From: Candidatus Woesearchaeota archaeon
Lineage (GTDB): Archaea; Nanobdellota; Nanobdellia; Nanobdellales; CAZNIQ01
Reading direction: 5' to 3'
Assembly (NCBI GenBank): GCA_964573185.1
Contig: CAZNIQ010000004.1
Location: 1-32,000 of the forward strand
Length of the DNA stretch: 32,000 nt
Shown: one piece after another, positions 1-32,000 of the stretch
Position numbering within the stretch: the stretch's first letter is position 1
How the letters are laid out: each line of letters starts with the position of its first letter
Program-made: the position numbers and the translations under genes
Notes under the pieces: generated by a model
What the model saw: the letters and a program-made list of their open reading frames with translations, nothing else
Told to the model about the DNA's origin: nothing
Database searches by the model: none

Positions 1-16
1 TGTGCTCTTCCGATCT
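1..16. other. Sequencing-adapter remnant (Illumina TruSeq-type) at contig terminus
   Basis: The first 16 nt read TGTGCTCTTCCGATCT, the 3' end of the common Illumina adapter (...GTGTGCTCTTCCGATCT). Composition is unlike the AT-rich flank. Confidence 0.85.
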
Positions 17-225
17 AGAAAGAATTAGAAATGTTTGGGGTGTAAAGCAATATATTTTAGAAGAGGAAGTTAAATAAGTCATTTTAATGGGATAAATATG
101 TTATCTTTATTGATGGGACATTCGAACGATTAGATAATATGTTTAAAACTAAGAGATATTCCTTAAAAATGTAGATATAAAAGGATCTATTAATGAAATT
201 TTTATAGAGAATCTTATAAATAAAT

Positions 226-987
226 TTATATTTCAATCTCTTTATATTTTTCTATTAAAGCTTTTTCCATTACCTTTCTTATCTCAGGAGCTTTCTCTAA
301 AGCGAGATTTAAAGCTTTCTTCAGATCTTCCTTAGAAATTTCTCCATCTAATTGAATCATTGCAAATTCTTTTTTTCTAGGAATTATTGCAACAGGAATA
401 TCAGTAGCTCTTCCCTTCCCATAATATTCTGCATACGCTTTCTTTTCAGGATCTTGTATTAATTTTTCGTAGTCATAATCTTCCTCTTCTTTAGTTAAAT
501 CAATTACGATTCTTTCCCCTACTTTCCCAACAGCTACCGCAGTAACTAAATCTTTCATTGGTATTCCAGCATCTGCTAAAGCCAAGATAGCAGCATTTAT
601 ACCAGCAGTTCTAGTCCCAGCATCTGCTTGCGGGATCTCAACATAAACGTCTATCTGCGTATAAGGAAATTCCTCTAAAAGTACTACTGCCTCCAAAGCT
701 CTTCTAATAACTTCTGAAAGTTCTATCTCTCTTCTAGATGGTCCAGGTTTCTTTCTTTCAGGAACAGAAAAAGTTAACATATTATATCTTACTCTCAAAA
801 TTGCTTTTTCTGGATCCCCTAAATGCTTTGGTATAAATTTGGGACCATATACATACGCTACAGCCCAAGTATCTCCAAATTTAAACATAGCGGATCCATT
901 TGCATTATCAAATATACCTACCTTTGCGAACATAGGTCTTATCTCATCATCCTTTCTGCCATCAAATCTCATAACTTTTAAATTCAT
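226..987 (-). CDS. rrp41: Exosome complex exonuclease Rrp41 (RNase PH fold)
   Basis: 253 aa. RNase PH-type motifs: DGR..DE.RP near the N-terminus, PGPSRREIE, QADAGTRTAGINAA. Has a ~20-aa insertion (YDYEKLIQDPEKKAYAEYYGKG) relative to what I recall of typical Rrp41. Confidence 0.9.
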   Translation of the reverse strand: MNLKVMRFDGRKDDEIRPMFAKVGIFDNANGSAMFKFGDTWAVAYVYGPKFIPKHLGDPEKAILRVRYNMLTFSVPERKKPGPSRREIELSEVIRRALEAVVLLEEFPYTQIDVYVEIPQADAGTRTAGINAAILALADAGIPMKDLVTAVAVGKVGERIVIDLTKEEEDYDYEKLIQDPEKKAYAEYYGKGRATDIPVAIIPRKKEFAMIQLDGEISKEDLKKALNLALEKAPEIRKVMEKALIEKYKEIEI

Positions 988-1505
988 AGAAAAAGTTATA
1001 TTTATGATTCCGGAAGATTACAAGAAATACACTAAAGCTTTTTCAAATAGCTCTAGAATTGAAAGATTATGTTAGCTGTAAAGCAATGTTCAAAACAAAA
1101 TTATTTTTTTATAGAGAAACATAATGTTTTTACCCTATTTTGTTGAAAAATTTAAAGAGGAGTTATTAAAGCTCTTAATTATTATATCTTTCTTATGAAG
1201 AATATTGCGATGAAGAAAAAGCAAAGAAAACTTTAGAATATGCCAAATAAATTTAAATAAAAAAGAAGAATTAGGAAGAAAATCATCATCGAAAATTAAA
1301 TAAAGAATTCGATATATAAATATTTATTTGATGTTCATGTTTTTGATTTAGAAACTTTTGAAAGATTACCAAATTTTCTTTCTAGAATAATATAAAAAAT
1401 AATTGGGAAAAGAGAAAAGAGGTTGGGGGTATATTAGTTAATAAATATAGTGTTTGGAGACTTTAAAGAATAAAGATTTAAAAATGAATTATAAGTATAT
1501 GCTCC

Positions 1506-1976
1506 ATGGGTCAGAAATATGTTCCAAGGGTTATTGGTGAGAAATATATTGATGCTACTGGTCTTGTAGCTGGAAGGTTAGCTTCCTATGTTGCCAAGTG
1601 GGCCTTATCCGGATATAGAGTATATGTAGTTAACGCAGAAAAAGCGATTATAACAGGAGACAAATATACCATATTTAGAATATTTAAGCAAAAAGTAGAC
1701 AGAGGAGATTGGTATAAAGGACCATTTTATCCAAGACAACCACATTTAATTTTGAAAAGAATAATTAGAGGAATGTTACCTTGGCATTCCTGGAGGGGCA
1801 GAATTGCTTTCAAAAGAATAAAATGTTACATCGGAATACCTGAAGAGTTAAAAGGAAAACAATTTGAAACAATACCTGAAGCAAAACCAAAATTTGAGAG
1901 GGGAGTAGTTAAATATGTAACTTTAGAAGAGCTCTCTAAATTCCTAGGAGCAAAATTCTATAAAGTTGAGCAGTAG
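1506..1976 (+). CDS. rpl13: 50S ribosomal protein uL13
   Basis: 156 aa. [17 protein letters not shown]...[11 protein letters not shown] is the classic L13 N-terminal signature. Confidence 0.9.
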
Positions 1977-3144
1977 TCTTTTACTTTTACTTCTCCTTTC
2001 AGCTTTCTTTTCAGCTTCAGAATCTGCATTACTCTCTTCTTCTTATGCCAAAATAAAAGCATCAAATAATAAAATAGCTATTAAGTTAAAAGAAAAAGAA
2101 GACGAAGTTTTAATTTCTATAGTAATTTGGAATAATATAGTAAATGTTTTGATAAGTATTCTTGTAGGAAATTACGTTACAGAGTTATTCGGCAGTTTCT
2201 CTCTAGGCTTAGCTACAGCAATAGCAACTTTTCTTTTGGTTACTTTCGGAGAAATTCTTCCAAAATCAATTGCAGTCAATTTAAAAGAAAGCTTTATATT
2301 AAGGATTGCACCAATCCTTTACTTCTTTCATATTATAATATCACCTATTTCAAAAGTGTATCTCTTTATTGTTAGAAAGATCACAAAAGGAGGATCTATT
2401 AGATATACAGAAGAAGAATTAAAGGTAATATTAGATATGGCGTATCTAAAAGATTTTGAAAGAAAAATAGTTCAAAGAGCATTAGAATTGGATTCTAAAA
2501 CAGTTGCAGATATTTTGATACCCAAAGATGATGTTGTAATGATATCTGAATCTGAAAGTTTGGGTACGGCATTAGAATTAATGAAAAAAACAAAGTATTC
2601 TAAGTTAATTACATACAATGGTGATAAAAATAACGTTACAGGTTATATTTCTTTAAAAGACGTAATAGAGCATTTAAATAACTTAAATAAAAAGGTTAAG
2701 GAAGTTAAGAGAAGTATTTTATTTGTTCCGGAGTATATGAAAGTTCTAGATTTAATAGATTTATTTAAGAGAAGCAGAATACCTATTGCAGCCGTAGTAG
2801 ACGAGTATGGAAACTTTTTAGGAATAGTTACTTTGACAGATACTTTAGAAGAGGTTTTTGGAGAACTTAGAGAGGTTGGAGAAACAGTTAAGCAAGATAT
2901 AGTTGTTCGGGGAAAAGAAATAATTGTGGATGGAGATGTAACAATAGATGATTTGAATACAAAATATAATCTAAAGTTGCCTAAAAATGAAAGTTATAAT
3001 ACGATAGCTGGTTTAATACTATATCATTTAAAGAGAATCCCGAGGAAAGGAGAAAGAATCAATATAAATAATTGCGAGATAGTAATAGAAGACGTTGATA
3101 ACAAAAGGATTAAGAAAGTGAGAATAATTTTTAAAGGTAAGTAG
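1966..3144 (+). CDS. CNNM/CorC-HlyC family membrane protein (DUF21 TM domain + CBS pair + CorC_HlyC domain), putative Mg2+/Co2+ efflux
   Basis: 392 aa. N-terminus [19 protein letters not shown] (DUF21), central CBS-pair-like region, C-terminal transporter-associated domain ([13 protein letters not shown]...[17 protein letters not shown]). TTG start overlaps the L13 stop. Confidence 0.85.
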
Positions 3145-3155
3145 AAAGAAGTCTT

Positions 3156-3560
3156 ATGTCTAAAATAGTAATTGCTGTTGGTAAGAGAAAAACTGCTATT
3201 GCGAGAGCTGTAATTAAACCCGGTATCGGAATTGTCAGAATTAATGGCTTTGCTTTAGATGCTTGGGGTAATGAATTAGCAAGATATAGAGTAATGGAAC
3301 CTCTAGTTTTGGCAGGACCTGAATACGTTAGAAAAGTAAATATTTATGTTAATGTAAAAGGTGGTGGAATTATGGGTCAAGCTGATGCTATAAGAACAGC
3401 TATCGCAAAAGGATTAGTTGAGTACTTTCAAGACGAGTACTTAGAAACTTTGTTTGAATTATATGATCCTTGGTTATTAAAATCTGATCCTAGAAGGAAA
3501 GAACAAAGGAAGTCACCGACATCAAAGGCTAGAAAGCACTACCAGACAGCTTACAGATGA
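3156..3560 (+). CDS. rps9: 30S ribosomal protein uS9
   Basis: 134 aa. GKRKTAIARA start and C-terminal ...KARKHYQTAYR are typical of S9. Confidence 0.92.
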   Translation: MSKIVIAVGKRKTAIARAVIKPGIGIVRINGFALDAWGNELARYRVMEPLVLAGPEYVRKVNIYVNVKGGGIMGQADAIRTAIAKGLVEYFQDEYLETLFELYDPWLLKSDPRRKEQRKSPTSKARKHYQTAYR

Positions 3561-3748
3561 TCTCAAAAGATTTACTACTGAAAAGTACAATATCTGGAAT
3601 CATTGCTACAATATTTGCAATTCTTTCAGTATATTTAGTTCACTTATTAGGAGTACCATTTACAACATTTAAAGAAACAATGATAGCAGTCATTATAACA
3701 GCTTTCGCCTCAGGTTTCTGTGGATTCTACTTTGGTAAAAGAAAATGA
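3557..3748 (+). CDS. Small membrane protein (two predicted TM helices), unknown function
   Basis: 63 aa with two hydrophobic stretches. ATGA start/stop overlaps with both S9 and rpoN suggest translational coupling. Confidence 0.5.
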   Translation: MISKDLLLKSTISGIIATIFAILSVYLVHLLGVPFTTFKETMIAVIITAFASGFCGFYFGKRK

Positions 3749-3942
3749 TAATTCCAGTTAGGTGCTTTACTTGTGGAAAACCTATTGGACATCTTTGGGA
3801 AAAGTATAAAGAATTATTAAAGCAGGGAAAAAGTCCTAAGGAAGCTTTAGATGAATTAGGATTAGAAAGGCAATGTTGTAGAGCGATATTCTTAACTCAT
3901 GTAGATTTAATACAGATACTTGCTAAATACAAAAAGCCTTGA
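3745..3942 (+). CDS. rpoN: DNA-directed RNA polymerase subunit N (Rpo10/Rpb10)
   Basis: 65 aa. MIIPVRCFTCGKPIG...CCR is the zinc-bundle signature of RpoN. Confidence 0.92.
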   Translation: MIIPVRCFTCGKPIGHLWEKYKELLKQGKSPKEALDELGLERQCCRAIFLTHVDLIQILAKYKKP

Positions 3943-4547
3943 TCTTTCAGGTAAAAAAGGTAAAAAACACATATATAATAGGAGTTGACCATGATTTAAT
4001 AAATAAAGAAGAATTTTTGAAGAGATACAACATTATAAAAGAAAAATACTACTCTTTTTTTGAAAAACTTGTTAAACACGATTATATATTTTTTATAGAG
4101 GCTAGATTTGATTACTTTGTAAATTTTCTATTAAATAAGGATCCTAGAATGTACGCTTTTGGCACTGCTGGTGCTATTTTGAAATTACTCGTAGAACTGG
4201 TGATGGAATTGAACAAGTTAGGAAAAACTGCTTTTATTGTTGCAGATCCCGCCCATGATGTATTAATAGATAAATACCCTTTGCTAAAAGCAATGGTTGA
4301 AAGTCCTTCTCTTATATATAAAACAGTGGCGTCTCTTTTAAAAGAAAGATTACCTTTTGACCCCACAATAACAATAGCTCCTGCTCAAACCTCCTTTGAT
4401 ATCTGGCTTTGGTATGGAATTATAAAACATTTTTCCCAAAATGAAAAATATTTGTCTAAATTAAAGAAAATTTTGAATAAAAAGGTAAGTAGAAGGGGTT
4501 TTCTTAAGTTTTTGGGGAAAGCCATTCTTGGTTACAGCATTTACTAG
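3939..4547 (+). CDS. Hypothetical protein, upstream part of a reading frame interrupted by one TAG
   Basis: 202 aa with no motif I recognise. The C-terminus (KKVSRRGFLKFLGKAILGYSIY) begins a hydrophobic helix that is cut by TAG at 4545-4547. Same frame as 4563..4874. Confidence 0.55.
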   Translation: MIFQVKKVKNTYIIGVDHDLINKEEFLKRYNIIKEKYYSFFEKLVKHDYIFFIEARFDYFVNFLLNKDPRMYAFGTAGAILKLLVELVMELNKLGKTAFIVADPAHDVLIDKYPLLKAMVESPSLIYKTVASLLKERLPFDPTITIAPAQTSFDIWLWYGIIKHFSQNEKYLSKLKKILNKKVSRRGFLKFLGKAILGYSIY

Positions 4548-4562
4548 TTCCTAGCTTCTACG

Positions 4563-4874
4563 TTGTTTATGATATTTCCTCAAACGAACTATATTTCTAT
4601 TAATGCTACCGACTTTAGGAACGTTATAATTTCAAAAATTGTTCAAAAAATAAAAGGTAAAAAAGTAATTATTAATGGAGCAGGGCACATACCGGGATTG
4701 GAATTCTACTTAAGCCATTCAGTAGCTCTTGAGACAAAATTCGAATTTTATGATGCTCTATCAAAACTTCTGACGAAGAAAAACCTAGGAGAATTGTGGT
4801 ACATTTATTATAGATTGGCAAAAATGGGAAATAAGATTTATTTTGCCGCAAAATACGATAAGATTAAGATTTAG
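4563..4874 (+). CDS. Hypothetical protein, downstream part of the TAG-interrupted frame
   Basis: 103 aa, in frame with 3939..4547 (offset 624 nt). The codons after the TAG (FLASTLFMIF) continue the hydrophobic run. The stop codon shares its last base with tRNA-Pro position 1. Confidence 0.45.
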   Translation: MFMIFPQTNYISINATDFRNVIISKIVQKIKGKKVIINGAGHIPGLEFYLSHSVALETKFEFYDALSKLLTKKNLGELWYIYYRLAKMGNKIYFAAKYDKIKI

Positions 4875-4944
4875 GGGCCGTAGGCTAGCGGTAGGCTGCC
4901 GGGTTCGGGTCCCGGTGACCCGGGTTCGAATCCCGGCGGCCCCA
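4874..4944 (+). tRNA. tRNA-Pro (anticodon CGG)
   Basis: Manual cloverleaf: acceptor GGGGCCG/CGGCCCC, D stem GGCT/GGCT (2 GC + 2 GU pairs), anticodon stem CCGGG/CCCGG with loop TTCGGGT, variable TGAC, T arm CCGGG-TTCGAAT-CCCGG, discriminator A. No encoded CCA. Confidence 0.9.
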
Positions 4945-4950
4945 TTTGAT
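4901..4950 (+). repeat. attL: 3' half of tRNA-Pro plus 6 nt of flank, left copy of the direct repeat
   Basis: Base-by-base alignment with 7993-8042 gives perfect blocks of 17 nt (cccggtgacccgggttc) and 18 nt (aatcccggcggccccatt) and 5 mismatches in 50. Confidence 0.75.
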
Positions 4951-5089
4951 ATTTACCAGAAAACAACAATTCTTTTAGTATAGATCGAATTTCATTGTCT
5001 TTTAGAAGATCTTTTAACTCTCTCAAAAGTTTAAGCTTTTTCTTAAGATCATGATAAGCTCTTTTAGTTTGAGACATGATAATCCCGGG

Positions 5090-5350
5090 CTACTCCATTA
5101 GGATACTATAATTAACCTGATACTTTTTCCCATCCCATAAGATGATCCCTTTATGATTTAGTAACTCTAATAGTTCATAGACTGTTTCTTTATCTAATCT
5201 TAATTCGTACATTAAGACTGCTACTAACTCCTCTATTGTGGGTAGTTCCTTTTGTTTTGCATAATAAAAGGAATAGAAATCAATTATAATTGTAAGTGTT
5301 TGTTTTAGCAATTTCCTTAGTTCTTCCGGAGGGAATTGTTCTAAAAGCAT
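5090..5350 (-). CDS. Small winged-helix (wHTH)-like DNA-binding protein, element-encoded
   Basis: 86 aa. TIEELVAVLMYELRLDKETVYELLELLNHKGIILWDGKKYQV resembles a helix-turn-helix plus beta wing. Confidence 0.55.
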   Translation of the reverse strand: MLLEQFPPEELRKLLKQTLTIIIDFYSFYYAKQKELPTIEELVAVLMYELRLDKETVYELLELLNHKGIILWDGKKYQVNYSILME

Positions 5351-5409
5351 CTTTTATATTTGGATATATAATTACTTTTTGTACTGAACGATACTTTCTT
5401 TTATTATAA

Positions 5410-5538
5410 TTATCCATTTTTAGTTTTTTGCAATTTCTTCTTTTCCTCCTCTTCCTGCATTTTCTTTAATTCCTTTAGTTTTTCTAAAACCCATTGTGGC
5501 AAACCAAGTTCTTTTACAAAATCTTCGGGTTTTAGCAT
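5410..5538 (-). CDS. Mini-ORF (42 aa), HTH/excisionase-like, element-encoded
   Basis: My own translation: MLKPEDFVKELGLPQWVLEKLKELKKMQEEEEKKKLQKTKNG. Below the ORF-track size cutoff. Same strand as the wHTH gene and divergent from the cargo ORFs. Confidence 0.35.
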   Translation of the reverse strand: MLKPEDFVKELGLPQWVLEKLKELKKMQEEEEKKKLQKTKNG

Positions 5539-5633
5539 GATAAAATTGCAAAAGAAAAACAATCTGTTTTTATTTTTCCAGATCATACTTTTCTGTACAT
5601 AATTTTATAAAAACCTTAGCTATAAAAAATTAC

Positions 5634-6710
5634 ATGGTACTATACATAGGCTTCTTAAAAGCAGTTTTACAAGATTCTCTTTCTTTCAAAAAATCTTATA
5701 CTACAAAAAAATACAAGTTTTATTTGGAAGGAGAAAAGGATAATACATATTATTATAGAACCTATATTTTACCTAAAGTAAAAGGAAGTGTTGTGTCTTT
5801 TCCCATTCTTTTAGGTACTATAAAGCTTAAGAGAATAGAAAAAACAAATATTTTGATTGTAGAGATAAATCCTAAATCTGGTAGAGAAAAGGAAGATATA
5901 AAGAAAGCTTATTCCTCACTTGTAAAAAGTCTGCCAGGTATTTATTATATAAACAGTTATATTATTTTTTCAGAATTTTTCAAAAGATATTTGAAGGGAA
6001 TACTTTCAGAGTACAATCTCTATATTCAAAAAATCGATTTTTTATACATTACTAAATACGGTAAAATAGGAGAATACAAAGGAAAAGAGTACGTGTCAAA
6101 ATATGGAAGCGTTTTAGATTTAAAAGATATTAATGAACTTTATGAAGATTTAAAAAGAAAGGGTATTGAAAAAATAATACCGTATGTTTTTTCAATAACA
6201 GATCGTAAGTTTCCTATAGCAATATTTACTGTAAAAAGAAGCTTGATCGCCGTAACGGATTATGGATTAAGAAAATATGAAGAGGTAATTGAACAGATTA
6301 AAAATAAGATTATTGAACTGGTTTTAAAAATAGAAAATATATCTAAATATAAAACAGGAAATCGAGTCAATAACAAGTTTGCAACTTCCAGTACAATAGA
6401 TATAATTAAAGAAGAATACTATTTTGTTAGAAATTCCTATTTAAGCCTATTAAAAAAAGAAGAATTATTAAAGTTGGAAGAAGCTATATTGAGCAACCCT
6501 ATTAGCTACTTCATTGCAGAGGATAAAGAAGGAAGGATTGATATAATATCACTAAGGAAAGAGGGAGATAACGTAGAAATATATGTAACGCCATTTGATT
6601 TATTTAGAAATACAGTATCACCTGTTATAATAGATAAGTGGGAAGCTCTCAGATATATTACATACTCGGAAAATGATGATCTCTTCAGAAATATTCAAAA
6701 AATTACTTGA
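5634..6710 (+). CDS. Orphan protein (358 aa), element cargo gene 1
   Basis: Long ORF with no motif I recognise. It contains no His and no Cys. It overlaps the next ORF by 38 nt. Confidence 0.65.
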   Translation: MVLYIGFLKAVLQDSLSFKKSYTTKKYKFYLEGEKDNTYYYRTYILPKVKGSVVSFPILLGTIKLKRIEKTNILIVEINPKSGREKEDIKKAYSSLVKSLPGIYYINSYIIFSEFFKRYLKGILSEYNLYIQKIDFLYITKYGKIGEYKGKEYVSKYGSVLDLKDINELYEDLKRKGIEKIIPYVFSITDRKFPIAIFTVKRSLIAVTDYGLRKYEEVIEQIKNKIIELVLKIENISKYKTGNRVNNKFATSSTIDIIKEEYYFVRNSYLSLLKKEELLKLEEAILSNPISYFIAEDKEGRIDIISLRKEGDNVEIYVTPFDLFRNTVSPVIIDKWEALRYITYSENDDLFRNIQKIT

Positions 6711-7662
6711 AAATTATAAATACGAAATTATTGATTTTTATTTTTATAATTTAATATTTTTGGGTAGTCTGGCTTCAGCTATAATTGCAGGAAAATATTA
6801 TCCTATTGAAATAGAGAAAAATGGAAAATACGATATTTTAGTAGAATTAGATGATAGAACTTTAGATTTTGAAATTACAAGAATAATTAGCTCCTCCAAC
6901 AGAGAGAAGTTAATAGATTATATAAACAAGAAAAAACGCGCTGCAGAAGAGATAAAGGCTACTCCTGTATTAGTAGTATTGGTAGAAGAAGGTAACAAGG
7001 ATCTTTTTGAAATAAAGAAAGTTTTAGATGATTCAAAACTTTCCTACATCATTGCAAAATTTAAAATAGAAAAGGATTATGATATATTTATAGATTTTGA
7101 AACGTATACAGAAGATCTTATTATTAAAGATATTTTTGAATTTATTAAAAATATTCATAAAAGAGTAACCAAAACTCCCCCCGATACCCTTAGAGCGCTG
7201 TTATTAAAACTTCCCTTTATTCAAGATTTTGAATCAAAGCCAGATTACGAAATTCTAACCTTAGTTTCAATTTTTAATCATCTTTATTATGTTATAAAAA
7301 GTTTTAGAGATATAAACATAGAGAGATATTTGTATTCCGATTTGCCAAAAGAGTTTGTTGGAATATTAAAAGAACATTTAATTAATAACCTAAGGAATTT
7401 AGATTTAGAAAGAAAGGACATTGAAAATTACATAGAGCTTTTTATTGAAAATTCAAAAATTCGAGAACGAATTGAAAGAATATTTAAATATCGTCTATAT
7501 TATAGAATTCGGGATTTTTGTCGGGATCTTAAAAAGTTATCTGAAAATAAAATTAAGAAATGTTTAGAGAAGCTTATAGAAGTAAAAGAGTGCTACGAAA
7601 AAGATGATAATAAAAATAAAAGAAAATACAAAGAGTGTTTAAAGAGGATCCTTGGAATCTAA
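6673..7662 (+). CDS. Orphan protein (329 aa), element cargo gene 2
   Basis: N-terminal hydrophobic segment (FYFYNLIFLGSLASAIIAG). K/E-rich helical C-terminus with four spaced Cys. No Walker, HUH or other catalytic motif recognised. Confidence 0.65.
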   Translation: MMISSEIFKKLLENYKYEIIDFYFYNLIFLGSLASAIIAGKYYPIEIEKNGKYDILVELDDRTLDFEITRIISSSNREKLIDYINKKKRAAEEIKATPVLVVLVEEGNKDLFEIKKVLDDSKLSYIIAKFKIEKDYDIFIDFETYTEDLIIKDIFEFIKNIHKRVTKTPPDTLRALLLKLPFIQDFESKPDYEILTLVSIFNHLYYVIKSFRDINIERYLYSDLPKEFVGILKEHLINNLRNLDLERKDIENYIELFIENSKIRERIERIFKYRLYYRIRDFCRDLKKLSENKIKKCLEKLIEVKECYEKDDNKNKRKYKECLKRILGI

Positions 7663-7839
7663 AAAATAACTATAATTTTCCAATAACATCTAAAAATATG
7701 TTTTCTATAAAGTTTTATTATTTTACCCACCTTTTCTCTTGCAACCTCCTGAATAACTTACTTTACCTCTCCCTTAGAGATCTTGATAACTTCTACAAAT
7801 GCTCATCTTTGCTCTTTACTTTTGAGAATTTAAATGTTA

Positions 7840-8037
7840 TTAAATCTTGTCTATTCTATAGAAGAGATCCTTGATGTGGCTTTCAGAGAGATTCCGGGTT
7901 ACCAACCAATAGTAGAATTCATCGAGAAGATCCAAATTTACAGAAACAAATAAATACTGACGAAATATTGAAAAGTTTGAAATTGTTTGAATGGGCTTGG
8001 GACCCGGTGACCCGGGTTCAAATCCCGGCGGCCCCAT
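7840..8037 (-). pseudogene. Int(C) remnant of the partitioned integrase (truncated)
   Basis: 65-aa ORF starting antisense in the att repeat (MGPPGFEPGSPGP). It continues with LLDEFYYWLVTRNLSESHIKDLFYRI, reminiscent of a tyrosine-recombinase N-domain. It stops at 7840, and 7663-7839 has only stop-interrupted frames. Confidence 0.45.
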
Positions 8038-8042
8038 TAGAT
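7993..8042 (+). repeat. attR: partial tRNA-Pro-like 3' half, right copy of the direct repeat
   Basis: Carries the anticodon-stem 3' strand, variable region, T arm (TTCAAAT) and acceptor 3' strand plus A. It lacks a 5' half. Its anticodon-loop-like segment is CTTGGGA (UGG type). Confidence 0.75.
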
Positions 8043-8450
8043 TTTGTTTTCTGTTCTTGTTATAGTAAAATAAATTAATGTTAATGCAATATTTGAAACA
8101 TTACTAACTTATCTTTATAACTTACATCTCCTAATTTTAATACTTCTTCTAATAACGTAATCGCTTATATAATAAATATAACTAAAATTTCCATTAGGGT
8201 TCGCAGGTGCTTTAATTCACGTAATTTATTATCTCAATATACAATACTTCCATATAGAATTATAAGCGGGATAAAAGAAAAGAAAATATTTTGGAGAGTT
8301 GTATGTATTTTAAAAAAAGATTATGAAGAACGAAACAAACACAAGAACGAAATATATTATCATTGTATAGATAAAAAATTTTGCAAATTCTAGTATTATT
8401 CCTTTTATTTTTGACTTATCCTTAATAAAGTTTAAAAACATATTATTTTA

Positions 8451-8506
8451 GGCCCGGTACCGCTATCGGGTTGAGACGTGATACCTGACTTCAAACCGGG
8501 CCGACA
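8451..8506 (+). ncRNA. H/ACA box sRNA candidate (single hairpin)
   Basis: GC-rich island: lower stem GGCCCGG/CCGGGCC, 8-nt and 7-nt pocket strands (TACCGCTA, CTTCAAA), upper stem TCGGGT/ACCTGA, 11-nt loop TGAGACGTGAT with two GA steps, then G-ACA. There are 15 nt from the upper-stem base to ACA. Confidence 0.6.
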
Positions 8507-8507
8507 A

Positions 8508-9596
8508 TTATGTGTTAATTTTAAATCTTAGTATTCCGCCTATTTTAAAGTTGGAAAATTGTTCTCCTTCTGGCGTTTTCTTTGAAATAATTTCCACTTT
8601 CGTTCCCATTTGTTCTGCAAGTTCTATTAATTCTTTTAATTTTTCTTTATCAAAGTCTTCTGAAACCAATAATACTTCTACAGCACCCATTTCTAAAGCT
8701 TTTTTCGTATCTTCATATCCATAAACGACCATATCGGGATCTTTTGCTAGATAATAGAAAAACTTCTCTAATAATTTCTTTTCTCTTATCAAGGAAGTTT
8801 TTTCTAACACATCCTTAGCTCTTTCAACTAATTCTCTTAATCCGTACTCATCTGAGTATCCGGTGTCAACCACTGCTATTATTTTTTGTTTGAGGTAATA
8901 TGGCAAATAGTCTCCTTCTACAAACTCTTCTTTCAAAGGTCCAGGTCCTCCTACAATTATTCCCCTTAAATTATCTTTGTATTTGTCAAAATACTCTCTA
9001 GCTTTCTCTCCTATATATTTTAACCAATTATGTGTTTCCTGTTCAATTATTCTCTGAAATCTTACAGCAGATTGTCCTCCTTTATGATGTTTCGACGGAA
9101 CCCAAGAATCCCTAGATTCTAAAACAATTATATCTTTTCCTTTTAGCAAACCAATAGCCATAGAACCTCTATCTAGGACTATCAAACCGTAAACATCTTT
9201 ATCTTCAAGTAATTTCTTTAGAGGATCTAAAACGAATTTTGAATCACAACGATATAATCTTATTCTTAAGGGTTCTGGAGGCTCTATAACCCACATTCTT
9301 ATGTCAGTCTTATCCTTTCCAACATTCCCACAGAATATAATCAATCCCTTGTCTGGAATTTTCTTAAATTTCTTTAGATAGTTTATGATTTTTGCTAAAG
9401 CTTCTGAAACATGTTGTCTTGTAGTTTTATCCTTTATGTTTTGTGCTGTTGAATATTCATAAGAAAGATGGTCTAAAAGCTTTGCTAAATCATAGCCAGC
9501 TGGGATATAATAACTAATCAATTCAGTACCTCTTCCCTCAATTTTCTCTAATTCTTCTATAAGCATTTTGAGCTTTAACTTTTGAACATCATCCAT
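8508..9596 (-). CDS. prf1: Peptide chain release factor aRF1
   Basis: 362 aa. GGQS motif (HHKGGQSAVRF), YRCDSKF (YxCxxxF), and TAQNIKDKTTR (NIKS-type motif, here NIKD). Confidence 0.92.
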   Translation of the reverse strand: MDDVQKLKLKMLIEELEKIEGRGTELISYYIPAGYDLAKLLDHLSYEYSTAQNIKDKTTRQHVSEALAKIINYLKKFKKIPDKGLIIFCGNVGKDKTDIRMWVIEPPEPLRIRLYRCDSKFVLDPLKKLLEDKDVYGLIVLDRGSMAIGLLKGKDIIVLESRDSWVPSKHHKGGQSAVRFQRIIEQETHNWLKYIGEKAREYFDKYKDNLRGIIVGGPGPLKEEFVEGDYLPYYLKQKIIAVVDTGYSDEYGLRELVERAKDVLEKTSLIREKKLLEKFFYYLAKDPDMVVYGYEDTKKALEMGAVEVLLVSEDFDKEKLKELIELAEQMGTKVEIISKKTPEGEQFSNFKIGGILRFKINT

Positions 9597-9612
9597 GTGT
9601 AAAAAATAAAAA

Positions 9613-12111
9613 TTAAGGCTTATAAATAATCTCTTTTACTTTTAAATAACTCTTTATCTCTTCTTCAAACGGCTTTATATCTTCTTCCTTAAAAGGTATT
9701 TCTATTTTTTCTATTTCTTCTTTCAATTTCAATCCCTTTTCAGTCTTCCACTTCCTTATATATGTAATAGCTTCTAGCATTTTTCTTCCTTTCTCAAGAA
9801 TTTCTTTATCATAGATTTCTACTTTAGGATATTCAGTCTCATGTATAGATTTCTTTCCTTCTCTTTCAGCAAACATTATATTATAGATTTCTTCAGTAAT
9901 AAATGGTAAGAACGGTGCTAGTATTCCAAGTATTTGTCTTAAAACATATAGTAATGTCCATTTTGCTGCTGGATCATTATTTTTAACTCTTTCTTTAACT
10001 AGTTCTAAATAATTATCTGCAAATATTTCCCAAACAAATTTTCTTATTCTTTTTAGAGCCTCCCAAAATCTATATTCTTTCATTTGTCCTTCTACAAAAT
10101 CTATTAATTCTTTTAACTCAGATATTATCCAGATGTCTATTGGTTTTAAGTCTACTTTCGTATTTAAATCTATATCTTTACAATTCATCCAAATATATCT
10201 TGATATATTCCAAAGTTTTATTAAGAATGATTGTCCAGCTTCTATGTCTTTCCATGTAAATCTATAATCATATCCGTGTGCAGCTAATAAAGCCCAATAC
10301 CTAAAAGCGTCAGCAGGATATCTCTCTAAAACATCAAATGGTGTTACAACATTTCCTAAAGATTTTGACATTTTCCTTCCTTTCTCATCTACAATCATTC
10401 CGTTGATTAAAACCTCTTTCCAAGGTATTTTGCCTGTCAAAATATAAACCCTATATAATGTATTGAACAACCATGTTCTAATAATTTCATATCCTTGGGG
10501 TCTTAGATTAACTGGTACTTTCTCTTTAGCCAATCTGTAAGCTTCTTCAAATGATTTTCCATCTTTTACAAACGCATAAACCAATATTGCCAAAGGTGTT
10601 ATTGATGATTCCACCCAGCAATCCAAAACGTCTTTTACAGGCTCTACTTCCTCTTCTTTACATCCATACTTCTCTAAAATCTCTTTAGGCGGTTTTTCTA
10701 ATCTAGGATCTACGGGTAATTTATCTTTCGGTGCAGGAATTATTATTTCTTTTCCGTCTTTTTTACATATCCAGAAAGGAAATGGACAACCCCAAACTCT
10801 TTGTCTAGAAATAACCCAATCCCAAGCTATAGAATTTATCCAATCAATTAATCTTTGCCTCATCTCTTCAGGATAGAACTTTATTTCTTTTTGTATTTCT
10901 AATAACTTATCCTTGAATTCTTGAACTTTAAAGAACCATTGATATGTTGGTCTTAATTCTATAGGATGCTGACAATCAGATCTTTCTGTATGTGCTAAAA
11001 CGTTATGTTCTATTTCTTTTAGATCATAAAGATAACCTTTTTCTTTCAAAATTTCAATAATCTTTTTCCTAGCTTCCTGAACCTTTAACCTCTCTATCTC
11101 TGGAATATTTGTATTGATTAATCTTCCTTTTTCATCAATTATTTCATAAACTGGTAAACCGTATCTCTTCTGCCAAACGATGTCTTGCTCATCACCATAA
11201 GTACAAACCCATACAATACCTGTTCCAAACTCTGGATCAACATCTGGATCTGCCTTTAAAGAAACTGTTCTATCTATCAAAGGAATTCTTATTTTAATTT
11301 TTTCTAACTCTTCTTTTGTTAAAGTTCTTTTTATTTTTAACCCTTTTTCTTCAGCATATTTTTTTGAAACTATTAATTTTTCTTCAGTCTCAACATACTC
11401 TCCTTTATCTGAGAATAGGACTATAACACATGCAGGTAACATTTCAGGTCTAGTAGTTGCTATTAAAACGTACCTTCCATCTTCGGTTGGCAATTTAATA
11501 TAAGCTAAAATTCCTTTCATCTTTTTATATCCAACTTCTTGTGCAGAAACTGCAGTTTCACAGTTTGGACACCAATAAACTGGATGTTTATCCCTGTATA
11601 ATAATCCTTTTTCATACATTTCAATTAAAGTATATTGTGTTAGCTTTTTGTAAAGATCATCCATAGTCATATATTCTTTCTCCAAATCTTGTATTACTCC
11701 TGCTTTTAGAAAAGCTTCTTTCATCCTATCCCTAGCCCATAAAGTCCACTCTCTACAAGCTTTTATGAATTCTTCGACATTTTCCTTAGGTATTTTCTTT
11801 TTCTTTTCAATCTTTAATTCTGTAGGTAAGCCATGAACGTCCCAACCAATAGGAAAATAAACATTATATCCATGCATTCTCATATATCTTGCAATAAAAT
11901 CCATCCAAACAAAACCAAAGACTGTACCTACATGAGGTTCACCAGAAGTAAATGGAGGAGGAGTGTCTATAATATATACTTTATCCCATTTTTTAGGATC
12001 AAATCTGTAGATATAGAATAGATCCTTTGTCCATCTTTCTAACCACTTTTTTTCTATTTCTTTGAAGTTTGGTCTTTTAGGAAATTCCATAAAGCTTTTA
12101 ATTAAAACCAA
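9613..12111 (-). CDS. valS: Valyl-tRNA synthetase (class I aaRS); the likely true start is the ATG at 12090
   Basis: IDTPPPFTSGEPHVGT (HIGH region), GWDVHGLPTE, TTRPEMLPA, KMSKSLGNVV. The ~830-aa size fits archaeal ValRS better than IleRS or LeuRS. The track start at 12111 is TTG, while the ATG (MEFPKRP...) at 12090 has TTTTATATA centred about 26 nt upstream. Confidence 0.85.
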   Translation of the reverse strand: MVLIKSFMEFPKRPNFKEIEKKWLERWTKDLFYIYRFDPKKWDKVYIIDTPPPFTSGEPHVGTVFGFVWMDFIARYMRMHGYNVYFPIGWDVHGLPTELKIEKKKKIPKENVEEFIKACREWTLWARDRMKEAFLKAGVIQDLEKEYMTMDDLYKKLTQYTLIEMYEKGLLYRDKHPVYWCPNCETAVSAQEVGYKKMKGILAYIKLPTEDGRYVLIATTRPEMLPACVIVLFSDKGEYVETEEKLIVSKKYAEEKGLKIKRTLTKEELEKIKIRIPLIDRTVSLKADPDVDPEFGTGIVWVCTYGDEQDIVWQKRYGLPVYEIIDEKGRLINTNIPEIERLKVQEARKKIIEILKEKGYLYDLKEIEHNVLAHTERSDCQHPIELRPTYQWFFKVQEFKDKLLEIQKEIKFYPEEMRQRLIDWINSIAWDWVISRQRVWGCPFPFWICKKDGKEIIIPAPKDKLPVDPRLEKPPKEILEKYGCKEEEVEPVKDVLDCWVESSITPLAILVYAFVKDGKSFEEAYRLAKEKVPVNLRPQGYEIIRTWLFNTLYRVYILTGKIPWKEVLINGMIVDEKGRKMSKSLGNVVTPFDVLERYPADAFRYWALLAAHGYDYRFTWKDIEAGQSFLIKLWNISRYIWMNCKDIDLNTKVDLKPIDIWIISELKELIDFVEGQMKEYRFWEALKRIRKFVWEIFADNYLELVKERVKNNDPAAKWTLLYVLRQILGILAPFLPFITEEIYNIMFAEREGKKSIHETEYPKVEIYDKEILEKGRKMLEAITYIRKWKTEKGLKLKEEIEKIEIPFKEEDIKPFEEEIKSYLKVKEIIYKP

Positions 12112-12120
12112 TATATAAAA
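12112..12120 (-). promoter_or_regulatory. TATA box candidate for leaderless valS mRNA
   Basis: The minus strand reads TTTTATATA at -30 to -22 relative to the ATG at 12090. Confidence 0.4.
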
Positions 12121-12124
12121 TTTA

Positions 12125-13198
12125 ATGGTAGCAATTTTAAATTGTACTGCTGTTCCGTATAACGTTTCAAATGCTCTTTTATGGTTATATGATCTACTAA
12201 ATACGCATGTTTCCCTGCCAGAAAAGGATAATAATGCTAAGTATTCATTATATTGTTACATCAACATTTCAACTCCCCTTGGTTTTAAAATAAAAAATAT
12301 TTCATTTAGTACATGTAATAGTGGATTCTTATATCTATACCACGAAAAAAATTCTCATGTCTCTAAAGATAATGGTAATATCGGTATTTGTTTCTCTTCT
12401 CCCTTTAACAAAATAGTTAATGCTATTTGGAGTACGGAAAACCTAAATTACACTTTCGTCCTAAGTCTATATAATTCGGAAAATTCGCATGTGAGTTTAG
12501 AGAGGAAGAATTGGAAATTATATTTTGTACTAAAAGATGAAGAAAAACCGCATACGGAAATAACATATCCACAAAACAATTCAATTATCACTACTGTTAC
12601 TTTCCCAGTAATCTTCAGGGATTATGACAATGGAGGATTATTGTGCTTTTATGAAGTTGGAAACAAAACGTTTGAAAGAAAATGCAATGGCACAGTTTAT
12701 ATCAATACCTATGACTGTTCGAATCCTTGTATAATAAAATCCATTGTTATAGATTTTGCAGGAAATGTTGAAGAAAAAACATACATATACAAGTTAAAAA
12801 ATGTGCCACTATTAGTACAAGTAGAAACTCCAGACCATATAACAGTTCCGATCTCAAACGCAATAACTACATTTGAAATAAGAATAACAAATCCTTCAAA
12901 TAAAGAAATAAATTTAAGTATAGATTATTCTGTTAAACCTTTAATGAAGGTACCGGAAGCACTTTTACCAAAAATATATTTATCTCAAAAACGCCTAATA
13001 TTAAAACCCGGGGAAACAAAAAAGATAGTTGTAAACATCACAGCTTATAGAATTGGGGATTATCTTTTGAATTTCATCTTCAAATGGAAAGAATTTCAGG
13101 CGAATAGGACAGTATTATTTACAGTATCCCCGATTTTAAGTAAGGAGACAATATCTGTATTTGAAAAAGTGTTGCTTCCAATACTCTATTTAATATGA
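12125..13198 (+). CDS. Sequon-rich hypothetical protein, probable extracellular or surface glycoprotein
   Basis: 357 aa with many N-x-S/T sites. Three divergent repeats carry an N(S/T)HVS motif. It has Cys pairs, a beta-rich C-terminal half and a hydrophobic C-terminus (VLLPILYLI). No obvious signal peptide at the called start. Confidence 0.6.
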   Translation: MVAILNCTAVPYNVSNALLWLYDLLNTHVSLPEKDNNAKYSLYCYINISTPLGFKIKNISFSTCNSGFLYLYHEKNSHVSKDNGNIGICFSSPFNKIVNAIWSTENLNYTFVLSLYNSENSHVSLERKNWKLYFVLKDEEKPHTEITYPQNNSIITTVTFPVIFRDYDNGGLLCFYEVGNKTFERKCNGTVYINTYDCSNPCIIKSIVIDFAGNVEEKTYIYKLKNVPLLVQVETPDHITVPISNAITTFEIRITNPSNKEINLSIDYSVKPLMKVPEALLPKIYLSQKRLILKPGETKKIVVNITAYRIGDYLLNFIFKWKEFQANRTVLFTVSPILSKETISVFEKVLLPILYLI

Positions 13199-13503
13199 TT
13201 GAAGAAAAAATTATAAATATGCTATTACATGAGGATGAAATAAAGGAATTGAAGAAAACTCTAGAAGAACTTGTAAGAACCATAGATAAAATCTCTGAGA
13301 GAATAAGCAAATTAGAAAATGAAATAATTGGAATTGAAGAAAAGATAAAAGTTCTTGAGAAAGAAATAAATGAATTAAAGAATATTAAGAAAGAAATTGA
13401 TGTTATATTTGAAAAAGCTAAAGAAATAGAAGAATTCGGAGAATATAAATTAAAGTATAAGCTTTTAATGGAAAGAATAAAAGAATTATTGGATGAAACT
13501 TAA
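13195..13503 (+). CDS. Coiled-coil protein, unknown function
   Basis: 102 aa with a heptad-like E/K/I/L pattern throughout. Overlaps both neighbouring genes. Confidence 0.5.
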   Translation: MIEEKIINMLLHEDEIKELKKTLEELVRTIDKISERISKLENEIIGIEEKIKVLEKEINELKNIKKEIDVIFEKAKEIEEFGEYKLKYKLLMERIKELLDET

Positions 13504-13816
13504 GGAGTTTTGGGAAGCAGAAGCTAAAATGGAAAAGATATATCATGAGAAATTTAAATACGAATTAGTAATTGAAATTAAAAATCATTCACCTTATAAT
13601 AAGAAATTTCTTATATATGGGAAAGCGGAAGGTGATCCTGAAGATGTAATAAAGTTCTATCTTTATACAGGTCTGAATTCAAAAAGAACCATTACGGTAG
13701 ACCATTATTCTAAAAGTAAACTAAGAATATATATTCCAGATGTTAAAGTTAATTTTGTTCTTTTCGTAGAAGATGAAAAAGGAAATAAAAAAGAATTTAC
13801 CTTCTCTGTTGATTAA
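13493..13816 (+). CDS. Hypothetical protein
   Basis: 107-aa ORF, overlapping-start arrangement with the upstream gene. No motif recognised. Confidence 0.5.
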   Translation: MKLKEFWEAEAKMEKIYHEKFKYELVIEIKNHSPYNKKFLIYGKAEGDPEDVIKFYLYTGLNSKRTITVDHYSKSKLRIYIPDVKVNFVLFVEDEKGNKKEFTFSVD

Positions 13817-15029
13817 TTAACTTTGCTTTTATCATTACTCCTTTTAATGTACAATTTGTTTCACCATTTATTTTAGCTTCACACATATTTTGGTACTCCC
13901 TACACCCACGCTCGTCACAACAAATAACAGGTTGGTATACTTGTGGGCACATCTTTGTAATATTATTTACTTTCTTTCTAACCTCTTCGACTATCTTTCC
14001 AACCCTCCCTCTTATCTTCCGTATTTCTTTTACCAGCTCTCTAACGTTTGCTTTTAAATCTTGCCAGAATAGTTTTTCTTTCCACTTTAGTATTAAGACT
14101 TCATCTAGAGCTTTCAGAGGATTAGTTACGTTTACAGTTATATTATATTTTTTCATTTCTCTCTCAACTATTTTCATTAATCTCTGTAATCTTTCCTTTA
14201 AGATTCTTCTAAATTCTACTTGATATTTTATCATCTTCCTGTACATTTTTTTAACTTTTTTCATTAGTTTTAACTTAACTTCTGTAACGTTCGTTATATT
14301 AGCAAATTTTATCTTTATACATGGTGTTAAGAACAATTCTCTCAGTTCATACCATGGAATTTTAGGAGGGACTTCGATTATTGTAACATTCTCACAAATA
14401 CGTGGAGTGTAGTTTGTTGTAGATGTAACGATTTCATAACTGATGTTTAAAGTTTGTAAGTCCTTTATTAATCCCGGAGCGTTAGATAATGTATAAATAT
14501 AGACTTTTGTAACGTTTAATGTTAGTAAAGCTTCTGCAACATTGCTTTCTAATTTTCCGGGAGGGGTTATCAATAAAGGTGCCTTTAAATCTATAGCCCT
14601 CTCTATAGCTTCTTTAACTAAAGGTACATCTTTTAATTTTAATCCTTCATCAGTAAGCTCCCTAGTAATTAAAACAGCATATTTTGATTGGTTCCAAAAG
14701 AATAAAGCAACTAATGCAGAAGTTTCATATCTTGTTACACCCCAAATTCTAGTTACATTTAATCCTAAATTCTTTAGTTCCACCTCTACTTTTGGTGTAA
14801 CAACATATGGTCCTCCGATAATCACTACTTCCGTAGCATTCAATTTATTTAATGTTTGTATAACATCTGTTGTTAGATTATCTCTTGGTAAAATTACTAT
14901 AGGATAATTGTATATTTTAGACACTACTTCTGCTACTATTGTATCTGCAAAGGTGATATTTGTTGTTCCGATTACTGTACTAGCAAAAGCTACTGGAAGA
15001 AGAAATAACAAAGTTAAGCACTTTTTCAT
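13797..15029 (-). CDS. Secreted protein with two cell-wall-binding-repeat-2 (CWB2)-like modules, a coiled coil and a Cys-rich C-terminus
   Basis: Signal peptide MKKCLTLLFLLPVAFAS. Pattern ADTIVAE...PIVILPRDNL...VVIIGGPYVV...RIWGVTRYETS matches the CW_binding_2 repeat logic. Many sequons. C-terminus: MCPQVYQPVICCDERGCREYQNMCEAKINGETNC. Confidence 0.7.
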   Translation of the reverse strand: MKKCLTLLFLLPVAFASTVIGTTNITFADTIVAEVVSKIYNYPIVILPRDNLTTDVIQTLNKLNATEVVIIGGPYVVTPKVEVELKNLGLNVTRIWGVTRYETSALVALFFWNQSKYAVLITRELTDEGLKLKDVPLVKEAIERAIDLKAPLLITPPGKLESNVAEALLTLNVTKVYIYTLSNAPGLIKDLQTLNISYEIVTSTTNYTPRICENVTIIEVPPKIPWYELRELFLTPCIKIKFANITNVTEVKLKLMKKVKKMYRKMIKYQVEFRRILKERLQRLMKIVEREMKKYNITVNVTNPLKALDEVLILKWKEKLFWQDLKANVRELVKEIRKIRGRVGKIVEEVRKKVNNITKMCPQVYQPVICCDERGCREYQNMCEAKINGETNCTLKGVMIKAKLINQQRR

Positions 15030-15077
15030 AAGGGGTTACTGGGTTTTATTTTTAAAATATTTCTTAAAAAATTTAAA

Positions 15078-15782
15078 ATGAAGGCACTTATTCTTGCGGG
15101 TGGTTTTGGAAAAAGACTGAGACCTTTGACAGAAGAGAAACCAAAACCTTTAATTGAAATTAAAGGAAAACCTATTATCCTCTGGCAAATAGAATGGTTA
15201 AAGAAGTACGGAATAAAAGAGGTAATCCTAGCTGTAGGGTACAAAAAGGAGAAATTCTTTGAGTATCTGGGATCTGGAAAAAGATTTGGTATAAAAATAG
15301 CATATGTTGTGGAGGAGGAACCTTTAGGAACTGCAGGAGCTATAAAGAATGCGGAACACTTATTAAAAAATGAAAAGTTCTTTTTTGTTCTAAATGGAGA
15401 TATTTTGACAAATATTAATTTAATGAAAATGCTGGAGATCGCTGAAAAAACGGAATATTATGGATATATTGCCTTGGTTCCGATGAAAAGCCCATACGGA
15501 ATTGTAGAGTTAAATGATAAAAATGAAATAATAAATTTTATTGAAAAACCGATATTAGAACATTTATTAATTAACGCTGGGATATACCTATTCAGACCGG
15601 AAGTTTTTGACTATTTACCAGAAAAAGGAGATATTGAAAAACAAGGCTTTCCGGAATTAGCTAAAGATAAAAAATTATATGGAATTGTTTTTAGAAACTA
15701 CTTTTGGAAGAGTATAGATACTATAAAAGATAAAGAAGAAGTAGAAAAATTAGATATCAACAACGCACTCGGCCTTCCATAA
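15078..15782 (+). CDS. Sugar-1-phosphate nucleotidylyltransferase (NDP-sugar pyrophosphorylase)
   Basis: MKALILAGGFGKRLRPLTEEKPKPL is the canonical G-rich NTP-transferase N-terminus. 234 aa. Confidence 0.8.
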   Translation: MKALILAGGFGKRLRPLTEEKPKPLIEIKGKPIILWQIEWLKKYGIKEVILAVGYKKEKFFEYLGSGKRFGIKIAYVVEEEPLGTAGAIKNAEHLLKNEKFFFVLNGDILTNINLMKMLEIAEKTEYYGYIALVPMKSPYGIVELNDKNEIINFIEKPILEHLLINAGIYLFRPEVFDYLPEKGDIEKQGFPELAKDKKLYGIVFRNYFWKSIDTIKDKEEVEKLDINNALGLP

Positions 15783-16220
15783 TCCTTCTTTTACTTTTTC
15801 TACATTCATCTCATTATAAGTTATAGCTTTCACTTCTTTTCCTCTCCCATGCTTTTCAGGATTATACTTTTCTCCTTTAATTTTAAATCTGCAGTACCAA
15901 ACTCTTATCTTTTTATTATTTACCTTTTTCTCTTTCCTCCTCAAATTCTTTATTTTAACATCTCCTATAGCAAAATTATCTATATAAAAAATATCTAGAA
16001 TCTGCGTTAGAAAATCATATAGAGTTGAAATTATATCTTCTGATTCAAATTCAAATTCTTTTTCTTCTTTGAGTTCCACTTTCGAAACATCGTACATAAT
16101 GTTCATTATTCCTAAAGCCAAAGCTTCAAAAGCTCTTTTTATAGTATTTCCATAGCCAACCACTTTAATATCTGCTGTATGTTCTTTATACTCCCAATAT
16201 CTTAATCCTTGCTTTCCCAT
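15750..16220 (-). CDS. Archease
   Basis: 156 aa. EHTADIKV near the N-terminus and C-terminal KAITYNEM...W.AECVVDI match the archease pattern. Confidence 0.85.
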   Translation of the reverse strand: MGKQGLRYWEYKEHTADIKVVGYGNTIKRAFEALALGIMNIMYDVSKVELKEEKEFEFESEDIISTLYDFLTQILDIFYIDNFAIGDVKIKNLRRKEKKVNNKKIRVWYCRFKIKGEKYNPEKHGRGKEVKAITYNEMNVEKVKEGLWKAECVVDI

Positions 16221-16241
16221 TAAGTAGTTATCTATTGAAAA

Positions 16242-16303
16242 TTTAAATTTCAGTTGCAGTTCGGATCATCATTTTCAGCGCTCACCCATCTCATCACTTT
16301 AAA
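16242..16303 (-). ncRNA. C/D box sRNA (2'-O-methylation guide)
   Basis: The minus strand reads GTGATGA(C)-GATGGGTGAGCG-CTGA(D')-AAA-TGATGA(C')-TCCGAACTGCAA-CTGA(D). Both guides are exactly 12 nt. TTTAAA flanks can form a terminal stem. Confidence 0.8.
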
Positions 16304-16324
16304 TTTTTCTTACTATTATTTTTA

Positions 16325-16750
16325 ATGCTTATTGTACTTTACAAACTTAAAGACGAAGAAAACATAAAGGAAATTTTATTTTTATCTCAAGAATTCAATT
16401 TTGATGTTGTTATAATTCATAGAGAAAATGCAAATATCCGGTATGAGGAATTGAAAAAGATAAAGGACTTTAAAATATATTATACATTTGACGATTTCTT
16501 AAAAGAGTATTCAAATAAAAAGTTTTATTTTATAGAAACTTACGGAAATAAATTTTTATATGAAGCGGAACTAGACAAAAATGGGATATATGTTTTTGGA
16601 GCAGAAGATTATGGAATACCATATCATGAAATAGAGAAAGTAAAAGATAAGGAAGTAATAAAAATACCTGTGAAGAAACCTGGTAGTTATAACGTTACAT
16701 CTACCGTTGTTATGCTTTTAACAGAACTGAAATGCCGAGGTTTGTTATAA
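16325..16750 (+). CDS. SPOUT-superfamily (SpoU/TrmH/TrmL-like) RNA methyltransferase
   Basis: 141 aa. C-terminal knot-region pattern GIYVFGAEDYGIP...IKIPV...SYNVTSTVVMLLTEL. Confidence 0.6.
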   Translation: MLIVLYKLKDEENIKEILFLSQEFNFDVVIIHRENANIRYEELKKIKDFKIYYTFDDFLKEYSNKKFYFIETYGNKFLYEAELDKNGIYVFGAEDYGIPYHEIEKVKDKEVIKIPVKKPGSYNVTSTVVMLLTELKCRGLL

Positions 16751-17142
16751 AGGCTTATGGGCATCCTTTAATAAAAGCAACACACAAATCTACGTTTGAA
16801 ATTACAAAAGATAACTATTTAACTCCAAGAGGGGACTGTATTATAGGGATAAAAGCCTCTCACTCAGTAAAGGATTTACCAATAGAGCTTAAAGAACACT
16901 TAAAGAAAGGCGGCAAAATAGAAATAATATTAAAGGTAGATGATTTAGAAGATAAGATAATTGCGTATGGACACCCTAATCTAATTTTAACAAATGAAAG
17001 ATCTATTGTTGTTAGAAGAAGTACTTTCATAGATGATAGAACTTTAGCTATAAGGGCTAATAAAGCTGCTAAAGACATTAGAAGAGATCTTATTGAAGAA
17101 TTGAAAAAAGAGAAGGAACTAGAATTTATTATTATATGGTAA
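16732..17142 (+). CDS. Conserved archaeal protein, DUF371-like
   Basis: 136 aa. HPLIKATHKSTFEITKDNYLTPRGDCIIGIKA resembles the DUF371 signature as I recall it. Confidence 0.5.
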   Translation: MPRFVIKAYGHPLIKATHKSTFEITKDNYLTPRGDCIIGIKASHSVKDLPIELKEHLKKGGKIEIILKVDDLEDKIIAYGHPNLILTNERSIVVRRSTFIDDRTLAIRANKAAKDIRRDLIEELKKEKELEFIIIW

Positions 17143-17193
17143 TCAGCCCCTAGGTTCTTCATCAATCTTCAGGGCTCAAGACCGTCATCATTT
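17141..17193 (-). ncRNA. C/D box sRNA (2'-O-methylation guide)
   Basis: The minus strand reads ATGATGA(C)-CGGTCTTGAGCC-CTGA(D')-AGAT-TGATGA(C')-AGAACCTAGGGG-CTGA(D). Both guides are exactly 12 nt. Confidence 0.85.
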
Positions 17194-17194
17194 T

Positions 17195-17251
17195 TGTACC
17201 CCGGGACAGAGATCGGTGATCACAAATCCCACCGACGTCGCGGCCCGGGGC
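17195..17251 (-). ncRNA. H/ACA box sRNA candidate, directly 5' of the C/D sRNA
   Basis: Minus strand: lower stem CCCCGGG/CCCGGGG, pocket strands CCGCGACG (8 nt) and TCTCTGT (7 nt), upper stem TCGGTG/CACCGA, 11-nt loop GGATTTGTGAT, then T-ACA. There are 15 nt from the upper-stem base to ACA. Same architecture as 8451-8506. Confidence 0.6.
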
Positions 17252-17353
17252 TTTTATATATATTTATATAAAAGTTTATAATATTTTAAAATACATTAAA
17301 ATCAGATAGTTTGTGTGGGTTTAAAAATAAAGCGATTAGGAAGTTGTAGAAAA

Positions 17354-17363
17354 ATTTTATAAA
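17354..17363 (+). promoter_or_regulatory. TATA box candidate for a leaderless transcript of the 65-aa gene
   Basis: ATTTTATAAA is centred about 26 nt upstream of the ATG at 17385. Confidence 0.4.
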
Positions 17364-17384
17364 CCCCGATGAACTCTAAGTTTT

Positions 17385-17582
17385 ATGCCCAGGAGAGGTA
17401 AGACCTTAAAAGAGGTTATCTTAGAATGTGCCTCCGAACCAAAAACAAGAGACGAAATAGTACAATGTGTAAAGAGGAGAAAGCCAAGAACAAGGCCAAG
17501 AGTAATTAAAGCATTAATAACAAAGATGCTAAAGAAGGGAGAATTAAAAGAAACTTCTGACGGAAAGATCGTAAGAGCTTAA
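17385..17582 (+). CDS. Small basic winged-helix-like protein
   Basis: 65 aa. TRDEIVQCVKRRKPRTRPRVIKALITKMLKKGELKETSDGKIV looks wHTH-like. It sits where S27e often lies upstream of aIF2-alpha, but it has no zinc-ribbon Cys pattern. Confidence 0.5.
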   Translation: MPRRGKTLKEVILECASEPKTRDEIVQCVKRRKPRTRPRVIKALITKMLKKGELKETSDGKIVRA

Positions 17583-17616
17583 ACTCCTTTTTAAATTTTT
17601 CCTTAAATAAATTTTT

Positions 17617-18384
17617 GTGTATAAGAAAAAAGGTTTACCTGAGGAAGGGGATTTAGTGGTATGTACCGTAACGAAAGTTGAAAAAGCAGCTGTTTTTGTT
17701 GATTTAGACGAATATGATGCTAAAGGAGTAATACGTATTGATGAAGTTGTTGCTGGAAGAATAAGAACTTTGAAAGGAATAGTAGAACCCGGAAGAAAAG
17801 TCGTTTGTAAGGTTTTAAGAGTAGATCCATATACAAAGATTTTAGAATTATCGATAAGAAGAGTTTCTGAAGGACTAAAAAGAGCAAAATTAGCTGAATA
17901 TAAAAGAGAACAGATCGCAATACAATTAGTAGAATCATTATCAAAAAAATTAGGAATACCTATAGAAGAGACACATAAAATACTAGATAAATTATATGAG
18001 TATACAGATTTACTTTATCCTTTCTTTCAAGAAGTTGTTTTAAAAGGTCCAGAATTATTAAAACAAGCAGGCGTTCCAGAACAATATGTACAACCTTTGT
18101 ACGAATTAATAAAACAAAGAATTCCACCACCTGAATATATAAAAGAGGGGGAAGTGATTTTACAAGTTATACATAAAGAAGGAATTAGGATAATTAAGAA
18201 CATGTTATTGGAAGCTTCTAAAAGATTTGGAGTTGAATGGGTATATTATGGAGCACCAAGATATGGTTTTAAATTGAAAGCATACGATCCTAAGGAATTA
18301 AATCAGAAGTATAAGGAGTTTAAGGAATTCTTAGAAAAGGAAGCCGAAAAGTATGATGCTTACCTTGAGATAAAAGAAAAATGA
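17617..18384 (+). CDS. eif2a: Translation initiation factor aIF2 alpha subunit
   Basis: 255 aa. N-terminal S1 domain (LPEEGDLVVCTVTKV...GVIRIDEV) followed by helical and alpha-beta domains. The conserved neighbour Nop10 follows. Confidence 0.9.
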   Translation: MYKKKGLPEEGDLVVCTVTKVEKAAVFVDLDEYDAKGVIRIDEVVAGRIRTLKGIVEPGRKVVCKVLRVDPYTKILELSIRRVSEGLKRAKLAEYKREQIAIQLVESLSKKLGIPIEETHKILDKLYEYTDLLYPFFQEVVLKGPELLKQAGVPEQYVQPLYELIKQRIPPPEYIKEGEVILQVIHKEGIRIIKNMLLEASKRFGVEWVYYGAPRYGFKLKAYDPKELNQKYKEFKEFLEKEAEKYDAYLEIKEK

Positions 18385-18557
18385 TCCACATACGTAAATG
18401 CCCAAAATGTAATATCTACGTACTTGATGAGAAGTGTCCTATATGCGGGGAAAGAACTATAAGACCCATACCTCCAAAGTTCTCACCAGAAGATAAATAT
18501 GGAAAATACAGGAGAATTATAAAAAGAAAGATTTTAGAAGAAAAAGGTTGGCTTTAA
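18381..18557 (+). CDS. nop10: H/ACA RNP protein Nop10
   Basis: My own translation (58 aa, below the track cutoff): MIHIRKCPKCNIYVLDEKCPICGERTIRPIPPKFSPEDKYGKYRRIIKRKILEEKGWL. Zinc ribbon CxxC...CxxC plus the PPKFSPEDKY motif. ATGA overlap with aIF2-alpha. Confidence 0.85.
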   Translation: MIHIRKCPKCNIYVLDEKCPICGERTIRPIPPKFSPEDKYGKYRRIIKRKILEEKGWL

Positions 18558-18560
18558 AGT

Positions 18561-19325
18561 ATGATCATAATCAAGAAACTCAAAGAAGTTAAAGTAGAAA
18601 ACGGTGTTTTAATTTATGGAATGGGAGGGGGAATGGGACAGATTGCTAAAATAATAGGAGATTACTTGATAGATAAATTAAACCCCGAAAAAATCATAGA
18701 AATATATGGAGACATTTTTCCTCATGTTGTAACAGTAGATGAAAATGCAATATTACATCCAATAACTGCAGAGATATATTATAAAAAAGTAAAGGACCAA
18801 GATGTTTTAATTTTGGTAGGGGAGACACAACCTTATGATGAAAGGGGACAATATGAATTTGCCTTCAAACTCTTAGAACTCTTAAAGAAACTTGGAGTAA
18901 AGTTAATTATAACTACAGGTGGATATGATATAGGTTACGAACCTGAAAGTCCGAATGTTTATATTGCGGCAACAGATAAAGAAGTATTAGAAGAATTTAA
19001 AAAGAAAGAAGAAAGATTAAGGTTAGATTTTTCAAGCAATATAGTAGGATTAGCTGGATTGTTACCGGCTCTAGCTAAGTATTATGATCTTAAAGGAGTG
19101 GTCCTTTTAGCTGAAACGCTTGGACATCCTATGTACGTTGGTCTCAGGGGAGCAAAAGCAATATTAGAAGTTCTGAATAAATTATTTGATTGGAATATTG
19201 ATCTTAAAGATCTTGAAAAAGAAATAGAGGAACAAAAGAAAGAAATTGAAAAAGCTCAGAAGATAGAGGAGATGAAGAAGAAAAAAGAAGAAAAGAAACT
19301 ACCTCCTACCACGTATATTGGCTGA
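18561..19325 (+). CDS. PAC2-family protein (proteasome assembly chaperone-like, COG1938)
   Basis: 254 aa. The aIF2alpha-Nop10-COG1938 neighbourhood is conserved in archaea. The overall pattern (GMGGGMGQIAKI..., LIITTGGY) fits the family. Confidence 0.7.
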   Translation: MIIIKKLKEVKVENGVLIYGMGGGMGQIAKIIGDYLIDKLNPEKIIEIYGDIFPHVVTVDENAILHPITAEIYYKKVKDQDVLILVGETQPYDERGQYEFAFKLLELLKKLGVKLIITTGGYDIGYEPESPNVYIAATDKEVLEEFKKKEERLRLDFSSNIVGLAGLLPALAKYYDLKGVVLLAETLGHPMYVGLRGAKAILEVLNKLFDWNIDLKDLEKEIEEQKKEIEKAQKIEEMKKKKEEKKLPPTTYIG

Positions 19326-19697
19326 TCTTTTTAACATTTCATTTTCTGCTTTTAGATTATTTATCATTAACATTAATTGAATTATTTTATGTGAAAGGTC
19401 ATTTAAGAATTTGTTTAAATCATGATTTGTTAAAGTTATTTTCTCTGGTTCTATAACTTCAATTACCGAGGGAGTATAATCAATATAGAAATTTAAGAAC
19501 GTCTCTAAATCCTTAAATTCAATTTCTAATTCTGCAAAAGTTGTATATAACTGTCCTCTTTGTACTGGTTCCTCTATTTTCTCTTTCAAAATCTTTATAC
19601 CGTTATAAGATCTTACTTCTGCTAAAAGTTTGTTTAAAAAATCTTGTAAAAATTCTTTAGGAGCGCCTGCAGCCTCAAAAACAACCCTTGCTCTCAT
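19299..19697 (-). CDS. Hypothetical protein
   Basis: 132-aa ORF, start overlapping the L44e stop. No motif recognised. Confidence 0.5.
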   Translation of the reverse strand: MRARVVFEAAGAPKEFLQDFLNKLLAEVRSYNGIKILKEKIEEPVQRGQLYTTFAELEIEFKDLETFLNFYIDYTPSVIEVIEPEKITLTNHDLNKFLNDLSHKIIQLMLMINNLKAENEMLKRSANIRGRR

Positions 19698-20002
19698 CTC
19701 TTAATTTCTATTCTCTTTAACCTTATTCCTAATGATTTTACAATAGCTTTTCCACATTCCTTGCAAATTAATCTTAAATCCGGAACCCTAGAACCAGCTT
19801 TTACTCCTACTCTCTTTCTTTGGCTCATGGGCCTTTTAGAATACTTTCCGTGGTTTCCTTTTCCTTTTATAGCAAGGTTTCTTCTTCTAACACCCCAAAC
19901 AAGACCAGATCTTTTAGTTGTAGGCTTTACTAACTTGACCTCATGTACAGTATGCTTTCTACAATATGGACAGTATGTTGTGATTTCTTTAGGGAGCTTC
20001 AT
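19694..20002 (-). CDS. rpl44e: 50S ribosomal protein L44e (eL42)
   Basis: 102 aa. TYCPYCRKHTVHEV...CKECGK zinc ribbon in a basic sequence. Confidence 0.9.
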   Translation of the reverse strand: MKLPKEITTYCPYCRKHTVHEVKLVKPTTKRSGLVWGVRRRNLAIKGKGNHGKYSKRPMSQRKRVGVKAGSRVPDLRLICKECGKAIVKSLGIRLKRIEIKR

Positions 20003-20601
20003 ATTCGAATTTCTTCTGCGAACCCAGAATTTATTAACATTTCGGCTACATCTTTTGGTAACGTAACTATCTCTTCTGGTTTATAAGGCCCATAGGTTTG
20101 TAGATCTGTACCGACGAACTCGGATATCTCCTTTACAATTCTAACAACTTTTACATTTCTCTCTTTTGGCAAACCAGATGCTTTTAGTATTTTATTCAAT
20201 TCCTTTCCTAATTCTTCTAATTTTGGTTTTTCTCCAGAAAGAACTGATTCTAAAACATATTTTCTAAAAGCTAATAAAGTATTAAAAAGTATTTTATATA
20301 ATACTTTTTCCTCAATAGTTAATTTATCAATATCTTCGCTTTCAGATTTTAATCTTGAAGTTATCAATGCTAATTCTAATATCTTTTTTTCCCTTAAATC
20401 ATAAATATCTCTTATCAATAATTTCAAGTTTTCAAGTTCTATTCTAAGTTTTTTCAGCTCTTCCGTATCTATTTCCTTTACTTTCTCAATAATTCTGTTT
20501 AGTCTACTTATTTGATCTGCTACCTTTCTGTAAAATAGCTCATCCAATTTTTGGATACTTCTTAGATTTTTCTCCTTTTGATAAATTGAGAATAAGTTCA
20601 T
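19999..20601 (-). CDS. GINS subunit (Gins51/Gins15 family)
   Basis: 200 aa. DLREKKI helical A domain. C-terminal VRIVKEISEFVGTDLQTYGPYKPEEIVTLPKDVAEMLINSGFAEEI is the typical B-domain pattern. It lies directly downstream of the primase gene, as in other archaea. Confidence 0.65.
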   Translation of the reverse strand: MNLFSIYQKEKNLRSIQKLDELFYRKVADQISRLNRIIEKVKEIDTEELKKLRIELENLKLLIRDIYDLREKKILELALITSRLKSESEDIDKLTIEEKVLYKILFNTLLAFRKYVLESVLSGEKPKLEELGKELNKILKASGLPKERNVKVVRIVKEISEFVGTDLQTYGPYKPEEIVTLPKDVAEMLINSGFAEEIRI

Positions 20602-21944
20602 AATTTAAGTTTACCTTTTTCCTTTAAATATTTTTTATATGGATATTGTAGAGGATTTTTTATCAATTGGCAAATTTCATCCGGTTCGCACACTCCCATA
20701 TCTTTATAATAATTTTCGTTATTACAATTAGGAGGAAGATATTGCTTTTTCTTTTCTTCCCAAGTTTTTTTATGCCACTCCCATTGATACTCTATGTATC
20801 TCTCCCTTAAAGGCTCAGGATTCCTTTCGTTCCATTCTTCTAAAAGTTGTTTAATCTCGTCCCATTCCCATCCAACATGCTTCAAGAAGTTTATGAGAAT
20901 AAATACAGCACGTTTTCTACCGTCTTCTAATCCTTGTAAGATCTTCTTAATACATGGCGGAAAATATTTTTCATCAAATTTCTTTGGAAACTTTATTTTC
21001 TTCTTATCCTTTTGTATTTCTTCAATTATTTCTTCTCTTTCTCTTTCAGCAATAAACTCTCTCGTTAATTGTTCTAACTTCTGTTTTTCTAATTTTTGCA
21101 ATTCTTCCCATGCTAAAGCAGAATAGATTAATTCTGTAATCTCTTCTTTAACATTTTCAGTATCTAAAAATTTTGTTCCATCCCACTCATAATTATCTAA
21201 AGAAGCTTCTGATGGTTCAAAATACTTGATATCCTCTTCTCTTAAAGGAATTGAAAGCAAATTTGTTTTTTCATTTAAGGAAAAAGGCATACGGAAAAGG
21301 TGTCTAACTGAGATTAAAATGGTATCAATTGAAACTAACTTAAATACATCAAAAGAGTCTAAATTATATTTTTTAATTAATTCTTCTTCAGAAAAGTTCC
21401 TTAAAAGTTTTTTCTCTAAAGGTTCCTTAATTTTGTAAGCTATAAAAGAAGCTAAAGTTCTTGCTAAGTCTGGAAATAAATCTTTAGTTTTCTTTCCATC
21501 AAGTTCTTTAGGAAAAGCTTCCCATGGAATTGCTATATGAAAACCTTTACCTCCAGAAAACTTTATGCTATATGATTCAACGTTATAATCTTTTAATACT
21601 TTAAGAATTTCAAATAGTGCAAGTCTAGATAATTCCAAATCTTTTCCATCAATATCTATAATAAAATCCCAGCCTATTCTTAATTCATTTAACTCTTTTT
21701 TCTTCATTTTTGGAGATAACAACATTGGATCCTTCCATCTTTCCTCCGAAATATGAAAAGATATTGCTTTTTGTTTAATCAACTCTAATATATCTCCTTC
21801 ATTTTGGAGAATAAATGGTCTTTTTCCAAAAGCCCCAGATTCATATCTAAAAGTAAATTCTCTATTCTGAGCTACTCTAACCATCTCAGAAAGTATTTCT
21901 CTATTTTTTTGATAAAACTTTAAGAGCTTAAGCCTAATTCCCAT
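20598..21944 (-). CDS. priS: DNA primase, single-chain fusion of PriS catalytic domain and PriL Fe-S C-terminal domain
   Basis: 448 aa. PriS motifs: WDFIIDIDGKD, SGGKGFHIAIPW, RHLFRMPFSLNEKT. C-terminal ~130 aa: FPPCIKKIL...GRKRAVFILINFL...YLPPNCNN...MGVCEPDEICQLIKNPLQY, the PriL-CTD pattern with four Cys. Confidence 0.85.
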   Translation of the reverse strand: MGIRLKLLKFYQKNREILSEMVRVAQNREFTFRYESGAFGKRPFILQNEGDILELIKQKAISFHISEERWKDPMLLSPKMKKKELNELRIGWDFIIDIDGKDLELSRLALFEILKVLKDYNVESYSIKFSGGKGFHIAIPWEAFPKELDGKKTKDLFPDLARTLASFIAYKIKEPLEKKLLRNFSEEELIKKYNLDSFDVFKLVSIDTILISVRHLFRMPFSLNEKTNLLSIPLREEDIKYFEPSEASLDNYEWDGTKFLDTENVKEEITELIYSALAWEELQKLEKQKLEQLTREFIAEREREEIIEEIQKDKKKIKFPKKFDEKYFPPCIKKILQGLEDGRKRAVFILINFLKHVGWEWDEIKQLLEEWNERNPEPLRERYIEYQWEWHKKTWEEKKKQYLPPNCNNENYYKDMGVCEPDEICQLIKNPLQYPYKKYLKEKGKLKL

Positions 21945-22789
21945 AGTAATTCTTCTTTGCTTTTAATTTTCAAAATGTCTTCTTTTCTAATAAATATAAA
22001 ATCATTTTCTTTCTTCTTATTTGAAATAACAATTGGCTCCACTTTTAATTTTTCCTTTAACTCGTATAACAACTCTTTATATTTTTGATAATAGTTTTCA
22101 TACGTAAAACCTATTCTTTCTTTTTCTTTCAAAAGTATATTTGCGCAAAACCTTTTAATTTCGTAAACATTGAAACCGAGATCCTTTAGTTTTTTCGCTA
22201 TCTCCTCTTTTAATGAAATATTAGTATGTAACTTTTCTTTCATATATTCGCTTAGAGTTTTGAAAATATCAAAACCTAATAATTCTCCCAATTTTATTGC
22301 TATATCTATTGAAGGATTCGCCTTCCCAAGCTTGTATTTAATTAAAGCACTCTTCGAAATTCCAGTATTATTGATGATTTCGCTCGTTCTCATTTCTCTT
22401 ATTTTATTTTGAAATCTTTCTTTATTTAGCAAAACTACTAAATCTTTTCCTTGCCTTTTAACAACAAATATCTCTTTTTTAAGAAATTTTCTAAAAGTAC
22501 TTGGAGATAACACGATCAAATCATATCTTTCGTAAATAATATTATCTTGTAATTTATTTTTCAATTTCTCTGCAACAATTACAGGCAAGGTTTCTAGATA
22601 TTCTGCTAATACCTTTATTTCATCTGCTATCTCTTTCTTTAAAGCTAAGGCATCATAATAGACTTTTATTACTAATTTCTTTTCACCTTTTTCAGCATAA
22701 AAGTCTATTATAGGCAATCCAAAGTAAATAAAATGATAATTTTCCTCTTTTAAAGAATTCATTACATTTAGTATAAGTCTTTCCCTCAT
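21920..22789 (-). CDS. Archaeal HTH (XRE-type) transcriptional regulator, COG1395-like
   Basis: 289 aa. Central HTH: MRTSEIINNTGISKSALIKYKLGKANPSIDIAIKLGELLG. Confidence 0.6.
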   Translation of the reverse strand: MRERLILNVMNSLKEENYHFIYFGLPIIDFYAEKGEKKLVIKVYYDALALKKEIADEIKVLAEYLETLPVIVAEKLKNKLQDNIIYERYDLIVLSPSTFRKFLKKEIFVVKRQGKDLVVLLNKERFQNKIREMRTSEIINNTGISKSALIKYKLGKANPSIDIAIKLGELLGFDIFKTLSEYMKEKLHTNISLKEEIAKKLKDLGFNVYEIKRFCANILLKEKERIGFTYENYYQKYKELLYELKEKLKVEPIVISNKKKENDFIFIRKEDILKIKSKEELLWELGLSS

Positions 22790-22832
22790 AGTAAGTAATT
22801 ACTTTTAAAAGGGTAAAAAGGTTTGCTACTGA

Positions 22833-23387
22833 ATGTTCTATGAAATTACCATTGAAGATTATGTTAGAGTTGACCCCAAATATTTAGGTTTGCCAAAAAA
22901 GGAAGCTGTTCTTCAAGCATTAAAAGAAGAGTATACCGGTAAAATTTCAAAAGAACTGGGTATAGTTATAGGAGTTATAGATGTTTTGGAAGTTGGACAA
23001 GGGAAAATAATACCAGAAGATGGAGGTGTTTGGTTTCCCGCCAAATTCAAAATACTAACATTTAAGCCAGAGATACAAGAGGTGGTTTTAGGTATAGTAA
23101 ACACGGTTACGGATTTTGGTGCTTTTATAAACATTGGTCCGATAGATGCTTTAGTACATATTTCTCAAATAATGGATGATGTCGTTTCTTATTCAAAAGA
23201 AGGAGTTCTAATGGGGAAAAATACTAAAAGAGTGTTAAAAGTTGGAGATAAAGTTAGAGCGAGGATTATAGCTGTATCTTATAAAGATCCAACGAATCCG
23301 AAAGTAGCATGTACAATGAGACAGCCAGGATTAGGCAAATTAGAGTGGATACAAGAAGAGAAAGAAAAAGCTAAAAAGAAAAAATAA
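22833..23387 (+). CDS. rpoE: RNA polymerase subunit E' (Rpo7)
   Basis: 184 aa. MFYEITIEDYVRVDPKYLG start plus an S1 domain (GIVNTVTDFGAFINIGPIDALVHISQ). Confidence 0.9.
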   Translation: MFYEITIEDYVRVDPKYLGLPKKEAVLQALKEEYTGKISKELGIVIGVIDVLEVGQGKIIPEDGGVWFPAKFKILTFKPEIQEVVLGIVNTVTDFGAFINIGPIDALVHISQIMDDVVSYSKEGVLMGKNTKRVLKVGDKVRARIIAVSYKDPTNPKVACTMRQPGLGKLEWIQEEKEKAKKKK

Positions 23388-23397
23388 ATAAAGTTCT

Positions 23398-23613
23398 ATG
23401 CCTAAAGGGGTTAGAGGTAGATTAAAGAGAAAAGCTTGTATTAAATGTAAAGCAGTGGTTCCTTATGATACAAAAGTTTGTCCTGTTTGTGGTTCAACAG
23501 AATTTTCAGAGGATTTCGTAGGTTTAGTAGTAATTGTGGATACAGAAAAATCTCTAATCGCAAAAAAGTTAGGTATTAAAAAACCATTTACATATGCTCT
23601 AAAGGTAAGATGA
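23398..23613 (+). CDS. spt4: Transcription elongation factor Spt4 (RpoE'')
   Basis: 71 aa. CIKC...CPVCGS zinc ribbon. Immediately downstream of Rpo7, the conserved pair. Confidence 0.85.
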   Translation: MPKGVRGRLKRKACIKCKAVVPYDTKVCPVCGSTEFSEDFVGLVVIVDTEKSLIAKKLGIKKPFTYALKVR

Positions 23614-24422
23614 ATTATATAAGAGTTACAGATTTAGTAGATTATTTAATCTGTCCTAGAAAGGTTTATTTCAAATTGGTATTAGGGTTAGAAGAGGAAA
23701 AGAAAGAAGAGATGTTGAAAGGTGAAATAATACATAAGATCTTTGAGGAATTTAATGATAAAGAAGAAGAAATTGTTTATGAGATTCTAGAGCCGGTACC
23801 TTATGATAAAATTTACAAACTGTATTATGACGCTTTCCGAGAGACAGTTGATTCGGTTTTAAATTCTTATGAAGAGGAACTAAAAGAGTTTAATTTAAGT
23901 AAAGAAGAATTAAAGTTAGAAATTTTAGATCATTTCAAATATGAGATTGAGGATAGGGCAAAGAACGTTTATCAAACCATGAAAGCTTTAGATCTATATG
24001 GTATTGAATTATGGGATGCTTTAGAACCTAAGATAAAGTCTGAAGTAGAATTAATTTCGGATGATTTAAAACTTGTAGGAAGAATAGATAGGATAGAGTT
24101 TTACAAGGATATAGCAATTCCCGTTGAAATTAAAACTGGAAATCGTATAGGTTTTATTCATAAATTTCAATTGCATGCTTACGCTTTATTGATTAGAGAT
24201 AATTTCTCTTATTATGACATCCCATTAGGTTACGTTTATTATACAAAATTGAGAAAAAGAAAAGAGGTTAGGTTTTCAGAAAAAATATTCAAGATGGTTA
24301 TAGAAGTAAGAAACAAGATATGGGATATTATTGAAGAACAGAAGATGCCAGAAGAAAGAAATGAAAAGCTCTGCTCAAAATGTCCATTTAGAGAACAATG
24401 CTTGAAATTAAAGGTAAAGTAG
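23610..24422 (+). CDS. Cas4-family / RecB-like PD-(D/E)xK nuclease with a 4Fe-4S Cys set
   Basis: 270 aa. N-terminal Cys (LICPRKVYF), GRIDRIE...PVEIKTG (D...ExK), FQLHAYALL (QxxxY), C-terminal CSKCPFREQC. Confidence 0.8.
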   Translation: MNYIRVTDLVDYLICPRKVYFKLVLGLEEEKKEEMLKGEIIHKIFEEFNDKEEEIVYEILEPVPYDKIYKLYYDAFRETVDSVLNSYEEELKEFNLSKEELKLEILDHFKYEIEDRAKNVYQTMKALDLYGIELWDALEPKIKSEVELISDDLKLVGRIDRIEFYKDIAIPVEIKTGNRIGFIHKFQLHAYALLIRDNFSYYDIPLGYVYYTKLRKRKEVRFSEKIFKMVIEVRNKIWDIIEEQKMPEERNEKLCSKCPFREQCLKLKVK

Positions 24423-24751
24423 AGGCCATATCTTATAGAAATAAAGCTATAAAAGTAAATGGCAAGTGGTACAACGCTACTGAAGATGTTCTAAAGAAAG
24501 TTGCAAAAGGAGATATCGTAAAAATCTATGTTGAAGATAACAATGTTATTGATGTTGAAAGATTAACGGAACTTCCAAAAGAAGATAGAATAAAAATTTT
24601 GGAAATTGCGACAGAGATTCTAAAATTAACAATACAAACAACACCATCATTTGTTACAGCAGAAGAAGTTGATTTTGAGAAAAATAAAAAGAAGTTATTA
24701 AAAGAATTATTTTCTATTGCTGAAGAAATAGAGAAATGGATATTGAAATAG
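24398..24751 (+). CDS. Hypothetical protein (possible small beta-barrel N-domain)
   Basis: 117-aa ORF overlapping both neighbours. No motif recognised. Confidence 0.5.
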   Translation: MLEIKGKVEAISYRNKAIKVNGKWYNATEDVLKKVAKGDIVKIYVEDNNVIDVERLTELPKEDRIKILEIATEILKLTIQTTPSFVTAEEVDFEKNKKKLLKELFSIAEEIEKWILK

Positions 24752-25539
24752 ACCTAAATAAGCCCATATATGAGCAAATCTCTGAATTTTTTGAAAAATT
24801 AAGGAAATTAAAAGAAAAAAGAGAAAGATTAATTAAAAGAATAGAAGAATTGAAGAAAAAACTTGAAGAAGTTAAGAAAGAAGGTCAAAAAAGAAAAGAG
24901 ATTAAAAAAGAGAAGAAGGAGTGGTATGAAAACTTTAGGTGGTTTATAACATCTGATGGTTTTCTAGTTGTAGCTGGTAAAGACGCTTTAACAAATGAAA
25001 TTCTTATCAAAAAATACATGGAAGATAAAGATATTGTCTTGCATGCTGACATTGTTGGTTCTCCTTTCGGATTAATCAAAACCAAAGGAAAAGAAGTTTC
25101 TGAAAGCACTATAAAAGAAGCTGCAAAATTTGTTGCAAGTTACTCAAGAGCATGGAGAGAAGGATTGTATGCTATGGAAGTATATTGGGTATATCCAAAT
25201 CAAGTTTCAAAAAAAGCGCCTTCAGGAGAATATTTACCGAAAGGAGCATTTATGATTTATGGTAAGAAAAACTATTTGACTGTAAACTTAGAAGTTGCTA
25301 TAGGTGTTGATTCTGAAGGAAATATAATTCATGGTGTCCCAGAATCATTAGATAAGTATGCTAAAAGATATGTTGTTTTAATTCCGGGAAATAAAAAAGC
25401 TGATTTTTTAGTTAAAAAAATCTCAAATTTCTTAGGGGTTAAGGATAAAGAATCATTAGAAGAGATTAAAAGATGGATACCTTATGGAGTTGGTGAAATA
25501 AAAGATTTTCGTTTAGGAAAGGTAGTAACTAGACAATAA
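24736..25539 (+). CDS. NFACT-family protein fragment (coiled coil + NFACT-R/DUF814), RqcH/Tae2-related
   Basis: 267 aa. FRWFITSDGFLVVAGKDALTNEILIKKYMEDKDIVLHADIVGSPFGLIK is the DUF814 core. The N-terminal NFACT-N domain is absent. Confidence 0.75.
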   Translation: MDIEIDLNKPIYEQISEFFEKLRKLKEKRERLIKRIEELKKKLEEVKKEGQKRKEIKKEKKEWYENFRWFITSDGFLVVAGKDALTNEILIKKYMEDKDIVLHADIVGSPFGLIKTKGKEVSESTIKEAAKFVASYSRAWREGLYAMEVYWVYPNQVSKKAPSGEYLPKGAFMIYGKKNYLTVNLEVAIGVDSEGNIIHGVPESLDKYAKRYVVLIPGNKKADFLVKKISNFLGVKDKESLEEIKRWIPYGVGEIKDFRLGKVVTRQ

Positions 25540-25572
25540 TCTTTATAAAGTCTTGTATTATATAGTAGTAGT

Positions 25573-27093
25573 ATGAGAGGGAAGCTGTTACCACTATTAG
25601 GTGCTCTAGTTCTAGTACCAGCAATTTTAGCATTGCAGTATACACCACAGGTAGTATCTTATACGAAAGCCGTACCCTCTGCTGAAGACACTGTAACATT
25701 TTATTTATATTTACCGAACATAACAAACGTTTCTACAGCGAAACTAAAATTAGAAGTATACGTATATAAATTACCATATGAAGAATTAGTTTACTATACA
25801 GAAAAGAGTTATACCGAAAGCGATTTAGGAAAAGTAGTTGCTTTAAGATTGTATCCAACTGAATGGAGCGTACATGACGATGGAATATATAAAGTAGTAA
25901 TTACAGGTGGTGGCTACATTGAATATACAAATAACACTGTAGAAGGAATTAGCGTTTCAGAAGAACAGTATAATATTTATATAAAACCATACGTAACAAA
26001 CTACGATATAGACTTAGTAGAAGTTTCACCAGATTTAAGCAAAGTTCCATATATTGAAAGAAAAGAAGTAAGATTATTAGTAACAGTTAGAAATGATGGT
26101 TTATTAGACATAGATGATGCTAGAGTATGCTTAGAAGTATTTGATAACTATGGAGGATTAATAGAGAAGACATGTACAAGGTATTTTGATTTGGCATCTG
26201 GAGAGAAGAAAACAATAGAGGTAACATTAGATGGTACTAAATTAGAGTATGGAAAAGAGTATACAGTAGTAATTTATGCAGAAGGTGCTGGAGAAAAAGA
26301 AGAAAAGACATACAACATAAAAGTAGGATATCCTAACAAAATAGAAGTAGTAGGATTTGATTATTCACCATTAATAGTAAAGCCCGGAGATTATGTATTA
26401 CTAAGATTTTATATCAAAAACGAGTATAATAAGAACGTAGTAATAACTCCTATAGTAATATCCTATGATCTTAACTTATACAAAGAGTTAGATTCAGTAA
26501 CATTAGAACCCTTAGAAACTAAGGAAATAAAGGCAGTAATAAAGATACCAAAAGATTATAAGGAACCAACAGTAAACATATTCTTAAAACTAAGATACGA
26601 TGGTTCTGTAATACAATATACTGGCAAGGTATATGTAAAAACAAAGAAACCTGAAATAGAAGCAATGTTAATTGGTCCAACAGTAATAGAAAAGTCTGGA
26701 AAATTAGTATTAAAATTAACAAACTTAGAAGAAGATATAAAGCACTTAATTATTGACGCTTACCTAGAAGGAGGAGTAGTTTCAGTATCTCCATCAGAAG
26801 TAGTACTTGGTGGTAAAGGCGATACAAAAGAGGTAACAATAGAAGTAACAGGTTACGAAGAAGGAGAGAAGATATTAAAGATAGTAGTAAGGGATGCTGA
26901 AACTGGAAAAGCATATGAAGAAATTACAAAGGAATTAAAGATAGTAATGCCTAAAGCAACAACTATAACAAAAGAAAAACAAGAATTACCAACAATTCCA
27001 CCACAATACCTATTAGCAGGTGCAGCTATAGTAATAGCGGGTGTAGCAGTATACTTAGCATTAAGAGGACCAAAAGAGGAGAGACCATCTTAA
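25573..27093 (+). CDS. Cell-surface protein: signal peptide, repeated beta-sandwich-like modules, C-terminal TM anchor
   Basis: 506 aa. MRGKLLPLLGALVLVPAILA signal. Several CARDB-like segments (e.g. LLVTVRNDGLLDIDDARV, GEKKTIEVTL). C-terminus: LLAGAAIVIAGVAVYLALRGPKEERPS. Confidence 0.7.
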   Translation: MRGKLLPLLGALVLVPAILALQYTPQVVSYTKAVPSAEDTVTFYLYLPNITNVSTAKLKLEVYVYKLPYEELVYYTEKSYTESDLGKVVALRLYPTEWSVHDDGIYKVVITGGGYIEYTNNTVEGISVSEEQYNIYIKPYVTNYDIDLVEVSPDLSKVPYIERKEVRLLVTVRNDGLLDIDDARVCLEVFDNYGGLIEKTCTRYFDLASGEKKTIEVTLDGTKLEYGKEYTVVIYAEGAGEKEEKTYNIKVGYPNKIEVVGFDYSPLIVKPGDYVLLRFYIKNEYNKNVVITPIVISYDLNLYKELDSVTLEPLETKEIKAVIKIPKDYKEPTVNIFLKLRYDGSVIQYTGKVYVKTKKPEIEAMLIGPTVIEKSGKLVLKLTNLEEDIKHLIIDAYLEGGVVSVSPSEVVLGGKGDTKEVTIEVTGYEEGEKILKIVVRDAETGKAYEEITKELKIVMPKATTITKEKQELPTIPPQYLLAGAAIVIAGVAVYLALRGPKEERPS

Positions 27094-27123
27094 CCTTTTA
27101 ATTTTTTCTTATAGTTCCTTTTT

Positions 27124-27600
27124 ATGGCTAAAAAAGCTTGGGCACCTGAAGGCGTTGAAGTAAAACCAATAGTACATTTAGCTGGAGTAGATTTGGATGG
27201 AAATAGACCTGTTTATATTGAATTAACAAAGATAAAAGGTGTTAAATGGATGTTTGCACATGCTGTTTGTATGGCTTTAGGAATAGATAAATGGAGAAAG
27301 ATTGGTTCATTATCTGAAGAAGAATTAGAAAAGTTGGAAGATGCTATAAAGAATCCTGAAAAATATGGAATTCCCGCTTGGTTATATAACAGAAGAAAAG
27401 ATCCTGTAGATGGAAAAGATAAGCATTTGGTCGGTGCGGATTTAGAATTCGCAATGAGACAAGACATAAAGAGAGAAATAGAAATTGGTTCTTGGAGAGG
27501 ATTTAGACATAAAGAAGGTTTACCAGTAAGAGGACAGAAAACAAGATCGCATCACAGAAGATATAAAAGAACGGTTGGTGTTCAAAGACAAAAGAAATAA
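27124..27600 (+). CDS. rps13: 30S ribosomal protein uS13
   Basis: 158 aa. LAGVDLDGNRPVYIELTKIKGV and C-terminal RGQKTRSHHRRYKRTVG. Confidence 0.9.
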   Translation: MAKKAWAPEGVEVKPIVHLAGVDLDGNRPVYIELTKIKGVKWMFAHAVCMALGIDKWRKIGSLSEEELEKLEDAIKNPEKYGIPAWLYNRRKDPVDGKDKHLVGADLEFAMRQDIKREIEIGSWRGFRHKEGLPVRGQKTRSHHRRYKRTVGVQRQKK

Positions 27601-27623
27601 AACTTTCCTAGTTCTTACATAAA

Positions 27624-28217
27624 ATGTGGAGGCAAAGAAAAACATGGGAAGGTCCTAGACATCCTTGGCAAAAACAAAGATTATTATATGAAAAGGAATT
27701 AATGAAAAAATATGGCTTAAAGAATAAAAGAGAAATTTGGAAAGCTGCTACAATTGCAAGAAAAATAAGAAAATATGTAAGACACTTATTCGCTTTAAAA
27801 GCCTTAGGTGTTGATGTTTCCAAAGAAGAACAAATAATTTTACAGAAATTAAAAAGATATGGTTTAATTCCAGAGAATGGAACATTAGAAGATGCTTTGA
27901 ACATTACAGTAGAGACAATTCTGGAGAGAAGATTGCAAACTATTGTTTGGAGGAAGGGGTTGGCAAGAACTCCTAGACAAGCGAGACAATTAATTGTTCA
28001 TGGCCACATAGTTATTGGGGATCAAGTGATAACCTCACCAAGCTATCTAGTTAAAAAAGAAGAGGAGGATAAAATTACATATCATCCTTTAAGTCCTTTA
28101 GCAAATCCAGAGCATCCTTTAAGGAAAGCAATTGAAGGAAAACTTGAACAAAAAGAAGAAACAGAAAAGCAAGAATCTGAAGAAAATAAGGAAGAACAAA
28201 AAGAAAATAAAGAATAG
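27624..28217 (+). CDS. rps4: 30S ribosomal protein uS4 with a K/E-rich C-terminal tail
   Basis: 197 aa. GPRHPW, S4 domain (RLQTIVWRKGLARTPRQARQLIVHGHIVIGDQ), then a ~40-aa acidic/basic extension. Confidence 0.9.
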   Translation: MWRQRKTWEGPRHPWQKQRLLYEKELMKKYGLKNKREIWKAATIARKIRKYVRHLFALKALGVDVSKEEQIILQKLKRYGLIPENGTLEDALNITVETILERRLQTIVWRKGLARTPRQARQLIVHGHIVIGDQVITSPSYLVKKEEEDKITYHPLSPLANPEHPLRKAIEGKLEQKEETEKQESEENKEEQKENKE

Positions 28218-28229
28218 TTATTTTTCCCC

Positions 28230-28325
28230 TTAATGTGATTTTTTCCAAGTTAAATAAGCTAAATAAAAACCTATTGCAAAGAAAATTACTGTTAAAATCC
28301 AAAGTATAATAATTATTGTTTTCAT
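28230..28325 (-). CDS. Possible 31-aa single-TM micro-protein
   Basis: My own translation: MKTIIIILWILTVIFFAIGFYLAYLTWKKSH. ATG start and one clean hydrophobic helix, but there is no other support. Confidence 0.3.
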   Translation of the reverse strand: MKTIIIILWILTVIFFAIGFYLAYLTWKKSH

Positions 28326-28499
28326 TTTAATAAAATCATTTCAATTTGTATTTTTTCTACTTTGTCCTTTTTTATCCTTATCCTCAATAGCTAGTTTAAC
28401 TGTAAAGTAAATAAGAAGAATAAGTAGCACAAATACTGGGTACTTTAAGTATTCAAGCCACTCATTATTCTTTATTAAGCTTTTTACTTTATATCACTT

Positions 28500-29549
28500 A
28501 TGGAAATCAAATACTACCATTTAAAAGATCAGGAATGTTTACTTCCTTGGGAAAAAGAAAAAAGAGAAATTCTTGTTAAAAAAGAAGCTGAGACGGATTG
28601 GAAATATGGAGAGGATCCTTGGAAAAGACCAATAGAAAAATTATTAAAATATGCTGTAATAAATTTAGACAAGCCCAAAGGTCCAACTTCCCATCAAGTA
28701 GTTTCGTGGGTTAGAGATATAGTAGGAGTTAAAGCAGGACATGGAGGTACTCTAGATCCAAAAGTTACAGGAGTGTTACCAGTAGCTATAGGACAAGCTA
28801 CTAAGGTTTTAAGGTATCTCCTAACAGCAGGTAAAGAATATGTTACCTTAATGATTTTACACAAGCCAGTACCTGAAGAAAAGATCTTTGAAGCCATAAA
28901 GAAATTCACGGGAGAAATTATTCAGTTACCGCCTTTAAAATCTGCTGTAAAGAGAAGGCCAAGAAAAAAGAAAGTATATGATGTAAAAGTAATAGAGATT
29001 ATAGACAACCGTTATGTTTTACTAAGAATTGCTACTGAAGCTGGGGTATATATAAGAAAATGGGTTCATGATATAGGACAGTATTTAGGGGTAGGAGCAC
29101 ATATGCAAGAACTAAGAAGGACAAAAGCAGGTCCATTTAACGAAAAAGACCCAAATAAACCTTTAGTAACTTTACAGGATATTGTTGATTCTTTGGCTTT
29201 CTGGAAGGAAGAAGGAAAAGAGAAGTATTTAAGAAAAGTTTTCTTACCACCTGAAGTTGCTGTAGAGCATATGCCGAAGATATGGATTTTAGATACTGCT
29301 GTATCTGCTGTAGCACATGGTGCCAACTTAGCTGTTCCGGGAATCGCAAAATTACACTCCGGAATAAAACCAGGGGATTGGGTAGCAATTATGACTCTAA
29401 AGAACGAATTAGTAGCTATTGGGAAAGCTTTAATGACATCCGAAGAAATGCTAGAGAAAAATAGAGGAATAGCAGTTGACGTAGAAAGGGTATTTATCGA
29501 TAGAAACTTGTATCCGAAAGTATGGAAGAAGAAAGCACAGATACAATAA
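28500..29549 (+). CDS. cbf5: H/ACA RNP pseudouridine synthase Cbf5 (TruB + PUA)
   Basis: 349 aa. LDKPKGPTSHQVV...GHGGTLDPKVTGVLPV catalytic motif. C-terminal PUA region. Confidence 0.92.
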   Translation: MEIKYYHLKDQECLLPWEKEKREILVKKEAETDWKYGEDPWKRPIEKLLKYAVINLDKPKGPTSHQVVSWVRDIVGVKAGHGGTLDPKVTGVLPVAIGQATKVLRYLLTAGKEYVTLMILHKPVPEEKIFEAIKKFTGEIIQLPPLKSAVKRRPRKKKVYDVKVIEIIDNRYVLLRIATEAGVYIRKWVHDIGQYLGVGAHMQELRRTKAGPFNEKDPNKPLVTLQDIVDSLAFWKEEGKEKYLRKVFLPPEVAVEHMPKIWILDTAVSAVAHGANLAVPGIAKLHSGIKPGDWVAIMTLKNELVAIGKALMTSEEMLEKNRGIAVDVERVFIDRNLYPKVWKKKAQIQ

Positions 29550-29585
29550 AGTACACATTTTAAACTCTAAATAAAATTATTAATA

Positions 29586-30008
29586 ATGGAACTAAAGGTA
29601 AAGAAGTTAGATCCAGAAGCAAAATTACCTGAATATAAAACTGAAGGAGCAGCAGGTTTGGATTTATATAGTACAGAAGAAGTAGAATTGAATCCTGGAG
29701 AAATAAAGGCAATAAGAACAGGTGTAGCAGTTGAGATTCCTAAGGGTTATTTTGGTCTAATTAAGGATCGCTCAGGTTTAGCATTAAAAGGAATACATGT
29801 TTTAGCAGGAGTAATAGATGAAGACTACAGAGGAGAAATTAAGGTAGTATTAATTAATTTAGGAAAAGAAAAGATAAAGATTGAAAAACATATGAGAATT
29901 GCGCAAATGATTATAATACCATATTTAAGGGTAAGAGTTGTTGAAACAGAAGAATTGAGTGAAACTCAAAGAGGAGAAAAAGGATTTGGCTCTACTGGTC
30001 TAAAATAA
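29586..30008 (+). CDS. dut: dUTP diphosphatase (trimeric dUTPase)
   Basis: 140 aa. AAGLDLYS, DRSGLALKG, GVIDEDYRGEI, RIAQMII, RGEKGFGSTG. Confidence 0.9.
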   Translation: MELKVKKLDPEAKLPEYKTEGAAGLDLYSTEEVELNPGEIKAIRTGVAVEIPKGYFGLIKDRSGLALKGIHVLAGVIDEDYRGEIKVVLINLGKEKIKIEKHMRIAQMIIIPYLRVRVVETEELSETQRGEKGFGSTGLK

Positions 30009-30037
30009 TTTTTAAAGCTAATTTTTAAATTTTTTCT

Positions 30038-31147
30038 ATGGAGACTCCATTTGAGAAATTAGTTCCGCAATCCGAAGGTCAAAAAAGGCTTAAGCAAGCT
30101 TTAGAAAGCAAGGACTATGAAATAATAGGAATATTCGGATTAACCGGTACTGGAAAGTCCTTATTCGCAATAACCTACGGAGTTTCTGCAGTAATGAAAG
30201 GAGAGTATGATAGATTTATAATTGCAAGGCCAATAGTAGATATAGCAACATCTGAAGTAATGACAACAGCAGAGTTGAAGGAATTATATTTTAAGTTAGC
30301 ATCAGAATATCTTGAGGATATTTTACCTAGAGAAGTATATAAAGAAATAAAGAAATTAATTGAAGAAGAAAAGGTAGTAATATCTGATCCGTATTACATA
30401 AGAGGGAGGACTTTTGATAACTCTATAATATTCTTAGATGATGCTCAGAATGTCCCTCCAGAAGTTTCCACAGAAATCTTGATGAGACTTGGTACTAACT
30501 CTAGATTGATAATAGCAGGAGACCCTGTATTGCAGAAGCCTTTGAGCGTAGAAAAGGATGGAGCAACTTTAATGAGAGAAATATTATTAAACGAGGAAAA
30601 AGCAATTGTTGTTGATTTAGGATTAAACGATATTACGAGACCTGGTGCTAGAAGGGGAATAAAGATAGCTTTTGAGTTAAAAATGAGAAAGAGACCTCTA
30701 AATGAAGAAGAAAGAAAAGTATTAGAATCTATTAATGTTCACGCACCAGACGCTGATGTTGTTACCGTAGTATATGCTAAGGACTTAAAAGAAAAATACG
30801 AATTGCCAGAATATACACCAGACGTTTTGATTATAGCTAAAGAAGGACATCAGGGAAGGGTAGTAGGTAAAGGTGGAGAAAGGATTACTAAAGTAGAGCA
30901 GGAAACAGGTTACAGAATTAAAGTGGTTGAGTGGAGACTAAACTTTGAAGAAATAATTTCAGCAATACATCCTGTACAAGATATTGGAGATTATATAAAA
31001 GAAGTAGATTTCAGGGGACCAGAATTAGTAGTGTTTATGAGAAGGAGATTAGGATCTTTCATTGGGCCTAAAGGATCTTTCATAAGATATGTTGATGGTG
31101 TGATGAGAAGGTTAATAGGCGTCGGCGTTAGGGGTTTAATGGAATAA
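30038..31147 (+). CDS. PhoH-like ATPase with a C-terminal KH domain
   Basis: 369 aa. P.SEGQK, Walker A GLTGTGKS, IFLDDAQN, IIAGDPVLQ, KH motif GRVVGKGGERITKVEQETG. No N-terminal PIN domain. Confidence 0.8.
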   Translation: METPFEKLVPQSEGQKRLKQALESKDYEIIGIFGLTGTGKSLFAITYGVSAVMKGEYDRFIIARPIVDIATSEVMTTAELKELYFKLASEYLEDILPREVYKEIKKLIEEEKVVISDPYYIRGRTFDNSIIFLDDAQNVPPEVSTEILMRLGTNSRLIIAGDPVLQKPLSVEKDGATLMREILLNEEKAIVVDLGLNDITRPGARRGIKIAFELKMRKRPLNEEERKVLESINVHAPDADVVTVVYAKDLKEKYELPEYTPDVLIIAKEGHQGRVVGKGGERITKVEQETGYRIKVVEWRLNFEEIISAIHPVQDIGDYIKEVDFRGPELVVFMRRRLGSFIGPKGSFIRYVDGVMRRLIGVGVRGLME

Positions 31148-31151
31148 AGTA

Positions 31152-31159
31152 TTTAAATA
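31152..31159 (+). promoter_or_regulatory. TATA box candidate placed to start transcription at tRNA-Leu position +1
   Basis: TTTAAATA is centred about 26-27 nt upstream of G1 of the tRNA (31182). C/G at -1/+1 fits a pyrimidine-purine initiator. Confidence 0.45.
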
Positions 31160-31181
31160 CAATATCTTTATTTTTAATTAC

Positions 31182-31268
31182 GCGGCGGTGCCCGAGCCTG
31201 GACAAAGGGGTCGGGCTTAAGACCCGATGGCCTTAGGGCCGCCCGGGGTTCAAATCCCCGCCGCCGCA
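31182..31268 (+). tRNA. tRNA-Leu (anticodon UAA), class II
   Basis: Acceptor GCGGCGG/CCGCCGC, 3-bp D stem CCC/GGG, anticodon stem TCGGG/CCCGA with loop CTTAAGA, long variable arm (GGCC-TTAG-GGCC), T arm CGGGG-TTCAAAT-CCCCG, discriminator A. No encoded CCA. Confidence 0.92.
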
Positions 31269-31309
31269 AGAAACTTTATACGTTTTAGTCATTAATTAAA
31301 AAGCCTTAT

Positions 31310-32000
31310 ATGCAAGAGTTAAAACTAGAAGAAGTTTTCGAATCTTTACATTCTTCTCCCCAAGGATTATCCGAAGAAGAGGCTCAAAGGAGATTAAAGA
31401 TTTATGGCGAAAACACCGTTGAAAGAGAAAAACACCAACTATTAAAATTTTTAATTAGAGTTATTTTAAATCCAGTTAATGTAATGATTTTATCTGCAGC
31501 TCTTCTATCTTTCTTAATAGGACATATCCATGATGCTTATTTTATTTTATTTCTCTTTATTTTAAACGTTTTCATAATCTTTTATCAAGAATTTAAAAGT
31601 GAAAAGTACTTGGAGGAATTAAGAAAGAAATTGGAAAGACATGTTGAAGTTTTAAGAGATGGTAAATGGAAATGGATTCCCGCAAGATATATTGTACCGG
31701 GAGATATTGTAAGATTGAATGCAGGTGAAACTGTTCCTGCTGATATAAAAATAATAGAAGCAGAAAATCTTTTAGTTGACGAATCTGCAATAACTGGTGA
31801 ATCTTTACCTGTAGAAAAAAGTGTTGGTGATGTTCTATATGCTCCAAGCATAATTAAGAGAGGTAAATGTATTGGTATAGTCGTTGCTACCGGAATTCAT
31901 GCAAAATACGGTCAATTAATAAATTTAGTTCAAACAACGAAAAGCAAAAGCAATTTAGAAAAAACTATATTGAAAATAGGTATTTTCTTAATGATTTTGG
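31310..32000 (+). CDS. P-type cation-transporting ATPase, N-terminal part (runs off the window)
   Basis: My own translation: MQELKLEEVFESLHSSPQGLSEEEAQRRLKIYGENTVE...VPGDIVRLNAGETVPADIKII...LLVDESAITGESLPVEK, the classic P-type N-terminus and actuator domain. The antisense ORFs 31585..31851 and 31593..31847 are shadows. Confidence 0.85.
   Translation, partial: MQELKLEEVFESLHSSPQGLSEEEAQRRLKIYGENTVEREKHQLLKFLIRVILNPVNVMILSAALLSFLIGHIHDAYFILFLFILNVFIIFYQEFKSEKYLEELRKKLERHVEVLRDGKWKWIPARYIVPGDIVRLNAGETVPADIKIIEAENLLVDESAITGESLPVEKSVGDVLYAPSIIKRGKCIGIVVATGIHAKYGQLINLVQTTKSKSNLEKTILKIGIFLMIL

What the first reader, a model, noticed from the sequence alone, without database searches (positions are those of the whole stretch)
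4874..8042. ~3.1-kb element integrated in tRNA-Pro(CGG) with an SSV-type partitioned, now truncated, integrase gene
Seen: 4901-4950 (3' half of tRNA-Pro plus 6 nt of flank) recurs in direct orientation at 7993-8042, 45/50 identical, with perfect 17-nt and 18-nt blocks. The antisense strand of both copies is open in the same frame (MGPPGFEPGSPGP). At the left copy this frame is the tail of an ORF that begins 44 codons inside the element (5077). At the right copy it runs 52 more codons into the element, through LLDEFYYWLVTRNLSESHIKDLFYRI, which resembles the N-terminal helices of tyrosine recombinases. Joining the repeats by excision would fuse both into one ORF spanning attP. Established: SSV1-type archaeal integrases carry attP inside int, so integration into a tRNA gene splits int into Int(N) and Int(C). 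Inference: this is a small integrated plasmid or provirus. The rebuilt ORF stops after ~110 codons, and 7663-7839 holds only stop-riddled frames. The catalytic domain therefore appears lost and the element is probably fixed in place.
Basis: partly seen in the sequence, partly recalled or inferred. Interest (0 to 1): 0.8.

Follow-up and report, generated by a model that had tools for sequence, protein, structure and literature searches.

The report
Decayed mobile element in tRNA-Pro gene
A 3.1-kb piece of foreign DNA sits in the end of a proline-tRNA gene of a tiny heat-loving symbiotic archaeon (Nanoarchaeota) and still carries the broken stub of the self-splitting "suicidal" integrase used by archaeal viruses and plasmids; this is an ordinary kind of relic, but I found no earlier report of this integrase class in that phylum.

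Summary
An intact tRNA-Pro(CGG) lies at 4874-4944. Its last 44 nt plus flank (4901-4953) recur at 7993-8045 (47/53 identical), enclosing five ORFs with the lowest G+C in the window.

The host is a Nanopusillaceae-like nanoarchaeon. Relatives keep tRNA-Pro(CGG) at the same place; the one whose downstream sequence I could read lacks the 3-kb block.

The SSV-type reading is supported. Joining the repeats gives one 109-codon ORF that crosses att antisense to the tRNA, in the same frame as SSV1 integrase (PPGFEPG). It carries the family's post-att motif at the same spacing (38 vs 40 residues). hhalign against 13 suicidal integrases gives E 6e-6 for the fused ORF and 0.003 for the 52 post-att residues alone. 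A motif-only HMM ranks this ORF first of 566 six-frame pieces. The scores are weak, so the case rests on their conjunction. No catalytic domain survives, so the element is a relic.

The right copy has a Pro(UGG)-type anticodon loop, so attP mimicked another isoacceptor. The 358-aa cargo protein has one distant homologue, which sits in a low-GC island of another archaeon. No strict empty site or circular junction could be found.

The parts
4874..4944 (+). Intact tRNA-Pro(CGG), the integration target. The reconstituted gene overlaps attL.
   Evidence: ARAGORN and Rfam tRNA at 65 bits. Identical over 67 nt to the syntenic tRNA of relative L019, and one difference (position 55 G/A) from L016 and L018.
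4901..4953 (+). attL: tRNA positions 28-71 plus 9 nt of flank.
   Evidence: Direct repeat family D1, 47/53 identical to 7993-8045. Mismatch positions are listed.
4871..5077 (-). int(N): a 68-codon ORF with 44 element-encoded codons (5077-4946), then the att-encoded MGPPGFEPGSPGP, then read-through of the tRNA antisense strand.
   Evidence: ORF list. It starts 12 nt after the stop of the 86-aa ORF, in an operon-like arrangement. The coding strand is 56% purine, near the 57-61% of host genes. No sequence similarity to the N-termini of known integrases.
5090..5350 (-). 86-aa ORF, probably a winged-helix DNA-binding protein of the element.
   Evidence: Only sub-threshold Pfam hits: WHD_MCM8 E 8e-4, Phage_rep_O 0.03, Penicillinase_R 0.09.
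5410..5586 (-). 58-aa ORF of unknown function, first gene of the leftward operon.
   Evidence: ORF list. No family hits.
5587..5633 (.). 47-nt divergent intergenic region with TATA-like A/T boxes, the presumed promoters of both operons.
   Evidence: Read directly from the sequence. Promoter function is an inference.
5634..6710 (+). 358-aa cargo ORF, near-orphan.
   Evidence: Only itself among 5.8 G proteins in the word-indexed search. One distant homologue, P0123, at E 1.3e-4 among 1.84 G representatives; BLASTP 28% identity over 309 aa. No Pfam, PHROG, NCBIfam or PADLOC hit.
6673..7662 (+). 329-aa cargo ORF of unknown function.
   Evidence: No family hits. AF2 model unusable, pLDDT 39. Marginal collinear similarity (z about 4 against shuffles) to the 349-aa ORF that follows P0123 in L023.
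7663..7839 (.). Stop-riddled spacer where the rest of int(C) should be; the presumed deletion scar.
   Evidence: Three-frame translation. The full-length family HMM finds nothing there.
7840..8037 (-). int(C) remnant: the att-encoded MGPPGFEPGSPGP plus 52 codons that end just after the first helices of the SAM-like / core-binding region.
   Evidence: BLASTP against SSV1 integrase: 30.8 bits, pairwise E 3e-6, residues 44-108 against 63-130. hhalign against 13 suicidal integrases: E 6e-6 fused, 0.0028 post-att alone. Rank 1 of 566 six-frame pieces with a motif-only HMM. Pfam Phage_int_SAM_5 E 0.04. Against: coding-strand purine content is only 0.44.
7993..8045 (+). attR: an orphan tRNA-Pro 3' fragment with a UGG-type anticodon loop (CTTGGGA) and TTCAAAT T-loop, plus 9 nt of flank.
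   Evidence: Not called as a tRNA by ARAGORN even in intron mode. No second copy of the 5' part of the tRNA in the window.

Best explanation
This is the decayed remnant of an integrative plasmid or provirus of the SSV-type ('suicidal integrase') class, in the chromosome of a Nanopusillaceae-like nanoarchaeon.

The free element carried, inside its integrase gene and antisense to it, a ~53-bp attP that mimicked the 3' two-thirds of a tRNA-Pro. Its anticodon loop was UGG-type. The integrase recombined attP with the chromosomal tRNA-Pro(CGG) gene. The crossover most simply lies in the 18-bp identical block 4929-4946.

That event rebuilt an intact tRNA-Pro(CGG) at attL and left an orphan 3' fragment at attR. 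It also split int into int(N) (5077->att) and int(C) (att->7840). These steps are inferred from the anatomy.

Later, a deletion or other decay removed everything in int(C) beyond about 52 post-att codons, including the whole catalytic domain. Other genes may have gone too.

What remains is a 3,092-bp unit that cannot move on its own. It has a leftward operon (58 aa, 86-aa winged-helix, int(N)) and a rightward pair of near-orphan genes (358 aa and 329 aa).
For: The repeat and the tRNA are real.

Evidence for an insertion:
- The host is a nanoarchaeon. It has a fused PriS-PriL primase, and the best named aRF1 hits are Nanopusillaceae at 66-67%.
- Relatives L016, L018 and L019 share identical RpoN and have tRNA-Pro(CGG) at the syntenic position. 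So the CGG anticodon and the 5' part at attL are chromosomal.
- L016 has no such block after the tRNA.
- The element's G+C (26.9%) is lower than all 91 other 3-kb windows, and its tetranucleotide distance is exceeded by only 1 of 91.
- The cargo genes are near-orphans. The only homologue of the 358-aa gene starts exactly where G+C falls from about 42% to about 22% in another archaeon's contig.

Evidence for a suicidal-type integrase:
- The fused ORF is 109 codons in one frame. The chance of this geometry is about 0.1-0.35%.
- SSV1 integrase reads its own att as DPPGFEPG, the same orientation and frame as MGPPGFEPG here. ASV1, AGV1 and pGE2 do the same.
- The motif EFYYWLVTRNLSESHIKD..IDK aligns with SSV1 [25 protein letters not shown], 38 vs 40 residues after PPGFEPG.
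- hhalign gives E 6e-6 (85% probability) for the fused ORF and 0.0028 for the post-att part alone. The latter improved from 0.035 when the profile grew from 8 to 13 sequences.
- The motif-only HMM ranks this piece first of 566 (next best is 25-fold worse) and first of 2001 against its own shuffles.
- int(N) follows the preceding ORF by 12 nt.
Against: - No catalytic domain or PF16795 match was found anywhere.
- All similarity scores are weak. The same family HMM gives a surely spurious E 1e-4 hit to the primase, so parametric E-values in this K/E-rich proteome are optimistic.
- The 52 post-att codons are pyrimidine-rich on the coding strand (purine 0.44, against 0.56-0.64 for real genes).
- The N-terminal 44 residues resemble no known Int(N).
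- The AF2 model of the fused ORF is unusable, pLDDT 50.
- No empty site, circular junction or intact relative of the element was found in any collection.
- The right flank (aRF1) is not syntenic with relatives either. The insertion therefore cannot be separated from a rearrangement.
Confidence: 0.7

Rival explanations
1. It is an integrated element, but not of the suicidal type. A classical integrase that stays intact on integration (pNOB8- or lambda-like), or a helper's integrase acting in trans, inserted it at tRNA-Pro. The open frames across att are a by-product of GC-rich tRNA DNA in an AT-rich genome, and the motif match is chance.
For: GC-rich tRNA DNA lacks stop codons: all three antisense frames are open in most of attL. 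The post-att codons have atypical strand composition for a gene. The scores are weak, and the HMM also produces a spurious primase hit. No catalytic domain is present.
Against: Only one antisense frame is open in attR, and it is the frame that continues on both sides. It is also the frame used by SSV1, ASV1, AGV1 and pGE2 integrases. The best motif match of the whole six-frame window falls exactly in this ORF (1 of 566; about 0.003 by length share). No classical integrase gene lies in the element or elsewhere in the 32-kb window (and the precomputed Pfam hits).
Confidence: 0.17
2. The right copy is a working 3' half (or 3' exon) of a split tRNA-Pro(UGG) gene of the kind known from Nanoarchaeum equitans. 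The 3-kb block is then ordinary chromosome between two tRNA-Pro loci.
For: The host is a nanoarchaeon. The fragment has a perfectly canonical UGG anticodon loop (CTTGGGA) and T-loop. Relatives have non-canonical tRNA introns in the anticodon stem, for example tRNA-Phe in L016.
Against: Homology starts inside the anticodon stem (position 28), leaving only 3 of 5 stem pairs. The upstream sequence is AT-rich, with no GC-rich leader. No 5' half lies in the window, and ARAGORN in intron mode finds nothing. The fragment is absent from all fetched relatives. Split tRNAs are reported only for N. equitans and not for Nst1 (PMC3655853). This reading does not explain the flank similarity, the ORF geometry or the integrase motif.
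Confidence: 0.04
3. The right copy is a tRNA-Pro(UGG) pseudogene left by a chromosomal rearrangement or deletion between tRNA genes, with no mobile element involved. The enclosed genes are fast-evolving lineage-specific host genes.
For: Synteny in these genomes is very poor, and the element's right end coincides with a synteny break. Relatives have the CCA-adding enzyme right after aRF1. Dinucleotide signature and GC3 do not differ from the host.
Against: The similarity extends 9 nt beyond the tRNA into both flanks, as expected for att sites. G+C is the lowest in the window. The homologue of the cargo gene lies in a clearly foreign low-GC island. The integrase-like ORF spans the junctions.
Confidence: 0.05

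Closest known systems
SSV1 / fusellovirus proviruses with SSV-type (type I, 'suicidal') integrase
   Same: attP lies inside int. att is the 3' part of a tRNA gene (44 bp in SSV1). Integration rebuilds the tRNA and leaves a direct repeat, with int(N) and int(C) overlapping the two copies (PMC3293823, PMC8371274). The reading direction and frame through the T-arm are the same (PPGFEPG), and the post-att motif sits at the same spacing.
   Different: The host is a nanoarchaeon, not Sulfolobales. Int(N) is 44 rather than 63 codons and is unrelated in sequence. The catalytic domain is missing. There are no fuselloviral genes (no DnaA-like, VP1-3 or other SSV core genes). The element is 3.1 kb, against 15 kb.
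pT26-2 / pTN3 / pGE2 plasmids and TKV-type integrated elements of Thermococcales
   Same: These are marine hyperthermophile elements with suicidal integrases and short Int(N) parts. pGE2 reads att as AGFEPA followed by EYYNWLKGRVTERTARDYVSALEKL, the closest-looking match to EFYYWLVTRNLSESHIKDLFYRIDKI. Decayed integrated copies are common, and trans-excision is known (PMC8371274).
   Different: No other gene is shared. Those elements are 18-24 kb. The target here is tRNA-Pro. The host phylum differs.
pSSVi and pXZ1, small integrative Sulfolobus plasmids (5.7 and 7.0 kb) with SSV-type integrase
   Same: They are small elements with few genes, and their integrase contains att, read in the RDLNPG frame.
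   Different: Their integrases are intact. The replication genes are unrelated. The host differs.
tRNA-Thr locus insertion in Caldiarchaeum subterraneum (Sugahara et al. 2012, PMC3293823)
   Same: A small (1.8-kb) insertion is bounded by a tRNA gene and a tRNA fragment, and was discussed as a route to disrupted tRNA genes.
   Different: There the fragment is a 5' part, the element encodes an intact recombinase and is multi-copy, and it introduced an intron.

Membership tests
SSV-type (suicidal-integrase) integrative elements | attP lies inside the integrase ORF, so integration splits it into int(N) overlapping the rebuilt tRNA and int(C) overlapping the direct repeat. | tested here: met
   ORFs 5077->4871 and 8037->7840 share one frame through the repeat, and joining gives one 109-codon ORF. 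The chance of this geometry is about 0.001-0.0035.
SSV-type (suicidal-integrase) integrative elements | att is the 3' part of a tRNA gene and is present as a direct repeat at both borders. | tested here: met
   The repeat is 53 nt, 47/53 identical, and covers tRNA positions 28-71 plus flank.
SSV-type (suicidal-integrase) integrative elements | The region just after att is similar in sequence to family members (start of the core-binding / SAM-like part). | tested here: inconclusive
   The result is positive but weak. hhalign gives E 6e-6 for the fused ORF and 0.0028 for the post-att part alone. The remnant ranks 1 of 566 with a motif-only HMM. Pfam SAM_5 gives E 0.04. The same family HMM gives a spurious primase hit at E 1e-4.
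SSV-type (suicidal-integrase) integrative elements | C-terminal catalytic domain Phage_integr_3 (PF16795) with the R..K..R..Y residues. | tested here: not met
   No Pfam hit. The full-length family HMM finds nothing in any minus-strand frame of 7000-8045. This is therefore a relic, not a functional member.
SSV-type (suicidal-integrase) integrative elements | Site-specific integration or excision; existence of attB and attP forms. | not testable with these tools
   There is no access to reads. Degenerate att-pattern scans of the genome, metagenome and viral collections gave 0 hits. Logan contigs show only the integrated state at attR.
Classical (pNOB8 / lambda-type) integrative elements | An intact integrase gene lies next to att, not across it. 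| tested here: not met
   None of the five element ORFs, and no other ORF of the window, has a recombinase domain.
Split tRNA genes (Nanoarchaeum type) | The 3' half is preceded by a GC-rich leader complementary to the trailer of a separate 5' half, and the junction forms a bulge-helix-bulge motif. | tested here: not met
   The sequence upstream of 7993 is AT-rich. No 5' half lies in the window. Homology begins at position 28 inside the stem. The rest of the genome could not be searched.

The most novel reading that the evidence does not exclude
The 109-codon att-spanning gene may not be a wreck. It could be a complete N-terminal-only derivative of a suicidal integrase, serving as an att-binding or directionality module. 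The 3.1-kb unit would then be a non-autonomous satellite, moved in trans by the full integrase of an undiscovered nanoarchaeal virus or plasmid.

In the same reading, its attP carries a ready-made tRNA-Pro(UGG) 3' part. Such elements could then seed orphan tRNA halves or swap anticodons. That would be direct material for the idea that mobile-element integration drove tRNA gene fragmentation in Nanoarchaeota.
Probability: 0.08. Interest if true: 0.7.

Novelty: new member of a known kind. Interest (0 to 1): 0.4.

Why it matters
Suicidal (SSV-type) integrases are catalogued for Sulfolobales, Desulfurococcales, Thermococcales, Archaeoglobales and Methanosarcinales. The 2021 review of archaeal tyrosine recombinases does not mention Nanoarchaeota or DPANN (PMC8371274). 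No held paper combines 'suicidal integrase' with Nanoarchaeota.

A relic of this class in a nanoarchaeon would extend their host range to ultra-small symbionts.

It would also give a concrete example of mobile-element integration into an unfragmented tRNA gene, in the phylum where tRNA gene fragmentation has been proposed as a barrier to exactly that (Randau and Soll hypothesis, as summarised in PMC3293823).

The UGG-type anticodon loop in attR shows that an element's attP can mimic one isoacceptor while the element inserts into another.

Practically, the orphan fragment and the two att-overlapping ORFs are likely to be mis-annotated in MAGs.

Tried and rejected
Searches for an empty site or for relatives:
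- aRF1-based scans of GTDB genomes and JGI metagenomes found nothing.
- Degenerate att-pattern scans of the genome, metagenome and viral collections gave 0 hits.
- All exact-protein look-ups returned only the same population, always carrying the element.
- aRF1 orthologues at 69-81% identity have a different downstream neighbour, the CCA-adding enzyme, so synteny gives no empty site on that side.

Homology searches for element proteins:
- Pfam, PHROGs, NCBIfam and PADLOC gave nothing significant.
- tblastn of the fused ORF against phage and plasmid records gave nothing.
- IMG/VR scans with the 358-aa ORF, the 329-aa ORF and P0123 gave nothing.

Structure: AF2 single-sequence models of the 329-aa ORF (pLDDT 39) and the fused ORF (pLDDT 50) were too poor for fold search, so no fold search was run.

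Ideas rejected:
- I first took an inverted 31-nt match to attR in relative L016 for an att remnant. It is the 3' end of an intron-containing tRNA-Phe(GAA) that shares its acceptor and T-arm with tRNA-Pro. This sharing is the likely reason Logan contigs break inside tRNA-Pro, so those breaks are not evidence for alternative junctions.
- I considered that integration converted a tRNA-Pro(UGG) gene into CGG. This is rejected because relatives have CGG at this locus, and L016 has it without the element.
- A CRISPR-repeat-like 35-mer at 8065-8099 is single-copy.

Full report
**Observation.** ARAGORN and Rfam place an intact 71-nt tRNA-Pro(CGG) at 4874-4944. The segment 4901-4953 (tRNA positions 28-71 plus 9 nt of flank) recurs in direct orientation at 7993-8045 with 47/53 identity. 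The last 22 nt of the tRNA occur twice in the window, against none in 100 shuffles. The minus-strand ORFs are exactly as described: 5077->4871 (68 aa) and 8037->7840 (65 aa). Joining homologous positions yields a single 109-codon ORF. The region 7663-7839 is closed in all minus-strand frames.

**Host and sources.** The window is about 30% G+C with GC-rich tRNAs and archaeal housekeeping genes. It encodes a fused PriS-PriL primase. I know that fusion from Nanoarchaeum; this is my own recollection, not a tool result. The best named aRF1 relatives are Nanopusillaceae MAGs (66-67%) and Nanobdella (62%). The window is 100% identical to Logan contigs of SRR7968109. It is 99.9% identical to an ENA contig and to NCBI MAG GCA_027062685.1, and all of these carry the element without a single SNP inside it.

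**Is it an insertion?** Three relatives with an identical RpoN protein (L016, L018, L019; about 89-91% DNA identity over L13-S9) have tRNA-Pro(CGG) at the same place downstream of RpoN. The window's tRNA is identical to L019's over 67 nt. It differs from L016 and L018 only at T-loop position 55 (G vs A). In L016, the only relative whose contig continues, the tRNA is followed by 215 nt, an intron-containing tRNA-Phe on the other strand and a PIN gene. None of the five ORFs is there.

The 3,039 bp between the repeats have 26.9% G+C, lower than all 91 other 3-kb windows. Their tetranucleotide distance is exceeded by only one window. Dinucleotide signature and GC3 are not distinctive.

A strict empty site is missing. 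The sequence right of attR (462 nt of spacer, then aRF1) is not what follows tRNA-Pro in L016. In relatives aRF1 is followed directly by the CCA-adding enzyme. The right end of the element therefore coincides with a synteny break.

**Fine structure of att.** Three of the six mismatches lie in the anticodon loop. The left copy reads TTCGGGT (CGG) and the right copy reads CTTGGGA, a fully canonical Pro(UGG) loop. A fourth mismatch is the T-loop G/A, and two are in the flank. CGG is ancestral at this locus, so the left part of attL is chromosomal and the UGG-type loop came with the element.

The simplest model puts the crossover in the 18-bp block 4929-4946. In that model attP was ...GGGCTTGGGACCCGGTGACCCGGGTTCAAATCCCGGCGGCCCCATTTGATATT. 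It matched attB at 40 of 44 tRNA positions. This is inference.

**The integrase question.** Geometry alone is suggestive. In attR only one antisense frame is open, and it is the frame that continues for 52 codons inward and, at attL, for 44 codons upstream to an ATG placed 12 nt after the preceding ORF. The chance of this under a Markov model is about 0.1-0.35%.

Database searches with the fused ORF found nothing beyond a sub-threshold Pfam Phage_int_SAM_5 hit (E 0.04). Direct comparison with known suicidal integrases was more informative:
- SSV1 integrase (att annotated at codons 64-78) reads its att as QADPPGFEPGTSG. That is the same orientation and frame as QMGPPGFEPGSPG here.
- ASV1, AGV1 and pGE2 use this frame too. 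Others use the RDLNPG or GIRTRD frames.
- BLASTP of the fused ORF against SSV1 Int gives 30.8 bits (pairwise E 3e-6). It aligns residues 44-108 with 63-130, including EFYYWLVTRNLSESHIKD..IDK against [25 protein letters not shown]. The motif lies 38 vs 40 residues after PPGFEPG.
- hhalign against 13 suicidal integrases gives 85% probability and E 6e-6 for the fused ORF.
- For the 52 post-att residues alone, which exclude the tRNA-encoded peptide, hhalign gives E 0.0028 at the expected columns. This improved from 0.035 with 8 sequences.
- An HMM of only the motif columns, run over all 566 stop-to-stop pieces of the six-frame translation of the window, ranks this ORF first (E 0.058, next best 1.5). 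It also ranks first of 2001 against its own shuffles.

Several caveats apply:
- The full-length family HMM also hits the primase at E 1e-4. That hit is surely spurious, so parametric E-values here are optimistic. I rely on the rank test and on the coincidence of place, frame and spacing.
- The post-att codons are pyrimidine-rich on the coding strand, unlike real genes.
- Int(N) resembles no known N-terminus.
- The AF2 model is unusable.
- No trace of the catalytic domain exists.

I put about 0.7 on 'relic of a suicidal integrase gene' and about 0.9 on 'integrated foreign element'.

**Cargo.** The leftward operon has a 58-aa ORF, an 86-aa probable winged-helix protein (sub-threshold hits only) and int(N). 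The rightward genes (358 and 329 aa) are near-orphans. The 358-aa protein has one distant homologue among 1.84 G representatives: P0123, E 1.3e-4, 28% identity over 309 aa. P0123 is followed by a 349-aa ORF with marginal collinear similarity to the 329-aa ORF (z about 4).

In contig L022 this pair begins exactly where G+C drops from about 42% to about 22%. It is followed by ATPases matching the candidate defence families PDC-S27 and PDC-S01. The pair therefore looks like a mobile two-gene module of unknown function.

**Mechanism.** See the best explanation. Integration by site-specific recombination at the tRNA 3' part, partition of int, and later loss of the catalytic part are all inferred. 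Only the anatomy is shown. Because int(C) is truncated next to a convergent gene, the present 3.1 kb may be the remainder of a larger element.

**Rivals.** Four alternatives were weighed:
- A classical or trans-acting integrase, with the ORFs across att arising by chance (0.17).
- A functional split tRNA-Pro(UGG) half (0.04). Against it: homology starts inside the anticodon stem, the upstream sequence is AT-rich, there is no 5' half in the window, and the fragment is absent from relatives. Split tRNAs are known only in N. equitans and not in Nst1 (PMC3655853).
- A tRNA pseudogene left by rearrangement (0.05).
- A UGG-to-CGG conversion of the gene by the element. This is rejected by the relatives.

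**Comparison and novelty.** The element works like an SSV-type provirus or plasmid. By membership it meets the architectural criteria but fails the catalytic-domain criterion, so it is a relic of that kind and not a functional member. Reviews of the class list Crenarchaeota and Euryarchaeota hosts only (PMC8371274). It is a new, decayed member of a known kind in a new host phylum, of moderate interest.

Noticed in passing
window 3939-4547 and 4563-4874: The 202-aa and 103-aa ORFs just upstream of the tRNA correspond to one continuous 311-aa ORF in relative L019 (78% and 74% identity). This is either a split gene or a fresh pseudogene in the window lineage. In L016 and L018 the gene is degraded to fragments.
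   Followed up: partly
window 3557-3748: A 63-aa hydrophobic ORF (two predicted membrane helices) lies between S9 and RpoN. It is absent from L016, L018 and L019, where S9 and RpoN overlap directly. The window has 183 extra nt.
   Followed up: no
window 8046-8507: A 462-nt non-coding spacer separates attR from aRF1. In relatives aRF1 is followed within about 20 nt by the CCA-adding enzyme. The spacer holds a GC-rich island at 8447-8478 with weak snoRNA-like hits. It also holds a single CRISPR-repeat-like 35-mer at 8065-8099 that does not recur. A synteny break coincides with the element's right end.
   Followed up: partly
window 17141-17271 (-): A GC-rich hairpin with an ACA tail gives a sub-threshold H/ACA match (Pab19, 30.7 bits). 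Next to it is a C/D-box-like sRNA (sR23, 26.7 bits). These are probably guide RNAs.
   Followed up: partly
window 20598-21944 (-): A single 448-aa ORF combines the small- and large-subunit primase domains (PriS-PriL fusion). The suicidal-integrase family HMM gives it a spurious E 1e-4 hit.
   Followed up: partly
L016 12068-12176 (-): tRNA-Phe(GAA) has a 32-nt intron at a non-canonical place in the anticodon stem. Default ARAGORN misses it and intron mode finds it. Its last 31 nt are identical to tRNA-Pro, which probably explains why k-mer assemblies break inside tRNA-Pro.
   Followed up: yes
L022 about 8100-11436; L023 about 450-7857: G+C drops sharply from about 42% to about 22% at the 3' end of a Trm5/TYW2-like methyltransferase gene. 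The low-GC island starts with the P0123 and 349-aa pair and continues with ATPases matching PADLOC candidates PDC-S27 and PDC-S01. The island borders were not found.
   Followed up: partly
L016 10594-11737: Between RpoN and tRNA-Pro this relative has two unrelated ORFs (184 and 208 aa) in place of the 311-aa gene. This is another variable spot next to the same tRNA.
   Followed up: no

Follow-up and report, generated by a model that had tools for sequence, protein, structure and literature searches.

An SSV-type element within a tRNA-Pro gene

The window, a 32,000-nt stretch of a Candidatus Woesearchaeota archaeon contig (CAZNIQ010000004.1, positions 1 to 32,000), contains an SSV-type integrative element of ~3.1 kb (~3092 nt) inside a gene for tRNA-Pro(CGG). 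This tRNA gene, the target of integration (4874–4944, plus strand; predicted by ARAGORN, with an Rfam tRNA score of 65 bits), is intact, with the element now supplying its 3′ part. Repeat searches revealed two copies of a 53-nt direct repeat that are 89% identical to one another: attL (4901–4953, plus strand), supported by aligning both copies with the unoccupied tRNA-Pro gene in a relative, and attR (7993–8045, plus strand), a displaced partial tRNA-Pro 3′ half that also aligns with the relative. The copies share an identical 17-nt att core, CCCGGTGACCCGGGTTC, located at 4911–4927 in attL. Five of the five informative att sites fit a single crossover relative to the unoccupied tRNA-Pro of the relative (L005, 89% identical), a comparison of occupied and empty sites that applies at the att level only, the genome being rearranged downstream of tRNA-Pro. 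Thus attL is host-type 5′ of the core and element-type 3′ of it, and attR has the opposite arrangement, retaining the host's ancestral bases (CAAAT, TAG) on the right-hand side of the core and being element-type on its left-hand side; the 3′ half of the tRNA-Pro departs from the relative's tRNA-Pro where the right-hand copy matches it. Because the site is empty in the relative, insertion occurred later than the split reflected in the 89% identity.

The element is bounded by two pieces of a single integrase gene. Int(N) (4871–5077, minus strand), an N-terminal fragment present in the list of open reading frames (ORFs), has a reading frame that crosses the antisense of the tRNA 3′ half. The Int(C) remnant (7663–8037, minus strand) was recognized from its translations and a weak Pfam match to Phage_int_SAM_5 (E 0.04), and has 65 open codons at 7840–8037 corresponding to a SAM-like N-domain. 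Int(N) ends in, and Int(C) begins with, the att-encoded peptide MGPPGFEPGSPGP, which is common in frame to both fragments (phmmer 7.5e-7), and joining them gives one 109-aa frame. Integration into tRNA-Pro is thus shown by the direct repeat, the crossover pattern and the split integrase with its common peptide.

Below 7840 the DNA is degenerate and stop-rich in all three minus-strand frames, none of which contains an intact tyrosine-recombinase catalytic domain (R...K...R...Y), and ~180 nt are left before ORF329 is reached. The remainder of an SSV-type integrase would need ~750 nt, and ~375 nt are present here. The initial annotation had suspected a dead integrase, and this is borne out: the self-splitting integrase has lost its catalytic domain, and the element is therefore a dead, immobilised remnant. 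The decay may represent one deletion, so the intact ORFs described below are perhaps merely young. The reconstructed Int, itself a short remnant, has no tblastn match in phage or plasmid records and none in viral contigs, and the weak Phage_int_SAM_5 match is its sole sequence link to integrases. Across three population samples, taken from deep-sea hydrothermal vent deposits, the element is 100% identical, with zero SNPs.

Leftward genes and the divergent control region

Two transcription units diverge from an AT-rich control region, read from the sequence at 5539–5633 (95 nt): a leftward one containing a mini-ORF, a probable winged-helix (wHTH) gene and int, and a rightward one containing ORF358 and ORF329. 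The spacer and the 42-aa length first given for the mini-ORF (5410–5586, minus strand) are correct if translation starts at ATG 5538; gene callers chose the alternative ATG 5586, which gives a 58-aa product and leaves a spacer of 47 nt to ORF358. A TATA-like sequence, TTTTATAAAA, lies at ~5605–5614 with its centre ~25 nt before the ORF358 ATG, a position that suggests a leaderless ORF358 mRNA.

The larger leftward gene, ORF86 (5090–5350, minus strand), encodes an 86-aa acidic protein (pI 5.0) and precedes Int(N) by 12 nt within the leftward operon. Pfam gives it sub-threshold matches to six families: Phage_rep_O, DsrC and at least four that are winged-helix (WHD_MCM8, SAMD1_WH, Penicillinase_R and HTH_29). 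WHD_MCM8 is the best of them (E 8e-4; 19.9 bits, the cut-off being 26). From these matches ORF86 is a probable winged-helix DNA-binding regulator; no homologues were found in phage or plasmid records by tblastn, or in viral contigs. Both small genes had been described as HTH genes, and that description holds for ORF86 at the level of these sub-threshold matches, with no profile behind it for the mini-ORF, which matched nothing in Pfam or PHROGs. The mini-ORF product has a basic, K/E-rich tail, and we infer at most that it might be an HTH/Xis-like protein.

ORF358 and ORF329

The rightward unit consists of ORF358 (5634–6710, plus strand; 358 aa, pI 9.3), a basic protein of mixed beta/alpha character, and ORF329 (6673–7662, plus strand; 329 aa, pI 8.3), both characterized from the ORF list and their composition. 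The two co-oriented ORFs share 38 nt, ORF329 being read in the +1 frame, and occupy 2029 of the ~3092 nt (66%), confirming the two-thirds share of the element given initially. The overlap suggests that ORF329 is probably translationally coupled to ORF358.

Both are genuine protein genes, as judged by stop-codon odds, shuffling and codon-position composition. With the DNA at ~26–27.6% GC, the stop probability is 0.088 per codon and the chances of no stop are ~5e-15 and 7e-14 for ORF358 and ORF329, respectively; 300 shuffles produced no open frame longer than 128 codons. Composition by codon position resembles that of host genes (purine ~0.67 at position 1; GC1>GC2>GC3), and the resemblance is lost in shifted frames. 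These values are far beyond chance and dispose of the possibility, raised at the outset, that the ORFs are random AT-rich open frames.

ORF358 contains no His and no Cys, as noted previously. ORF329 has a hydrophobic N-terminal helix, an alpha/beta domain at ~40–145 and an all-helical, K/E-rich C-terminal half. The four spaced Cys reported near its end are present (residues 283, 297, 307 and 322), and the TM-like segment is a borderline membrane span, the most hydrophobic 19-mer (residues 22–40) having a Kyte-Doolittle mean of 1.59. Walker A, HxH, CxxC and GxGxxG motifs are absent from both proteins, and the sole DxD match is one DYD in ORF329. The earlier statement that no signature is recognizable therefore stands for Walker A, HUH and zinc fingers, and is modified for PD-(D/E)xK, for which ORF329 offers a weak, non-canonical candidate (see below). 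A possible internal three-fold repeat in ORF358 was dropped, as hhalign gave no signal.

A single relative in an unrelated archaeon

ORF358 and ORF329, concatenated as one query, were compared exhaustively with 1.84 billion representatives by HMMER, and one relative was found, P0011, which matches ORF358 only (E 3.2e-4 library-wide). The two proteins are 28% identical over their full length (pairwise E 2e-14) and collinear from Met1 to the C-terminus, and on this sequence evidence we regard ORF358 and P0011 as a new two-member family. When 5.8 billion protein clusters were searched by word index, using each protein separately and also a profile of ORF358 plus P0011, nothing beyond self and P0011 was recovered, and scans of genomes, metagenomes and viral contigs with single proteins and alignments gave nothing further. 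No sequence homologue of ORF329 was found among the 5.8 billion clusters or the 1.84 billion representatives. Neither ORF has a tblastn match among the 72,556 plasmid and 50,697 phage records searched, or a significant profile match in Pfam, PHROGs, NCBIfam, PADLOC or PDB, and no PADLOC-DB HMM is matched by ORF358, ORF329, P0011 or the 349-aa partner of P0011 described below. The label of orphans is thus apt, profile, sequence and structure searches together giving one relative for ORF358 and none for ORF329. Two sub-threshold Pfam matches, neither of them shared by the homologue, were set aside as chance: APOBEC3 in ORF329 (E 0.008), where the zinc motif is absent, and ParB-CE in P0011 (E 0.04).

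Only 2 nt separate P0011 from a downstream 349-aa ORF (L008:1589–2638), a spacing that differs from the 38-nt overlap in the element. The locus is an island of 20–30% GC within an archaeon of 40–46% GC, from deep-sea vent deposits, and GC falls by 15–20 points exactly at P0011. The ValRS of this host is only 37% identical to that of the window; it is an unrelated archaeon from another phylum-level lineage, and the pair there lies in foreign DNA. The pair begins 57 nt after a host tRNA methyltransferase gene and adjoins DUF234 and DUF4143 ATPases and a PIN gene, with no tRNA in view and no integrase or regulators alongside. Because the ORF358 family recurs here with a tightly coupled partner of ~350 aa, in the foreign DNA of an unrelated archaeon, the pair is a two-gene unit that moves horizontally between genomes. 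Surveying co-occurrence therefore adds one further locus for the family and its downstream partner, and this lone homologous pair, in compositionally foreign DNA, bears out the earlier view of the genes as mobile rather than core.

The 349-aa partner is a positional counterpart of ORF329, not a proven homologue, since homology was at background in all tests. Full-length Smith-Waterman alignment gave z = 4.0 against shuffles, with a negative control at 3.4; the partner ranked 4th against ORF329 in a comparison with 70 unrelated ORFs; and hhalign returned no collinear match (probability 0.3%). The four C-terminal Cys of ORF329 have no counterpart at the C-terminus of the partner.

Structure models and a candidate nuclease core

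Single-sequence AlphaFold2 models of ORF358 and ORF329 were poor (pLDDT 42 and 39), and fold matches are unreliable at such low confidence. Foldseek searches of PDB and BFVD gave no match at E ≤ 1e-3 for either model. The matches of ORF358 (dsRBD proteins, sliding clamps and Pur-alpha/Whirly) had TM-scores of 0.09–0.18 and were not used. The weak matches of the pLDDT-poor ORF329 model are enriched in proteins of the restriction-endonuclease fold, the top ones including SfsA (E 0.059, probability 0.72), EndA, BamHI, YaeQ, PA endonuclease and CdiA-CT.

The low-confidence model predicts an alpha-beta-beta-beta-alpha-beta order for ORF329, within which there is a candidate motif, E18...D54...E67-I-T69...N85-K-K87; D54 and E67-x-T69 fall on successive predicted strands and YxNKK in the next helix. 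Its residues recur in the alignment with the partner, and since that alignment is not significant the shared motif may be coincidence. The canonical PD-(D/E)xK motif is not present, position 69 being Thr (Ser in the partner) rather than Lys, and K86/K87 in the next helix could replace the canonical Lys. A 'PD-EXX-K' variant of PD-(D/E)xK has been described (PMC3424549), and the residue order of ORF329 matches it. The isolated domain has no Pfam match up to E 10, and PDB profile searches were empty. DUF234 and DUF4143 ATPases, such as those beside P0011, are classed as PD-(D/E)xK carriers (PMC3424549); Smith-Waterman comparison of the candidate core with these neighbouring domains was at background. 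This test has low power, as the DUF234 and DUF4143 domains, which are known to be related, do not rise above background when compared with one another. ORF329 may thus hold a restriction-endonuclease-like core of non-canonical type, an assignment that is weak and unproven, yet the sole hint of a mechanism for the pair.

Possible functions of the pair

None of the roles initially proposed for the two genes (replication, structural, defence) was confirmed by profile, structure or PADLOC searches. Our best guess, held tentatively, is that they form a nucleic-acid-targeting conflict or addiction module. The pair would act on nucleic acids in a conflict between mobile element and host (exclusion, defence or addiction), with ORF329 providing a restriction-endonuclease-like effector core with a migrated lysine, and the basic ORF358 serving as its nucleic-acid-binding or sensing partner. 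The DUF234, DUF4143 and PIN neighbours of P0011 and the candidate nuclease core of ORF329 speak for this reading. It is called into doubt by the lack of any significant profile or structure match for either protein, by the poor models and the non-significant alignment of ORF329 with the partner, by the missing (D/E)xK Lys, and by an island context that amounts to guilt by association at a single locus; moreover, purifying selection, and with it the selection for retention suggested initially, is not demonstrable with samples that are 100% identical and a homologue that, at 28% identity, is too distant for dN/dS.

A close rival, which we regard as doubtful, is that the two genes serve a small integrative plasmid as a new kind of replication or maintenance module. 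ORF358 would be a DNA-binding initiator that lacks the classical motifs, ORF329 would assist it by nicking or by membrane anchoring, and the divergent wHTH gene and mini-ORF would control copy number and integration; the arrangement can be likened to the Rep and p24 of tiny Thermococcales plasmids. An excised SSV-type element needs a means of replication, and all other genes of this element are regulatory or integrative, although the deletion that truncated int may have taken further genes, which weakens the argument by elimination. The divergent control region, the coupled two-gene operon and the basic character of both proteins fit such a role, and new archaeal Rep families have repeatedly arisen from ORFans of this kind (PMC2926602). 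However, neither protein carries an NTPase, primase, HUH or wHTH signature or matches a Pfam Rep family, no iterons, tandem repeats or strong inverted repeats were found anywhere in the element, and the P0011 pair is without integrase or regulators. Among 15 billion proteins, an active plasmid family should also be represented more than twice, and the plasmid and phage records contain no match.

It is unlikely, in our view, that the pair is left-over cargo without function, such as proteins that once served the virion or morphogenesis in a larger provirus and are intact because the deletion is recent. The element is perhaps young, being identical in all three samples and inserted after the split from the relative with the empty tRNA-Pro; the att differences are those of attP versus attB and not decay; and ORFans make up most genes of archaeal mobile elements (PMC4158269). 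Yet the two-gene arrangement recurs, with both ORFs intact, in a second unrelated genome; a frameshift would truncate the ORFs almost at once at 0.088 stops per codon; and neither protein resembles viral proteins in PHROGs or BFVD. A reading of both ORFs as normal core genes of the host, with a chance tRNA fragment as the flanking repeat, is effectively refuted: the P0011 pair does lie close behind the tRNA methyltransferase gene of its host and no tRNA or integrase is visible around it, but GC drops at that locus, 1.84 billion representatives yielded P0011 and no other homologue, ~47 kb of the 89%-identical relative contain no homologue of the pair and its tRNA-Pro site is empty, and the att crossover pattern and in-frame split integrase argue for integration.

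Taken more broadly, we propose with low confidence that the pair could be an undescribed two-protein system (either defence or exclusion with a divergent nuclease effector, or a plasmid replication family) that moves horizontally among distantly related hyperthermophilic vent archaea on integrative elements or islands. The one relative among ~15 billion predicted proteins keeps the arrangement in foreign DNA, which points to the pair being a separate unit that can be transferred, and not chance ORFan noise. If a role in defence or addiction were confirmed, it would enlarge the sparse catalogue of archaea-specific systems; a role in replication would provide a new family of initiators and perhaps a vector backbone for uncultured AT-rich vent archaea. 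ORFan cargo is normal for archaeal elements, and the pair is at present a well-delimited candidate and not a discovery.

Comparison with known systems

The element belongs to a type that is already well known, and its cargo is without relatives in described virus, plasmid or defence systems. Elements of hyperthermophilic archaea with SSV-type ('suicidal') integrases include fuselloviruses such as SSV1, pSSVi/pXZ1-like plasmids and the pT26-2/TKV family (PMC7253208; PMC4158269). As in those elements, att falls within the int ORF, int is split on insertion into the tRNA gene so that Int(N) and Int(C) bound the element, the element restores the 3′ part of the tRNA, and small wHTH regulators adjoin int (same sources). 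It differs from them in its size of only 3.1 kb, in the loss of the catalytic domain with ~110 N-terminal residues reconstructable, and in five ORFs that match no described virus or plasmid family.

The candidate core of ORF329 resembles PD-(D/E)xK phosphodiesterases, among them the C-terminal domains of archaeal DUF234 and DUF4143 ATPases, in the order of a helix-1 acidic residue, a strand-2 Asp, a strand-3 Glu and a helix-2 Lys-Lys in the low-confidence model, and the partner has IEIDIY...AIEIS where the DUF234 protein 16 nt downstream has VEIDLL...AIECK. It is unlike them in having Thr (Ser in the partner) for the canonical Lys and in matching no PD-(D/E)xK family profile.

The tiny Thermococcales plasmids of ~3–3.5 kb, from hyperthermophile hosts of deep-sea vents, likewise encode a large protein and a second one with an N-terminal hydrophobic segment and a charged helical C-terminus. 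In pTN1, pRT1 and pGT5 these are a Rep and the membrane-associated DNA-binding p24. Those plasmids are not known to be integrative and their Reps are rolling-circle HUH enzymes, whereas ORF358 is without any His, and the pair has no tblastn match in the plasmid collection.

A further parallel is with the 'dark matter islands' and ORFan cargo of archaeal integrated elements of Makarova et al. 2014 (PMC4158269), which consist of narrowly distributed, fast-evolving, uncharacterised genes clustered by integrases and wHTH regulators in compositionally deviant DNA. Compared with typical dark matter families (PMC4158269), the present one is rarer, with two members, yet it is found as a coupled pair across distantly related hosts.

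Integration into tRNA-Pro

The element occupies about 4947-8038, with 27.6% GC versus 30.5% in the flanks, and lies in the tRNA-Pro(CGG) gene (4874-4944; ARAGORN and Rfam), the 3′ half of which has a second copy at 7993-8045 (53-nt repeat, 89% identity). The same tRNA-Pro is unoccupied in a related genome, GCA_054017035.1, whose identity to the window is 89% across CNNM and S9, conserved genes that lie upstream of the tRNA, and 91% in RpoN. A three-way alignment of the left repeat copy, the right repeat copy and this empty tRNA-Pro identifies a 17-nt identical core, CCCGGTGACCCGGGTTC (4911-4927). On the 5′ side of the core the left copy has host bases and the right copy differing, element-type bases; on the 3′ side the pattern is reversed, with CAAAT and TAG common to the right copy and the relative. 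A single attP × attB crossover accounts for all five of the five informative sites, and host homology with the relative picks up again at 8450.

The integrase is split between Int(N), a 68-aa minus-strand ORF (4871-5077) that runs into the tRNA antisense, and Int(C), a 65-aa minus-strand ORF (7840-8037) that begins, in frame, with the att-encoded peptide common to both. Passages in PMC7253208 and PMC4158269 describe SSV-type integrases as carrying att within their own gene and being split on integration; the shared in-frame peptide seen here is the hallmark of such elements. The premise of the initial annotation that the integrase is dead is borne out: below 7840 none of the three minus-strand frames stays open, and about 180 nt are all that is left before ORF329, so the catalytic domain has been lost. 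The deletion may have taken further genes too. The element sequence is identical across all samples.

The flanks mark this locus as a variable hotspot with possible older remnants. Window segments 4073-4866 (most of a 202-aa ORF plus a 103-aa ORF) and 8046-8449 (about 400 nt, including a 43-aa hydrophobic ORF) match nothing in those parts of the 89%-identical relative that were compared, around its tRNA-Pro and aRF1 genes, and past tRNA-Pro the gene order is rearranged between the two. Outside the element, just 3′ of the aRF1 gene (8508-9596, minus strand), a hairpin that is GC-rich amid AT-rich intergenic sequence (8449-8507, plus strand; −23.5 kcal/mol, z = −2.8) is probably an unannotated host H/ACA sRNA. 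Its lower stem of 8 bp is joined through an internal loop to an upper stem, and ACA starts one base (G) past the stem; a 181-nt search gave sub-threshold Rfam matches to snoR9 and HgcG/Pab40, archaeal H/ACA guide RNAs (E about 1e-3), and the hairpin is kept in the relative (stretch L003). On stretch L005 of the relative, 215 nt downstream of its tRNA-Pro, is a tRNA-like gene that ARAGORN does not call (12467-12590, minus strand), with recognisable acceptor and T-arm, a probable intron, and a T-arm region that cross-matches the att core. The relative's MCM gene (L005 19818-20405) contains an intein with a LAGLIDADG endonuclease domain (Pfam).

The cargo genes

ORF358 (5634-6710) and ORF329 (6673-7662) are plus-strand ORFs that overlap by 38 nt, as initially annotated. 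They are not chance open frames but real, tightly linked genes. The AT-rich archaeal window has 30.5% GC overall. In the 27.6% GC DNA of the element the stop probability is 0.088 per codon, and the probabilities of chance open frames are therefore ~5e-15 (ORF358) and ~7e-14 (ORF329); shuffling 300 times gave open frames of at most 128 codons, and codon-position composition is host-gene-like in the called frame only.

Divergent from the pair are a minus-strand mini-ORF ending at 5410 (42 aa from ATG 5538, or 58 aa from ATG 5586) and ORF86 (86 aa, 5090-5350, minus strand), giving a leftward order of mini-ORF, ORF86 and Int(N), with a 12-nt gap preceding int, and a rightward order of ORF358 and ORF329. 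The AT-rich spacer of 95 nt ahead of ORF358 holds when the mini-ORF starts at ATG 5538. ORF86, described as wHTH-like, matches mostly winged-helix families (Pfam), yet all matches are sub-threshold. A TATA-like box ~25 nt upstream of the ORF358 ATG suggests, from its spacing, a leaderless transcript.

Neither protein has a match in Pfam, PHROGs, NCBIfam or PADLOC, or in the PDB by sequence or profile, and a search of 5.8 billion protein clusters returned only the queries themselves. Exhaustive phmmer against 1.84 billion representatives added a single match to ORF358, P0011 (345 aa), at E 3.2e-4 (pairwise BLASTP, E 2e-14, 28% identity); the two are collinear from Met1, with common blocks IYYIN, PYVxFSI, NPI, EDK and TP (MAFFT). 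A profile of both, run on proteins, genomes, metagenomes and viral contigs, found no third member, and ORF329 had no detectable homologue in any search. The pair, called orphan from the outset, is thus a very rare two-gene unit, with one relative for ORF358 and none for ORF329.

ORF358 has neither His nor Cys, and a motif scan of both proteins found no Walker A, HxH, CxxC or GxGxxG, in agreement with the initial annotation. Of the two traits ascribed to ORF329, the four spaced Cys are present (283, 297, 307 and 322), and the TM-like N-terminal segment (residues 22-40) is hydrophobic but borderline as a membrane span (Kyte-Doolittle 1.59). Single-sequence AlphaFold2 gave poor models (pLDDT 42.3 for ORF358, 38.6 for ORF329), with no Foldseek match in PDB or BFVD at E 1e-3. 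The weak top matches of the low-confidence ORF329 model are enriched in restriction-endonuclease-fold proteins: SfsA (E 0.059, probability 0.72), EndA, BamHI, YaeQ, PaqCI, PA endonuclease and CdiA-CT. No PD-(D/E)xK signature had been recognised, and no family profile matched, yet in the predicted alpha-beta-beta-beta-alpha-beta order D54 and E67-x-T69 would fall on consecutive strands, with K86/K87 in the helix after them, the layout of ‘PD-EXX-K’, a catalogued variation of the PD-(D/E)xK superfamily (PMC3424549). This candidate nuclease-like core is a lead, not a result.

A second locus

Metagenomes of vent deposits contain four near-identical contigs with P0011, which is followed after a 2-nt gap by a 349-aa ORF (L008:1589-2638) and then by two ATPases, first a DUF234 and next a DUF4143 protein; the opposite strand carries a PIN protein and two unknowns, after which comes another ATPase. 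Upstream are ordinary host genes of 40-46% GC; the change to 20-30% GC coincides exactly with P0011, and the low GC extends over at least 7.3 kb. With a host ValRS only 37% identical to that of the window, this places the pair in DNA that an unrelated archaeon acquired horizontally. Two unrelated vent archaea thus carry the two-gene unit on foreign DNA, which in the window is a dead SSV-type element.

The 349-aa partner matches ORF329 in length class and in coupling to the upstream gene, and a global alignment shows a common acidic residue in helix 1, D54/I55, E67/I68 and YxNKK; the similarity is statistically no better than background, and the partner is a positional counterpart only. On one contig (L010 1138-2188) a 1-nt indel relative to L008 breaks it into 274 + 54 aa, an assembly error or else a population variant with a frameshift. 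The island (L008 2655-7857 and L007 10414-11436) is a mosaic: its three ‘archaeal ATPase’ genes have 28-34% GC, its ORFans 20-24%. One ATPase is of the ATPase_2/DUF234 type and another of the AAA_14/DUF4143 type, and the remaining one shows 87% DNA identity to the ATPase_2/DUF234 gene at its N-terminus; a PIN-domain gene and two ORFans of about 20% GC are also present.

Possible functions

The initial reading of the cargo is partly supported, and the underlying observation is confirmed. We tentatively prefer a nucleic-acid-targeting conflict or addiction module, because of the island neighbourhood, the nuclease hint in ORF329 and the fact that the dead element has kept the pair. Next comes the doubtful case of a novel replication or maintenance module, for which the minimal-element layout and basic proteins argue; origin-like repeats are absent, however (a repeat search found neither iterons nor tandem repeats anywhere in the element), other genes were possibly co-deleted, and the family is extremely rare. 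That the genes are recent leftovers without function is unlikely, and ranks third behind the conflict or addiction module that we prefer. Ordinary core genes are effectively excluded, the P0011 pair being found in a foreign-looking island. The element is of a known kind and its cargo truly orphan; ORFan cargo is the norm for archaeal mobile elements (PMC4158269).

Follow-up and report, generated by a model that had tools for sequence, protein, structure and literature searches.

In the Thermococcales, an H/ACA hairpin and a C/D box sRNA are known to share one transcript: Pab21 of Pyrococcus abyssi and Pf1 of P. furiosus occupy the 5′ end of the transcript that carries the C/D sRNA snoR9 (PMC2377435, PMC4652768, PMC3849170), and Northern blots of Pab21 revealed forms with and forms without the C/D motif (PMC2377435). 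The Rfam family RF00065 models the hairpin, the ACA box and the C/D boxes of this composite jointly. C/D and H/ACA domains are also united in one RNA in the eukaryotic composite scaRNAs (U85/SCARNA10), in which the C/D domain encloses the H/ACA domain and which possess a CAB box, are targeted to Cajal bodies and have snRNA substrates. A different type of linkage is represented by the tRNA-C/D dicistrons of Nanoarchaeum equitans and the C/D-C/D dicistrons of Pyrobaculum, where the C/D sRNA borrows the promoter of an upstream non-coding RNA and the linkage is fluid (PMC3491384, PMC6009581); there, the upstream partner is a tRNA or a C/D sRNA and not an H/ACA RNA. The sole H/ACA sRNA reported for the Nanoarchaeota is a single double-hairpin RNA of 159 nt in N. 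equitans. No H/ACA-C/D tandem in the Nanoarchaeota was described in the literature searched, and the composite is absent from a review of archaeal RNPs (PMC3608112).

Here, such a locus was analysed in the window, i.e. the whole stretch of 32,000 nucleotides of DNA under study. A sequence-only reading of the window had noticed an H/ACA-like hairpin directly before a C/D box sRNA on the same strand, which is borne out by the sequence anatomy and the fold. It had not been aware of a described archaeal tandem of this kind, and the novelty implied by this does not hold in view of Pab21/Pf1-snoR9 and RF00065. The layout itself is known; new is its occurrence in the Nanoarchaeota, so that the tandem is not confined to the Thermococcales. 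It adds a well-supported H/ACA guide to a phylum with minimal genomes and provides a template for annotation where Rfam finds nothing at gathering thresholds. Overall, the locus is best explained, with high probability in our judgement, by a single promoter giving rise to a processed composite of an H/ACA guide for the equivalent of 23S rRNA U2457 and a C/D sRNA. The topology of the window locus is a tandem, in contrast to the nested one of the scaRNAs.

Anatomy and genomic setting of the tandem

On the minus strand of the window, nucleotides 17251-17195 constitute a 57-nt hairpin with the features of archaeal H/ACA guides that ends in ACA, and right after this hairpin and AAA a canonical C/D box sRNA starts (17191-17143). 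The order of the parts of both halves is given in Table 1. The coordinates of the sequence-only reading were confirmed, and its linker was corrected to three A residues before AUGAUGA, or four before UGAUGA.

Table 1. Features of the tandem locus, listed from 5′ to 3′ on the minus strand (L014, relative that keeps the whole tandem)
Feature	Position	Strand	Basis or remark
AT-rich promoter region (presumed role) with TATA-like elements	17263..17283	-	Sequence; conserved in L014
H/ACA lower stem, 5′ strand GCCCCGGG	17244..17251	-	MFE and centroid fold; identical in L014
Pocket, 5′ guide strand CCGCGAC	17237..17243	-	Pairs 3′ of the target U with GUCGCGG (archaeal 23S consensus)
Upper stem, 5′ strand GUCGGUGG	17229..17236	-	Fold; closing G.U of the window is G-C in L014
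K-loop GA-UUUGU-GA (GAUUUGUGA)	17220..17228	-	Tandem sheared G.A pairs; presumed L7Ae site
Upper stem, 3′ strand UCACCGAU	17212..17219	-	Fold
Pocket, 3′ guide strand CUCUGU	17206..17211	-	Pairs with ACAGAG directly 5′ of the target U; identical in L014
Lower stem, 3′ strand CCCGGGGU	17198..17205	-	Fold
Box ACA	17195..17197	-	14 nt from the pocket top (17211 to 17198)
AAA linker between ACA and C box	17192..17194	-	AA in L014; GGG in Thermococcus
Box C AUGAUGA	17185..17191	-	Invariant in the 4-way alignment A1
D′ guide CGGUCUUGAGCC	17173..17184	-	Predicted to direct 2′-O-methylation of tRNA-Leu nucleotide 34
Box D′ CUGA	17169..17172	-	Sequence
D′-C′ spacer AGAU		-	
Box C′ UGAUGA	17159..17164	-	Sequence
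D guide AGAACCUAGGGG	17147..17158	-	Other sequence in L016 (GGAACCUGGGAA) and in N. equitans
Box D CUGA	17143..17146	-	Abuts the stop codon of the plus-strand DUF371 gene (17142)

The hairpin is composed of an 8-bp lower stem, a pocket of 7+6 nt and an 8-bp upper stem, the latter forming a 10-bp 'GA stem' together with two G.A pairs. Its dimensions and its ACA spacing fit the 10/6/8 model of archaeal H/ACA sRNAs and the rule that ACA lies 14-15 nt from the pocket top (PMC4652768, PMC2377435), and at the sequence level the stem-pocket-stem arrangement, the apical K-loop, the ACA distance and a bipartite target were all found. In comparison with dinucleotide shuffles, the first 54 nt of the hairpin (-31.5 kcal/mol) have a fold z of -3.5 and the whole tandem unit one of -3.8. 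The GC content of the 60 nt upstream of the C box is 63%, that of the window approximately 30% and that of the window tRNAs 71-75%; a GC island of this kind is a signature of structured RNAs in an AT-rich hyperthermophile. The C/D half has canonical sequences in all four boxes and two guides of 12 nt each.

In a covariance-model scan, suggested as a check by the sequence-only reading, no Rfam family matched at the tandem locus at gathering thresholds. The relaxed scan yielded sub-threshold matches to two H/ACA families, Pab19 with 30.7 bits and Pab160 with 21.5 bits, and to the composite family snoR9, the last spanning 17129-17251 (29.1 bits, E = 6e-5). The K-loop of the window aligned with high posterior probability to the GA...UGUGA K-loop of Pab160 and Pab19. 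With 29.1 bits versus a gathering threshold of 90, the window shares the architecture of RF00065 and is not a member of the family.

The generic tandem pattern SSSSS-N-ACA-N2-9-UGAUGA-N12-CUGA-N3-6-UGAUGA-N12-CUGA was matched once in the window and 0.00 times in 100 shuffles. When 185,579 species genomes were searched with it, four loci were obtained, all in Thermococci, and two of these score 130-133 bits on RF00065. These Thermococcus loci read ...GGGCC-UACA-GGG-AUGAUGA-N12-CUGA-N4-UGAUGA-N12-CUGA and have the spacing of the window. Common to Pab21-snoR9 and the window are a single H/ACA hairpin with a K-loop, UACA, 3 nt and AUGAUGA, followed by 12-nt D′ and D guides with a D′-C′ spacer of 4-5 nt, and one (in the window presumed) transcript. 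The two differ in phylum (Thermococci versus Nanoarchaeota/DPANN), in genomic context and in all three guides: Pab21 targets 16S U891, and the Thermococcus pocket is UCCCGCC.../GGGUUCC instead of CCGCGAC/CUCUGU. In two Thermococcus MAGs (L010, 2223-2340; L012, 6461-6570), the C/D part of snoR9 is intact and the Pab21 hairpin truncated or degenerate, snoPyro_CD being matched and RF00065 not; either a real loss of the H/ACA part or an assembly artefact accounts for this.

The plus strand carries, on the upstream side of the tandem, the genes for a SpoU/TrmL-like methyltransferase and for DUF371, which ends at 17142, and on the downstream side a 65-aa ORF (17385-17582) followed by the genes for aIF2alpha, Nop10 and a PAC2 chaperone. 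As a protein specific to H/ACA RNPs, Nop10, encoded 1.2 kb from the tandem, shows that this genome possesses the H/ACA machinery. The product of the flanking DUF371 gene is approximately 70% identical to Candidatus Nanopusillus proteins. Judged from its sequence and surroundings, the tandem is a real two-module guide-RNA gene in a nanoarchaeon (Nanopusillaceae-like).

The whole tandem is kept in the assembly GCA_054017035.1 (L014/L015), where the hairpin (4811-4867) and the C/D sRNA (4760-4808) likewise lie on the minus strand and the 65-aa ORF is 94% identical. Four substitutions separate the two hairpins: a C to U change at the first pocket nucleotide (UCGCGAC), which still pairs with the target G as G.U, two changes inside the K-loop (GA-UCUAU-GA) that leave GA/GA in place, and a U to C change that turns a G.U of the upper stem into G-C. 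Every segment compared between the window and L014 has a nucleotide identity of 87-93% (approximately 90% overall), so that the conservation of the hairpin fits function and does not prove selection. It is highly improbable that the hairpin came to lie beside a functional C/D sRNA by chance or represents a decaying H/ACA pseudogene. Decay would have a precedent in the degenerate Pab21 hairpins next to intact C/D parts in L010 and L012; in the window and L014, however, stems, K-loop, both guides and ACA are intact, each of the four substitutions is structure-neutral or compensatory, and the frequency of the tandem pattern expected by chance is 0.00.

Predicted targets of the guides

The target motif ACAGAG-UN-GUCGCGG was derived from the pocket before any rRNA was examined, and the rRNA of E. 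coli (L019) and the haloarchaeal rRNA operon located on a plasmid of Halomicrobium (L020) were scanned. The only match was ACAGAG-UC-GUCACCG in the 23S rRNA of Halomicrobium, with two mismatches; 18 of 1000 shuffled guides reached a match as good as this one. The Rfam LSU_rRNA_archaea consensus reads ACaGag-uc-guCgCgG at model positions 2546-2560 and provides a perfect bipartite match of 6+7 = 13 bp, and a perfect match of all 14 bases that the motif specifies, namely the target U and those of the 13 pairs, is expected approximately 2e-5 times by chance in 4.5 kb of rRNA. The pocket was thereby matched against the archaeal consensus and a haloarchaeal 23S rRNA, from which that of the nanoarchaeon itself may differ; the target stretch predicted for its 23S rRNA is ACAGAGUCGUCGCGG. 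Both Halomicrobium mismatches are located in the stem of helix 89, which covaries, and the snippet GCGGUUUGAGAC of the N. equitans 23S rRNA (supplement of PMC3491384) matches the consensus 3′ strand of this stem, which supports GUCGC on the 5′ strand in the Nanoarchaeota. No acceptable H/ACA target was found in E. coli rRNA, as is expected because the bacterial helix 89 differs.

The target U is position 2552 of the Rfam archaeal LSU model and aligns with E. coli U2457, a known pseudouridine. The best explanation of the pocket is that it guides pseudouridine formation at the U2457 equivalent, within the peptidyl-transferase region at the base of helix 89, as predicted from the pairing. In P. 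abyssi, the target U falls in the pseudouridine cluster of helix 89, and the site probably corresponds to the conserved Psi2549 guided by motif 2 of Pab35 (PMC2377435). Motif 2 of Pab35/HgcF, which probably acts on the same or a neighbouring site, is one of several hairpins in its H/ACA sRNA and has no link to a C/D sRNA. [quoted passage not shown]

Three further candidates were considered as orthologues or source of the hairpin and rejected. The complement of the pocket fits neither the site of Pab21 (16S U891) nor that of Pab19 (16S U1017), the lower stem of which is similar, and the pockets of the 159-nt H/ACA sRNA of N. equitans are unrelated.

If the hairpin were not a guide, it could serve as a stabilising 5′ leader of the C/D sRNA or as a terminator for the convergent DUF371 gene on the plus strand. 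The plus strand indeed has CTTTTATATA after the hairpin, and the C/D sRNA of other lineages can dispense with the hairpin. This reading nevertheless leaves three things unexplained, namely the spacing of exactly 14 nt to ACA, the retention of the GA/GA K-loop in L014 and the perfect 13-bp bipartite match at a known pseudouridine site; moreover, in L014 the hairpin stays with the C/D sRNA although DUF371 is encoded elsewhere. Archaeal termination requires oligo-T and not hairpins, which counts against the terminator variant. Taken together, a non-guide hairpin appears quite improbable, and a role as H/ACA guide is preferred.

The C/D half can be compared over a wider range. The C box and, of the D′ guide, GGUCUUGAGC followed by C or U are invariant among the window, L014, L016-L018 and sRNA12 of N. 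equitans (alignment A1). The latter sRNA (315990-316045; PMC3491384), which is abundant in RNA-seq with 23,000 reads, has a C box and a D′ guide (GGUCUUGAGCC) identical to those of the window, and differs in lacking an upstream hairpin and in its D guide. By the identity of these elements, the C/D half is orthologous to N. equitans sRNA12.

The D′ guide and the anticodon arm of the window tRNA-Leu(UAA), at 31214-31224 (+), pair over 11 nt; the fifth guide nucleotide upstream of box D′ faces the wobble nucleotide 34, and this single pair is a G.U. A tRNA-Leu(CAA) with the same stem, the anticodon-arm stretch of which is expected to be GGCUCAAGACC, would pair perfectly. Methylation of the wobble ribose of nucleotide 34 is predicted on this basis for tRNA-Leu(CAA) and may possibly extend to nucleotide 34 of tRNA-Leu(UAA). 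For N. equitans sRNA12, the target 23S-17 was published in a study that considered rRNA targets only, and the pairing involves a bulge and G.U pairs (PMC3491384). As a predicted target, tRNA-Leu nucleotide 34 fits the conserved D′ guide better than 23S-17. The wobble position of tRNA-Leu is thereby suggested as the target of a C/D sRNA that is conserved in nanoarchaea and was earlier given a weak rRNA site. The D guide had no convincing match in the rRNA of E. coli and Halomicrobium or in the retrieved loci. The SpoU/TrmL-like methyltransferase gene (16325-16750, plus strand) lies 400 nt from the sRNA. Bacterial TrmL makes the same modification at tRNA-Leu nucleotide 34, and the position of such a gene next to a tRNA-Leu wobble guide may be a coincidence.

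Transcription, processing and evolutionary history

Upstream of the hairpin, TTATAAA is located at -30..-24 and TTTTATATAAA at -22..-12 relative to G17251. The C/D sRNA itself is preceded by the AAA linker and the GC-rich hairpin of 57 nt, which leave no room for a TATA box approximately 25 nt upstream of it. Since a separate C/D promoter is therefore not possible, co-transcription of the H/ACA and C/D halves is a strong inference from the sequence. The sequence-only reading had likewise argued that both RNAs are made from one transcript or function as one molecule, and the missing space for a second promoter agrees with a shared transcript.

For transcription, protein binding, the modifications themselves and processing of the tandem RNA, we infer the following course. 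A single promoter upstream of 17251 would yield a transcript of approximately 110 nt, in the 5′ module of which L7Ae would bind the K-loop and Cbf5-Nop10-Gar1 the lower stem and ACA. The pocket would pair with ACAGAG-UC-GUCGCGG of the 23S rRNA and so place the U2457 equivalent for its conversion to pseudouridine. The 3′ module would be a C/D sRNA bound by L7Ae-Nop5-fibrillarin, whose D′ guide would direct the methylation of tRNA-Leu nucleotide 34. By analogy with Pyrococcus Pab21-snoR9, the transcript probably occurs in full length as well as split into its halves, which would be produced when the short A-rich linker is cleaved or trimmed.

Alternatively, the RNA of approximately 110 nt might never be split and act as an obligate composite, i.e. 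a bifunctional RNP with a Cbf5 and a fibrillarin module and an archaeal counterpart of the scaRNAs. The linker of just 2-3 nt offers little for an endonuclease to recognise, and a form of Pab21 retaining the C/D motif accumulates in P. abyssi in vivo; the same Northern blot, however, also contains a form without the C/D motif (PMC2377435). The predicted substrates, 23S rRNA and tRNA-Leu, are unrelated, so that no gain from coupling is obvious, and the C/D half stands alone in L016 and N. equitans. An obligate composite is thus considered unlikely, and a composite that is at least partly processed remains the preferred reading.

The syntenic relatives were reached only through the 65-aa ORF, homologues of which form only two clusters among 5.8 billion proteins. 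This ORF (17385-17582, plus strand) encodes a basic, conserved protein without a Pfam or NCBIfam match, is divergently transcribed from the sRNA and is syntenic in all three lineages. In a second lineage, represented by three independent samples (L016-L018), the ORF is 71% identical and the C/D sRNA is found at the same place, but hairpin and ACA are absent and the 60 nt upstream of the C/D sRNA have a GC content of 15%. In N. equitans, the 40 nt upstream of sRNA12 are AT-rich and contain neither a hairpin nor an ACA, and this sRNA has its own promoter (PMC3491384). The conservation in relatives, on which the sequence-only reading had made its proposal depend, is therefore divided: L014 keeps the tandem, whereas in L016-L018 and N. 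equitans the C/D sRNA is present and the hairpin is not. From these lineages it follows that the tandem is neither old nor obligatory as a unit. That distant relatives lack the hairpin argues against an ancient obligatory composite and not against a functional guide.

The distribution suggests that, in the lineage of the window and L014, an older C/D gene with an existing promoter received an H/ACA module between the two. Loss of the hairpin in the other lineages is the alternative, and parsimony suggests insertion. The tandem of the Nanoarchaeota was probably assembled recently and independently of that of the Thermococcales, as the distribution of the hairpin suggests. Guide-RNA modules can come or go beside an existing sRNA promoter over a short evolutionary distance. 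A bolder version, according to which the tandem arose independently by insertion ('promoter capture') and persists as a single bifunctional RNP, is put forward tentatively and is rather doubtful. If true, composite C/D-H/ACA guides would be a recurrent, convergent archaeal invention and a possible model for the beginnings of eukaryotic scaRNAs.

The homologues of DUF371 and aIF2alpha in the relatives are not adjacent to the sRNA, because the genomes are rearranged. In the closest relative, the two proteins are 87% and 91% identical, respectively, yet are encoded on other contigs than the sRNA. Oligo-T follows box D in L014 (CUGAUUUUU) and N. equitans (CUGAUUUU) and is absent in the window copy. 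The DUF371 stop codon abutting box D, the missing oligo-T and the location of DUF371 and aIF2alpha elsewhere in the relative place the sRNA unit at a rearrangement breakpoint. A metagenome search with aIF2alpha led to two short, distant DPANN contigs with the usual L44e-S27e upstream and no sRNA.

Other RNA candidates in the window

Besides the tandem, a second, stand-alone single-hairpin H/ACA candidate was observed at 8451-8505 (+), which reads GGCCCGGU/ACCGCUA/UCGGGU/UGAGACGUGAU/ACCUGA/CUUCAA/ACCGGGCC-G-ACA and has a fold z of -3.3 and a weak snoR9 match of 19.7 bits. Its 5′ guide is complementary to UAGCGGU of the 16S rRNA at approximately 686-692 of the E. coli sequence, from which archaeal 16S rRNA may differ. 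A second canonical C/D box sRNA (GUGAUGA-GAUGGGUGAGCG-CUGA-AAA-UGAUGA-UCCGAACUGCAA-CUGA) lies at 16250-16297 (-), flanked by the genes for archease and the SpoU methylase; neither E. coli nor Halomicrobium rRNA yielded a target for it. Finally, the 3′ portion of a tRNA-Pro(UGG)-like sequence is located at 7993-8036 (+), comprising an anticodon arm with CUUGGGA, a T arm and the acceptor 3′ strand GGCCCCA. It has no 5′ half upstream, no ARAGORN call and no complementary leader or partner in the window. Two readings are possible: half of a split tRNA gene, a type known from N. equitans, or a copy of tRNA-Pro(CGG) (4874-4944) that has been truncated.
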